Shown piece after piece: positions 1 to 64,000 of a DNA stretch of 64,000 bases. Each line of letters begins with the position of its first letter. The first letter of the stretch is position 1. A program made the position numbers and the translations under genes. The stretch comes from Scenedesmus sp. PABB004 (lineage: Eukaryota): contig JABVCE010000024.1 in the NCBI GenBank assembly GCA_014905635.1, positions 1 to 64,000 on the forward strand, read 5' to 3'. The notes beneath the pieces were generated by a model, which was not told where the DNA came from, did not search any database, and was given only the letters and a program-made list of their open reading frames with translations.

Positions 1-1682
1 AGCGCTGCCGTGCGCCGTTTCCGCTGCCCCGCCGCCCCTGCGGAGCGGAGGTGCGCGGCTCCAACATGCTGCCCGGGCACGGCTGCGCCCGCCGAGGTCG
101 GCCGCCGGCGGCCGCGCCGCGCCGCGGGCCGCGCGCCGCCCGGCGCGGCGCCGCTCGCCGGCGCCGCGGCGCAGCGCTGCGTGCGCCGTTTCCGCTGCCC
201 CGCCGCCCCTGCGGAGCGGAGGTGCGCGGCTCCAACATGCTGCCCGGGCACGGGCTGCCCCGCCGAGGTCGGCCGCCGGCGGCCGCGCCGCGCCGCGGGC
301 CGCGCGCCGCCCGCGCGCGCGCCGCTCGCCGCGCCGCGGCGCAGCGCTGCCGTGCGCCGTTTCCGCTGCCCCGCCGCCCCCCTGCGGAGCGGAGGTGCGC
401 GGCTCCAACATGCTGCCCGGGCACGGGCTTGCGCCGCGAGGTCGGCCGCCGGGCGGCCCGCGCCGCGCCGCGGGGCCGGCGGCCGCCGCGCCGCCGCCGC
501 TCGCGGCGCCGGCGGCGCAGCGCTGCCGTGCGCCGTTCCGCTGCCCGGCGCCCCTGCGGAGCGGAGGTGCGCGGCTCCACATGCTGCCCGGGCACGGGCT
601 GCGCCGCCGAGGTCGGCCGCCGGCGGCCGCGCCGCCGCCGCGGGCCCCGCGCGCCGCCCGCGCGCGCGCCGCTCGCCGGCGCCGCGCGCGGCAGCGCTGC
701 CGTGTGCGCCGTTTCCGGCTGCCCCGCCGCCCTGCGGAGCGGAGGTGCGCGGCTCCAACATGCTGCCCGGGCACGGGCTGCGCCGCCGAGGTCGGCCGCC
801 GGCGGCCGCGCCGCCCGCGGGCCGCGCGCCGCCCGCCGCGCCGCGCCGCTCGCCGGCGCCGCGGCGCAGCGCTGCCGTGCGCCGTTTCCGCTGCCCCGCC
901 GCCCCTGCGGAGCGGAGGTGCGCGGCTCCAACATGCTGCCCGGGCACGGGCTGCGCCGCCGAGGTCGGCCGCCGGCGGCGCGCGCCGCGCCGCGGGCCGC
1001 GCGCCGCCCGCGCGCGCGCGCCGCTCGCCGGCGCCGCGGCGCAGCGCTGCCGTGCGCCGTTTCCGCTGCCCCGCCGCCCCTGCGGAGCGGAGGTGCGCGG
1101 CTCCAACATGCTGCCCGGGCACGGGCTGCGCCGCCGAGGTCGGCCGCCGGCGGCCGCGCCGCGCCGCGGGCCGCCGCGCCGCCCGCGCGCGCGCCGCTCG
1201 CCGGCGCCGCGGCGCAGCGCTGCCGTGCGCCGTTTCCGCTGCCCCGCCGCCCCTGCGGAGCGGAGGTGCGCGCTCCAACATGCTGCCCGGGCACGGGCTG
1301 CCCCGCGAGGTCGGCCGCCGGCGGCCGCGCCGCGCCGCGGGCCCGCGCGGCCGCCGCGCGCGCGCCGCTCGCCGGCGCCGCGGCGCAGCGCTGCCGTGCG
1401 CCGTTTCCGCTGCCCCCGCCGCCTGCGGAGCGGAGGTGCGCGGCTCCAACATGCTGCCCGGGCACGGGCTGCGCCGCCGAGGTCGGCCGCACGGCGGCCG
1501 CGCGCGCGCGGGCCGCGCGCCGCCCGCGCGCGGCCGCTCGCCGGCGCCGCGGCGCAGCGCTGCCGTGCGCCGTTTCCGCTGCCCCGCGCCCCTGCGGAGC
1601 GGAGGTGCGCGGCTCCAACATGCTGCCCGGGCACGGGCTGCCCCGCCGAGGTCGGCCGCCGGCGGCCGCGCCGCGCCGCGGG
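1..1682. repeat. Tandem satellite, ~172-175 bp unit, about 10 copies, continuing past the window start
   Basis: Motif CTCCAACATGCTGCCCGGGCACGG recurs near 59, 230, 403, 575, 753, 925, 1101, 1273, 1444 and 1613 with small indels between units. Confidence 0.95.
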
Positions 1683-2112
1683 CTGCCCCTCGCCACGGAC
1701 ATCGCCGCTGGCCACCGGCGCTGCTGCGCGCCGCGGTGCGGGGCTGCCGCGCGGCCTGCGGTCAAGCTACTGCGAAGGTTGTGTTACGCACATTGCGGCA
1801 TCGTATCACGCCGCTAAACTGCACCGGCCCGGGGCACGCACGCAAACACAGCGCACGACGCGCTGCCAACAACACATAGAGGCTCCGCACTCGCAGCGCG
1901 CCCGTGATGCAGCCTTGCTGTATTGCATCATGAAGGAAGGGATGGACGCGCGCTCAATCGGTGCTGCCTGCGCGCCCGAGTTGTCGCCGCGTGCTGCTGC
2001 CCGCCGCACGCTGCCAACGCTCGCACGTGCCCGGCCAACCACCCAGGCCCCCCTCGCCCGCCCGCCCCTGCGCCCGCCCCGGCTCGCCCGCCGCCGCCGG
2101 CGCGGCGCGCGC

Positions 2113-5100
2113 TCAAAACTGGGAGAGGTCGCGCCCGAACACGCGCGCCTTCATCCAGTCGAACAGGATGAGCACGCGGTTGCGGAAGGAGACCTGCTTG
2201 GTGATGTACACGCTGCGCCAGAGCAGGAAGGCGAGGGAGCCGTAGAGGTCGAGCGAGCCATCAAACGCCTCCACCTGCGTGAGCGCCTTGTCGTTGCCCA
2301 CGTAGGCCATGATGCCGAGCGACAGGAACTCAAACGGCTTGCGGTAGTAGCTCACGCCCGGCGGCGCCTGCGCGTCCGGCCGCGCGCGGCCGCGCGGCGG
2401 CGGGCTGGGACCGCGCGGCGTGCCGGGCGCGGCGCGGCGTGCTGGGCGCGCGGCCCCCATCTCTGTCACGCCCTGCCTCCGCCCCGGCCCCAGCGCGAGG
2501 CGCGCGGCCGCTCACGGCGTAGGTGCTGTCGCCGGTGGTGAGCGCGAGCACGTCGAGCTCGGTCATGGCCGGCTTGGCGGCGATGGCGGCCGCGTCGACG
2601 CGGCGCAGGCGCCGCGCCGCCTCGACGTCCACGCCCACCGCGTGCGCGGGGTCGACCCGCACCGGCGGCGCGGTGTCGAGGCCGCCAAGGCCGAGGGAGT
2701 AGCCGCGGTTGATCAGCCGCGCCGCGTACGCGCCCTGCTGCCCGCGACCTGCGGCGCGCGGCGCGTGGCACAGCCGGCGGTCGGCGCGGGCGGCGGGGTC
2801 GGGTCGGCGCGGCGCGGCGCGGCGTCCAGCCGGCGGGCGGCGCGGTCAGCGTGGCGCGGCGCGGCCGGCATGGCGCAGCCCCGCGCCCCGCGCCCCGCGC
2901 GCCGCGCCCCGCGCGCCGCGCACGCACACACACCTGCGCCGTCGCGGGCAGCCTGTTGCCGGCGAGGCTGGCGGCGTCGCCGAGTGCGATGATGTCGCGC
3001 GCGCCTATGAGCCGGAGGTAGGGGTCCACCACGAGCTTAAACCCCGCGGGGCCGCGGCCCCGCCCTGCAGCGCCGCCTGGCGCGGCACGCTCGCGACGAG
3101 CGCCTGCGTCAGCGGCCGCGCCGCGTTTCCTGCCGCGCGGCGGGGCATGGGCGGTGAGGGGCGGGACGGGGCGGTGAGAGGGGGCGCAGCGGGCGGCGGT
3201 GTCGGCGCGGCGCGGGGCGGCCCGCGCGCGCGCGCTGTGCTGTGGCTGGCGCCGCACGGCGCGTGGCCGCGGCGCGCGCGCACGCAGCGCGGGACCAGGC
3301 GCGCACCGGTTGACCAGACGCAGATGCCGTAGCGCAGCTCCTCCTCGGCGCCGCCCGCGGCGCGCAGGCGGATGACGTCGCGGGTCACGCCCGTCACGCG
3401 CACCGCGAGGCGCACCTCGACGCCGCTGGCCTGGAAGTTGGCGAGCGCGCGCTCCTGCAGGCTGCCGCTGAACTGGGTGAGGATGCTGTCCGCGCTCTGC
3501 AGCAGGCTCACACGCACAAACGGCATCAGCCTGCGCGGCGAGGGCAGGGAGGCAGGCGCACGGTGAGGCGGCGGGGCCGGCGGCAGCCGGCGGGCGGGGA
3601 GGGAGGGGACCAGGCGGCGCGCCCCTGAGCCTGATCCCGCTGTTGATGTCCTCCCTCACGCCCGCCCGCCCGCCCGCCCGCGCGGCCCCACTCACTCGGG
3701 GTACTTGCGCGCGAGGTCGACGCGCACAAAGTCACTCAGCGTGCCCGCAAACTCAACGCCTGCAGGGGCGCCGCGCGCCGCGGCGCCGGCGGTGCGGCGT
3801 CAGCACCCGCGCGCGCGCGGCATCGGCACACGCGGCGGCGGCGGCGGGCGTGCGCGGGCGCAGGGGGCGTGCCACGGCGCCGCGGCGCTGCGGCGCCGCG
3901 CGCCGCGCGCGCACCTGTGGGCCCGCCGCCGACGACGACAAAGTGCAGCACCGCACGGCGGTCGGCCTCGCTCGTCCCCGGCAGCGCGGCGAGCTCGAAC
4001 GCCTCCTGTATGCGCGTGCGCAGGCGCACCGTGTCGCTGACCTCCTTCATGAAGTGACAGTGCTCCGACACGCCTGGGACAGGGTGTAGGGTTTAGGGTT
4101 GAGGCAGGCGGGACGGCGGGGCGGCGGGGCGGCGGGGAGCAGGCGGCGGGCCGCGTGAGCGCGCGGTGGTGCAGGACGCGGACGCGCCTGAGCGCAGCGG
4201 CGGCCGCGGCAGCTGCAGCGTCTGCTCAGCCCCCGCGCCCGCGTCTGCCCGCCCCCCCCCCCCCCCCCGGCCGCCGCCCGCGCGCGCCGCGCGTGCTGTC
4301 GCGCGCACCTGGGACGCCGAAGGTCGCGGGCGCCTCGCCGACCGCGACGACGGCGATGTCGTAGGGAATCTCGAACGAGGGCCGCCGCCCGTCCTCAAAC
4401 GACACCGCGGCGGTGCAGTAGGCGACCTTGGCCTCCGGGTCGAGCCGCTCGCAGGAGGCCTCGAGGTACGTCGCGAAGGGGTTGCTTGTGCGGATGGGCT
4501 CCAGGAGGGAGCGGAATTCGACCGTCCCGACCGCGGTGCTGGGCAGCATGGGCGTGAAGAGGAAGTGGTTGCGCGGGCTCACCACGACCACCTCGTACGC
4601 GTCGACGTCGATGACCTGCGCGGGGCGGGGCGCGCGCGCGTGTGCGTGCGTGTGTGTGTGCGTGTGGCGCGCCAGTGGGTGGGTGTGGGTGGGTGGGTGG
4701 TGGTGATGGTGGTGGTGGTGGTGGGGGGGGGGGGGGTGGAAGGTGCAGCGCGCTTGGGGGGGACGCGTCTGCCGCCGGCCGCCGCCGCCGCGCCCTGCCG
4801 CCCGCCCGCGCGGCCGTGCAGCCCGCGCCGCCTGCAGCCGCCCGCCCCGCGCCGTGGCGCCGCGCCTTGATGAGCGAGTGCGCGCCCCAGCCGGTGCCGA
4901 GCACGAGCACCACGGGCTTCCGCGCGACGAGCTTCAGCGCGCCGCTCGACTCGCGGCGGAACAGGCGGTCGATCACCTCTGCGCTGAAGGGGCCCAGGAG
5001 GGAGGGAGGGGCCCCCGGGGGTTGAGTGCGGCGGCGCGGCGGCGCGCGGCGGGGCGGGGCGGGGCAGAGGGTCAGCCGCGAGGCAGCGCGGCGGCGCTGG

Positions 5101-5631
5101 CGCTGGCGCGGTGAGGGCGGCGCCACCACGTACCCACCCACCCACCCGCCCACCCACCCACCCGGGCAGCGAGTCCTTGAGCGTGCGGCGCGCGATGACG
5201 GCGACGTCCTCCGCCGTGTCGAGCAGCTTCCCCAGCGCCACCTCCGCCCAGCCGCGCGGCTTGGGCCACGCCAGCTCCAGCGGCTCGGCCGGCTCCGGCT
5301 GCGGCTGCGGCGGCGGCGGCTGCGGCGCGGCGGGGCGCGCCTCCTGCTGCTGCCGCGTCGGGGGCGTCGCCGTCGCAGCCACCGTCAGGCGGCGCCGGCC
5401 TCCTGCAGCGCCGGGGAGGGTGGCGGTGTGGGTGCGCGAGCAGGGGCTTGGCGCTGCTGCTGCAGGGGGGGGGGCGGTGCTGCGAGCGCGCGCCGCTGCC
5501 CGCGTGCGCACACCTGGCGCCGCGGCGGCGCGGCGCAGGCGCAGCGGCGCCGCCGCGCGCGCCGGCAGGGCGCAGGAGCTGCTGCCGCTGTCCCTGGGGG
5601 CCGTGGCGGTGCGCGAACGCGCGGCCAGCAT
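2113..5631 (-). CDS. Type II (alternative) NAD(P)H:quinone oxidoreductase, NDA-like, with organellar transit peptide; 8 exons
   Basis: Motifs VLVLGTGWGA, VVSPRNHFLFTPMLPSTAVGTVEFRS, FVVVGGGPTGVEFAG, ALGDAA..LPATAQVA and C-terminal LLWRSVYITKQVSFRNRVLILFDWMKARVFGRD. Two apparent 1-bp frameshifts near 3045 and 2740 are probably assembly errors. Confidence 0.93.
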
Positions 5632-6097
5632 GGTGACGAAAGGCTTGCTCCCGCTGCTGCCGCTGCCTCACGACGCCGTCAGCGCCCGTGGCGCTTGCGT
5701 GCGTGGCCGGGGAGGCGTGGGCGAGGGGCACGGACGCGGCCTGGGCGCGGGCGACTGTGGGGCGCTGGCGCGTGCGGGGGTGGGGGCGTGTCGCGCTGTC
5801 GACCGGGTCGGGCGTGGCTCTGGCGTCGCTGGGCGGGCTGCGGTCACGTCGTAGTGACTGTCGTGCGTCGACCGAGCGCACCGGCGGAGGCGGGCGCCGC
5901 GGCGCGGCGCTACTGCTGAGACCCGCGCCGCACGCCTGGCGCCGCGCCACGCGTCCCCGCGTCCCGCCGGCGTCTCCGGGGCCCGCAGTCACGCAAGCGC
6001 AACCACCACGACCCGCCAGACCGGGCTCAGGGGCCAGCGGACCGGCGGAGCGCGCCGTCGACCGCGCCGCGCGCGCCGCGGGCGCCGACCGCGCGCC

Positions 6098-8852
6098 ATG
6101 GCGACCCGGGCGGTGCTGCAATCGTTCGAACGCTACCAGAAGGAGCGCGTGGCTTTCGTGTCGGCGGTGGCGGAGATGGCCAAGAACCCGCAGGCGCGCG
6201 CTGCTCGGCGGCGGCGCGCGCTGCTTCGCTCGCCGCGCACGGCCGCCGCCAGCTGCTCCCTCCACGGCCGGCGAGCTGGCCGAGGCGGGACGGGGGCCAG
6301 GCAGCGGCGCCGCGCTCGCGCGCCACGGCTGCGCGAGCGGCGCCGCCGCCGCCGCTGGCCAGCCGCGCCGCGCCGCGCCGCTGACCGCCGGCACCCGCGC
6401 TCCCGCCGCGGCCCGCCGCGCGTGCACGCCGCAGAACGTCGAGGTGCTGCAGCAGGCCGGCGCGATGGCGCTGCTGCGGCCGCTGCTGCTGGACAACGTG
6501 CCGAGCATCCAGCAGTCGGCCGCGCTCGCGCTCGGCCGGCTGGCCAACTTCAGCGACGACCTCGCCGAGGCGGTGGTGACCAACGAGATCCTGCCCCAGC
6601 TCGTGCGCGGCGCGGCGCGGCGCGCGGGGGCGGCCCGTGCGCGCGGCGCGCGGGGGGCGGCGGGGCTGCGCCTGCGCCGCCCGCGCACTGCGCCCCGCGC
6701 GCGCGCGCCGCTTCAGCCTCCTCGCCCCCGCCCGCGCGCCGCGGCGTGCCAGGTCTACTCCCTGGCCGAGCAGAACAGGTTTTACAAGAAGGCCGCCGGC
6801 TACTGCCTGCGCGCGGTGGCCAAGCACTCGCCCAAGCTCGCGCAGGTCGGGCGGGCGGGCGGCTGCGCCGGGCGCCGGCCCGCACCGCCCACCCGCCGCG
6901 CCCTGCGCCCCGCGCCGCCCACGCACCGCCGCTGCTGCCGCCGCGCGGCGCCGCCACGCCTGCGCAGGCGGTGATTGACAGTGGCGCGCTGGACGCGCTG
7001 GTGGGGTGCCTTGAGGAGTTTGACCCGGGCGTCAAGGAGGCGGCCTGCTGGTGCCTCGGGTACATCGGCGGCCACAACGCGGAGCTCGCGCAGCAGGTGG
7101 TGGACGCAGGTGCGCCACCGGCGCGGCGCGCGCGCGCGGCGCGTGGCGCGTGCGGCGCCTGCGCCTGCGGCGGCCGGGCCGGGCCGCGCGTTGCGACCCG
7201 CCGCGCCGCGCCGCGCCGCGCAGGCGCGGTGCCGCTGCTGGTGCTGTGCGTGCAGGAGCCGGAGCTGGCACTGAAGCGCGTGGCCGCGAGCGCGCTGTCC
7301 GACGTGGCCAAGCACACGCCGGAGCTGGCGCAGGTGGTGGTCGACGCGGGTGCGGTGTCGTACCTGTCGCCGCTGCTGGTCAACCAGGACGCCAAGCTCA
7401 AGCGCCAGGTCTGCAGCGCGCTGGGCCAGGTGGCCAAGCACACCGTGGACCTCGCCGAGGTGGTGGTGGAGGCCGAGGTCTTTCCCAAGGCCCTCACCTG
7501 CCTCAAGTTCCCAGACGAGTACGTCGCCAAGCACGCAGCAACGCTGGTGCGGGCGTCACGCTGCAAACGCGCCCCCCCCCCGCCGCGCCCGCCGGCCGCG
7601 CCCGCCGCTGCACTGCGCCGCCGCGCCCGCGGCGCGACCGCCGGCCGCGCCCGCCGCGCCCGCCGCGCCCGCCGCCGCGCCCGCTGGCGCGGCGCATGGC
7701 GGCGGCCGCGCCGCCGCTCAGTGCGTCTGTGAGCTGGGGCGCCCGTGGCCGCCGGCAGGTGCGCGAGGTGGTCAAGCACACGCCTGAGCTGGCGCAGCTC
7801 GTGGTGGCCAACGGCGGCGTCGCGGCGCTGGTGGAGTATGCGGGCGCGTGCGAGGGGAACAACAGGTGCGCGCGCCGCGCCGCTCGCCGGCCCCTGCCCC
7901 GCGCCTCTCGCCCGCCGGCCCCTGCCGCGCGCCGCGCGCCGCGCCCCGCGGCGCCGCCCGCCGAGCCGCGCCGCCCGCGTCGCCGGCGGCGCAGGCTGCC
8001 CGCGGTGATGGCCCTGGGCTACATCGCGGCGTTCAGCGAGACGCTGGGCCTCGCGGTCGTCGCGGAGCGCGGCCTCGCGCCGCTCTGCGCCGCGCTGGCG
8101 GAGGGCGAGGACCACTGCCGCGCCGCGGCGGCGTGGGCGCTGGGCCAGGTCGGGCGGCACACGCCCGACCACGCCAAGGCGGTGGCGGACACTGGTGCGC
8201 GCGCGGGCGGGGCGCTCTCGGCCCGGCCCGGCCCCGCGCGCGCGCGGCGTCGCAGCGGCCGACCCCCGCCGCCCGCGCGCCGCGCCGCGCCGCGCCGCGC
8301 GCCAGGCGTGCTGCTGAGCCTCGCGGGCCTCGACGCGGCGCCGGGCGCCAGCGAGGACCTGCGCTCCAAGGCGCGGAGCGCGCTCAAGTCGGTGGTGTCC
8401 AAGCTGACCACGCTGCCTGCGCTGGACGGCCTCGTGCACGCGCCGCTGCCCGAGGGCGTGATGCGGCTGGTGCTGGAGCAGGTGGGCAAGGTCCTCGCCA
8501 ATGACCCGCCCGGGCGCGCCGCGTTTGTGCACTCGGGCGGCCTCGCGGCGGTGCAGGGCATGGGCGAGGCGCCCGGCAGCGCCCTGCGCGAGGCGGTGGA
8601 CGTCATAAACTCGGCCTACCCGGAGGAGGTGCGTGTGTGTGTGCGTGTGTGTGTGGGGGGGGGGGGGAGACGGGGGCGCGGGGGGCGGGCGACAGGCGAG
8701 TCCCGCGGCTTGGGCCGACCCGCCGCCGCGCGCGCGCGCCGTGCCCCGTGCCCCCCCCCCCCAAATAGGTGGTGCGCTACTACAGCCCCACTTACAGCCA
8801 GCAGCTGCTGGCCAAGCTGGACGCGATGGCGGCCACGGGCGGCGGCGCGTAG
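6098..8852 (+). CDS. PF16: Axonemal central-pair armadillo-repeat protein PF16/SPAG6; 9 exons
   Basis: MATRAVLQSFERYQKERVAFVSAVAEMAKNPQ/NVEVLQQAGAMALLRPLLLDNVPSIQQSAALALGRLAN; ARM repeats; ends VVRYYSPTYSQQLLAKLD. Confidence 0.96.
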
Positions 8853-9100
8853 GCACGTGCTGAGGGCTGCCCGGGCTTGGAGCGCTGACCGCGCGCCGGC
8901 GCTGACCGGGCGGAGCTGACCCGGGGGGGGGGGGGGCTGACCGGGCGGGGCTGACCGGGTGGGACGGACTGGGCAGGGCTGGCACGAGGGCCCGGCGGGG
9001 TGCAACGAGGCGGACCCGCACAGGCGCGGTTGCCGGGCAGCCCGCCGCGCCGCCAAAAGCGCCTCGCGCCCTCGCGCGCCGAGTGCAGCAGCGCGCGCAG

Positions 9101-12100
9101 TCAGTCCAGCTCCTCGAGCAGGCTCGCGTCATCCGGCAGCTCTTGAAGGTCGTCGTCGTCGTCGCTGTCCAGGAACGCCCACCGCGGCGCCTCCGCGCTC
9201 GGCCATTCTGGGTGTGCCCAGCCGCCGTCGGGCAGGCGTGGCAGGCCGGGCTGGTCCGAGTACGCAGGTAGGCCCCGCAGGCTCGGCAGGTCCGCCGCCG
9301 CCCCCGGTGCTCCTGCGCCCGGCCGTGCGCCGCGCAGCGCAGGGTGATGGCGCCCCACAGACACGTCGCGCGTGGGGGTGCCTGCCAGCCCGGTGTGATG
9401 CCTGGCGCGGCAGCGCGGCGTGCGGGGCCAGCAACGTCAGGCGCGGTGGCCGCGGCGAGGCCGCGCGGCCGGGCGCAGCTAGCAGCGCTGCTGCTGCCGC
9501 TGACGCTCACAGGTTGTCGCTGTGGTCGCTGATGTCGTGGGCGGTTGTCAACACCAGCGCGAGGTGAGGGTCGACCAGCAGCTGGGCGCAGTTGGCGCCC
9601 AGCGGCCCCGCCTCGTGCCGGGGCACCAAGACCACACCGACGTCCCTGGCGCGCAGGCGGTACCACAGCCCTGCCAGCCGCTGGTCCATGCCGGCAGCTC
9701 GGGCCGTCCAACGCTGCGCGCGCGCGCGCGGGAGGGGAGGGAGGCAGTGTGGGCGGCTGGCGGCGGCGCCCGGCCGCTCCGCCCCTTGGCGTGCAAGCGC
9801 GCACCTGCCGCGCCGCCGCCAGCTGCCGGCAGTGCACGTCGTGCCAGTCTTTGCTGCTGCTGGTCCACCACGCGGCTCGGCAGGAGGTGCTGCAAAACCA
9901 CACCGCCCCGCACGCCGCGCACTCCGATGGCACCACCTGCGCGCGGCCGCGCGGCCAGGCGGGCGGCGCTGCGCGTCACCGCCGGGCCCGGCTGCTCGTG
10001 CCGCCGCCACGCAGCACGGCGCCGTGCGCGCACCCACCTGCCCCTGCCCAGTCGACGTAAACATGGCGGCTGCTCCCAGCGCCACGTCCGCGCCGCACTC
10101 GCTGCACAGACAGGTCGTGCGCCGCCGCGCCTCATTGGCGCACCACGCGCCCGGCGGCCGCCAGAGCGCGACCGGCCGCGGCGGCAGCAGCGCCGCCTGC
10201 GCGATGCCGCCCGTCGCCAGGCTGCCTGCAAAGTGTCGCAGCTCTGTGACGCCGGCCAGGACGCAGCCGTCGCCGTCCGCGGCCGACCCAGGCGCCACCT
10301 GGAGCTGCGCCAGCAGCGCGCGAGCCACCTTGTCATCGTCCCCGGCCACGTCCGCGAGCGCGTCGAGCACGCCAGCGTCCAGCGCCACGCCAGGCCCTGG
10401 GGCCGGGGTCTCCGCGCCCTCAGCGGCAGCTGGCGGCGGCTCCGCGCCGCCCTGCGCGCGCGCCAGCAGCTCCGCGCGGACGTCGCCCGCCGCCCGGAGC
10501 AGCGCGTCCGCCAGCGCTTCGACCGCACGCATGTGGGGGCCCACGAGGTCGTGCGGCGTGGGCGGCACGCCGGCGCCTGGCAACAGCTCAGAAGACGGCT
10601 CAAACCGTCCCGGCCCTGCGAGCTGCCTGGCCGCAAAGCATGCCGCGTAGTAGCTGGAGGGGGGGGGGGAGACGGAGGGGGCAGCGCGAGGCCAGCGGTC
10701 AGCACGGAGCAGCGGGACTAGCAGTCCCACTGCCAGCCTGCCCGGCGCCGCCCCCCGAGCACTCACACACGCACTCACCGGGCGTTAGGGTCGCTGTACA
10801 GCGCGTCCAGCTCGTCCGGCGACAGCCCGGCCAGCAGGGCGGCGCCCGGCTGCGCCTGCCCGCCGCGCGCAGCGGCAGTGAGGTGGCGGTACCGCCGCAG
10901 GCCCACGTGCAGCCACACGTGCCACATCTGTGGCGCCGCGACGCTGTAGTCCTGCAGGCAGCCGCCCAGCCCGAGATGCGCCGCGAGCTGCGCCGCCGTC
11001 GCGGGGCCAAACGCGCACGGCGACAGCGGCACGGCCTCGGGCTCCGGCACGAGCGACGGGTGCAGCGGGCCCAGCGCCAGCAGCGCCTGGTGGCTCAGCA
11101 ACGCCGCCCAGGCGCTGCCGCAGCCGTACGCCTGCGGCGGCGGGCGACGGCAACGTGCTGAGTGGCGGCGGCAGCGGCGCCATTCAGCGGCGGGCGCGCG
11201 CAGGCCGGGCGCGGCGCGCAGCGCGGCGCTCGCCTGGGAGTGTGCTGCGTTGATGGCGCGCGCGTAGTGGCGCACCGCATACACGCGGCCCCGCCTTGGC
11301 ATCTGCTTCATGCCCCTGTCCTGCCCCAGCAGCGCGCGGGGCAGGCCCTCGCCGCTGGGGTCGGTCCACAGGCTCTCGGACAGACAGTGCATGGCGAGAG
11401 TCCAAGGCCTGCAGCGAGGTGGCGCGGGCGGGCTGGCTGTGGGCGGGCGGGCCGCGGCGGCGTGGCCGCGGGCGCGCGTTCCCAGCACACGCCAAGGCGC
11501 AACAAACAACAATGACTCACTGCAGCTTGGAGAATTCAAAGTGAGGGCAGAGCCCGTGGTGCTTGGAGTACCACGCAGCCGCCTCTGGCCTGAGTCGCTC
11601 CAGCAGCCGCCACAGCAGCCCCCGCCAGAAGCAGGGGTCGGCGCTGGGGTCGGCGCCCGCGCCGCTGCTGCCTGCGCCGCGCGCTGCCTGCGCGCACTTC
11701 TCGCGCTTGCAGCGCCAGCAGGCAGGGTTGCGCGGCGCGCCGCCGCTGGCGCTGCCGGTGCTGGCGGCGTCCTGCGCGTCGTGCTCCAGCTGGCAATCCT
11801 CTGCCAAACCCTCCGCCTGGCGCTCCTCTGCCCTGCCGCGTGCGCGCTCCTGGTCCGACGCCGTGAGCAGCGCTTGCAGCTCTGCCGTGTGCTCCTCGTA
11901 CAGGCGCCTGCGGCCAGCGGCAGCGTGAAGCAGGCAGCGGCGGCAGTGGGCGCGTGGCGGTGGGGATAGGGGGCAGCCGGGCGCCCAGTGGAACTCGACC
12001 GCTCGCCCACCTCAGTGCCTTTGCGCCGTCCGTGATGGCTGCCAGCCGGGCCGCGTGGCGCGGCTGCGGCGGCTGCTCCGACGCGGCACGCGTGAGGCAG

Positions 12101-14920
12101 GCCGCGCCGGACAGGCCGCGCTCGCGCAGCTCGGCGTCCAGGCGCTTGCGCGCCTCGGCCGCCAGCAGGTTGGGCACCTCGCACGCTAGCTGAAGACCGG
12201 CATTGTCAAGCACCAGCCCCGCTTCCTTGGCCGCCGCCTGCACTGCCGCCAGGTGCTCGCTGCTGGCCCGCGCCGGGAGCAGCGAGCGGGCCCCCGCAAG
12301 GAGCTGCAGGCGCCGCAGCACCGCGTCCGCCAGCGTGGTCTGCTCGCCGCCACCAGCGCCGTCGGCCCCCGACTGCCCGGTCGGGCCGACCTGCTGCAGC
12401 ACCGCGTCATATGACTCCCACAGCTGCTGCGACAGCACGCCCGCCCCCGCCAGCGCCGTCGCCGCCAGCTGCTCCCGCACGGTCGGTGCGCCGGCGCCGC
12501 TGTCGCTACCGCTGCCGCAGCCGCTGCTGGCGGCGCTGGCCCGCACCGCCTCCCTGCAGGCCGCCTCCACCGAGCCGGGCGGCGTCCAAAGCCCGAGCCC
12601 GGTCGGCTCGGCGCACGCCAGGGGCCCGCCCGCCCCAAACGGACCCGTGCGCGCCGCCGCCTCGCTGCCGCCTTGACGCGCGGCCGGCGCGCCGCCGTCG
12701 GCTGCCGCGTTGATGGCTGCGTTGGCGCCCTCAAAGCGGCGCAGCAGCTGCAGCAGCTCCACCACCTTGGCCACGGCGAGCTGCGGCTGCCGGGCCGCCT
12801 GTTGCGCCGCCTGCTGCGCCTGCTGCTGCTGCTTCTGCTGCGCCTGTTGCTGCTGCGGCTGCGGCTGCTGCTGCTGCTGCACCTGCTGCTGCTGCTGCTG
12901 CGGCTGCGGCTGCTGCGCCTGCTGCTGCTCCTCCTGCTGCTCCTGCTGCTCCTGCTGCTCCTGCTGCTCCTGCTGCTCCGGCGCGCCCTCCGTGGCCAGG
13001 TGCTGCTCGTCGTGCCAGACTTCACCCCATAGCCCCTGCAGCTGCGCCAGCACTGCCAGCAGCACTGTCGCCTGCAGCGGCACCTCGCGCTGCCAGGCGG
13101 GGCCGCCAGCGCGCTCCGCGGCCGCCAGGAAGCGCAGAATCAGCGCGCCGCCGAGCAGCCCCAGCTGTGCTGCGTCGGGGCTGGCAGCTCCAGGCAGCTC
13201 GTCACCGGCCTCTTCCTCCTCCTCCTCTGCCGGCGCGGCTGGCGCCGCTGCCGCTGCCGCTGCCGCTGCCGCTGCCGCTGCCGCTGCCGCTGCCGCTGCC
13301 GCTGCCGCTGCCGTCGCCGCTGCCGCTGCCGTCGCCGCTGCCGCCGACGGCGCTGCCGCTGCCGCCTCTGCCACCGCAGGCTCGGGCACGGCGGTGCCGC
13401 TGGCCTCGGGCTGCGTGGGGTGCAGCGCCGACGCGATCGACGCCAGCAGCGCGGTGAGGTTGGCCGCGACGCCGCCAGCGTCTGCCGGTGCCGGCTGCGC
13501 GCCCGCCTCGGCCGCCACCGCGGCGGCGGCGCCAGCCGGGGCGTGCTCGGTGGCACAGGCGGCGCACAGCCGCCACAGCGCCGCCGCGGCGTCGGGGCCG
13601 CCAGCGCCCTGCAGCAGCGCGACTGCGCGGCCGCTGTGCGCCAGCAGCGGGCTTGAGCGCGCGAACAGAAACGCCAGGCCCCCCATGCCCTCGTCGCTCA
13701 GGCCGTAGCGCGACGCAAACGCGGCGCCACGCGGCGAGCTGGCCGCCGCCTCGGGCCCGTCGGGGCTGCCGCACAGCAGCGCGAGCGCCGCCTCCAGCAT
13801 GACGTGCGCCGGCACCGCCAGCCCCATGGCCGCGGCCGCGGCCAGCGCGCCCGACCGCTCGCCTTTGAGAGACTGGGACAGCCGCAGCGCGTCGTGGCCG
13901 GGACCTTCCAGGAGTGATTCGTTCAGCGACTGCCGCACCGCCTCATCTACGAACACCCTGAGCGTCGCGCCGTGCTCGGGCGTGTCCGGCGGCAGCGGCT
14001 GCCTGCGCGGCGCGGCGCGGCGCGGCGCGGCGCGGCGCGGCGCGGCGGGCGCGGCGGCGGCTGAGCGCGCGGCAGCGCGGCCGCGGGCGCTCCCTGCCAG
14101 GGGCGCAGACCCGCCTCACCCGTCCACCAGCAGGCCGGCCGCCACGTCCGCCAGCAGCATGACGCGCACGTGCGGCGCCAGGCTGGCCAGCAGGTCCTGG
14201 TCGGCTGCGCGGCGGGGGCGGGGGCGGCGGGCGGCACGTGCTGGGCGCTGCGCGCAGCGCCTGGCGGGCGGCGCGCGGCGCGCCCCGGCGCACGGCGCAC
14301 CCTCGTCCTCCGTGCCGGCGCGGGCCGCAATGTTTTCCGCTACCTTTGTCGCGGTTCTGGCCACCTTGCTGCCGGCGTTCGTTCGCAGCACGCCAATGCA
14401 CGTGTGGGCCACGAGCAGGCGCAGCTCTGGCACGCCCCGCAGGGCCGCAAAGCCGTGCCGGCCCGCCGCCAGCCACGCAGCCATCCGCACCTGCGCGCGT
14501 GGGCGCAGCGGCGGCGGTGAGCGTGACTGCTGCGCAGCAGCAGCCGCGGCCGGCCGCACGAGGCTGCCCGCGCTCACCACGTTGACGTGCCGGGCCAGCC
14601 CGGGCTGCATGCCGTCCACCGCCGCGCCGCCGCCTCCCTCAAACAGCAGGCCTGCGACGGCCCGGGCGCGCAAGCCCGTGAGAACGCGCGCGCGCTCGCC
14701 GCGCTGACGGCGGACGTGCCGACGCGCGCGCGCGCGCGCGCGCGCGATTGCGCGCCGCACCCGGGTCGTGGGGCGTGTCCAGCGGCAGCAGCAGCCCAGC
14801 GCGCCGGATGGCATTGACCGCTGAATCGAACAGCTCTGCGACGGCTTTTTGCTGCGCCGGATGCATGAGGTGGCCGTGGGCCAGCAGCCACGCCTCGCGG
14901 GCCTGCGCGACGCTCGTCAT
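9101..14920 (-). CDS. Large hypothetical protein with poly-Ala/poly-Gln tracts and a C-terminal MYND-type zinc finger; multi-exon
   Basis: Spliced ORF from MTSVAQAREAWLLAHGH to DDASLLEELD*; contains CSECG...CAACGAVWFCSTSCRAAWW..DWHDVHC. Confidence 0.75.
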
Positions 14921-16337
14921 CGCGGCCGCTGCAGCGGCAGGCGCCGCCGTTGAATGGGCAGCCACCGGCCTCCTCGTGCAGCCGCCGCTGCTGCCGCCGC
15001 CGCCGCTGCCGCTGCCGCTGCCGCTGCCCTCCTGCTGTCCTCGAGTGTGCGCGCGGTAACCAGCAGCACCGGCCGGACGATGCGCGCGGCGGGCTGCGCG
15101 AGGCCCGCCGCCGCTGCTGCTGCGGGCCGGCCGCCGCTGCTGTCGCTGCCGCCGCCGCTCACGAGCGAACTCGCACTGTCCGCATTGGAGCGTCTGGCCG
15201 CGCGTCACCAAATGGGGGTAACGTTTTGGTTGGAAATTCCCAAATGCCCCGACCAAGAACCGCCGGGTGCAAAGCCGCGCAGTCCGTTCGCTCTCGGCGC
15301 ACTGCGCATCACGCCCGGCCGCTCCCCAGCGCCGCCGACACGGGAGGCGGCACCTTGAGCAGCTGCGCAAACACGGAGGCAGAGCGCAGCAGCGCCGCCT
15401 GGGTGTCCGCCAGCGCGGCCTGCTGCGCGGCGAGCTGCGCCTGCGTCGCGCGCGCCGCCCGGGAGAGGCCCGCAGTGTCGTCGACCAGCGCCGCGACCAC
15501 GCCCTCCACGCTGCGGCAGGCGCGGCCCTGCGGCACGCGCGCCGCGCGGTCGTCGGCGCGCGGCGCCGGCGGGCGGCGCGCAGCGCGCGCTGCGCGCGCG
15601 GCGCGGCGCGGCGCGCTGCGGCCGGCCGCGCGCACCTGCTGCGCCGCCAGCGCGTCGACCTTGCCCTCCAGCGCCGCCACGACGCGCAGGGAGGCCTTGG
15701 GGCTGGCTGCCTCCGCGCCCTCGAGCCCGCCCAGGCGGCCCGCGAGCGCGGCCGCGCCCGCCTCGCTGCGCTGTACCGCGCCGGCCAGGTCCGACACCGC
15801 AGCGCGCAGGCTCGCGCCCTCCTGCGCCAGGCGCGCCAGGTCGGATGCCAGCAGGTCGGTCGCGGCGGCGGCGTCGCGGCGCAGCGCCGCCGCGCTGGCC
15901 TCGACCGCGGCGTCGATGAGGCCCGGCGCGTGCGCGCTGACGCCGGCCGCCACCAGGCGCGGCACGTGCTCGCGCAGCGCCTCGCGCGCCAGGCCGACGA
16001 CCTGGCGGCCGCGCCGCGGCGCCCGCGGGCCGCGCGGCGTCAGCAACAGGAGAGGCAAGCGGCGAGCGTCAGCTCCTCGCCCCCCCCCCCCCCCCCGCCG
16101 CCCTTCCCCCAACAGCACACACACCTGGCCGCGCTGCGTCGGGTTGAGCGCCGCCGCTGCCGCGTCGTCCGCCGCCGCCGCCTGGCCCCGCTCCAGCTTG
16201 CTCAGCTGCGCGCGCAGGGCGGCGACCTCCCCCCGCAGCGCCTCCAGCCCCTCCTCCGCGCCGCACACTCGCTCGAGCTTGGCGTCCAGCCGCACCTCCA
16301 GGCGGCAGAGCGAGCCGAGCTTGGCCTGCACGCTGTC
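12878..16337. repeat. Direct segmental duplication, copy 1 (~3.46 kb), matching 32560-35948
   Basis: Near-identical sequence and identical ORF translations; copies differ by a few SNPs and microsatellite lengths. Confidence 0.97.
15309..16337 (-). pseudogene. 5'-truncated duplicate of the coiled-coil protein gene at 34924-36474
   Basis: Same exons (..QAKLGSLCRLEVRLDAKLERV.. to ..VSAALGSGRA*) but cut at the 16337 junction. Confidence 0.8.
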
Positions 16338-16355
16338 TCAAGGTTTGGGCGGGGC

Positions 16356-17535
16356 GGGCCTGACCGTCGACAAGCGCCACCTGCACCTGTGGCAGGCGTG
16401 GGGCGTCATGGAGTTCCAGGTGCGCCGCCGGGCGCCGCGGCAGCGCGCGCGCGCGCACACAACGCTGCCGCGCGAGCCGACCCCGCGCCGCGCCCGCGCG
16501 CCGCGCGCGCCCGCGGCGCAGGCCGGCAACTACGACGAGGCGCGGCGCCTCTTCCAGGAGGGCGTGTGGGCGGACCCGGGCAACCGCGACGTCGTCTTCA
16601 TCTTCCAGGCCTGGGGCGTGCTCGAGCAGCGCGCGGGCAACGCGCCTCTCGCGCGCGAGCTCTTCAAGGCGGCGCTCAAGGTCGACCCCAAGAACGAGTC
16701 CACCTGGGCGACCTGGATCGCGATGGAGGAGGACCTAGGCCGCCTCGAGGCCGCGAACGAGCTCCGCATCCGGCGCAGCGAGCAGCAGTGGGAGTTTGTC
16801 ATCCCCGCGAGCTTCTCGACGCGCCCCGACGGCGGCGGCGGTGCCGGCGCCAACGGCGGCGGCGCCGCCGCAGCCGGCGGCCTGCTCGGGTCGCTGCTCG
16901 GCACGCTGAACCGGTTCTTCAGCGCGCGCAGCGGCGCCGGCCCCGCTGAGCGCGGCGCCGGCGGCGCGGCGGGCGCGGAGCGCGCGGGCGGCGCGAGCGC
17001 GGGCGCCGGCGCGCTCGGCGCGGCGCTCAACGGCGGCCCCGGCGCGGAGCAGCAGGCGGCGCTCATGCGCGAGCTGCTGCCGTCGGACTTCAGGGCCGAC
17101 CTGACGCTGGAGGATATCATCAGCGAGGCCTCGGCGCTCGAGGTCGGCGGCGCGGCAGGCGGCGCCAGCGGCAGCAGCGGCGGCGGCGGCGGCAGCGGCG
17201 GCGGCGACGCCGGCGGCGACGCGGGCCGCGGCGCGCCGGGCGGCGGCCGCGCGGCAGCAGGCGCTGCCGAGGCGGGCGGCGGCGGCGTGGCGGCGGCGAC
17301 AGCCGGCGGCCAGGAGCAGCCCGCCGCGCCGGCGCCGGCGCCAGAGGCGGGAGCTGCAGCTGCAGCGGCCGCCGGCGGCGGCGGCGATGGCGGGCGGCGC
17401 GGCAGCGGCCGGCAGCTGTTCCGCAAGCAGCGGCAGCAGGACCGCACGGACCGGGAGATGGGGCTGCAAGCGCGGCCCGCGCGCCCGCCTGCTGCTGGAA
17501 AGCAGCAGCAGCAGGAGCAGCAGCAGCAGCAGTAG
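16356..17535 (+). pseudogene. MBB1: 3' part (last two exons) of a HAT/TPR chloroplast RNA-maturation factor, Mbb1/HCF107-like; 5' part absent from this locus
   Basis: HAT repeats HLWQAWGVMEFQ/AGNYDEARRLFQEG, FQAWGVLEQRAGNAPLARELFKAALKVDPKNESTWATWIAMEEDLG..ELRIRRSEQQWEFVIP; upstream sequence is unrelated duplicated DNA. Confidence 0.75.
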
Positions 17536-17632
17536 GCGGGCGCCGCGGCGTGTGGTTACAGCCAGAGAGCGAGAGACGCAGCCTGAGTGCGTCGCGCCGA
17601 GCAGTCGGGTAAGCGAGCTTCACGCTTGCGCC

Positions 17633-18163
17633 TCAGGGCCCCTCGCCCAGCAGCTCGCCAGCGCCATCTGTCGCGTCGCGGCCGCTGCTGCTGCTGTACG
17701 ATGGCGCCGACGCCGCCAGCCGCGCGGTGGCGCGCAGCCGCGCGCTCGCCGCGCCCCGCACGCTCGAGCCAGTGCCGCCGCGCCCGACGGCGCGCCCGCC
17801 TTCGCCGTCGCCCGGCGCGTGGCGGCCGCCAGTGACGCCGCCGTCGTTGCGGTTGACGTTGCGCGTGATCGTCCGCGAGCCGTGCTTGACACCACCGTCC
17901 AGCAGGCGCCGCCGCAGCGCCGCGCCGCCCAGCTCCGTCCCGTCAGCGGCTCGCTCGCCGCCGCCCCTGCCGCCGCGCTCCTGCTGCTGCAGGTGCCTGG
18001 TCGTGTGCTCCTCACTGGCGGCGTCGGCCGGGACCAGCTCCGGCGACGCGCCCAGCCGCTGCCGCGCTGGCTCGTGGAGCGCGGCGCGGCCGAGCGGCCG
18101 CGCCGCTGCCGCGCGGCCGAGCGGCACCACCACCAGCAGGCAGATCGCCAGAGCCACGCCCAT
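17633..18163 (-). CDS. Small single-exon secreted precursor protein
   Basis: Signal-like N-terminus MGVALAICLLVVVPLGRAAAA; RHLQQ and RRRLL motifs; TGTAA signal on the minus strand at 17556-17560. Confidence 0.55.
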   Translation of the reverse strand: MGVALAICLLVVVPLGRAAAARPLGRAALHEPARQRLGASPELVPADAASEEHTTRHLQQQERGGRGGGERAADGTELGGAALRRRLLDGGVKHGSRTITRNVNRNDGGVTGGRHAPGDGEGGRAVGRGGTGSSVRGAASARLRATARLAASAPSYSSSSGRDATDGAGELLGEGP

Positions 18164-18630
18164 CACCGGCGGCGCCTACAGGTCGAGCGTGCGGCGGCGG
18201 GAGGTCGGCGCAGCGCCGCAGCCTGGCCACCGCCCGCGCCGCGCGACGGCAGGCACCGTTGCGCCTGCAGGCCGGCTGGGATGGGCTGAAGGGCTACCAG
18301 CGCCCTGATCCGAGCCGGGAGCGGCCTGCGGCGTGCGGGGCGCGAGGGGCGCAGCTGGCTCCGCGATGTTTCGTGTCGCGGCGCACCTGGCCGCGCCCCC
18401 GGGCTCTACCGGCTCGTGCACAGGCTCCCGGCTCGCAATTAAACTGTCGAGTGCCTCTGCCAGGCTCGCCGCGATCCCCTGACGCAAGCTGCTCTGCCTT
18501 TGGGCACGCCTCCCCCGCGGGCTCTCCTGAGGGCGCTGTGCTTCGCGGCTGCGCGCGTCCAGATCGGAGACTGCGGGGCCACTGCGGGGCCAGAAAGCGC
18601 AGCCGGCTACAAGTCAACGGCCGCCCGGAT

Positions 18631-19888
18631 TCAGAGCGCCGCCGCCGCGCCGGTGGGCTCGCGCGTGAAGACGAACGTTCCCGCCGCGCCTGCGCCCGCG
18701 GTGGCGCGGCCGATGAGCATACTGTCGTCGAGGTAAGTGAGAAGGTACGGCGCCGCGACGCCGCGCCCCTCGGCGACCTGCTGCGCGTTCCGAAACGGGA
18801 AGACCACCTTGAACTGCTCGGAGCGCCAGGGGCGCGAGCGGGGAGGGAGCGAGAGTGGGAGGCAGGTCGCGCGCGCGGCAGAGCGTCAGCCCCCGCGGCG
18901 CGGCGCGGCGCGGCGCGGCGCGGCGCGCACCTCGCGGAGCGCCAGCAGCAGCTGCTGCTGGAGCCAGCCGCGCGGCAGCAGCGCCGGCGCAAGCAGCGCC
19001 TCGAGCGCGGGGCTGATGCGCACGCGGCCGAGCTGCGCCTCCTCAAACGTGAGCGCGATGCGCCGCCCGCTGCAGACCGTGTACCTACCGCGGCGCGCCG
19101 CGGCGCGCGCGCTGCGTCGGCGGCAGCGCACGGGGCGCGACCAGGGGCGGCGGCCGCGCGCCGGCGCGGCGCCCGCGCGCCCGCGCGCGCCGCGCGTGCC
19201 GCTCACGACGCGCCGACGGTGAATGTGAGGCCATTCTCCTCCGTCCCCGGCAGCGTGAACTGGATGACGTTCTCCACGCGCCCCTCGCCCGGCGGCGAGA
19301 AGCGCTGGAAGACGCCGCCGACGCGCAGCGGCGCGGGCAGGCCGCCCGGGAGGTGCGGCGCCTCGCCCAGCCCCACGATCGGCACCTGCGGCGCGGGCGG
19401 CCGGGCGGGCGTGGGCGCGGGCGGGCGTGGGCGGCCGGGCGGGCTGGGCGCTGGGGCGCCGCGTTGGGGGCCGCGCGCGCTGGGACACGCACCACGTCCG
19501 CCGCGGTCGTGTACGCAAGGCGCCACGTGCCCGCCAGCAGCTCATAGTCGAGGTCACCGACCGCGCACGCCTCGACCGCGACCTGCGCCTCCTCGATCTG
19601 CCCCCGCAGCGCCTTGCCCGCCCGCGCGCCGCGCGCCGTGCCGGCGACCCACGCCAGCAGCGCCGACTTGGCCGCCGCCGCGTCGGGCGGCGCCGCCGGT
19701 GCCGCCGGCGCCGCCGCCGCGCCGCAGCGGCAGCGGCGCGCCCGCGCGGCGTGTGGCTGCGGCGCAGGCGGTGCCGCCGCGCCGCGGCCGCCGGCGCGGC
19801 AGCTGCTGGGGCGGGCCAGAGCGGCGGGCCGGCCGCTGCTGGACGCCACGCCGGCGCTGCGGCCGGCGGCGCTGCAGGCTGCGGCCAT
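18631..19888 (-). CDS. Plastid lipid-associated protein / fibrillin (PAP); 4 exons
   Basis: KSALLAWVAGTARG, LAGTWRLAYTTAADV, RVENVIQF, RIALTFEEAQL, YLLTYLDDSMLIGRA..GTFVFTR; transit-peptide-like N-terminus. Confidence 0.9.
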
Positions 19889-20169
19889 GGTGCGCACACT
19901 GCGCGGTGCCGCTGGTGGGTGCTGGCTCGTCCGGCGGGCTGCTGTGTGTGGGAATGACCTGGCGCGCGCGCTGGCACCACTGGGAGCGCAGAACAAACAA
20001 CAAAGCAAGTTGAGCCCTCGGCCAACCGGTCGGTCGCCTCTCCTCTGCTCCTTGTGGGAGCGCTGCTGCCCCCGCCGCCTCAGACCCGACCTCCACACTC
20101 ACGCCAGCAGCGATCCGCACCGAGCGGCGCGCCCGGCACCGAGCGGCGCTCGGCGGCGCCGCCGCAGCG

Positions 20170-21139
20170 ATGGCGCGGCGCGGCCGCGACCGCGGGCCGC
20201 TGGCGCTCCAGGCGCTCCTGCTGCTGGCCGCGGCGCACGCCGCGCTGGCGCTGAGCAGCCGGGAGTGCGAGGAGCTGGGGTGCGCGGCCGGTGGCGCTGG
20301 CGTCTTCGCTGCCGCTGCTGGCCGCCTGCGCCGCAGCCGGGTCCGCTGCTGCTGGCCCCTGGCCGCTGCAGCGAGCGAGCGTGCCGCCGCCGCCGTGCCC
20401 GTAGGTTCACGGGCCTGCAGAGCTGCTCCGACTGCGAGTCGATGGCCGAGTTCGTCAAGGACGAGGGTGCGTTCAGGGCGGCAGGCGGCCTCATGCAGGC
20501 TGCGAGCGCACCGCCGCGCCGGACCCCGGCGCGCGCACGTCGTCGACGGGCGGCGCTGCTGCCGCGCCGCAGAGCTCACGGCCGACTGCAAGCGCTGCTG
20601 CGTGGCGGACGCGGACGACGCGGGCGCCAAGTACGTGAGCGCGCGCCTGGAGGTCTGCCCCTACAGACTCAAGTGCGGCCAGCGGCGGCGGCGGCAGCGC
20701 GGGCCGGCGGCGGGCGCGGCGCGGTCGGCGGCGACGCGCGCGCCCCCGCCCCGCTCACGCCACGCCGTTGGCGCCGGCGCCGCCCCGGCCGTGCGTGTGC
20801 GCGCGCCGCAGCGGGCTGCCTCACATCAAGGACTTTATCGACAAGCACGCGGCTCGCTGCAAGGGCCAGCTCAAGGCGCGCCCTCGCTCGGCGCCGGCCC
20901 GCCGCCGCCCTCAGCGCGCGCCGGCTCGCCCCGCCGCCCTCGCTCAGCGCCCGCCCGCCGCCGCCCTCACTCAGGTTATCGAGCGTGTGGGCTCGTACCC
21001 CACGCTCACGCTGGTCGGTGCCGGCGGCGAGAAAAAGTCGGCGCTCGTTGACAACTGGCGCGTGCCGACGATCCACGAGTTCCTCGCAAAGCTCGAGCCG
21101 GCCGCGCCCAAGGCAGCCAAGAAAAAGAAGACGAAGTGA
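20170..21139 (+). CDS. Selenoprotein F (Sep15)-like ER thioredoxin-fold protein, no selenocysteine; 5 exons
   Basis: Signal peptide, ECEELGFTGLQSCSDC, DCKRCC, YVSARLEVCPYRLNGLPHIKDFI, GSYPTL, VDNWRVPTIHEFL. Confidence 0.88.
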
Positions 21140-21484
21140 GCGCGCCGGCTGTGGCTTCGGCGAGCGAGTCGAACGCAGGCCGGTTGTTAACCCAGGCCGA
21201 GCTCAACCCGAGTTAACCCAGGCCGAGGCCCAACCCCGAGGACCTCAACCCCGAGGACCTCGCGCCGTGCGCTGCCGTTGGCACCGCGCCGCCGCGGCGG
21301 TCCAGCCCCCGCGTGGGTCAGCGCGCCTCCCACTCCGCGCGTCCAGCTCCTGGCGGCTAACTGGCGGCTAGGTCATGAGGCCCGCCGCAGCACGAACGGC
21401 GACCACAAACGGCGACCACACAGACTGCGCTCGCCGCCGCCCGCAGCGACCCACCCCGCCCACGCCCTGCCGCTGGCGGGCGCG

Positions 21485-22623
21485 ATGCTGCCGCTGGCAG
21501 CGAGCCCCGTGGCCGGCGGACGGGCCGGGCCGCTGCGCGCGGCGGCGGCGGTGGCAGCGGCCGCGGCAGCAGCTGAGGCGAGTGGTGGCGACAGGGCGCT
21601 GCACGTCCTGGCCTGGTGCGTGTGCGAGTGCCTGAACTGTTCGGAACGCCCTCGCCTGCACCCACAGACGTGCGCACTCTGTCTGGCACGCCGCCACGCA
21701 GGGGGCGCAACGCGGAGCTCCAGTGTGCCGTCGAGGGCGGCCTGCCGATAGTGGCACGGCCGACGCCGGTGCTGGAGCTGCATGGCCTGCCGGTTCTTGG
21801 GCTGGCGGCCGGGCCGCTGAGCTCGGCGGCGGTCGCGGGCGCGGCGGGCGCGTGGACGTGGGGCGACGGCGCCGCCGGCGCGCTGGGCCACGGCAGCGCG
21901 GGCCGCGTGGCGGCACCGTGCCGCGTCGAGGCGCTCGCGGGCGGCCGCGCGGCGGCGCTGCGCGGCGTGTCGCTGGGGCACTCGCACACTCTCTTCTTTG
22001 ACGCCGCGGGCGCGCTGTGGGCGTGCGGCGAGGGAAAAGAGGGGCAGCTGGGCCTCTCCCAGCCGCTGCAGGAGCTCGCGGCGCAGCACCGGCGGGCCTG
22101 GGCCCAGGCGCAGCTGCCCGGCGGCGCGCTGCCCGGCCGGCGGCCGGGCGTGGAGCGCGCCGCGCAGCTGCTCAGGGCGGCGGCGCCCGAGCCGGCTGGC
22201 CACGTCGCGCAGGGCTGGGGGAGCCTCGCGGGCCCCGGCGGCGGCGGCCAGGCACGGCAGCAGCTCGCGGCGGCGCTGCAATCCGGCGGCGGCTGGGCGC
22301 GCAGCGCCGCGCGGCGCGGCTGGCCGCCAGCGAGCCTGGGCGGCGGCCTGTTTGGCGGCGGCAGCGGCGCCGACCTCGGCATGAGCCTGGGCGCGTGGGG
22401 CGGCGGCGCTGACCTGGAGACCCACCTGCACGGTGTGGGCCTGCAGCCGGGCCAGTACGGCACGCCCGCGCGCGTCGGCGCGGGCAGCTGCGCCTCGCTG
22501 CTGGGCCTCGGAGAGCGCGGCGGCGGCGGCGGCGGCGCGTCGGCGGCGGCGGAGGACGAGGAGGCCAGCCTGGGCGCTGAAGTCGTGGTGGACGCCGCGG
22601 CGGGCAAGTTTTTCAGCGTGCTG
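21485..22623 (+). pseudogene. RCC1-repeat (UVR8/HERC-like) gene, 5' half, interrupted by an insertion
   Basis: VLAW/GRNAELQC, AWTWGDGAAGALGHG, VSLGHSHTLF..GALWACGEGKEGQLG; stops mid-repeat at VVDAAAGKFFSVL. Confidence 0.85.
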
Positions 22624-22750
22624 CGGCGGCCGGAGACACGGCCGCCGTCGCGCGCGCGTGCGCGCGCGCGCCTGGGCGCACCGGGCGTCTGAGGTGCGGA
22701 ACGACGTAAAGATGCATGTGCCGCCGACCAGCGCCGCCGGCCGCAGAACC

Positions 22751-23032
22751 ACGCTGTGGTACTTCTGCCCCGACGTCGCGGGCGCGCGCGCCGCTGCCGC
22801 GCCCATGCAGGACGACGTCGCAGAGCTGCACCACGCTGCGGACGCGCTGGTGGACGCGTGTGAGGCGCACGCGGACACCTTTGCAGCCACCTTTGGCGCC
22901 GAGCAGATCGCGGAGCGTGAGGCCGCCATCGCGCGGCAGGCGGAGGCCGCGCAGAGCCGCACGCGCGACGCTGCCAAGCGCGCGCTCGCGGCGCACGTGC
23001 TGCTCATGGGCGGCGGCGGGCGGGCCGCGTGA
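22751..23032 (+). other. Orphan helical coding fragment inside the insertion (possible captured exon)
   Basis: After a CCGCAG acceptor it reads TTLWYFCPDVAG..MQDDVAELHHAADALVDACEAHADTFAATFGAEQIAEREAAIARQ..*, with protein-like composition unlike the spurious ORFs. Confidence 0.4.
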
Positions 23033-23564
23033 GGGCGCGCGGTGGCGGTGGCGGTCGGGCGCACCCTGGTGCTGCGGGAGGTGCAGGAGGCCATGCCAAG
23101 CGCCAGCGGCGGCCGCCTGGTCCCCGCGCCTGGTCCCCAGCCGCCTGCTCCCCGCGGCGACCTGCGCAGTGGTGGTCGAGGACTCGCGCTGTACGAGGGC
23201 GCGGTGGGCGGCGGCTAGCGGCGCAGCGGGCAGGCCAAACGGCGGCCAGCCCTGAGTCTGGCGGCTGCTGCGCAGCACGACGAATTTGGCGACGCGCGCG
23301 ACTGCTGATGCAGCGGGCGGCTGCGGGCTGCGCAGGCGGGTGCCACCCAGTGGGTGCGGCGGCTGCTGCCGTCTCGCGGGCGCGGCCGGGTCACGGCAAG
23401 GCGGTTTCTCAACCGAGTCCGATTCTTCACCGTGTGCGCCACGCCAATCCCGAGCGCGGTCGGAGCGCACCGCGAGGGAAAAAACTACGCGGCCGCGCCC
23501 CCGCAACCGAGCTCTCGCGAGCAGCACCACCGAACACCCGCACATATGTAGTATTGAGCACTGA

Positions 23565-23569
23565 TTACA
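23565..23569 (-). promoter_or_regulatory. Putative TGTAA polyadenylation signal of the cargo gene
   Basis: TTACA on + strand in an AT-richer patch about 360 nt past the stop at 23928; TGTAA is the established chlorophyte signal. Confidence 0.45.
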
Positions 23570-23693
23570 CAACGTCGCCGCCGTCTCTGCCGCCTCGCGC
23601 GCCACCGCCGCCGTCAACGCTGCCTCGCCCGCCGTCGCCGCCGAGCCTGCCGTCGCAGCCGCAGCCAGCCAAGCCTGCCGCCGTCGCCGCCTC

Positions 23694-23763
23694 TAGGGTT
23701 AAGGTTTAGGTTTAGGTTAGGTCGCCGCCTCTAGGGTTTATGTTTAGGTTAGGTTTAGGGTTA
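23694..23763 (+). repeat. Degenerate interstitial telomere-like repeats (TTTAGG/TTAGG/TTTAGGG) in two blocks
   Basis: tagggttaaggtttaggtttaggttagg and tagggtttatgtttaggttaggtttagggtta, each preceded by gtcgccgcctc. Confidence 0.8.
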
Positions 23764-23927
23764 AGCCGCAGTCGCCGCCGCCTTGCCCGCCACGGCCGGC
23801 TTTCTTGTCTATAAGCGCGCGCACCGCGAGGCGCTCGCCGCCCTATACGCCGGCCGCACCGCGGGCCACGGCTGCGGGCCAATAGCGACGTCGCGCGCGC
23901 GCGCGGGTTGTGCCGGGAAACACAAGA

Positions 23928-26900
23928 TCACCGGCCGCAGCCACTGGATTGGATTCCCGGGTCACGGCAGTCAAAGGCGCGGCAGGAGTCCCAGAAGAGG
24001 TCGTTGAGCTTGCAGGTCTTCTGGCAGCAGTCGCCGCCGTCCCACCCGCAGGCAAGCGTGTTCAGGTCGCCGTCGCAGCGGCCGTTGGCGAGGCGCACGT
24101 CGCCAGGGGCGACCGGGCACGCGGCGTTGGCGTCGCCGCCGCTCGTGTCGGGCGCGGGGCAGTTGCCGGCGCCGGCCGCCACGACGTACGCGGCCGCCGT
24201 CATCATCGTCGGCATGCTGCCGTCCGGGTTGAGGCAGGCAAACTTGGAGGCCGAGCACACGAGCATGTCGGCGGGGAGCCCGCTGCCATCCGGGGAGGCG
24301 GCGGCGTCGGCGGCGCCATCCGGCGCCCTGCACGTCCCTGCGCAGCAGTCGCCGCCGTCGTACGAGCAGATTCCAACGTTGAGCGGGCCGTTGTCGCAGA
24401 TGCCGTTGCCGACGTCGGCGATGGTGAGGTTGAGGCTGGAGGCGCTGCTGATGGCGTCCAGCCAGACGGCGCACGGCGGGGGGCCTTGGTTGCCGCCTCC
24501 GCCGCCGCCGTCGGCAGGAGGTGCAGGCGCGCTGGCGGCGCCGCCGCTGTCGGGTGGAGGCGCCTGCGGCGGCGAGCTCGCTGTGCTGGCGTCCAGGCTG
24601 CTTGGGGCGCCAGCAGGCACGGCGACGCCCGAGTCGACGGCCATGGCGGCGGCCGAGGTGGTGCCGGCGACTGCGTCCGGCGCGGGCGCAGCAGCGGTAG
24701 CAGCTGGGTCCACTTGGACGCTGCTTGTGTTGCTGGCCGCGACGCCGCCGCCGCCGCTGCGCTGGCGCTGCTCCGCGATTGCCGCGTCGAGCGCCTTGCT
24801 CAGCCAGGGGGGCGCCAGCGTGTAGTTGGCGGCCGGCGAGTCCTGCAGCAGCAACCGCAGGCGGCGTGGGATGCTGGACTCGGGCGGCGGCGTGATGCCG
24901 GTGCAGTCGTCCATGCGCCAGCACGCGTCGAAGACCTCGGCCACGCGCACCCAGTCGATCGCGCACGTCGGGCAGTCGGAGCAGTCGGACGGCAGCGCCG
25001 ACCCCAGGGCGGCAGTGGTGGTCCGGTTGGGGCAGCGCGTGCACACGGTGGCGCCGGCGGCGTCAGCAAAGGCGCCGACGGGGCAGGGCGCGCACACGAC
25101 CGCAGCGACGTCGGGCGCGTACGTCCCGGGCTGGCACGGCGTGCAGCTGGCGGCGCCGGCCGCCGCCCACGTGCCGGGCGCGCACGCCGTGCACTGCGTC
25201 ATGTTGGCGTCGCGGTACGTGCCGCTGGCGCACGGCGCGCAGCCGTGCGTGACGTTGCTCCAGACAAATCCGGGGTCGCACGCGGTGCACTGGGCAGACC
25301 CGGCAGTCGACGTCTCGGCGGGGCTGCAGGGCAAGCAGGCGTCGAACGTGGCGGCGCCGCTGGCGGGCTGGTAGGTGCCGGCCGGGCAGGCGGTGCAGTT
25401 GGTCTGGCCTTGCTCGGCGGCAAAGTAGCCAGGCGAGCACTGCGTGCACGCCGCCGAGCTCCGCGCCTCGGAAATGGAGCCGGCGGGGCTGTGTGGTGGC
25501 GGGGTGCGGGTGGGCGAGAGGTGGCAGCGAGTGAGTCGGGTGCGGACGAGAGGCTACAAGCACACGGCCAAGCCGCAACCGCCGCGCGCCACGCGGCCGC
25601 GCGCGCGCGCCCAGCAGCACTCACCAGCGCGCACAGGCGCCCATGTCCTGCGACCTGTACTCGCCAGCCAGGCAGGGCACGCAGCCAGCGGGGGTCGTCG
25701 CGTTGGAGCCGGTCTGCACCATCACGTTGGCGGTGCCGGCGTTGCACATGCACGCCAGCTTGACCTGCAGCGCCTCGTCGGGGGTGGACCACCCCAGCGG
25801 CGCCTCCAGCTGCGACGCGTCCAGCGTGCACGGCCCATCTGACGCGCACGTCGCGTGCGCGACGGCACTGGTGACGTCCGCCGTGCTGGTGCCGGCACCC
25901 AGCTCGGCGTGCGTGACGCGCGGCGACACGTCGCTGGTGGCGCAGGACAGGCTCACGGCGCTGGCGCGGTACTCGAGCATGAGCGTCAGGCCCCGCGCAG
26001 GCACGGTCACCTGCACCGCGCCGCCGCCGCCGCCGCCGCTCGGAGCGCCGGCGGCGGCAGCGGCCGCCAGGCCGGCGACGCCTTGGGACGTGCGCAGGTG
26101 CAGGCCGCCGCTGGCGCTCGGCACGATGGCAAAGGGATCGAAGCCGCCCTGGCTGATGGCGCCGTCCACGCCCAGGAGGTGGCGGCGGCGGCGGCGGCGG
26201 CGGCGCGAGCTGCCGGGCGTGATGATGATGCCGCTGAGGCTGTCGAGCGGCACGCGGGTGGGGTCGACGCACAGGTAGGTCTGCGGCGGGTGGCGCCAAG
26301 CGGGGAGGGGAGGGTTTAGTGGAGGCTTGGGAGGGCAGGGCGCGGCGCCGGGCGAGGGTCTGTGCACGCGCGTGCGCGCACCAATCGCAAGCCTGCGCCG
26401 CATCCCCCCCCCCAAGGCCCGCGCACGCGCGCACCAGCGAGAGCGTGTCGACGCCGCGCAGCGGCACCGGCGCCGCGCCGTCGTCCGGCTCCGCGAAGGC
26501 CGATCGAGTCTCGTCGATGTTGAAGTCGGTGCGGTTGCAGTTGTTGTGCGGCAGCGCCGACCACACCGCGTAGCCGATCATGCAGTGCCATAACCACCGC
26601 TCGCCAGGGGGGGCTAGGCCGGCAAACCCTTTATTTGTTTGTTTGTTTTTCATTTTGCCGCACGGGAAGCGCAGCAGGGAGGTGTAGTCAAATGCGCAGC
26701 CCTGGAACACGCGCTGCGCCTGCGTCATGACCGCTATGTAGCTGGCGTTGGCGCACACGACCCGGGCGTCGACGCCGTCAGCAAACGCGGTACGCAGGTA
26801 CTTGCCGCTGCCGTTGTCCGAGGTGAGGTCCTGGTTGTCCGGCAGCGGCACGCCCAGCAGCGCTGTGAGGGACCTCTCGAACCGGTCGATCGCCTCGGTG

Positions 26901-28054
26901 ACCGGCTTCGCGAGCTTGTCCACCTGCTGCTCGAGCTCGTCGATGAACCTGAGGTCGAAGCCGACCAACTTCAGTTCCATCCATGAGCAGCTCAGGCTCA
27001 GGCCGTCCATCTTGCAGCTGAGCGCGTCGAGCAGGGGCTTGAACACGACGTCGATGGCGCCGCCGAGGAGCTTGGCGACGTAGTCTCCCACCCAGTCAAG
27101 CGCGCTCATGATGAGGTCGGCGAGGCTGCACACCCACGTGAGCGGGCACACCGTGCCGCACTTGGTGCATCTCCAGCAGTTCCACTTCGGCCACCACCAG
27201 CACACCTTGAAGCAAAAGTCTGCGGGGCACTTGATGCTATCGATAAACCAAGAGATATAGCCGAGGGCCGGCTCGAGCGCCGCGGCGATCGGCTCGAGCG
27301 GCGCCATGACGGTGTCGTACGCAGACTTGACCGCGCTGCCAAACGCCTTGACCTTGTCGATCACCGGCTTGATCGCGGCGACCGGCGGGTCAATCACGTC
27401 GCGCAGCGACGTGAGAACCGCGGTCGCGCTGCCGACCGCGGTGTACAGCTGGCTGAGCGGGCTCGAGTCAAGGCGCAGCCAAATGGTGTCATCGTTGCCG
27501 CCGGCTGCCGCGGCTGCCGTGCCGTTGCCGCCGCCGCCGCCGTCGCCGTGCAGGCGGCGCCGGCTGCCCCAGCCGGCCTTGTCGCAGTCGGACCGCGGCC
27601 CGACAACGTTCCACTTGAAGGTGCTGCTGTCGTCAAAAATGCAGACCGCAAAGGGGTACAGGCGCGGCTGCGTGCCGGCTGGGTACATTAGCGCTGCCGG
27701 GTTGTTGCGGCCGCTGGCGGCGGCCGCGTCAACCCAGTCCTGCACCACATAGCGCACCCAGGCGTTGGAGCTTGCCTGCGCCGCGCGCGCATACGTCGGC
27801 AGCCACACGTTGAGCCACCAGGCGACGATCGGCTCATAGTGCGTGCGGTGTTTGTTGATTTCGATGAGGCGCATCACCGTCTTGGTCAGCTTGCTATCCT
27901 GGTCGCTGCGGTGGCACGGGCGGGCAGGGCGGGCGGGCGCGTCGCGTCGCGCAGCGCGCGCCGAGGCGGGTCAGCAAACGCCGCGGCAGGCAGGGCATAT
28001 GCGCGGGCGGGAGCGCGGCCTCTCCCAGGCCTCACACCCGCCCCTGCCCCCACG

Positions 28055-28096
<42 letters not shown>

Positions 28097-29577
28097 TGGT
28101 CACCACACGCGCGCGCGCTCACCACATGCTGGTCATTTTCGTTTGCCAGTCGGCGTTGCCTCTGCCTTCGCAATAATTGAAGGACGCCTCGTTACACCAC
28201 TCGCCCGGCACTCTCAAAAACTTGAGCGGCCCCAACCTGCTGAGGCTGGCCAGGCCCTCGCCCAGGCGCTTGGTTAAGCCGCAAATGCTGTTGTAGCCCG
28301 GCATCACGCCGCCGGTGATGGGAAAGGTTTTAAACCATACTTTGAACGCGCCTTTTTTGGTCGCGTAGCTGTTTGTGCCGCCCATGCCGCACAGCATGCC
28401 ATACGCTGGTGTGTCGGCGGGCGACGGTGGGGCGGTGGGTGGGCGGGTGTGAGCGGCGGCGAGAGGCGTGTCAAGCCGCTGGCTGCAGCGGGGGCAGCGG
28501 CGCGCGCTTGGCGGGGCGCGCGTGCCCGCGCCGCCGCCGTCGTCGCCGCTGCCGCCGCGGCCGTCTCAGGCCACTCGCAACGGCACGGCACGCACGCGAG
28601 CCGCCCGCCAGGCCCCCTCTGCTCTGCCCTGCGCTCACTGTTAAACGCGATGTTGATGACCTCGTTGAAGCCCAACCTGCGGGGGAAAAACAAGAGAAGG
28701 GGGTGGGTGCGGGAGGGGGACACATGAAGGGGGCGGGGGCGCAGCAGAGAGCGAACTCGCGGCGTGGGCGCGAGGCGCCATGCAGACCCCTCCCCCCGCG
28801 CACTGATGGCACCCAACCACAACGCCTCTCGTGCGCCTCGCGCACCACGACTGTGCCTGGATGTCATCGGGCATGAAATCCTTCAAGACACGCAGAGTGA
28901 AGACGCTGAGGAACACGTTGACCGGCGTCGTCGGGTCGAGCACTGCGCGTGCGTGCGACGCAGGGCCGAGTCACCGTCAGTCGCCGCGCGCGGCGGTGCA
29001 GCGCGTGCGCGCGCGGCGGCGCTGGCCTCCCGCCACCCGGCGGCGGCGGCGCCAGCCGGCGGGCCGCCCAACCTGAACCTGAGCCTACATTGCGTGAACA
29101 CAGCCGCCGCCACGCGCGATCCTATGATGGCATCCTCCAGCTCGAAGAGGGCGCTGCACTCCCTCCAGGTGGCGTAGCCGCCAAAGCACGTGCTATTGCG
29201 GACCGCGTTGACGGCGGTCAGGTTGAGCTTGGAAGAGTCCCACTGCCGTGGGTGGGGTGGGGGCGCAGGCGGGGGTGAGTGGGCGAGCAGGCACGGCAAC
29301 CGCAACAGTGTGTGACCGACTGAAACGAGGAGGGGGGCCGCCGCCGCCAAAGTTGCCAGGAGCCCCGTGAATGCCGGCCGCGCGCGCCGCGCGCCGCGCG
29401 CCGCGCGCCGCCCTCCACGCGACGCACGTCGGCAGAGTCGTAGATGAAACTCCACGGGCGGCACAAATACTGCTCGGCAGAGCCTTTGGGGGCGTCAGCG
29501 CAGCCCGCCGCGGCGGGGCTCAGCAGGGCCAGCACGAGCGCGGCGGTGAGCGTGGTGGCGGCGTTCATGCGACGCAT
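23928..29577 (-). CDS. Large secreted Cys-rich protein: signal peptide, unknown N-terminal and helical domains, GCC2/GCC3 (ephrin-receptor-like) repeats, two LNR/Notch-like repeats; 7 exons
   Basis: All six GT-AG introns splice in frame; CxxCPAGTY-type repeats at about 25000-25700; GNGICDNGPLNVGICSYDGGDCC and ANGRCDGDLNTLACGWDGGDCC. Confidence 0.85.
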
Positions 29578-30155
29578 GTTCCGGAGGGCAGCCGAGCGAG
29601 CGAAAACGGCGTCGAAAGCGGTGGGGCGCAATCAGGTATCGAGTGGGACGTGCTCTTTCGCAGCGCCGGTACCGGCGCCACATGACAGGCACCATCCCGG
29701 CGCACGCTTGCCTTATGAGCCGCGCAGAACGGAACGAATGCTCTATTTTATTCTCTTTTATGCGCTCTTTGTGCCACGCGCTCCCTCCCCAGACGCTTCA
29801 CCATTCCGCTCTCTTTGTTTGATCTCTTTTTTTTTCTCTTTTTTTGTTTCTGCTCTTCTTTTTTTTGTCCCGCATCTACTCTAGAATTCCCTGGCGCACG
29901 CCATCCCACCGGCCGGCTTGGGGGATGGGGCGGCAGGGGCAGGGGCGCCGCCCCGCTGCTGCTGGCAGCAGCAGCGCCGCGCCGCGCCGCCGCCGCCCCA
30001 ACACCGACCATGGGCAGCCTACGAACGCCGGCCGGCCGCCTGAAACAGGCCACAGCGGCGCGCAGGCGTGGCGGCTGGGTGCCGGCCCGCAGGTCGTTCC
30101 CCGGCGAGGGGTCCCCCACCCGGAACGGGTGACAAGGGCGAGAAACACAACACAA

Positions 30156-30999
30156 CGCACCGCCAAGGGCGAGGTGTGGACCTTCGGTGAGTGAGCGTCG
30201 GCTCAGCCGGCATGGGCGCTGACAGGGCGCCGCCCGGCCCGCAGCGCGCCCGCCTGGCGCGAGCCCGGGCAAGGGCGCGCCGCCGCACGCGCCCTGAGGC
30301 CCCAGGCGCGCCGCCCGCCGCTCCGGCGCAGGCGCCGACTACAACGGCGCGCTCGGCGGCGGCGACGCGAGCTGGCTGAGCTCGCCGCGCCGCGTGGCGG
30401 CGCCCATCGCCGCCGCGCTGGCCGCCGACGGCGGCGCCGTTGCCGTGGCGGCGGGGGGCACGTTTGCCGCGGCGCGCACCGCGGCGGGGAGCGTGCTGGT
30501 GTGGGGCCGACTCGGACCCGCGACGCCGGCGGCGGCACCGTTTGCGCGCGTCGCGCTGCCGCGCGGCGTGGCGGTGCGCGGCATGGCCGCCGGTCAGCAG
30601 CACCTGCTTATGACGGACGGCGCCCGCGTGTGGGCCGTGGGGCGCTGGCTGGACGCCGCGGGCGACGAGGCCGGCGCCGCGTGCGCGTCGGCGCCGTGCG
30701 AGCTGCTCGCGCTGCCCGGCGGCGCGGGCGTGGCGCGTGTCGCGGCCGGCGCGCACGCGAGCGCCGCGGTCACCGACGACGGCGGTCTGTGGCTCTGGGG
30801 CCGCCTGCTCGACGAGCAGCACGGCCACGGCCTGCTCCGCCGCGCCGGCAGCGCTGCCGCGTCCGCAGGAGCCCCCGCGCCCGTGGACTGGCGCTGGGCG
30901 GGCTTCGGCGGCGCCACGCCGCGCCGCGTCGAAGAGCTCGGCGCGCGCGTGCGCGACGTCGCACTCGGGGGTTGGCACGCGCTGGTGCTGACCGACTAG
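30156..30999 (+). pseudogene. RCC1-repeat gene, 3' half, continuing 21485-22623
   Basis: RTAKGEVWTFG/ADYNGALG, VAAGGTFAAARTAAGSVLVWG, MAAGQQHLL, VAAGAHASAAVTDDGGLWLWG, VALGGWHALVLTD*. Confidence 0.85.
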
Positions 31000-31531
31000 T
31001 CGGTCAATCCCCCCGCGGCGGACGTAGCAGAGCACGGAAGCAGGTGTCGGGCGGCCGTGCAGCCTCGGCAGCAGGCGCTGCGCAAGCGCCCGCGGCCGCG
31101 GGCGGCCACGGGCTCGTCGGGGAGCGGGTCTCAAGCAGCGGGCAGTTCATTTCATCTTGATCAAGACGACAATCGATTGTCGGTGTGTGCGTTTGCCGCC
31201 GTGCGCGCGGCCACAGTCAACCATTTGCCCCCCGCGCGCTGATCCCGACGGCGCGGCGTGCGTCGCCGGCCAGCCGCTAATCAAGAGCCCGTCCGCCGCA
31301 AAATCAAGAGCACGGCGCACGAGCGCCCATAGCCGGCCAGAGCGCCGCCGGCGCCACACAGCTCAATGCCTAGTACGAGTGCCCTCCCCACGATGGCCGC
31401 GCCGCTGCTGCTGCCACGATCCAGGTCATGCCGCGCCAGCGCCACTGCCCCACCGCCGACTCTCAAGACAGCGCAAAGCCCCGGGCGTCGTGTGTCAGGC
31501 CTGCGCCGCAAGCGCTATCCCGCACCACCGG

Positions 31532-32559
31532 TCAAGGCGTGTTGGTCTCGGGCGCGAGCAGCCCGGACGCGCCCCACACGGCCTGCGTGGCCTTGGGGTT
31601 AAAGTTGGCGTTGGTGTAGTAGCACTTGTCGGGGCACTTGGGCATGCCCGGCGGCACCGTCGCCGCGGCGATGCCCTCGGGGTCCTCGATGATCGCGATG
31701 CCCTGCGCGTGTGACGAAGGCCCGAGGGAGGCGCGAGGGCGAGGGGAGCGCGGCGGGGCGCGCGTGGGCGAGGCAAGGGCGCGCAGCGCGCGAGCCCGCC
31801 GACGGGGCAGGCCGCGGCGGGCGGCGCGGCAGCGGCGCCCCGCACCTGCCCCATCAGCTCGTGCGCCGCGATGTGGCAGTGCAGCGGCCACACGCCGGTG
31901 TTGTTGGCCACGAACCTGCGCGCGTCGCGGCGCGGCAGGGGCCTCCGCGCGGCGCCCCGGCGTCGCCGGCGGCGGCGCGCGCGCGCGCTAGGGCGCACCT
32001 GATGGCGACCCACGCGGCGGCGTCCTCGGTGGTGCCGTTGAAGAGCACCGTGGTCGTGTCGCGCAGCACGGGGGTGGCCGTGTAGCTGGGGCCGCCGACG
32101 AGCTCGGGCGACCACGCGCCCATGCCCATGCCGACCTGCCCGCGGCGGCGGCGCGACGCGGGTGGGCCCGCCGGGCGTGCGCGCGTGAGAGCGCGCGGCG
32201 GCGCCTCGCGCCTGAAAAAAGTGATGGCCGTGAAGGTGAAACGAATGCTGCTCGCGCCCGTTGCGCGCGCTGGTGAGCGGGGAGGTCGTGTTGTACTCGC
32301 CGCCGTTGGCGCCGGCGCGGAGGTTCTGGATGACGATCTCGACCACCTCGCCGCGCTTGGCTGGCGGCGCGCGAGTTGGGGAGGCAGGCGGGTCGCGGCG
32401 CGGGGCGCTTGCGCGTTGCTGGCGGCGCGGCGCGGCGTGCAGAGCAGCACGCCAGCGGCGGGCGCTGCGCTCGGCGGCGGCGCGGAGGGGGCGCGGCGAG
32501 CAGCGGGCCATCCCCGAGCGCACCGGTGAGGACGTGCGTGCCGGCGCCGGGCTTGAGCT
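31532..32559 (-). pseudogene. 3' part (third cupredoxin domain) of a multicopper oxidase, ascorbate oxidase/laccase-like; 5' part absent
   Basis: [55 protein letters not shown]; cut at the 32560 junction. Confidence 0.88.
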
Positions 32560-34541
32560 TGCACCTGCTGTTGCTGCTGCTGCTGCTGCGGCTGCGGCTG
32601 CTGCGCCTGCTGCTGCTCCTCCTGCTGCTCCTGCTGCTCCTGCTGCTCCGGCGCGCCCTCCGTGGCCAGGTGCTGCTCGTCGTGCCAGACTTCACCCCAT
32701 AGCCCCTGCAGCTGCGCCAGCACTGCCAGCAGCACTGTCGCCTGCAGCGGCACCTCGCGCTGCCAGGCGGGGCCGCCAGCGCGCTCCGCGGCCGCCAGGA
32801 AGCGCAGAATCAGCGCGCCGCCGAGCAGCCCCAGCTGTGCTGCGTCGGGGCTGGCAGCTCCAGGCAGCTCGTCACCGGCCTCTTCCTCCTCCTCCTCTGC
32901 CGGCGCGGCTGGCGCCGCTGCCGCTGCCGCTGCCGCTGCCGCTGCCGCTGCCGCTGCCGTCGCCGCTGCCGCTGCCGTCGCCGCTGCCGCCGACGGCGCT
33001 GCCGCTGCCGCCTCTGCCACCGCAGGCTCGGGCACGGCGGTGCCGCTGGCCTCGGGCTGCGTGGGGTGCAGCGCCGACGCGATCGACGCCAGCAGCGCGG
33101 TGAGGTTGGCCGCGACGCCGCCAGCGTCTGCCGGTGCCGGCTGCGCGCCCGCCTCGGCCGCCACCGCGGCGGCGGCGCCAGCCGGGGCGTGCTCGGTGGC
33201 ACAGGCGGCGCACAGCCGCCACAGCGCCGCCGCGGCGTCGGGGCCGCCAGCGCCCTGCAGCAGCGCGACTGCGCGGCCGCTGTGCGCCAGCAGCGGGCTT
33301 GAGCGCGCGAACAGAAACGCCAGGCCCCCCATGCCCTCGTCGCTCAGGCCGTAGCGCGACGCAAACGCGGCGCCACGCGGCGAGCTGGCCGCCGCCTCGG
33401 GCCCGTCGGGGCTGCCGCACAGCAGCGCGAGCGCCGCCTCCAGCATGACGTGCGCCGGCACCGCCAGCCCCATGGCCGCGGCCGCGGCCAGCGCGCCCGA
33501 CCGCTCGCCTTTGAGAGACTGGGACAGCCGCAGCGCGTCGTGGCCGGGACCTTCCAGGAGTGATTCGTTCAGCGACTGCCGCACCGCCTCATCTACGAAC
33601 ACCCTGAGCGTCGCGCCGTGCTCGGGCGTGTCCGGCGGCAGCGGCTGCCTGCGCGGCGCGGCGCGGCGCGGCGCGGCGCGGCGCGGCGGGCGCGGCGGCG
33701 GCTGAGCGCGCGGCAGCGCGGCCGCGGGCGCTCCCTGCCAGGGGCGCAGACCCGCCTCACCCGTCCACCAGCAGGCCGGCCGCCACGTCCGCCAGCAGCA
33801 TGACGCGCACGTGCGGCGCCAGGCTGGCCAGCAGGTCCTGGTCGGCTGCGCGGCGGGGGCGGGGGCGGCGGGCGGCACGTGCTGGGCGCTGCGCGCAGCG
33901 CCTGGCGGGCGGCGCGCGGCGCGCCCCGGCGCACGGCGCACCCTCGTCCTCCGTGCCGGCGCGGGCCGCAATGTTTTCCGCTACCTTTGTCGCGGTTCTG
34001 GCCACCTTGCTGCCGGCGTTCGTTCGCAGCACGCCAATGCACGTGTGGGCCACGAGCAGGCGCAGCTCTGGCACGCCCCGCAGGGCCGCAAAGCCGTGCC
34101 GGCCCGCCGCCAGCCACGCAGCCATCCGCACCTGCGCGCGTGGGCGCAGCGGCGGCGGTGAGCGTGACTGCTGCGCAGCAGCAGCCGCGGCCGGCCGCAC
34201 GAGGCTGCCCGCGCTCACCACGTTGACGTGCCGGGCCAGCCCGGGCTGCATGCCGTCCACCGCCGCGCCGCCGCCTCCCTCAAACAGCAGGCCTGCGACG
34301 GCCCGGGCGCGCAAGCCCGTGAGAACGCGCGCGCGCTCGCCGCGCTGACGGCGGACGTGCCGGCGCGATTGCGCGCCGCACCCGGGTCGTGGGGCGTGTC
34401 CAGCGGCAGCAGCAGCCCAGCGCGCCGGATGGCATTGACCGCTGAATCGAACAGCTCTGCGACGGCTTTTTGCTGCGCCGGATGCATGAGGTGGCCGTGG
34501 GCCAGCAGCCACGCCTCGCGGGCCTGCGCGACGCTCGTCAT
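32560..34541 (-). pseudogene. 3'-truncated duplicate of the MYND-finger gene, ending in the poly-Gln tract
   Basis: Same 5' exons as 12878-14920, abutting the multicopper oxidase exon out of frame. Confidence 0.8.
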
Positions 34542-35948
34542 CGCGGCCGCTGCAGCGGCAGGCGCCGCCGTTGAATGGGCAGCCACCGGCTTCCTCGCGC
34601 AGCCGCCGCTGCAGCCGCCGCCGCCGCTGCCGCTGCCGCTGCCCTCCTGCTGTCCTCGAGTGTGCGCGCGGTAATCAGCAGCACCGGCCGGACGATGCGC
34701 GCGGCGGGCTGCGGGAGGCCCGCCGCCGCTGCTGCTGCGGGCCGGCCGCCGCTGCTGTCGCTGCCGCCGCCGCTCACGAGCGAACTCGCACTGTCCGCAT
34801 TGGAGCGTCTGGCCGCGCGTCACCAAATGGGGGTAACGTTTTGGTTGGAAATTCCCAAATGCCCCGACCAAGAACCGCCGGGTGCAAAGCCGCGCAGTCC
34901 GTTCGCTCTCGGCGCACTGCGCATCACGCCCGGCCGCTCCCCAGCGCCGCCGACACGGGAGGCGGCACCTTGAGCAGCTGCGCAAACACGGAGGCAGAGC
35001 GCAGCAGCGCCGCCTGGGTGTCCGCCAGCGCGGCCTGCTGCGCGGCGAGCTGCGCCTGCGTCGCGCGCGCCGCCCGGGAGAGGCCCGCAGTGTCGTCGAC
35101 CAGCGCCGCGACCACGCCCTCCACGCTGCGGCAGGCGCGGCCCTGCGGCACGCGCGCCGCGCGGTCGTCGGCGCGCGGCGCCGGCGGGCGGCGCGCAGCG
35201 CGCGCTGCGCGCGCGGCGCGGCGCGGCGCGCTGCGGCCGGCCGCGCGCACCTGCTGCGCCGCCAGCGCGTCGACCTTGCCCTCCAGCGCCGCCACGACGC
35301 GCAGGGAGGCCTTGGGGCTGGCTGCCTCCGCGCCCTCGAGCCCGCCCAGGCGGCCCGCGAGCGCGGCCGCGCCCGCCTCGCTGCGCTGTACCGCGCCGGC
35401 CAGGTCCGACACCGCAGCGCGCAGGCTCGCGCCCTCCTGCGCCAGACGCGCCAGGTCGGATGCCAGCAGGTCGGTCGCGGCGGCGGCGTCGCGGCGCAGC
35501 GCCGCCGCGCTGGCCTCGACCGCGGCGTCGATGAGGCCCGGCGCGTGCGCGCTGACGCCGGCCGCCACCAGGCGCGGCACGTGCTCGCGCAGCGCCTCGC
35601 GCGCCAGGCCGACGACCTGGCGGCCGCGCCGCGGCGCCCGCGGGCCGCGCGGCGTCAGCAACAGGAGAGGCAAGCGGCGAGCGTCAGCTCCTCGCCCCCC
35701 CCCCCCCCCCGCCCTTCCCCCAACAGCACACACACCTGGCCGCGCTGCGTCGGGTTGAGCGCCGCCGCTGCCGCGTCGTCCGCCGCCGCCGCCTGGCCCC
35801 GCTCCAGCTTGCTCAGCTGCGCGCGCAGGGCGGCGACCTCCCCCCGCAGCGCCTCCAGCCCCTCCTCCGCGCCGCACACTCGCTCGAGCTTGGCGTCCAG
35901 CCGCACCTCCAGGCGGCAGAGCGAGCCGAGCTTGGCCTGCACGCTGTC
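32560..35948. repeat. Direct segmental duplication, copy 2 (~3.39 kb), matching 12878-16337
   Basis: Near-identical to copy 1, with shorter poly-Gln, poly-Ala and (GC)n tracts. Confidence 0.97.
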
Positions 35949-36474
35949 CTCGAGCGCCGCCGCCGCCGCCGCCCAGTCGCTGCGCTCGCGCCGCAGCTCG
36001 GCGCGCTGCGCTGCCAGGACCTCCATCCCCTCCTGCACCGCGCCGGCCAGGCTGGCCAAGGTGACCTGCACCAGGCTGGCCGCGGCGGTAGCGGCTCGGG
36101 CGCGCGCGCGAAGCGGGGGGCCGCCGCGCGGCGCCGCGTTTGCCAGCCTGCACTCACCTGCGCCTCCGCCGCGGCCGCCCTCTCCGCCTCGAGCCCCGTC
36201 AGCTGCGCCAGCTGCAGCAGCTTGTCTACAGCTCCCCGCAGCGAGCCGATGGCCGTCACGAGCGCAGGCCTGCACAGCACGGGGCGCGCGGTCAACGCCC
36301 AAGTCGATTGCGGCACGCCACGCGGTCAAGGCGTGGGTCATGCGCGGCCGCTTCTGCATGCAGCCACCGCCCACAGCCGCCGCCACGGCCTGCTGCTCCG
36401 CACCCGCCGTTGCGCCCCAGCCGGCCGGCGGCGGCGGCCGCGCCGCCGCCGCCGCCGCGCGGCGCTGCGCGCAT
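34924..36474 (-). CDS. Hypothetical coiled-coil protein; start uncertain (about 36360-36474)
   Basis: Spliced helical exons ALVTAIGSLRGAVDKLLQLAQL / VTLASLAGAVQEGMEVLAAQRAELRRE / VVGLAREALREHVPRL / GRACRSVEGVVAALVDD. Confidence 0.65.
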
Positions 36475-36883
36475 GGTGCGCGCCCGTCAGCGCCGGCTGC
36501 GCTGCGCACGGAGATGCGCGCAGCGGAAGTGCGAGCGCACGCAGGTTCGCGCGCCGCTCGCGACGTGCACCGCGGCGGCGCGCGAACCTGCGAACCCTGC
36601 TCGCGCCGCGGCTTACGCGCGCAGCACGCAGCCCCACCGCACACGTGCATCCCCCCGCTGCCGCTGCTGGGTCCCGGTCGATTGCGGCAGCACGCACCGA
36701 ACGCCGCGGCGCCGCCCGCTGCTGCCGACCGCGAACGCCCGTCGATCGCTGCCTGCCTCCAACGCCCACACATCCAAATTCAAACTGTGCGCCGGCCGCG
36801 GCCACCGCATGCCGCCGGGGACGGCTGCCGGCGCGGCGTGAGCGGGCGGCGGGCGGCGCCGCAGCTGTCGCCGGCGCGCCCGC

Positions 36884-39800
36884 ATGCCGGTGCGGGTGCT
36901 CAACGTGGCGGAGAAGCCCAGCGTGGCCAAGGAGGTGTCCCGCATCCTCAGCAATGGCGGCGCGCGCAGCCGGCGCGGCAGGTGGGCCGCCGGCGCCGGC
37001 GCCGCCGCCGCTGCTCCTGCGCGTGCGCGCCCGCCGCGCGCCCCCACGCGGCGGGCACGCGACGGCGGCGCAGGTCGCCGTACAACCCGATCTGGGAGTT
37101 TTGCTACACCATCTCGGGGACGGCGTGCGACATGGTCTTCACGAGCGTGGCGGGGCACCTCATGGAGCTCGAGTTTGCGGGCCACTACCGCCGCTGGCGC
37201 GGCTGCAGCCCGCTGGACCTCTTCAGCGCGCCCGTCGTCAAGGACGTGCCGCCGGTGCGCGGCGGCGCCGCGCGCGGCGCGGCGGCAGGCGCGCGGCGGT
37301 GGCCGCGACCGCGCGCGCGCCGCCGCCGCGCGCCGGCCGACGGGTGCGCCGCGGCCGTGCCGCGCTTGCAGGACAAGGCGCTGCTGAAGGAGCACCTGCA
37401 GCAGCTCGCGCGGCAGTGCAGCTGGCTCGTGCTCTGGCTCGACTGCGACCGCGAGGGAGAGAACATCAGCTTTGAGGTGCGCCCGGCAGCGCGGCGCGCG
37501 GCGCGGCCCGCCCACGCCCCCGCCGCCGCCGCCAGGTTCGGTTTGCGCCCCGCCGGCGCCCGCCGCGCCCCGCCGCGACCCGCCGCCCGCCGCCCGCCGC
37601 CACCGCCTGCGCCGCGCGACGCGCCGGGTCAGGTGCTGCAGGTCTGCACGGCGGCCGCGCCGGCGCTGCGCGTGTCGCGGGCGCGCTTCTCCGCGCTCAT
37701 CCTCCGCGAGCTCGCGCACGCGCTGGCCACGCTCGTCCCGCCCAACGCGGCCGACGCGGCGGCGGTGGACGCACGGCAGGAGATCGACCTGCGCGTCGGC
37801 GCGAGCTTCACGCGCTTCCAGACGCTGCTGCTGCAGGCGCGTGCGCGCGCGTTGACGGCCGCGCCGCGCAGCGCCGCGCCGTTCCGCGCAGCGCCGCGCC
37901 GCGCCGGCCCGCGCACGCCGTGAGCGCCGCGCGCGCCCCTCAACGCCGCGCCGACCCGCGCACCGCCGCAGGAGCGCTTTGACTGGGCGGCGGGGGGCGT
38001 GGAGAAGGACAACCCGGTGCTGAGCTACGGGCCCTGCCAGTTCCCCACGCTCGGCCTCATCGTGCAGCGCGCGTGGTGCGGCGGCGGCGCGCCCGGGGGG
38101 GGGGGGGGGGGCTTGCCGCGCGGCGCGGCGCGTGCGGGAGGGCCCCCGCCGCCCACGCGCCGGCTGCGGCGGTCGCAGGGAGATCCAGTCTCACGTGCCG
38201 GAGCCGTTCTGGACCATCGCCGTCAGCTACCGCCCCGGGCTGCAGGCGCAGCAGGCGCAGCAGGCGCAGCAGGCGCAGCAGGCGCAGCAGCAGGCGCAGC
38301 CGGGCGGCGGCGGCGGCGGCGCGGCGCCGGGGCAGGGCCAGCAGCAGGCGCAGCAGCCGCCGGGCGGCGCGGGGTGCGACTTTGTGTGGGCGCGGGGGCG
38401 CCTGTACGACGAGGCGGCCGCGACTCTGCTGTACGAGGCCTGCGCCGAGGCGCCGACGGCGACCGTCATGCAGGCGCGCCCGCGCCGCGCCGCCCGCGCC
38501 CGCGCTGCGCCCGCGCCGCGCCGCGCGCCATGGGGCGGCCCCGCCGACGCCGCCGCGGCCGCCCACACGCGCCGTACGCGGCGCCGCGCCGCGCAGGTGC
38601 GCGGCCGCGAGACGCACAAGCGCGCGCCGGCGCCGCTCGCGACGCTGGAGATGTGCAAGGCCGCGAGCGGGCTGCTGCGCCTGAGCGGGGAGCGCATCAT
38701 GAAGCTGGCTGAGGAGCTGTACCAGGGCGGGTGGATCAGCTACCCGCGCACAGAGACGGACGGCTACGACCCGGGCATGGACCTGCGCGTGAGTAGAGAG
38801 GGCGTGTGGATAGGGGGTGTGGGTGGGTGGTTGGCGGTGTGGGTGCGGGCGGGTGAGGCGTGTGTGTGTCGGGTGGGGTGAGGGGGCGGTTGAGGGGGCG
38901 CGCGTCAGGGGCGGAGGCAGGGACGGGGCGGCAGCTGCCGCGGCGGCACGCTGTGTGCTCCCCGCCATCACCCCCCCCCCCCCCACCCCCCGCGCGCACC
39001 GCGCGCAGGCGATCGTGGCGGAGCACGTCGGCGACGGCGGCTGGGGCGCCCACGCGGCGGCGATCCTCGCGGGCACCATGTGGAAGCCGCCCCGCCCGGG
39101 GGGCCACGACGACAAGGCCCACCCGCCCATCCACCCCACGCGCTACAGCGCGGGCGAGCACGACTGGAGCCACGGTGCGGGCGTCCTCAACCCCCCGCCC
39201 CCCCCCCCCCGCCCCCGCGCCGCCGCGCCCCCCGTGCCCGCGCCACGCACCCACTCGCCCGCGCCGGCGCCGCCGCCGCCGTTGCTGACGCGCCACGCAC
39301 TCTCCCTCCCTGCCCCACCTGCCCCCGCCCGCCCCGCCCCGCCCCGCCCCGCCCCGCCCGCCCCCCCCCCCCCCCCCCCACACACACACACGCAGACAAG
39401 AAGGCGCTGTACGCGTTTGTGGTGCGCCACTTCCTGGCCAGCTGCTCCAAGGACGCGGTCGGGTTCGAGACGACCGTGGGCATCGACATCGCAGGCGAGG
39501 CGTTCAAGACGACAGGTGGGGCGGGCCCGCGCACGCCGCCCGCCGCACGCCACGCGCCGCGCGCCGCCCGCGCTGCCTCGGCCGCCCCCGCACGCCCGCG
39601 CTCCGGACGCGGCCGCGCCCGGCGCCCTCCCCCTCTCTCTCCAACTCTCTCCCTCTCCCCCTCCACACACACCCACACCCACCAACCATACCCCCCCCCC
39701 CCTCCACCCCCCCCCCCCCCCCCCCCCCGCGCAGGGCTGATGGTCACCGAGCGCAACTGGCTCGACGTCTTCCCCTGGGCCTCCTGGGGCGGCAACGCCC

Positions 39801-42323
39801 ACCTGCCCCACTTTGTCGAGGGCGCCACCTTCACCCCCACCGCGCTGTCGCTGCGCCCCGGCGCGACGGCGCCGCCGCCGCGGCTCGCGGAGCGCGACCT
39901 GATTGCCGCGATGGAGCGGCACGGCATCGGCACCGACGCGACCGTCGCGGGTGCGGCCGGTCGCGCGGTCGCTCGGCACCGCACAACACCCGCGCCGGCG
40001 CGGCGCCGCGTGCAGATCGGGCCGAGCGCGCCGCCCGCGCTGCCCCCACGCCGCCCCCACGCCGCCCGCCGCCTGCTGCCCCTGCGTGCCTGTGTGCGTG
40101 TGCGTGTGCTGTGCTGTGCGTGTGCGCAGAGCACATCCAGAAGCAGCTCGAGCGCGGCTACGCTGTGAAGGACGCGGGGCTGAGCTTCTGGCCCACGCCG
40201 CTGGGGGAGAGCCTCATCAGCGCGTACAGGTGCGTGTATGTGTGGGGTGTGGGGGGGGGGGGTGGGGGGGGTTGTGTGTGTGGGCGTGGGGGGGGGGGGG
40301 GTGGGGGGGGGGGGTCCAGCGCGGTCAGCGCGGCTCGGCGCGGCGGCACACGCGCGCGGGCACGCGCCCCCTCCTCCCTCTCCTCAACAACCCCCCCCCC
40401 CCCCCACACACACACACCCTCCGCGCAGGCGCATGGGGCTGGACAACCTGTGGAAGCCCGACCTCCGCGCGCGCATCGAGGACGGCATCGCACGCATCGC
40501 CGCGGGCGCAGTCACCAAGGACCAGGCGCGGCGCCACGCGGCACGCGCAGCACGCGCAGCACGCGCAGGGCGCGCAGGGCGCGCAGGGCCGGGGCCCCCG
40601 GCAGCGACCACCACCACGCGGCGCCGCGCGCGCTCACCTGCACTCACCCACGCCCGCCCGTCGCGCGGCGGCGTCCCCCCCCCCCTCCTTGGCCCCCCGC
40701 CAGATCCTGGCCCAGGCCATCTCCGCGTTCCGCGTGGACTTCCAGGCCGCGCTGCAGCGCACGCAGGCGCGGCGGCGACGCGCGCGCGCGCGCGCAGACC
40801 GCTGGGCGCGCCGGGCGGCCGCTGCTGGGCCCGCCGCGCGGCTGAGCGCGCGGGGCGCCGCCGCCGCCGCTGCTGGGTGCAGGTGATGGTGGACGAGGTC
40901 GGGCGCTTCTTCGCGCGCCGGGGCCAGGCGGGCCAGCAGGGGCCCGGCGGCGGCGGCGGCGGCGGCCCAGGCGGCGGCGGCCCAGCAGGCGGCGGCGGGC
41001 CGGGCGGCCCCGGCGGCGGCGACGGCGGCGGCGGCTGGGGCTTTGGCGGCGGCGGCGGCGGCGGCCCGGGCGGCCCGGGCGGCCCGGGCGACGACGGCGG
41101 CCCGGGAGGCGGCTTGGGCGGCGGGTGGGCGGCGCCGGCGGCTGCAGCGGCAGTCGCGGGCGGCGCCGAGGGCGAGCCGCTGGGCGCGTGCCCGCGCTGC
41201 GGCAGCGTGCTGATGCTGCTGCCGCCGGCGGGGCCCGCGGCCGGCCCGCGCGTCGCGTGCGGCGCGGCGCCGCTGTGCAGCCACGTGCTGCAGCTCCCCG
41301 CGCGGTCGCGAGCGCCGCGGTGGTCCCCGGGCTGCTGTGCGGGCGCTGCACGCACGGCCAGGTGGCGCAGGTGGAGTGCCGCTTCGTGTTCAGCCTGCTG
41401 CCGCCGGGCCTCTTCCCCTCGCCGCAGCACACCTGCTGCCTGCTGTGCGACCCGGCCGTGTGCCGGCTGCTGGAGCTGTCCGGCGTGCGGCAGCGGCTGG
41501 GCGGCGGCGCCGGCGGCGCCGGCGGCGCGGCGGGCGGGGGCGGCGCGGCGCGCGCGGCGCCAGCAGCCGTCCGCAGCAGCAGCAGGAGCAGCAGCAGCAG
41601 CAGCAGACGTGGCAGGCGCCGCCGCCACGGGCGCGCGGCGCGGTCGCGCCGCCGCCGCCGAGCGCGGGCGGCGGCGGCGCCTCGTTCGACTGGGGCGTCG
41701 GCGAGGCGGCGCGGCAGCGCAAGCAGGGCGGTGGCGCCGCCGGCGCGGGCAGCAGGAAGCGCGGCGCCGCGGGCAGCGCGCCCGGCGCCAGCGGCGGCGT
41801 GAGCAAGCCCCGGGGCAGCGGCGGCTCGCGCGCCAAGGGCGCCCGCGGCGGCAAGGCCAGCAAGGCCGGCGCGGCTGCGGCTGCGGCTGCGGCGGCCGCC
41901 GAGCCGCTCGCGCCCGCGTGGGGCGGCGGCGGCGCCGCGCTGTGCCCGGTGCACGGCGAGCCCTGCCGCGTCGGCACGAGCACGACCGCGCGCAACCCGG
42001 GGCGCCAGTTTGTCAAGTGCGCGCGCCCGGGGCCGGAGGGCGAGGCCTGCCTCAAGTTTGCGTGGGCCGACGAGCTCGGCGCCCAGCAGCCCGGCAGCGG
42101 CGGCGGCGGCTTTGGTGGCGGCAGCCAGGCGCCGGCGCGCGGCGGCGGCAGGGGCCGCGGCGCGGGCGCCGCGCGCGGCCGCGCTCGGGGCAGCAGCACG
42201 CAGGGCGGCGGGGGCTGGCAGGGCAGCGGCGGCGGCTTTGTCTCGGCGACCGGCGCCGCGATGGACTGCTGCCGGCGCTGCGGGCAGCCCGGGCACTGGG
42301 CCAGCAGCTGCCCCAACGGCTGA
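36884..42323 (+). CDS. TOP3A: DNA topoisomerase III alpha with C-terminal GRF zinc finger and CCHC knuckle; 14 exons
   Basis: RVLNVAEKPSVAK, FTSVAGHL, LWLDCDREGENI, SYGPCQFPTLG, GWISYPRTET, AHPPIHPT, HGIGTDAT, NPGRQFVKC, CRRCGQPGHWASSC; two apparent frameshifts near 41300 and 41570. Confidence 0.95.
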
Positions 42324-44036
42324 GCGCGGGGGGCCGCCGCTGCGACGCGGGGCGCGGTTGCGACTCCCGAGCCGGGGCGGCGGCGCTGCGACAGGCGCCC
42401 GCTGGCGGGCGGGACTTGCGGGCCGCCCGCAGCGGTGAACGTGGCATGAGCTGGTTGCATCATCCTCAGCCCCTCGGACCCCTTCGGACCCCCCCCCCCA
42501 CCCACACCCACACCCACACACAGCCGCCGCCGCAACACGCGCGGCACGGGCGATCACAGCGCTTCGTGGCACCCACCAGCGAGCAGCAGATCGCAGCCAG
42601 CCAACAGCCGCGACGACAGGACACGACACGACGGCCAGCTCCAGCTCCCGACCGCCAACCCCCCCCCCCCCCCCACGCACGCGTGCCACCACCATCATCA
42701 TATTCGCAGACAGACACGCGCAGCGTGCGCGATGCAAACAAACGGCCATGCAGGCATGCAGGCGGGCGGGCGGCACGCCGCTTCCCCGGCATGCGTCCCC
42801 CACTGCGCATGCGAGCCGCCGGTGCCCGTGCGTGCGTGTGTGCTTACCACCACCACCACAAGCCAGAAGTCAACAGTGCACACAAAGCGCAGTTCGACCT
42901 CGGTGCTCGCTTGCGGGCCCGCCCGCTCCACGCCCGCCAAGAGCCAACTCCTCCTCCTTGAACCACGAGCCAGCCAGTAATATGTTATGAGCAACGGAGC
43001 CGGCCGCAGCACGGCAAAGGGGCGCAGGCCCAATCGCGGCTGAGCGGCGCGGCCAGGCCAGGCCGGCCGCAGCGCGAGCGAATGCAGCGAATGCAGTGCA
43101 GTCTGTGGTCCGGTGCGCAGTGCGTGCGCGAGCTTCCAGCCCTGCCCATATGCGAGGCGCCTGCGCAAGTGGCGAGTGCTCTCGAACTCTTGCACTCTTT
43201 GGGTGCCCCCCCAGTTGTGAAGAGCAGCGCCAGTTTGTTCGAGGCGCATGCGCGCGGCGGCGGCCCGACCGCGGCGGCCCCGCGCACGCACAAGCGTGGC
43301 GCGTGGCCAGCCAGGCGCGGCGCCGGCGCGCCAAACGCGCAAACGCGCAAACGTGCAGACGTGCAAGCGAGGCGGCTTGACTCTCAGTGCACCCGGTTGA
43401 CGAGTGAGAGGAAAGAATGCGGGTTGAAACGCGCGCGCTGCGGCGCCGTGTTGGGAGAGAGCAAAGGCCCGGTGCCGGGCAAGGGGCTGCGCAGACTGCG
43501 GAGCCTACCGAAGCAAGCAAACCAAGAAACGCGCCTCACACGCAACGAGGCGCTTTCATTCAACGCTCGGGCGGACGACGCCCCAGCGGGCGGTGCAGGG
43601 TGATGCGTGCGGGGCTGCGCGGGGCAGCATGTGAGGGTGCGCGGCCCGCGCCCGGCGGCGGGGCGAGGCCGCAATGGCGGCGGGCGAGGTGAGAGCGCTT
43701 ATCCACGTCGTGCCCAGTTGGGTTGGTGGGCCTGCAAGCATGCATTCAACAACCTCGACCACAAATACAACACAAGCAGCCCGAGCGTGGGGCACGCCGG
43801 CGCCGACTCACTGCAGTGCGGGAAAGCGGGCCGCGGCGCACACGTTGAACCTCGTGGCACAGCCAAAGCACACCGTTCCCTCGAGCTGGCCGGCCTGCCG
43901 TGTTCCGCGCCCAAGCGGCGCCCTACTGCTAGCGGCAGCGCCTGCCCAACAACGCTGGCGCCCCGTGCCTTGTCACGCGCGCGCAGGGATGCAAGAGAGC
44001 GGTCTTGGGAGGGGCGCGGCCAGCTGGCTGGCCTTC

Positions 44037-46410
44037 TTAGGCCAGCATGCGCACCAGCTCGTGCGCGGTCTGCACCTCCGCCTGGCTGCCCGCCATGCTG
44101 AGCTGCAGGCCGCCGCCCACGTGCGCGGAGAGCAGGACCTGGGCACCCGACATCTGGGCGATGGTCTCCAGGTTGACCCCCAGCCGGCACGCGGCGGCCG
44201 GCGCCACGGCCAGCACGCGCTCCTCGCGCGGCGCCGCCGGCGGGCTGGCCCCGCACGCCGGCAGCGGGGCCGCCAGCCCGCCCGGGCTGAGCCATGCCAG
44301 CGGGTCTGGCAGCTGGCGGCAGCTGTCGGGGCTGTCGCTCGGTGGCAGGGCCGTCAGGCCCTGCGCCCGCGCCCCGAGGCAGGCGTCGCCGCCCTGCAGC
44401 TGCACGACGAGCGCCGCCACGGCGCGGCTGGCGGCCTCGCTCGCCGCCGCCGGCGGCGGCGGCGGCGGCGGCGCCGGCATGTGGAGCCAGCCCGCCGCCT
44501 GCGCGGCGTCGGTCGCCGCCTGCTGCGCGTGGCTGGCGCTGAGCACGGCCTCCAGCGTGTGCGCGCACTCAGCTGAGAAAAGGGCGGTGGCGCTGTCGTC
44601 CGCGCTCGCCGGCGCGTCAAACAGGGAGTAGCAGGCGCTCCCGAGCACGCGGCCGGAGAGGTCGCTCAGGCCTGGCAGCAGCGGCCGCGGCGCCGCGACG
44701 GCGGCAAAGCCGCCGTCGCCGCAGGCGCCCAGCCAGCCCCCAAACTCGGCCGCCGCGCAGGCCTCGGCGCCGGCACCGGCGGGGGCGGCGGGCATGGCGG
44801 GCTGGGCGGCGCCCCCGGCCCAGTTGCTGGCGGCGCTCGAGATGCTCGCCAGGCTCGAGATGTTCCCGGGCCAGCTGTGGGCGGCGGTGCCCCAGCCGCC
44901 GTTGCCGCCCCGCTCCTCCGCCAGGTCAGGCAGGGAGGGCAGGTTGCAGCTGTGGCTGTTGACCAGCTCCTGCGGCAGGCACCCGGTCACGGCGAGGAAG
45001 GGCTCCGACCACGTGCGCGTCCGGAAGGGCTCTGACCACGAGCGCTCGCCGGCGCCCGCGGGCGCGCTGCCCAGCCAGCCCGTCACGGCGGCGCCCTGCG
45101 CGGCAGCGGGGAGGGGCGGCGGTGAGCGGCCGGCGTCGCCGGCGCGCGGCGCGCACGCGCTGCAGCGGCGCCCGCGCGCACCTCGCGCCCCAGCATGGGC
45201 AGCAGGTGGACAGGCATGTTGTGGTGGCCGTCCTGGTCGCTGCAGGGCCCCCACAGCGGGGCCGTGTCGCGCAGCGCGTACGCGTCGCCCGCGTCAGCAG
45301 AGTGGGCGCGCTGCTTGATGTTTATGTTGAGGCCCAGCGGCGGCCGCGGCACGCCCGGCTGGCCGCCGCTGTCGCGCTCCTTGGCCTGGCCTGATCTGCC
45401 CCCCCGGCCCCGGTGCCGCCTGCCCTTGCGGGCGAGCCTCGCGCCTGCGGCGGCGTGCGGCGGGCGTCGGAGGGGGCCGTCAGCGGCGCGCGCGGCTGTC
45501 GGCGGCGCAGGGAGGCGGCCCGCGCGGCCGGGCTGCGGCCGGGCTGGGGCTGGCACACGCCCCAGCGGCAGAGAGGGGGGGGGGGGGGCGCCGAACCGCG
45601 CCGCGCCCGTGGCCCACCTGGCGCCTGGCCCGCGGGCGCCTCCGCCGCCTCGGCGGCGGCGGCGGCCGCCGCGGCGGCCTGCAGGGCCGCCGCGTTCTGC
45701 TGGCGCGTGCGGTCGAGCCACTCCACCACGAGCGGCGCCTCGGCGCCCGGCCAGACGTGCTGGCCGTCCAGCGCGTCCAGCGCCGCCACCGCGGCGGCCT
45801 GCTCCCCAAACACCACGATGCCGCAGCCCTTGTGGCGCTTCGCGGTCTGCCACTTGCGGAACAAGTTGATCTCCTGCGGGGGCGGGCCAGGTCAGCCCGC
45901 CGCTGCCGCAGGCCCACGGCGGGACGGCTGGCGGCGGCGCGCTGCGCACGCACCTGCACGCGGCCGAAGCGCCCGAACTCGGCCGCCAGGTCGTCCTCGC
46001 CGATGTGGGGCGGCGCACGTGCGAAGAACACCGCCGTCTCGCCGGGCGGCGGGGCCGGGCGCAAGAACACCGCCGTCTCGCCGGGCGGCGGGGCCGGGCG
46101 CGGCCCCGGCGCGGCGCTGGCGGGCGGGGCCTGCGCGGTCGCGAGCGGGCGGGCGGGCGGGCGCGAGCGGGCGCGCCTCAGCCCCCCGGCGTGCCGAGGT
46201 GCCGGCGCGCCCCGTGGCACGGTGCCGGCACCGACCCGCCCCGCTGGGCGGCGTGGCGCGGCGCGGGGAGGGCGCGGGCGCGCGCAGGGGAGCCATCACG
46301 CCCAACCCGCCTGGCCGTGGCCGCGCCGCGCCCCGCCCGCCGGCGGCGCTGGCCAGCCCCGCGCTCACCGTGGGCTGGGGCGGGTGCATCAGGCAGTGCG
46401 GCGTGACCAT
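44037..46410 (-). CDS. RNA-binding protein with a CELF/FCA-like RRM and a degenerate C-terminal KH-like domain
   Basis: VFFARAPPHIGEDDLAAEFGRFGRVQ/EINLFR..HKGCGIVVF..ALDALDG..WPGAEAPLVVEW; C-terminus NLETIAQMSGAQV..LSMAGSQAEVQTAHELV. Confidence 0.75.
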
Positions 46411-47060
46411 CGTGCTGCTGGCGCGAGCGAGCTCCGGTGCCTGGGCGCCAGCAAGGCTGCCGCGCCCCCGGGTCTACTGACGGCGGCACGGGTGGGCCCG
46501 CGCCAGGGCGGCGCTCTCGGGCCCGTTCTCCGGCACGTCGTCCGGGGCCACACGCTACACGCTCTCGCGTCGCGCTCGTGCGCCGTCTGCTCTAGCCTGC
46601 TACTCCTGGATGCAGCGTCTGGGCTCCCTCTCTGCGGGCGCACGGGCGCGGGGCGCGGCCTGGACGGCGCACGGGCGATCGGAGGGCTTAAGTCGGGATT
46701 TCGCAATCTCGCTGTTCCGTGCCCGCAGCGGCTCGGCCCGGCGCGGATGGCGCTGCCCGCCCCGCGACTCGTTCGTGGCGGGCGGCGGACGCAGCGGCGG
46801 GCCCGGACCGCGACGGGGGCCGTCGGCGCGGGGGCCGGCCCGCGCGCGCGCCACCCGGACGCCGCCCGGGCGCAGCCGCAGCCTTGGCGCCGCCGGGGCT
46901 GAGCGCGGGGCGGCGCCAGCCGGGGCGGCGGCGGCAGCGTCACCGGCCCGGTGCGGCGGCACCGGTCCACGACGCTGCGCGCCGCGCTGGCGGCTCTCTG
47001 GCGGCTCGCGCCGCCAACGGACCGCGCGTGCTGTGCTGGCATCGCCGCGCCCGGCCTGCG

Positions 47061-47125
47061 CGGCGCCGTACGCGGCCCGACGGCGCCGTACGCGGCCCGA
47101 CGGCGCCGTACGCGGCCCGACGGCG
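47061..47125 (+). repeat. 20-bp tandem repeat, 3 copies
   Basis: (cggcgccgtacgcggcccga)3. Confidence 0.9.
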
Positions 47126-47349
47126 CGGCGCGGCGAGCCCGCCGCTGCTGCCCGAACGGCTGGCTCGGCTGAGCGCGGGGGGCCGCTGCTGCGACGCGGG
47201 GCGAGGTTGCAACTCCCCAGCCTCGACCCACGAGTGCGCGTGCGTGCCGCACGGTCACGATCGGCCGGGCGCCGCGCGCACGGCATGCGCCGCGCGGCGG
47301 CGCGCCCCCCTGACTCCCCGCCGCCCCGCCCCGCCCGCGCCGCCGCGGC

Positions 47350-50300
47350 TCAGGAGGAGCAGGAGAGCACGCAGACGCCGGGGCGGATCATGTCGGGCGG
47401 CGGCGGCGCGCTGTACTTGGGGTCTGCGCCCGGCTGCTCCTCGTATGGCGCGGCGCAGACCTCCAGCAGGCGGGCCGTCTCGCTGAAGTCGCCCGCCTCA
47501 GCCGCCTCGATCGCGTACTGCGGCGGCGGCGGAGAGCGGAGGGGGGGGGGTTGGGGGTGGGGGGGGCATGCGGGCGGCCGCAGGGCGCGCAGGTCGCACG
47601 GGCCCCTCGCCCGAGGCGCGCGCGGGCCGGGGGGCGTCCGCGCCGCGCCGCGCCACACCTGCAGGAGGTGCTGGCGGGGGACAAACTTGGGGCTGGCGGC
47701 GCGCTGCCGCGCCATGCGCGGCGCGTCGGCCTCGCCGTCGGCCGCGAGGCGCGCGCGCCACGCGCCCAGCCACGCCGCCCAGTCGCCGACGAGCGCGGCG
47801 TCCGCGTCCAGCGCCTCGCCCGTCAGCGCGTCCACCAGCCGCGCGGGCAGGCCCGCGGTGCGCGCGGCGGCCGCGCCGGCGCCCCCCTCGTTGCCGCTGG
47901 CCGCCGCCGCCGCGTCGCCGGGCGCCTCCTCGGCGGCGGTGGGCACAAACGCGAGCGCCCTGTGCGGCAGGCCGGCAAGCACAGGGTTTCACGCGCCGCG
48001 CGTGCGTGGGGGGGGGGGTGCTCAGCGCTGCGCTCAGCGCTGTGCTCAGCGCGCGAGCGTGGCGCGCGCAGCCGCGCCGGGGGGCCCAAGCCCCGCCCGC
48101 CGCGCCTGAACGTGTTGGTGAAGTCGGCCCCGCTGCGCGCCATGAGGCGCAGCAGCTCCTTGGCCAGCAGCGGGTCGGGGCCGGCCAGGCCGAGCTTGGC
48201 CGCCATGCGTGCGTTGTAGGTCGACACCAGCTCCTGCGAACCCCCGGCACGGCGCGGCGCAAGGGCGCGTGAGGACGGCGCGAGGGCAGCGCGGGGGAGG
48301 GCAAGGGGGGGGGGGGGGGCGCAAGCGAGCAGGAGGCGCGGCGGCCGGGTGCGTGAGGGCGCAGCAGGGGCGCCCGCCGCCGCCGCGGGGCGTCTCACGT
48401 CGGCGTACGCCTCCAGCGCCGCCTCGGCCTCCTCCTTGCGCACGAGCCCCGCCGCAAAGAGCGCGTTGGCGAGCTGCACGCAGTTCCACTGCGCGCGGCG
48501 CCGCCGGCGGGGCGCCGGCGTCAGGCGCGGGGCGTCAGCCGCGGGGCGCGCCGGCGGCGGACGTCCGTCCCTCCCTCCCGCCTCACCCTCCCGCGCCGAG
48601 CCCGCCCGCGCCGCGCGTCGCGTGCGCGCGTGCGCGCCTGGCAGGCCTGCGGCTGGTTGCTGTAGCAGTAGCGCCGCCCCGCAAAGTCGGTGGTGTTGGG
48701 CGTGTAGTCGGGCGCAAACCTGCAGTCGGGGGGCAGACGGGGGGACAGGGGGGGGGGGAGTGTGTGTGCGCCGTGTGTTCAGAGAGGGGGGAGGGGGGGG
48801 GGCACAGAATGCTGCCGCTACGCCGCCGCGTCGGCCAGCCAGCCAGCGCGCGCCGCTACGCCGCCGCGCCGCTCACGCGTCTATGAAGCCAAACGGCCCG
48901 TAGTCAATGGTGAGGCCCAGGATGCTGCAGTTGTCGGTGTTGAGCACGCCTGAAACACACACGCAGGGCGCGGGGGCACAGGCGGGCCGCGGGGCGTGTG
49001 GGCGCGGCGCGCGTGCGTGAGCGCGTGTGACGTGCTGCGACGCCCCCTCACGCGGCGCCCCTCGCCCCGCGCGGGCTGGCCCGCCGCGCCGCGCGCCGCG
49101 CACCGTGCACCCAGCCGAGCGTCTGCCACATCGCGACGAGCCGCCCGGTGCGGGCGGACACCTCGCGCAGCAGCGCCTCGTAGCGCTCCGCGCCCGCGGC
49201 CACTGCGCGGCGGGCGCGCGGGCGGGCGGGCGCGCGGCGGCGGCGGCGGCAGCGCGCGTGACTGCGCGTGGCTGCTGCGCGGGGCTGCGCGGCTCTGTGC
49301 CCGGGGCGCCGCGCACGGCCGGGCGCCGGCCGCGCCCGCGTCCAGCCCTGCGCCCCGTGCCGCACCGGCCTGCAGCTCTGGGTAGTGGTGCCGGATGACG
49401 TAATCCGCCAGCTTGCCCACGAGCGCCATCTGCGCGGCGGCAGCAACGCCAGCAGCAGCGGCAGAGGCAGCGTAAGGCCAGGGAGCGGCGCGCGGGGGCG
49501 CTCGCGCCTGTCTCTCGCCGCCACCGGCCGCCGCGCACCTCGTCGCCGCCGCGGCTCGCCGGCAGCTGGAAGGTGCCAAAGCTGCGGCGCGCAGGTTGGG
49601 CGGGCGCTCTGTGCGCGCCGGCGCCGGCGCTGCCCCGCACGCAGCGCGCGCCGCGCCGGTGCCGCGCCGCGCGTGCCCCGCGCGCACCGCACGAAGCTGG
49701 GCGCGACGCGGCAGACGACGGCGCCGGGCTCCAGCCGGGCGTTGCCGTCATAAAACATGTCGCGATACACCTCGGCCCCCGTGCCCACACAGCACAGCGC
49801 GCGCGTGGTCGGCACCTGGCGGCGCGTCGGCGACGGGGCGTCGCACGCCGAGCTGGCTGGCGGCGGCGGCCACGCGGCGCCGCGCGGGGCCCAAACGGGC
49901 GCGCCGCGCCGCACCCCGAGCGCGGCCATGGCCTCGCTGCACACAAACTCGCGCAAGCTGCTGCGCATGACGGCGCGCCCGTCGGCGCGCCGGCTGTACG
50001 GCGTCCTGCGAGAGAGAGAACGCACGGGCAGGGGGTTGGCGCGCGTGGCGCGCGTGGGGCCAGTGGCACGCGCTGCGCGTGGGGCCGCGGGCGCCGCGCG
50101 CGCGGCCGCCCCCCACCTGCCCGCGCCCTTGAGCTGCAGCTCCCACCGCTTGCCTGCGCGCGGGCGGGCGGGCGGGCGAGCGCGTGGGGCCAGGGGCTGC
50201 TGCCGCCGCGCCCCGTGCGCCCCTCGCGCCGGCGCCCGTGTGCCGCCCCACGCGCACACCCCACAGCCGCGCGCGTGGGGCCAGGGGCTGCGCTGGCGCC

Positions 50301-51151
50301 CGTATCCCGCCCCCACATACAAATAAACAACCACCCCGCAGCGCCGCGACAGCGCCGCGCACCTGCGGCGTTGACCACCTCACCCAGCGTGATCGCGCGC
50401 CCGTCGCCCAGCTGGCCCGCCCACGACCCAAACTGGTGCCCGCCGTACGTCTGCGCGTACGGCTCGCTGCGCGCGGCGGCGGCGGCGGCAGCGGCAGCGG
50501 GGCGCGCGTCGGCCGCGCCCGCGCCGCGCCGCCGCTCCCTCCTCCGGCTGCCGCGCCACCGCGCCCCGTGCTGCCCGCGCCGCGCGCCCGCCCCGCACGC
50601 GCGCGCCTGCCGGGCAGCGGCGCCGCGCCGCTCATGACCAGCGCAAACTCTGGGCGCTCGCACTCGGCCGGGTCGAGGCCCAGCAGCGCCGCGACCGCCG
50701 CGCTGTACGCGACGGTGCGGGGCTCGCCGCCCGCGGGCGTGGGCGCCACGCGGCTGAACAGCGCGCCCTCCACCTGGCGCAGCACGTTGGAGGGGTCGGG
50801 GTCGCCCGGGAGCTCGCGCACGAAGGTGTTGTCAAAGCGCATGGCCTCAAGCGTGCGCGGCGGCGTGGCGGCCGCGGCGGCGCTCCCCGGCTGCGCTGCC
50901 GCCGCTGCCGCCGCGCTCGCCGGCTGCGCCGCTCCCGACGCCGCCGCGCTCGCCGGCTGCGCTGCTGCCGACGCCGCGGCGCTCGCGCGGCGCGGCCGCG
51001 CGGCGGCGGCGGCGGCGCCCAGCGTCCGCGCGCCCCTGCCGGCCCCCAGCAGGGGCAGCTGCAGCAGCGCCCGCATGGGCCGGTCGCCGCGTGCGGCAGC
51101 GGCAGCGGCAGCAGCGCCGCGCGTCGTCGGTGCGGCGGCGCGCAGGCTCAT
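47350..51151 (-). CDS. SELO: Selenoprotein O / YdiU protein adenylyltransferase, Cys form; 14 exons
   Basis: [76 protein letters not shown]-terminus VCVLSCSS*. Confidence 0.95.
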
Positions 51152-51383
51152 GGCTGGTCGGGCAGGCGGCGGGGCGCGGCGGCGGGCGCGCAATTGGCGG
51201 CGGCGGCGGCGCGGCGCGCTCACGAGCGGCGCGGAGCGTCGCGTCGCGTGCAGAACACCGCCGCTGCGCCCCGCCGTCCATCGCGGCCCCGCCGCCCGCG
51301 GCCCGGGCACTCTGGCCGCCCCCACCGACCGCCACGACCCCGCCACGCGACCGGCAGCAGCGCGAGCGCGACATCTTCGCAAG

Positions 51384-52304
51384 ATGTCGCGCGTGGGATT
51401 CGTGCTCAAGCAGACGCAGGGCTTCCTGGACGTGAGCTGGGGATGGGGCCTGTGGGGACGCGGCCCGGCACGACAGGCCCGCCACGCCGCGGCAGGGCGC
51501 GCGGGGCCGCCGGACGCCGGGGCGCCGATCTGCTGCGACGTGCCCGCCCTCCCCCAGCGCTGGCGCCGGGCTGGCGTGCCGGAGAGGCGCACGGCCGGCT
51601 GCGCACGGCGCTGCCGTGGCGGCAGCGGCGGGGCCCCGGGGCGGCGCGGCGGCAGGAGCAGCGGCGGCGCTGCTCCGCTGCTGCTGCCCGCGCGGGCGCG
51701 GCGCGCGGCGCCGCGCCGCCGGCCGGCCGCGAGATTCCCAGACGCCTGGCCCACCGCCGCCGCCGCCGCGCGCCCCCGTCTGGGTGCCGCAGGTGCCGCT
51801 GAGCACACACGTGCCGATCTTTGCGGCGTGCTTCGCGGCCATCCTGGGCATGTCGTACGCCAACTCCTTCAACTTTGTCACCCCCAACTCGATGACGCCC
51901 GAGTTCAAGGCCGCGGCCGCGCGCATCGGCAACGTGATGGTGCGGCGGCGCGGCGGCCAGCGGCGCGGCGCGGCGGCCAGCGGCCGCGCCGGCAGCGGTG
52001 CCGGGGCGGCGGCGGCGGCAGTGGCAGTGGTGGCGGCGGCGCCAGCAGCCCCGGCAGCGCCACGGCAGCACCAGCAGCCCGGCAGCGCCAGGGCGGCAAC
52101 AGCAGCTGGGCGGCCGGCCGCGCGCGCCGCGGGGCAGCGCTGGCGGCTGGGGCAGCAGCTGCCACAAGCGGCCGCCGCCGGCGCGTCGCGCCACCGCGCC
52201 ACCTCGCCGCCGCGCAGGAGCGCACCGACGCGCCGCCGGTGTTCCTCAACCCCATCTGGCACGGCATCCCCGGCAACGTGCTGGGCCCCGAGGACGTGCA
52301 GTGA
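51384..52304 (+). CDS. Small mitochondrial membrane protein, cytochrome c oxidase subunit 4-like (plant/algal type); 3 exons
   Basis: MSRVGFVLKQTQGFLD/VPLSTHVPIFAACFAAILGMSY..TPNSMTPEF../ERTDAPPVFLNPI: one TM helix, then TPxxMTxE and PPVxxNPI motifs. Confidence 0.65.
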   Translation: MSRVGFVLKQTQGFLDVSWGWGLWGRGPARQARHAAAGRAGPPDAGAPICCDVPALPQRWRRAGVPERRTAGCARRCRGGSGGAPGRRGGRSSGGAAPLLLPARARRAAPRRRPAARFPDAWPTAAAAARPRLGAAGAAEHTRADLCGVLRGHPGHVVRQLLQLCHPQLDDARVQGRGRAHRQRDGAAARRPAARRGGQRPRRQRCRGGGGGSGSGGGGASSPGSATAAPAARQRQGGNSSWAAGRARRGAALAAGAAAATSGRRRRVAPPRHLAAAQERTDAPPVFLNPIWHGIPGNVLGPEDVQ

Positions 52305-52722
52305 GCCGAGCGACGGCAGCGGGCGCTGCGCGGGGAGGGCGCGCAGGGGGAGGGGGCTGGGCTGGGTCTGCTGGTCTGTCTGGCGCTGGGCGCGGGCGCG
52401 GCGGCGTGTACCACCATCATGCACCGGCGCCCTGTGCGCGGGGGCGGCGCGGTCGGGGGACGGAAGGCGGCGGGCGGCGGTCGCGGCGCGGCGCCGACGC
52501 CGGTCAACGCAGGGTAAACCGCGCCGCGTCTCGCGTCGCGCTGCCTGCCCACGCCCTCCGCCCTCCCGCAGCGCTGCCACCCCGCCAGCGCGCCCGCACC
52601 GCTGGAACGCGGCCGCGTCCTCGGCGCGCCAGCTCGCCATCTCCAGGAGCAGCGGCGCGCGCCGCGCCGGGCAGCAGGCGCCGCCGCAGCGCGCGGCGCG
52701 GGCTGTCGCGCAGGCCGGGGCC

Positions 52723-55700
52723 ATGGCGGACGCGTCCTCGGGCGGCGAGGCGCCCGCCGGGCGCCAGCTGCGCGGCGCGGCCACGTTCAGCTCGCGCGCG
52801 CAGGCCGCGCCGTCGCCCGGCGCGGCCTCGCTGGCCACCGAGAAGCTCATGACGCGCGTCTTCGGCACCAAGAGCGCAAACCAGCGCGTGAGCGAGAGCC
52901 TGGACTACGAGCCCGTGCAGAACAAGATTTTCTACGAGCGCATGCGCGCGGCCAAAAAGGAGCGCCACCTCTTCGGGTGAGGCGCCGGCGGGGCCGCAAC
53001 GGATCGGGCGGCCACTCCCCCACGCCTGGGGGGCCTGCCGGCCGCCAGCGGGGCGCCCGCGCGGCGCGGCGCCGCCGCGAGCGGCGGCCGCCGCTGCTGC
53101 TGCGCGCCGGCGCCCGACGCGCGCCGCCGCCGCCGCCGCCGCAGCTACACGGGCCACACGCTGGCCAAGTTCGTCATCACCATGGTATCCGGCATCCTCA
53201 CGGGCGTGTTTGCGGTCTTCCTGTCCACGTTTGTGTCGAGCCTCTTCGCCTGGAAGAACGGCTTTGTGCAGGAGCTGCTCGACGAGGACGGCCCCCACAG
53301 GCGCGCCGCGCGGGGGGACGCGGGGGCCGCGGGGGATGCGCTGCGGGGCCGCCGCGCCGCGCGCCCCACTGCTGCGCTGTGGGCGGCCAGGGCGCGCCGG
53401 CGCGGCGCGCCGCCCGAGCCCGAGCCCGCGCGCTGACAGGCGTGCCCGCCCCGCCGCACGCAGGGTGTGGGTCGCGTACCTGTGGCACTGCGCCTACAGC
53501 TGCCTGCTCGTGTCGTTCGCGGTCGCGCTGGTGCGTGGCACGCCGCCGCGCCGCGCGGGCAGAGGCTGGGCGCACCCCAACCGCCCCGCGCTGCCGCGCG
53601 CAGCGCCCTACGCCCCACACGCCCTGCCACGCGCGCCGCGCGCAGGTTCAGTACTGGGCGCCGCAGGCTGCGGGCGCGGGCGTGACGCTGGTGATGGCCT
53701 ACCTCAACGGCAACCACGTGCCCAACCTGCTCCGCCTGCGCACGCTGGTCACCAAGTTTGTGGGCACCATCTGCAGCGTCAGCGCGGGCCTGCCCATGGG
53801 CCCCGAGGGCCCCATGGTGCACATCGGCGCGTGCCTCGCGTCCGTCATAACATACGCAGAGTGCAGTGAGCAGGGCTCAGCGGCGGCACGCGCGCGGAGG
53901 GGCGCTCCTCGCGCCGGGGCCGGCGGCGCGCGCAGCCGCGTGCGGGGCGCCGAGCGAACACGCCGCCGCCCACACGCCACGCCGCGCCGCGCCGCAGCGT
54001 GCCTGCGCACGGGGCGCTGGCTGGGGTGCTGCGGGCGGCGCGCGCGGAGCAGCCGGGAGGCGCAGCTGCTGGAGAAGCTCAAGGTGCTGGACGACATCGT
54101 CAGCGACTCGGGTGCGTGTGTGTGTGTGGGGGGGGGGGGAGCTCAGATGACAGTGGGCCCTCTCGAGAGGTGCCCCGCAGGGAGAGAGGGGGCTGGGGAG
54201 GGTGCGGTGGGCCCCGGCGGCTGCGCCGCTGGCGGGCGCACGCCCCCAGCGGTCGTGCCTGACCCGCGCCGCCTGACCGCGCGGCACCGCCGCGCGCGCG
54301 CCAGACCACCGCGAGTTTGTGTCGGCCGGCACCGCCGCGGGCATCTCGGCCGCGTTTGGCGCGCCCATCGGCGGCGTGCTCTTCGCGATGGAGGAGGCCT
54401 GTAGCTTCTGGAACAGGCGCGCACGCGCCGCACACAGCGCACACAGCGCGCACGCCGCACACCGCCACGCCGCCGCGCCGCGTGGCGCAGCGCACGGGCG
54501 CGCACGCGTGCGCGCCGCGCGACCGGTCGGCGGCCCGATTCACTCACCTATCCGCCCCCGCCCCGCCTCCCCCCCGGCGGCGGCGCGCAGGAAGACGAGC
54601 TGGCGCTGCTTCCTCGCCGCGGTGTGCAGCACGTTCACGCTGCAGAGCCTGAGCCGCGACGCGTCGCACGGCATGATCAGCTTCACGGGCGTCGCGAGCT
54701 ACGAGAACCGCGACTGGCTGGTGCAGCTGCCCTTCATCCTGGTCAACGCGGGTGCGTGCGCCCTGGGCCCGGGCGGGGGGCTGTGGGGTGTGCGTGTGCG
54801 GGTGGGGGTGTGAGGTGGCGGGTGGGTGGTTTCGAACGAGGGCTGCGGCGGCGCTGGCGCCGCAGCCACACCCACGCCCGCGCCTCCCCCCTCCCTTTCT
54901 CGCAGGCGTCGCGGGGCTGCTGGGCGCGGCGTTCAACAGCATGCGCATGTGGCTGTGGCGCCTGCGCGCGAGCAAGACGCGGCACGTGCTGCGCATTGCC
55001 GAGGTCATCGGCCTCGCGCTGCTCTGCGTGACCGCCGGCTTTGCCTGGGCCGTCGTCGGCGGGCGGTGCATCCCCAAAAACCCAGAGTGGGGCGACGAGT
55101 ACGGCATACGCTTCCGGTGAGCCCGCCTGGCGCGCACGGCGGCGCGCACGGCGCCACGCCCGGCGGCGCGGGATGCGCGTGCGCGCGCGCCGCGTGCTGC
55201 GTGCTGCGGCTCGCGCAGCGCCCCCTTCTCAGGCCCCCGCGCGTCATGACGGCCACCGCGACACCCCCCCCCCCTCCCAGGTGCGGCGAGGGTGAGCACA
55301 ACGACCTCGCGACCCTCTTCCTCAGCGGCAGCCACCACACGATCGTGAGCCTGTTCAGCATGGGCCACTCGCCCGGGCAGGGCTACGTGGTGCACTTCAC
55401 GCAGGGCAGCCTCGCCGCGTTTGTGGGGACCTACCTGGTGCTCATGAGCGTCGGCGCGGGCGTGGCCATCCCGGGCGGGCTGTTCATGCCGTCAATCATG
55501 GTGGGTGCTGTGGGTTTTTGGTTTTGGGTTGTGGGTGCGTGGCTGGGTGTGGGCGCATGTGCGTGTGTGTGTGTGTTCATGCCCTCAATCATGGTGGGCC
55601 CGCGCTGTGTGGGTTGTGGGTTGTGTGGGGTTCCGGGTGTGTGTGTGGGTGGGTGGTTGTGGGTGTGGGCGTGTGGGTGTGTTGTGGGTGTGGGCGAGGG

Positions 55701-58505
55701 TGGGCGGGTGGCGGAGGCGAAGGTGGAGGAGGGCGCTGGGGCGCGGGGGTGGACGCCCCGCCGACGCCCCGCCGCCCGCCGCCACGCGCGCGCGCGCGCG
55801 CGCGCGCAGGTCGGCGCGGCGTGGGGCGCGCTGTGGGGCAGCGCGCTGCGCGACTGGCTGCCGCACTGGAACGTGCAGCCGGGCGTGTACGGCATCATGG
55901 CCGCATCGTCGGTGCTCGCCGGCGTGTTCAGGCGCGCGCGGCGGCCGCGGCGCCCCGCCGCCGCCCGACCCTCCCCCCTTGCCCGCTCCCTCCTCGCCCC
56001 CTCCCCCTCGCTTCTCCCCCCAACCCTAAACCCCTCACCCCACCACCACCACGCACCCCCACGCCGCGCAGGAGCAACGTGAGCCTGGTGGTGCTGGTGA
56101 TGGAGGGGACGCGGGGCATCGACTTTATGTTTGGTATCATCCTCAGCGTCGTCGTCGCCAACTGGGTCGCGCACCACATCCACGCCGACGGCGTGTACGA
56201 GAGCGAGCTGGAGCGCATCGGGAACCTCTACTTCCTGCGCGACGAGCCCCCGCACAGGCGCGTGTCGCTGTCTGGGTTTAGGAGGGTCGGTTGGGCCGGT
56301 GGGCGGGTGGGTGTGGGTGGGCGCGGGTGTGAGAAAAAGGGGCGCGGCGTGGGAGGGAGGCCGCGGCGGCGGCGCGCGCGCGCGTGGCATGCCGAGCGTC
56401 CGAGGCTGGCCGCCGCGCTGCACCCGGCCCTCCCTCTCTTCTCTTCTCCCGCCAGGCTGCACACGCTGACGACCGAGATGGTCATGGCCACGGGCGTGGT
56501 GGGCTTCCGGCCCGTGGAGAGCGTGGCCAACGTGCTCGCCGCGCTCAGCGGCACCAGCCACAACGGCTTCCCAGTCGCGTTTGCGCCCGACGGCGCCGAC
56601 GGCGCCGCGCCCGCGATACACCACCACAACAGGTGCGCGCGCGTGTGCGCGTGCGTGCGCCGCGCGCGACGCGGCCGCGCCTGCACCCGTGTGCGCGCCG
56701 CGCGCCACGCGGCCGCGCGCACGACGCGGCCGCGCGCGCCCCGCAGGAACGGCGACGGCGGCTCGCACAGCAGCCTGGTGTCGTTCGCGGCGCTCGCGGC
56801 CGGCGCGGCGCCGCGCGCGCCCACGCCCGACGGCGCCGCGTCGCCGACGCCGCTGCTCGGCGGCGCCGCCGGCGCCGTGCCCGACGGCGCCGCTGCGCCG
56901 CCCGGCGCCGCGCCGCCGACGCCGGCCGGCGCGGTGCTGAGCTGCGAGGGCGGGCGGCTGGAGGGCGTGATGCTGCGCAGCCAGCTGCTGGTGCTGCTGC
57001 AGCGCCGCCACTTTTGCGACGCGCACGGCCGGCCGGTGGGGCGGGAGTACAGCGAGAAGGAGGAGGTGGACCTCGAGGCGCGGCGCGGCGCGCACAGCAC
57101 GCACAGCACGCACAGCACGCACAGCACGCACAGCACGCACAGCACAGCACGCGGCGCCGCGGCGGGGGCGCCAAAAGCCAGCGCGGGAGGGAGAGCACCC
57201 GGCCCGCCGCCCCGCGCCCCTCCGCATGCTGACCGCCTCGCCCGCCCCGCGTCCGCCGACACTCCCGCGCCGCCCGCCTGCCTGCCTGCCTGCCCGGCCC
57301 GCAGACGGAGATGCGCACCTTTTTCCGGCGCTACTTCACGCACAACCGCTACGTCTCCGCGACCGCGACGCCGCTCGAGGCGCTGCAGCTCGGGACGGGC
57401 TCCGCGCCCGAGCTGGCCGGGCTGTACGTCGACCTGCGGCCCTACATGAACCGCTCGCCCTTCACCGTGCGCCGCGACTGCTCCGCCAGCCGCGCGCACC
57501 AGGTGCGGCGGCGGCGGCGGCGGGGCCTCGCGCGCGGCGCGCGGGGCTCGCGCGGGGCTCGCGCGCAGCAGGGCGGCCACGGCGCGGGCGCGCGCGGGGC
57601 GGCGGCCGAGCCTGTGGGCGCGCCGCCGCCGCGCCGCCGCGCCGCCGCGTGTCAGGCGTTTGTGCTGCTTGGCCTGCGCCACCTGATCGTGGTGGACGCG
57701 GCCAACCGCATCGTGGGCATGGTGACGCGCAAGGACCTGGACCACGCGGCGGGGCACGGCTGGTGGCGCATGAGCGCGCAGGCGCCCAAGCCGCGCCGCG
57801 CGGCGCCGCGCCGGGGGCCCATCAACAGGCGCGCGCGCGCGCGCGGCGGCGCCCGCTGCCGGCGGCCGGCGGGGGGCTGCCCTCGCGCCCCGCGCGCCCC
57901 CGAGCCCTCAACCTGCGACCTGCCGCCCCGGCGCGCCCACGCCCCGCCTCCGCCTGGCCGCCTCTCCTCCTCCGCCCCCGCCTGCGCCTCCGCCCCGCTC
58001 TCGCAGCTTCCTGAAGCACATTCCCAGCGTGCCGAGCTTCTTCAGCAAGCTGGTGGCCAAGGAGGGCGAGCACGGCGGCCGCGCGCCGTACGAGGTGGAC
58101 GATGAGGCGGAGGGGGAGGAGGGGGAGGAGCGCCCCGGCACGGGCAGCGGCGACGACGAGGACGAGGGCGCCGCGCTGCGCGGCGGCGGCGGCGGCGGCG
58201 GCGGCGGCCGTGACAGCAGCAGCGGCGGCGGCGGCGGCGGCGGGGTGCGGCGCGAGCCGCCGGGCTTTGTCAGGGCGCTCCGCGGCGCGGCCGCGCCGCC
58301 GCGCGCCGGCGGCGGCTGGCCGCTGCGCCAGGCGGCGGCCATCCCGGCGCCGCCCGGCGCCGCGCCGGTGGAGCTGGGCGCGCCGGAGGCGCCGCCCGCC
58401 GCCGGCGGCGGCGGCGGCTTTGGCGGCGGCGGCGGGCTGCTGCTGGACGAGGAGCTGGCGGGCGGCGGCCGGGGGGCGCTGGGGAGCAGCGACGGGCTGC
58501 ACTGA
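52723..58505 (+). CDS. CLC chloride channel/anion-proton exchanger with CBS domains; 16 exons
   Basis: [89 protein letters not shown]. Confidence 0.95.
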
Positions 58506-59073
58506 GGCGGCGGCGGCGGTGCGCACGCACGCGCGTGCGTGGGTGGGGCGCCGCCGAGGTCGAGGCCTGGGGCGTGGGCTGTGACAGGGAGGGGCGCCGG
58601 TCTCGGCGCGCCGGCGAGCGCTCGCGCCTGTGCAGCGCGAGCGGTCGCGTGGCCGCGCGCTGATTGCGGGTGCTGCTGCGTCCGCAGCGCCGCGCGCGGC
58701 CGCCCTCGTGGCCGCGGCGGCGGGGGCGGGGGCGGGGCACGCGGAACTCTTGCCGTCGGGAAACCCCCTCTTTCAGTCTCTCTTGCTGCGCGGCTGCTGA
58801 AAGAGGCACGCCCGCGCTGGCAATGCAGGCGGGCTGGCAATTCAGGCGGGCGGGCGGGCGGGCGGGCGGGTCCGCGGCGGCGCGTAACAGAGGTCACACC
58901 TGGCGCGCCTTCAGCCTCGCACGCCCAGCGCTGCGCCCAGGCTCGTCCAGCAGCCAGCAGAGCCGCGCGCGCCACGGGGCGCCGCCCCGCACTGGTAGGG
59001 CACGCCCAAGCCTCTAGAGGCTCCCGACCGGCGGTGCCGCCGCTGCACCCTCGCAGGACGCCTGCGGCCGCCG

Positions 59074-60135
<1,062 letters not shown>

Positions 60136-60875
60136 GGCGCGCCGCGGCCCGTCGCTGTCGGGGCGCCGCGGCCCAGGGTGCCGCTGCTCGCTGGCAGCGA
60201 CGCCGCGGGCTGCCCGCGCCGCGGCCTGCTGCCCCCCTTTGCTGCGCTGCTGGTGCTGGTGCGGCCTGGGTGAGGGGTGAACCCCCCTTGCTCCGGCGGC
60301 GCCGCCACACGTTCGCGGCACACGCCCACGGCGCGCGAGCGGCGGCGAGCAGCGGCGGCGGCGGTGGGAGGTGAGCGGCGGTGTGGCGGCGGAGGGGCGG
60401 GCAGGCTGGGGTGGGGGCGGCCGAGTGGGAGAACAGAGAGGCCGCGCTGAGGCTGGGAGTGGGTTGAGCGCCGCGCGGCGCGGCGCCTCAAGACCTGTTC
60501 TGCCACTGCGTCTCCAATAAGCTGCCCCTCGCGCCACGCCCGCGCCCACACGTGTGACGCACGGCCTCCCTCTACCCACGACACGCCGCTGCACCGATCT
60601 GCCACCCGCGCGGAGGAGCAGCAGCTTGAATCATCGCCGCTCGCCCGCGCCCGGCGGGCAAGGCTGGCCCGCCACATGGCCACCGACGCAGGTGGGGCGT
60701 CGTGTAAGACCTCTACGACCTGAGCGCGGGCCACGGCGGCGCGCTGAGGCGCCGCGCGCCTGCCGCGCGCCCCCCGCAGGCCGTCCCAGGCCGCGCCAGC
60801 GCGCCGCCTGAGCCGGCGTCGCGGCCGGCCGGTCTCACACTCCCGCGCGGGGGGCGGCACGCCCGCCTGCGCGCC

Positions 60876-63800
60876 ATGGAGGGCCGGGCACCTGCCCAAC
60901 CAGCTCTGGAGGCCCCTCCCGCGCCCAACGCGGCCCGCGCCGCCGCAGCGCCCGCCCCGGAGGCCGCCCCGGACCCACCCAGGCCCGAGGCGCCGCCGCT
61001 GACGGCGGGCGGCGCGGCGGCGGGCGCGGCGGCGGCGGCGCAGCAGCAGCAGCACCCGCCGCCGTGTGCCCCGGACGCGGCGGAGGCCACGGCGGCCGCC
61101 GGGCGGCTGCTCTCCGAGGTGCTGCAGGCCCTCCTCGAGCGCACGCATGAGACCGGCGGCGCGGGCGGCGTGGGGCCCTCGATCGCCGCCGCGCTGGAGC
61201 AGGCGCAGCGGCAGGCGGTCGGCGGCGCCGGCGCGGCGGCCGGCGGCGGCGCGCCGCAGCCACAGGCGGCGGGCGACGCCGGCAGCGGCGGCGCCGCCGC
61301 GCCGGAGGGCTCGCTGGCCGACCTGGCGCTCTGGCCGTGCGTGAGCCAGGCCATCGAGGCCGCGCTGGCGGAGCCGATGTTTGGGCTCGAGGGCGCCACG
61401 GTGACCGCGATGCTCGAGGCGGCGCTGCTCATCATGCCGGCCGAGCAGCGCGCCGCGGCGCTGGACGGCTTTGCCGCGCGCTTCACGTCCACCTTTGCGG
61501 CGCTGATGCAGGACGGCCTGCCCGCGCTGGGCGACGAGGAGGAGCAGGAGCCGCCGCAGGCGGGCGACGGCGAGGCGGCGCCGCAGCAGCCGGCGCAGCG
61601 GCTGCAGCCGCAGCAGCAGCCGCAGCAGGAGCCGCAGCCGCAGCCGCAGCAGCAGCCGCAGCAGGAGCAGGAGCAGGTGGAGGCGCCAGGGCGGCTGCCG
61701 GCGCCGGCTCCGGCGCCGGCGCCGGCGGAAGCGCCACGCGAGCAGCAGCCGCGCGAGCAGCTTCCGCAGGGCCAGCGGCAGGCGCTCGCGAACGGCGAGC
61801 GGTGCAGCGACGCCCAGCAGGGGCCAGCCGCAGGCGCGGAGCAGCGGCCGGCGGTGCAGGCCGGCAAGGCGCCGCAGTCGCGGCGGGCCTCGCCGGACAC
61901 CCCGGCCACCAACGCCGTCCCCGTCGACGGCTCCTCGCCCGAGACCGGCGGCACGAGCGGCAGCCGCGGCCACCACGGCAGCGAGGGGCCGGCCATCGAC
62001 CGGGCCGCCATAGCCGCGGCGCTGCATGCGCTGGTCGCCCCGGCGGCGGCGGCGGCGGCGGCGCAGCCTGCGATGGGGCCGCCTGCGGCGGCGCAGCCTG
62101 TGGCGGCGCAGGCTGTGGCGGCGCAGGCTGCTGCGTCGCCGGCGCCGCTGGCGCCGCCGGCGGCCGCGCGGCAGCTGCCGCTGCAGCAGGCGCCGTCGCC
62201 GGCGGCCGCGCGGCAGCTGCCGCTGCAGCAGGCGCCGTCGCCGGCGGCCGCGCGGCAGCTGCCGCTGCAGCAGGCGCCGTCGCCGGCGGCCGCGCGGCAG
62301 CTGCCGCTGCAGCAGGCGCCGTCGCCGGCGGCCGCGCGGCAGCTGCCGCTGCAGCAGGCGCCGTCGCCGGCGGCCGCGCGGCAGCTGCCGCTGCAGCAGC
62401 CGCAGGAGGAGCTGCAGCATGCGCCACCGCCGCGGCCGCAGCGGCCGCAGCAGGACCCGCAGCAGCAGCCGCAGCTGCAGCCGCTGCAGGAGCAGCTGCC
62501 GCACCCGCAGCAGCCGCAGCCGCAGCCGCTGCAGGACCCGCTGCAGGGGCAGCTGCAGGAGCATGGTGAGGATGACTGGGAGGAGGAGATGGAGGAGGAG
62601 GAGGAGGAGGAGGAGGAGGAGGAGGAGCAGGACCAGGAGATGGAGGGCCAGGAGGAGGAGGAGCAGCAGCAGCAGCAGCAGGCTGCGATGGCGCCTCCCG
62701 TGCAGCGCCGGCAGCGGCTGCTGCAGCAACTGCAGCAGCTGCAGCAGCAGCAGCGCCAGAACGAGCAGGAGCAGCAGCAGCAGCAGCAGGCCGTGATGGC
62801 GCTGCCCCCGCAGCAGCAGCAGCAGGCTGTGATGGCGCTGCCCCTGCCGCAGCAGCAGCAGCTGCTGCTCAAGCTGCTGCAGCAGCTGCAGCAGCAGCAG
62901 CAGCCGGCCGCGCTGGCGCCGCCCCCGCAGCAGCAGCAGCAGCAGCAGCCGGCGGCGGCGATGGCCCCGCCCCCGCAGCAGCGGGGCAGCACGCACGGGC
63001 GCGCGACGCAGTCGCCTCGGGCGCTGGGCGAGGCGGCGTCCCCGGGGGAGAGCGCAGAGGCGGCCCTGGCCGCCAGCGTCGCGGCGGCGGCGGCCGCCGC
63101 CGCGGCGGCCGGCGGGGCGGGCCGGACGTACCAGGCGGTCCGAGCGCTGGCCCAGGCGCCGCCGCTGCAGGCGCACCGTCAGATGGCAGCAATGGTCGAC
63201 GCGCTGCGCCAGCCAGCGCACGCGCCCGCGGCGCCGCAGCCGGCGCCGCAGGAGGGCGGCGCGCAGCTGCAGGCCATGCTGCAGCGGGCGCTCGCGCACG
63301 CGCGGCCCCCGGCCGGCCGCTGCCGGCGGGCGTCGCGGCGCAGCTCGGCGCGCCCGCCGGCGCCGCGCCGCAGGGGCTGATGGTGGACGCGCTCATGACG
63401 CGAATGGAGCACGAGCTGCCCGGCGCGCTGGAGGCGGTGGCCGCGCTGGTCGGCGCGCCGGGGCGCGCCGCGCGGCCCGCGCCGCGCGGCGCCGGCCCGC
63501 GCGATGGCGACGGCGCCGCGCAGTCGCCGGCGCAGCTCGGCGGCAAGCGCCAGCGCGAGGCCGACCGCGCCGACCGCGCCCTCGACCTGCTGGCGGTCCT
63601 GGAGCAGCTGGCGCCGGAGCAGTGGGGCGAGCTCAAGAGTGCGATCGTCCGCCGCGTCGCGGGCGGCAGCGCGGGCAGCGACGCGGCGGCGGCGCCGGCG
63701 GCGCCGCGCCAGCCCACGCCCCAGAGCCGCGCGCTGGTGGCGGTGCCGGCGGACAGCGTGGGCTCGCTGACGACGGTCGACGTGCACATGGCGGGCCAGC

Positions 63801-64000
63801 TGCAGACCGCGGCGCACGCCGTGCGCGTCGCGCAGCAGCAGTACCAGGACCTGCGGGCCTTCGCCAAGGAGAAGGCGCGCGAGCTGCGGGCGCAGCGCGC
63901 CGCCGAGCTCGCGCGGCGCGAGGCGCAGGCGCTGCGCGCGCAGCAGCAGCAGGTGCTCTCGCTGCTGCACAGCCACGCCGCCGGGCTGGGCGGCCCGCCG
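60876..64000 (+). CDS. Low-complexity Gln/Ala/Pro/Glu-rich hypothetical protein, continuing past the window end
   Basis: 834-aa ORF with helical patches (SLADLALWPCVSQAIEAALAEPMFGL); coding-like sequence continues in another frame after about 63320 (likely indel). Confidence 0.6.
62156..62399 (+). repeat. Coding 42-bp tandem repeat, about 6 copies (PAAARQLPLQQAPS)
   Basis: (gccggcggccgcgcggcagctgccgctgcagcaggcgccgtc)n. Confidence 0.93.

Follow-up and report, generated by a model that had tools for sequence, protein, structure and literature searches.

An exon of an RCC1-like gene in Scenedesmus sp. PABB004 interrupted by a 7.5-kb block with a complete gene: a candidate one-off insertion of native DNA

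The interrupted RCC1-like gene and its surroundings

The window analysed here, a stretch of 64 kb from Scenedesmus sp. PABB004, contains an RCC1-like gene ('UVR8') whose RCC1-repeat exon ends at 22623 (...AGC GTG CTG) and restarts at 30156 (CGC ACC GCC AAG GGC GAG GTG TGG ACC TTC G, followed by gt at 30187), the two parts being separated by a block of 7,532 bp (Table 1). Immediately past 22623, the + strand reads CGGCGGCCG-GAGACA-CGGCCGCCG. The two coordinates had been proposed in a preliminary description of this DNA, and reading of the + strand sequence proved them right. RCC1 repeats are recognised by Pfam on both sides of the block (RCC1, E 2.6e-10, upstream; RCC1_2, E 2.8e-11, downstream). 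When aligned with a paralogue, P0001, and five full-length orthologues, the pieces ...KFFSVL and RTAKGEVWTF... abut exactly, with 0 residues missing or extra, which bears out the earlier claim that the joined halves make up a full RCC1 repeat; a sixth orthologue in the junction alignment, P0003, is without the upstream side. Across the junction point P0001 reads KFFSVAATAKGEVWTF, and the break falls within one RCC1_2 repeat, between residues 344 and 345 of P0001, of which residues 332-360 correspond to Pfam profile positions 1-29 of 30.

The residues next to the break are not those of the paralogue: the junction codon CTG (22621-22623) encodes L where P0001 has A, and the right junction residue is R where P0001 again has A. 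Because of these two differences, RCC1-derived sequence is certain only up to 22620 (V) and from 30159 (T), and the claim that the block lies precisely between two codons is not established. With 31 of ~529 aligned residues differing, and sites assumed to be independent, the chance expectation for both junction residues to differ is ~0.003. This suggests an imprecise junction, with both adjacent residues altered relative to the paralogue, i.e., a probable change of the target, judged at the protein level only.

Second copies of PAP10 and of the RCC1 gene, both ~94% identical to those of the window, are located on a contig of 1,505,820 bp, the contig of the window proteins being 539,907 bp long. 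In the protein database the RCC1 paralogue P0001 ('UVR8', 575 aa) is uninterrupted and the second PAP10 is P0036; NCBI proteins of Scenedesmus sp. PABB004 match the PAP10 and the cargo protein of the window at 100% identity. The interrupted gene is thus one of two paralogues, and the uninterrupted state is ancestral, since the paralogue has no block and the orthologues are colinear across the junction. The same comparison upholds the earlier view that a block holding an intron-containing gene interrupts the exon at the DNA level. Given that P0001 is intact, the broken copy is redundant. The two copies differ at 31 exonic residues, of which 13 are window-derived, 9 paralogue-derived and 9 ambiguous, without an excess in the window copy, and the latter has no frameshift; therefore either the insertion is recent or the copy is still constrained. 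No protein of 409-2000 aa matching the window copy at 100% was found in the protein database, so that annotators had modelled no full-length gene. Metagenome locus L001, the only locus matched when RCC1 orthologue DNA with an intron at the break position was sought, shares 27% identity and was rejected as an orthologue.

The block's neighbourhood is rearranged. PAP10, the split RCC1 gene and a Cu-oxidase_2 fragment all lie between the two copies of a 3.4-kb direct repeat; the fragment, which consists of this domain only, adjoins the region.

Table 1. Features of the interrupted locus, with positions in the 64-kb window
Feature	Position	Strand	Basis or remark
3.4-kb direct repeat, copy 1	12892..16337	+	97.8% identity to copy 2; sharp right border
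PAP10 (fibrillin) gene, divergent neighbour, duplicated along with the RCC1 gene	17633..19888	-	protein 100% identical to an NCBI protein
RCC1-like ('UVR8') gene, exon 1	21485..21615	+	ATG at 21485; matches N-terminus of P0001; donor GTGCGT at 21616
RCC1-like gene, exon 2, upstream part, ending ...KFFSVL	21702..22623	+	Pfam, alignment to paralogue
Inserted block, 7,532 bp	22624..30155	.	borders of the preliminary description; true borders perhaps <=3 nt further out per side
9-bp-stem hairpin at left end	22624..22647	+	followed by a second hairpin in a (CG)n tract, 22649-22671
In-frame TGA closing the RCC1 frame, 22 codons into the block	22690..22692	+	ORF 21577..22692, tail RRPETRPPSRARARARLGAPGV
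106-codon ATG-to-stop ORF, 88 nt from left end	22712..23032	+	the 'orphan exon' of the preliminary description
TGTAA, likely polyadenylation signal of cargo gene	23565..23569	-	
Two 38-nt units, degenerate telomere-like (TTTAGG/TTAGG) repeat	23683..23765	.	within the 3' UTR of Scube1
Cargo gene 'Scube1', 1469 aa, 8 exons, 7 GT-AG introns of 136-233 nt	23928..29577	-	exact mapping of P0011
Scube1 upstream region, 578 bp, T-rich tract (GC 0.64)	29578..30155	-	extends to the block's right end
6-bp-stem hairpin near right end, 24 nt from end	30117..30131	+	chance level
RCC1-like gene, exon 2, downstream part, RTAKGEVWTF + G	30156..30186	+	alignment to paralogue
RCC1-like gene, intron after exon 2, 145 nt	30187-30331	+	
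RCC1-like gene, last exon	30332..30999	+	stop TAG 30997-30999; Pfam, alignment
3.4-kb direct repeat, copy 2	32565..35948	+	

Cargo and ends of the block

The whole intron-containing gene that had been described in the block is indeed present, and its product is identical to the database protein P0011. Its domains include Ephrin_rec_like repeats (Pfam, E 1.3e-20) and LNR-like modules (Notch/LNR, 21.1 bits vs a cut-off of 21.2), and the N-terminus is signal-peptide-like; the cargo is a complete gene for a probably secreted protein. Relatives are distant or fragmentary only (15 proteins at E<=1e-3). A second PABB004 Scube1 copy of 807-2571 aa was not found in the protein database, nor was a viral relative found in viral_contigs. 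TGTAA serves as a poly(A) signal in green algae, and one lies downstream of the gene on its own strand. The telomere-like units in the 3' UTR hold 4 of the 6 TTTAGG hexamers of the window.

The codon usage of Scube1 is native: its GC3 is 0.893, vs 0.926-0.928 in neighbouring genes, and its introns have a GC content of 0.78, equal to that of the genome. The block has a GC content of 0.64-0.75, vs 0.81 in the flanking exons, owing to codon positions 1 and 2; a foreign origin, considered on account of this low GC, was rejected in view of the GC3 of 0.89 and the intron GC of 0.78. The genome of this alga is compact and repeat-poor, with 78% GC. The second cargo component, previously called an orphan exon, is coding-like in composition (GC1/2/3 about 0.79/0.60/0.90), but it runs from ATG to stop and has no homologue in Pfam or Atlas, the best match being PriC at E 0.018, below threshold. 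The idea of a retrocopy, made from a read-through transcript with its start 88 nt ahead of this ORF, was also considered and set aside; neither a poly(A) tail nor a target site duplication (TSD) is present.

The block starts with CG and ends with ACAA, between flanks that read ...CTG | CGC.... Repeat and end comparisons agree with the preliminary description in that no terminal inverted repeats (TIRs), LTRs or TSD occur at the block ends, the sole repeats being GCC-type low-complexity sequence; a TSD of >=2 nt is absent from the junctions, and the 2-nt CG common to the block start and the right flank is the only overlap. No further copies of either terminus occur within the 64-kb window, where both are single copy, and comparison with the window's repeats marks the block as unique sequence. 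As to the terminal hairpins reported earlier, both stems exist, but the right one is at chance level (perfect 6-bp stems occur 17 times per kb; fold z-score -0.60) and the left one is marginal (105 alike per 64 kb; fold z -1.98; 7/200 shuffles as good). The left block end is nevertheless the exact start of the 9-bp hairpin, a coincidence expected at ~0.2% of positions. When the first 40 nt are compared with the last 300 nt, the longest inverted match is 9 nt, which was reached or exceeded in 179/500 random pairs.

Mobile-element, intron and assembly readings

One reading of such ends is that the block belongs to some undescribed or little-known kind of non-autonomous cargo DNA transposon, without TSD or TIRs, that was mobilised in trans (e.g., by HUH/Rep or a tyrosine recombinase) and brought a host gene with it when it entered the RCC1 exon. 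The clean insertion, with no TSD and an overlap of <=2 nt, and the left end at the exact start of a hairpin with a second hairpin next to it are consistent with this; moreover, green algae are reported to host gene-sized Helitron2, Cryptons and the Y1-Rep elements Un12/Un3 (10.1101/2022.05.23.493040), and cut-and-paste transposition would fit the lack of a second long cargo copy. Against it stand the termini, which are unique in the window, the inverted match and 3' hairpin at chance level, the apparently altered junction residues, and the reported genome repeat content of just 1.31% (PMC12571836). Domains of the transposable-element type (transposase, RT, Rep, helicase, recombinase) were found in none of the 302 ORFs (127 + 94 + 81) of the 64-kb window. 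The reading is unlikely on this evidence, and the earlier designation of the block as a gene-capturing non-autonomous element is not sustained, the termini being single copy in the window, the block having no TIR and the cargo being a native gene with no second long copy found.

Helitrons have 5'-TC and 3'-CTRR termini, are inserted between A and T, and carry a GC-rich hairpin ~10-12 nt before the 3' end, and Helitron2/Helentron elements have asymmetric terminal inverted repeats, with the 5' end complementary to subterminal 3' sequence. Host gene fragments with introns, a lack of TIRs and TSD, and a hairpin near one end are common to the block and Helitron/Helitron2. In contrast to Helitrons, the block has CG and ACAA as its ends and sits at a G|C target, the mismatch to the TC...CTRR pattern having been correctly pointed out before, and a 6-bp hairpin at chance level lies 24 nt from the 3' end; in contrast to Helitron2, the block lacks asymmetric terminal inverted repeats, and the window has no Rep/helicase domain. 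Helitron2 is reported to be active in green algae, including one element of 20.4 kb (10.1101/2022.05.23.493040). Un12/Un3 of Chlamydomonas, a green-algal class of the HUH type, come nearest among known elements to an HUH origin; they are described as inserting upstream of RG with TSDs of variable length and as being associated with rearrangement breakpoints (10.1101/2022.05.23.493040), whereas the right flank of the block starts with CG and neither a TSD nor a nearby Rep gene is found. The resemblance to rolling-circle/HUH elements that had been proposed is not supported, with hairpins at or near chance and none of the tested defining features of Helitron and Un3/Un12 found. Cryptons, like the block, have no TIRs; they insert by recombination at a short shared core, and the block start and the right flank have a 2-nt CG in common. 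Their reported target is CAYCG (10.1101/2022.05.23.493040), whereas the junction pentamer is CAACG, which is absent from the block termini; CACCG occurs only in the right flank, starting 2 nt into it, and no recombinase domain is present in the window. For TIR and LTR elements, terminal inverted repeats, long direct repeats and a TSD were tested for, and none was found. It is distinctly improbable that the block stands for a class of non-autonomous DNA elements, so far undescribed, that begin with a hairpin, have neither TIRs nor TSD, would be mobilised in trans (e.g., by a Y1-Rep/HUH or tyrosine recombinase encoded elsewhere in the genome) and would move a complete intron-containing gene together with its promoter to a new locus, here the exon of a redundant RCC1 paralogue.

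Alternatively, the block could be a giant intron with nested genes that is spliced from the RCC1 pre-mRNA via a canonical in-frame pair or a non-canonical route. Both halves of the gene are open and alignable, their derived changes are balanced (13 vs 9), the block lies between the two members of an in-frame GT...AG pair, and no + strand TGTAA lies within the block to stop read-through, although only about one would be expected by chance. However, direct sequence reading reveals no GT/GC...AG, either at the exact ends, as the preliminary description had it, or when the junction is shifted along the 2-nt CG, and no spliceosomal borders (GT/GC-AG or AT-AC, U2/U12) restore the frame at the exact join or the 2-nt shift; the block is therefore not an ordinary canonical intron. 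The only in-frame canonical pair (donor GT at 22618, acceptor AG at 30166-30167) removes 7,550 nt and deletes VL and RTAK, i.e., six central residues of an RCC1_2 repeat whose length is conserved in the paralogue and five orthologues. This cryptic pair is GTGCT / AAG, whereas the 11 annotated introns of the window span 107-497 nt, with GTGCG/GTGAG donors in 9/11 and CAG or TAG acceptors in 9/11 and 2/11, respectively. The lack of a full-length database protein likewise counts against splicing, as does the lack of any Rfam match at E<=0.1 in a search of RNA families that included group I/II introns. Taken with this evidence, a giant intron is improbable. Splice loops of the IRE1/HAC1 type were rejected by eye against the consensus (left CUG|CGGC, right CAA|CGCA, 7.5 kb apart). 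Introners are short and multicopy, and bring their own splice sites. With nested genes and introners the block shares an opposite-strand gene inside the span of another gene and an interrupted exon; it differs in that the break is inside an exon, the ends are without splice signals, and the length is 15-70 times that of the 11 local introns.

An assembly artefact, in which 7.5 kb was mis-joined into the RCC1 exon, possibly helped by the two similar RCC1 loci, is very unlikely. The region is duplicated in the genome and the window holds the 3.4-kb repeat, and repeats provoke assembly errors. Nevertheless, a single exon would have to contain two false joins at neighbouring nucleotides, the flanks to the left and right continue one and the same diverged gene copy, and the block is unique rather than repetitive.

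Proposed insertion of a native segment

The reading preferred here, to which a probability of roughly 55% is given, is that the block is not a transposon; instead, a native segment would have entered a redundant paralogue in a single event, either by end-joining insertion or by insertional translocation. Unique inserted DNA, the absence of a TSD and of terminal repeats, and a microhomology of 0-2 nt are all found at the locus, and the apparently altered junction residues, as read from the alignment, are a better fit to imprecise end joining than to precise transposition. The native codon usage of Scube1, the intact paralogue, the rearranged neighbourhood, the lack of transposon-type domains in the 302 ORFs and the reported repeat content of 1.31% also speak for this reading. 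A native segment comprising the short ORF, the complete Scube1 with its 0.58-kb upstream region and the poly(A) signal would have entered exon 2 in one of the two PAP10-UVR8-like gene pairs through non-homologous or microhomology end joining, either by insertional translocation or as a captured fragment, with up to 6 nt of the target probably lost or replaced. Since no second long Scube1 copy was found, the segment must have moved, unless the donor copy was lost or not annotated. Because of the stop 22 codons into the block, the interrupted RCC1 copy would probably give only a truncated product, and this disruption would be tolerated because the other copy is intact. Scube1, for its part, would be expressed from a promoter of its own on the other strand.

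If this ordinary reading is true, the locus is a natural example of the knockout of a duplicated gene, the relocation of a gene and the nesting of genes, all in one, and it bears on the origin of structural variation where end joining dominates. For annotation, the RCC1 halves are to be flagged as one disrupted paralogue. If the termini were multicopy, the locus would instead represent a new way of moving whole genes and would matter much more.

In Chlamydomonas, genomic 'junk' fragments are reported to be co-inserted at breaks, the captured fragments described being mostly <300 bp and at most ~1 kb (10.1101/464859). The 7.5-kb size of the block counts against the preferred reading in this respect, as does the fact that an entire gene, functional in appearance, would have moved while no second long copy of it was found. 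Relocation, which needs at least three breaks, is rarer than simple capture and counts against it as well, and the same applies to the exact coincidence of the left end with the 9-bp hairpin and to the window RCC1 copy, with neither an excess of derived changes nor a frameshift. In its other features, the block resembles end-joining capture, including the Chlamydomonas junk fragments: there is no TSD or terminal repeat, the microhomology is 0-2 nt, the target was probably changed to a small extent, and the inserted sequence is ordinary native DNA that occurs once.

The interrupted RCC1 gene and its intact paralogue

The block at 22624-30155 (7,532 bp) interrupts exon 2 of an RCC1-repeat gene, in a window with a GC content of ~78% and genes that carry short GT-AG introns. 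RCC1 or RCC1_2 repeats (Pfam) are present on either side of the block, and when the part downstream of the block was used as a protein query, ten relatives were obtained, of which P0001, an intact 575-aa paralogue from Scenedesmus sp. PABB004 (NCBI name UVR8), ranked first with 95% identity. In the protein alignment of both window pieces (A1), the KFFSVL end and the RTAKGEVWTF start abut with 0 residues missing or extra compared with P0001 (KFFSVAATAKGEVWTF), and the same gapless abutment is seen with five further full-length RCC1 orthologues; the sixth orthologue, P0003, is without the upstream side of the join in A1. The block coordinates and the exact join of the preliminary description hold, i.e., the RCC1 match ends at 22623 and the frame is back at 30156. 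In P0001 the break falls at residues 344|345, inside the stretch (residues 332-360) that matches RCC1_2 profile positions 1-29 of 30 (Pfam), and it therefore interrupts both an exon and one β-propeller repeat.

Features of the interrupted RCC1 gene, the block and their surroundings
Feature	Position	Strand	Remarks
RCC1 gene, start codon ATG	21485	+	from the sequence
RCC1 gene, first intron	21616-21701	+	86 nt
RCC1 gene, exon 2, upstream part	21702-22623	+	RCC1 match ends ...AGC GTG CTG
RCC1 gene, frame restart	from 30156	+	CGC ACC GCC AAG GGC GAG GTG TGG ACC TTC G
RCC1 gene, intron	30187-30331	+	145 nt
RCC1 gene, last exon, stop TAG	30997-30999 (stop)	+	
Scube1	29577 down to 23928	-	eight exons, seven GT-AG introns of 136-233 nt, exact P0011 mapping
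TGTAA, putative poly(A) signal	23565-23569	-	fits Scube1
Two telomere-like units	23683-23765		38 nt each; Scube1 3' UTR
Scube1 upstream region			578 bp from ATG to right end of block
ORF	22712-23032		106 codons; 88 nt from left end of block; coding-like composition
Direct repeat, 3.4 kb	12892-16337 and 32565-35948		97.8% identical, ~19.7 kb apart
Cu-oxidase_2 fragment	31498-32691	-	C-terminal multicopper-oxidase domain only, E 4.3e-13

The product of the neighbouring fibrillin gene is 100% identical to P0035 (PAP10), recorded on a 539,907-bp contig. A second PAP10 protein, P0036, is encoded on a 1,505,820-bp contig on which P0001 is recorded too, so that the PAP10-RCC1 pair exists twice in this alga, in diverged form, each gene of the window pair (17633-31000) having its second copy on that other contig of the same genome. 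The paired copies are a segmental duplication, with the interrupted RCC1 gene in the window and the uninterrupted one on the other contig. The protein database searched contained no 409-2000-aa entry identical to the window RCC1, indicating that the annotation does not include it as one complete gene. The genome is described as 39.8 Mb in 77 contigs with 78.5% GC, 1.31% repeats, and 7,092 genes (PMC12571836), and the composition of the window agrees with these figures.

The window copy and P0001 differ at 31 exonic residues (~94% identity), with 24 differences in alignment columns 61-93 left out, where the window sequence reads through an intron. Of the 31 differences, 13 are derived on the window side and 9 on the P0001 side, with 9 ambiguous, and the window copy has no frameshift; this balance implies a recent insertion or an RCC1 copy that is still in use. 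It also keeps alive the reading of the block as a giant intron that is spliced out, which is nevertheless improbable. As had been claimed, the exact block ends carry no splice sites: neither GT/GC-AG nor AT-AC occurs there or within the 2-nt CG ambiguity, and the RCC1 frame read straight into the block runs into TGA at 22690-22692. The sole in-frame canonical pair (GT at 22618 with AG at 30166-30167) would delete a six-residue stretch that has the same length in the paralogue and the five orthologues. This cryptic pair (GTGCT/AAG) is also a poor fit to the 11 annotated introns in the window, which have GTGCG or GTGAG donors in nine cases and acceptors that are CAG (nine) or TAG (two), and which are only 107-497 nt long.

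Gene content of the block

The preliminary description had assigned a whole intron-containing gene plus an orphan exon to the block. The former stands, as the large exon of the minus-strand gene is 100% identical to P0011, a 1469-aa protein of Scenedesmus sp. PABB004 that is named Scube1 and recorded on a 539,907-bp contig; the latter turned out to be a coding-like ORF, for which no relatives were found in Pfam or the protein database. Scube1 contains three Ephrin_rec_like stretches (Pfam, E 1.3e-20), LNR-like modules that score 21.1 bits vs a cut-off of 21.2, and a signal-peptide-like N-terminus. Its relatives are few and fragmentary (15, mostly short fragments, among 1.8 billion representative proteins), the protein database holds no second PABB004 copy of 807-2571 aa, and a viral contig search revealed no viral relative. 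Scube1 belongs to a secreted-protein family of Scenedesmaceae-like algae that is essentially uncharacterised. The ~730-aa N-terminal part, including a Cys/Trp-rich CWWWPKWNCWRC stretch, matches no Pfam family.

A foreign origin, considered for the lower GC content of the block, was dropped: GC3 of Scube1 is 0.893 (vs 0.926-0.928 for PAP10 and RCC1), its introns have a GC content of 0.78, and the deficit sits in codon positions 1 and 2. Both telomere-like units in the 3' UTR consist of GTCGCCGCCTC and degenerate TTTAGG/TTAGG repeats, with a GC content of 0.44 vs 78% for the genome, and may be an interstitial telomere-like relic.

Block ends and origin of the insertion

The block is a true DNA-level insertion in a redundant paralogue; misassembly is given very little credence. 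The block had been regarded as a gene-capturing mobile element with hairpin ends, without TIRs or LTRs, and with at most a 2-bp CG overlap. The ends proved to be as described, i.e., a 9-bp hairpin at the left, a 6-bp hairpin near the right, no TIRs, LTRs, or TSD, and an overlap of CG only, but the mobile-element reading found no support within the window. Perfect 6-bp stems occur 17 times per kb and 9-bp stems 105 times in the 64 kb, and folds as good as those at the left and right ends were obtained in 7 and 59 of 200 shuffles, respectively (z -1.98 and -0.60). The longest inverted match between the first 40 and last 300 nt of the block is 9 nt, a length of at least 9 nt being reached in 179 of 500 random pairs. 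Both termini are single in the 64-kb window. Pfam scans of 127 + 94 + 81 stop-to-stop ORFs spanning the window returned ordinary gene families only (Pyr_redox_2, Arm, fibrillin, the Cu-oxidase_2 fragment, topoisomerase III, SelO, CLC channel, and Mpv17) and no transposase, RT, integrase, Rep, helicase, or recombinase; no Rfam family matched. Helitrons have TC...CTRR ends and insert at A|T, which the block does not. Un3/Un12, Y1-Rep (HUH) elements of Chlamydomonas, are described as inserting upstream of RG with a TSD, and Cryptons, which are tyrosine-recombinase elements, as having a CAYCG target (10.1101/2022.05.23.493040); the block differs from both. With termini unique in the window, no TE-type domain in the 64 kb, and none of these hallmarks, an unknown cargo transposon is an unlikely source.

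Immediately behind the left terminal hairpin, the alternating (CG)n tract at 22649-22671 folds into another 9-bp hairpin; this tract, lying by the breakpoint, could be a Z-DNA or fragile motif.

Next to the junction, the window has L and R where the paralogue has A and A; four of the five orthologues covering the first position also have A there. Two adjacent differences exactly at the junction are expected at ~0.3%, given 31 differences over ~529 aligned exonic positions and independent sites; hence codons 22621-22623 and 30156-30158 possibly belong to inserted or filler DNA, in which case up to 6 nt of target would have been replaced. Imprecision of this kind is typical of end joining and not of transposase or HUH chemistry. 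The favoured reading, with a probability of roughly 55%, is relocation of a native gene by end joining, as a one-off event. For Chlamydomonas, end joining is described as the dominant repair of double-strand breaks, and non-TE translocations as lacking homology and often accompanied by small deletions. Genomic fragments captured at breaks, however, are given there as at most ~1 kb (10.1101/464859), compared with 7,532 bp here.

The rearranged neighbourhood

The copies of the 3.4-kb direct repeat, with a sharp right border and a left border in a (CTG)n tract, bracket PAP10, the split RCC1 gene, and the lone Cu-oxidase_2 fragment, which indicates that the neighbourhood was rearranged more than once. 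The A-B-A layout would fit circle integration by homologous recombination or a partial tandem duplication. N-terminal oxidase domains were not detected in any ORF of at least 40 aa at 31-34.8 kb, and the Cu-oxidase_2 piece may be the remnant of a rearranged gene. The second repeat copy overlaps the start of a long ORF (34837-37920) that encodes the Toprim domain of the topoisomerase III gene. Further away, a satellite array occupies 1-1740, with tandem units of ~173 bp that share 94-96% identity and a GC content of ~0.87. At 60093-63392, both strands carry very long ORFs (GC3 0.88-0.94) with no Pfam match; with internal tandem repeats of 78-81% identity at 62029-62942, this stretch looks like a repetitive coding region.
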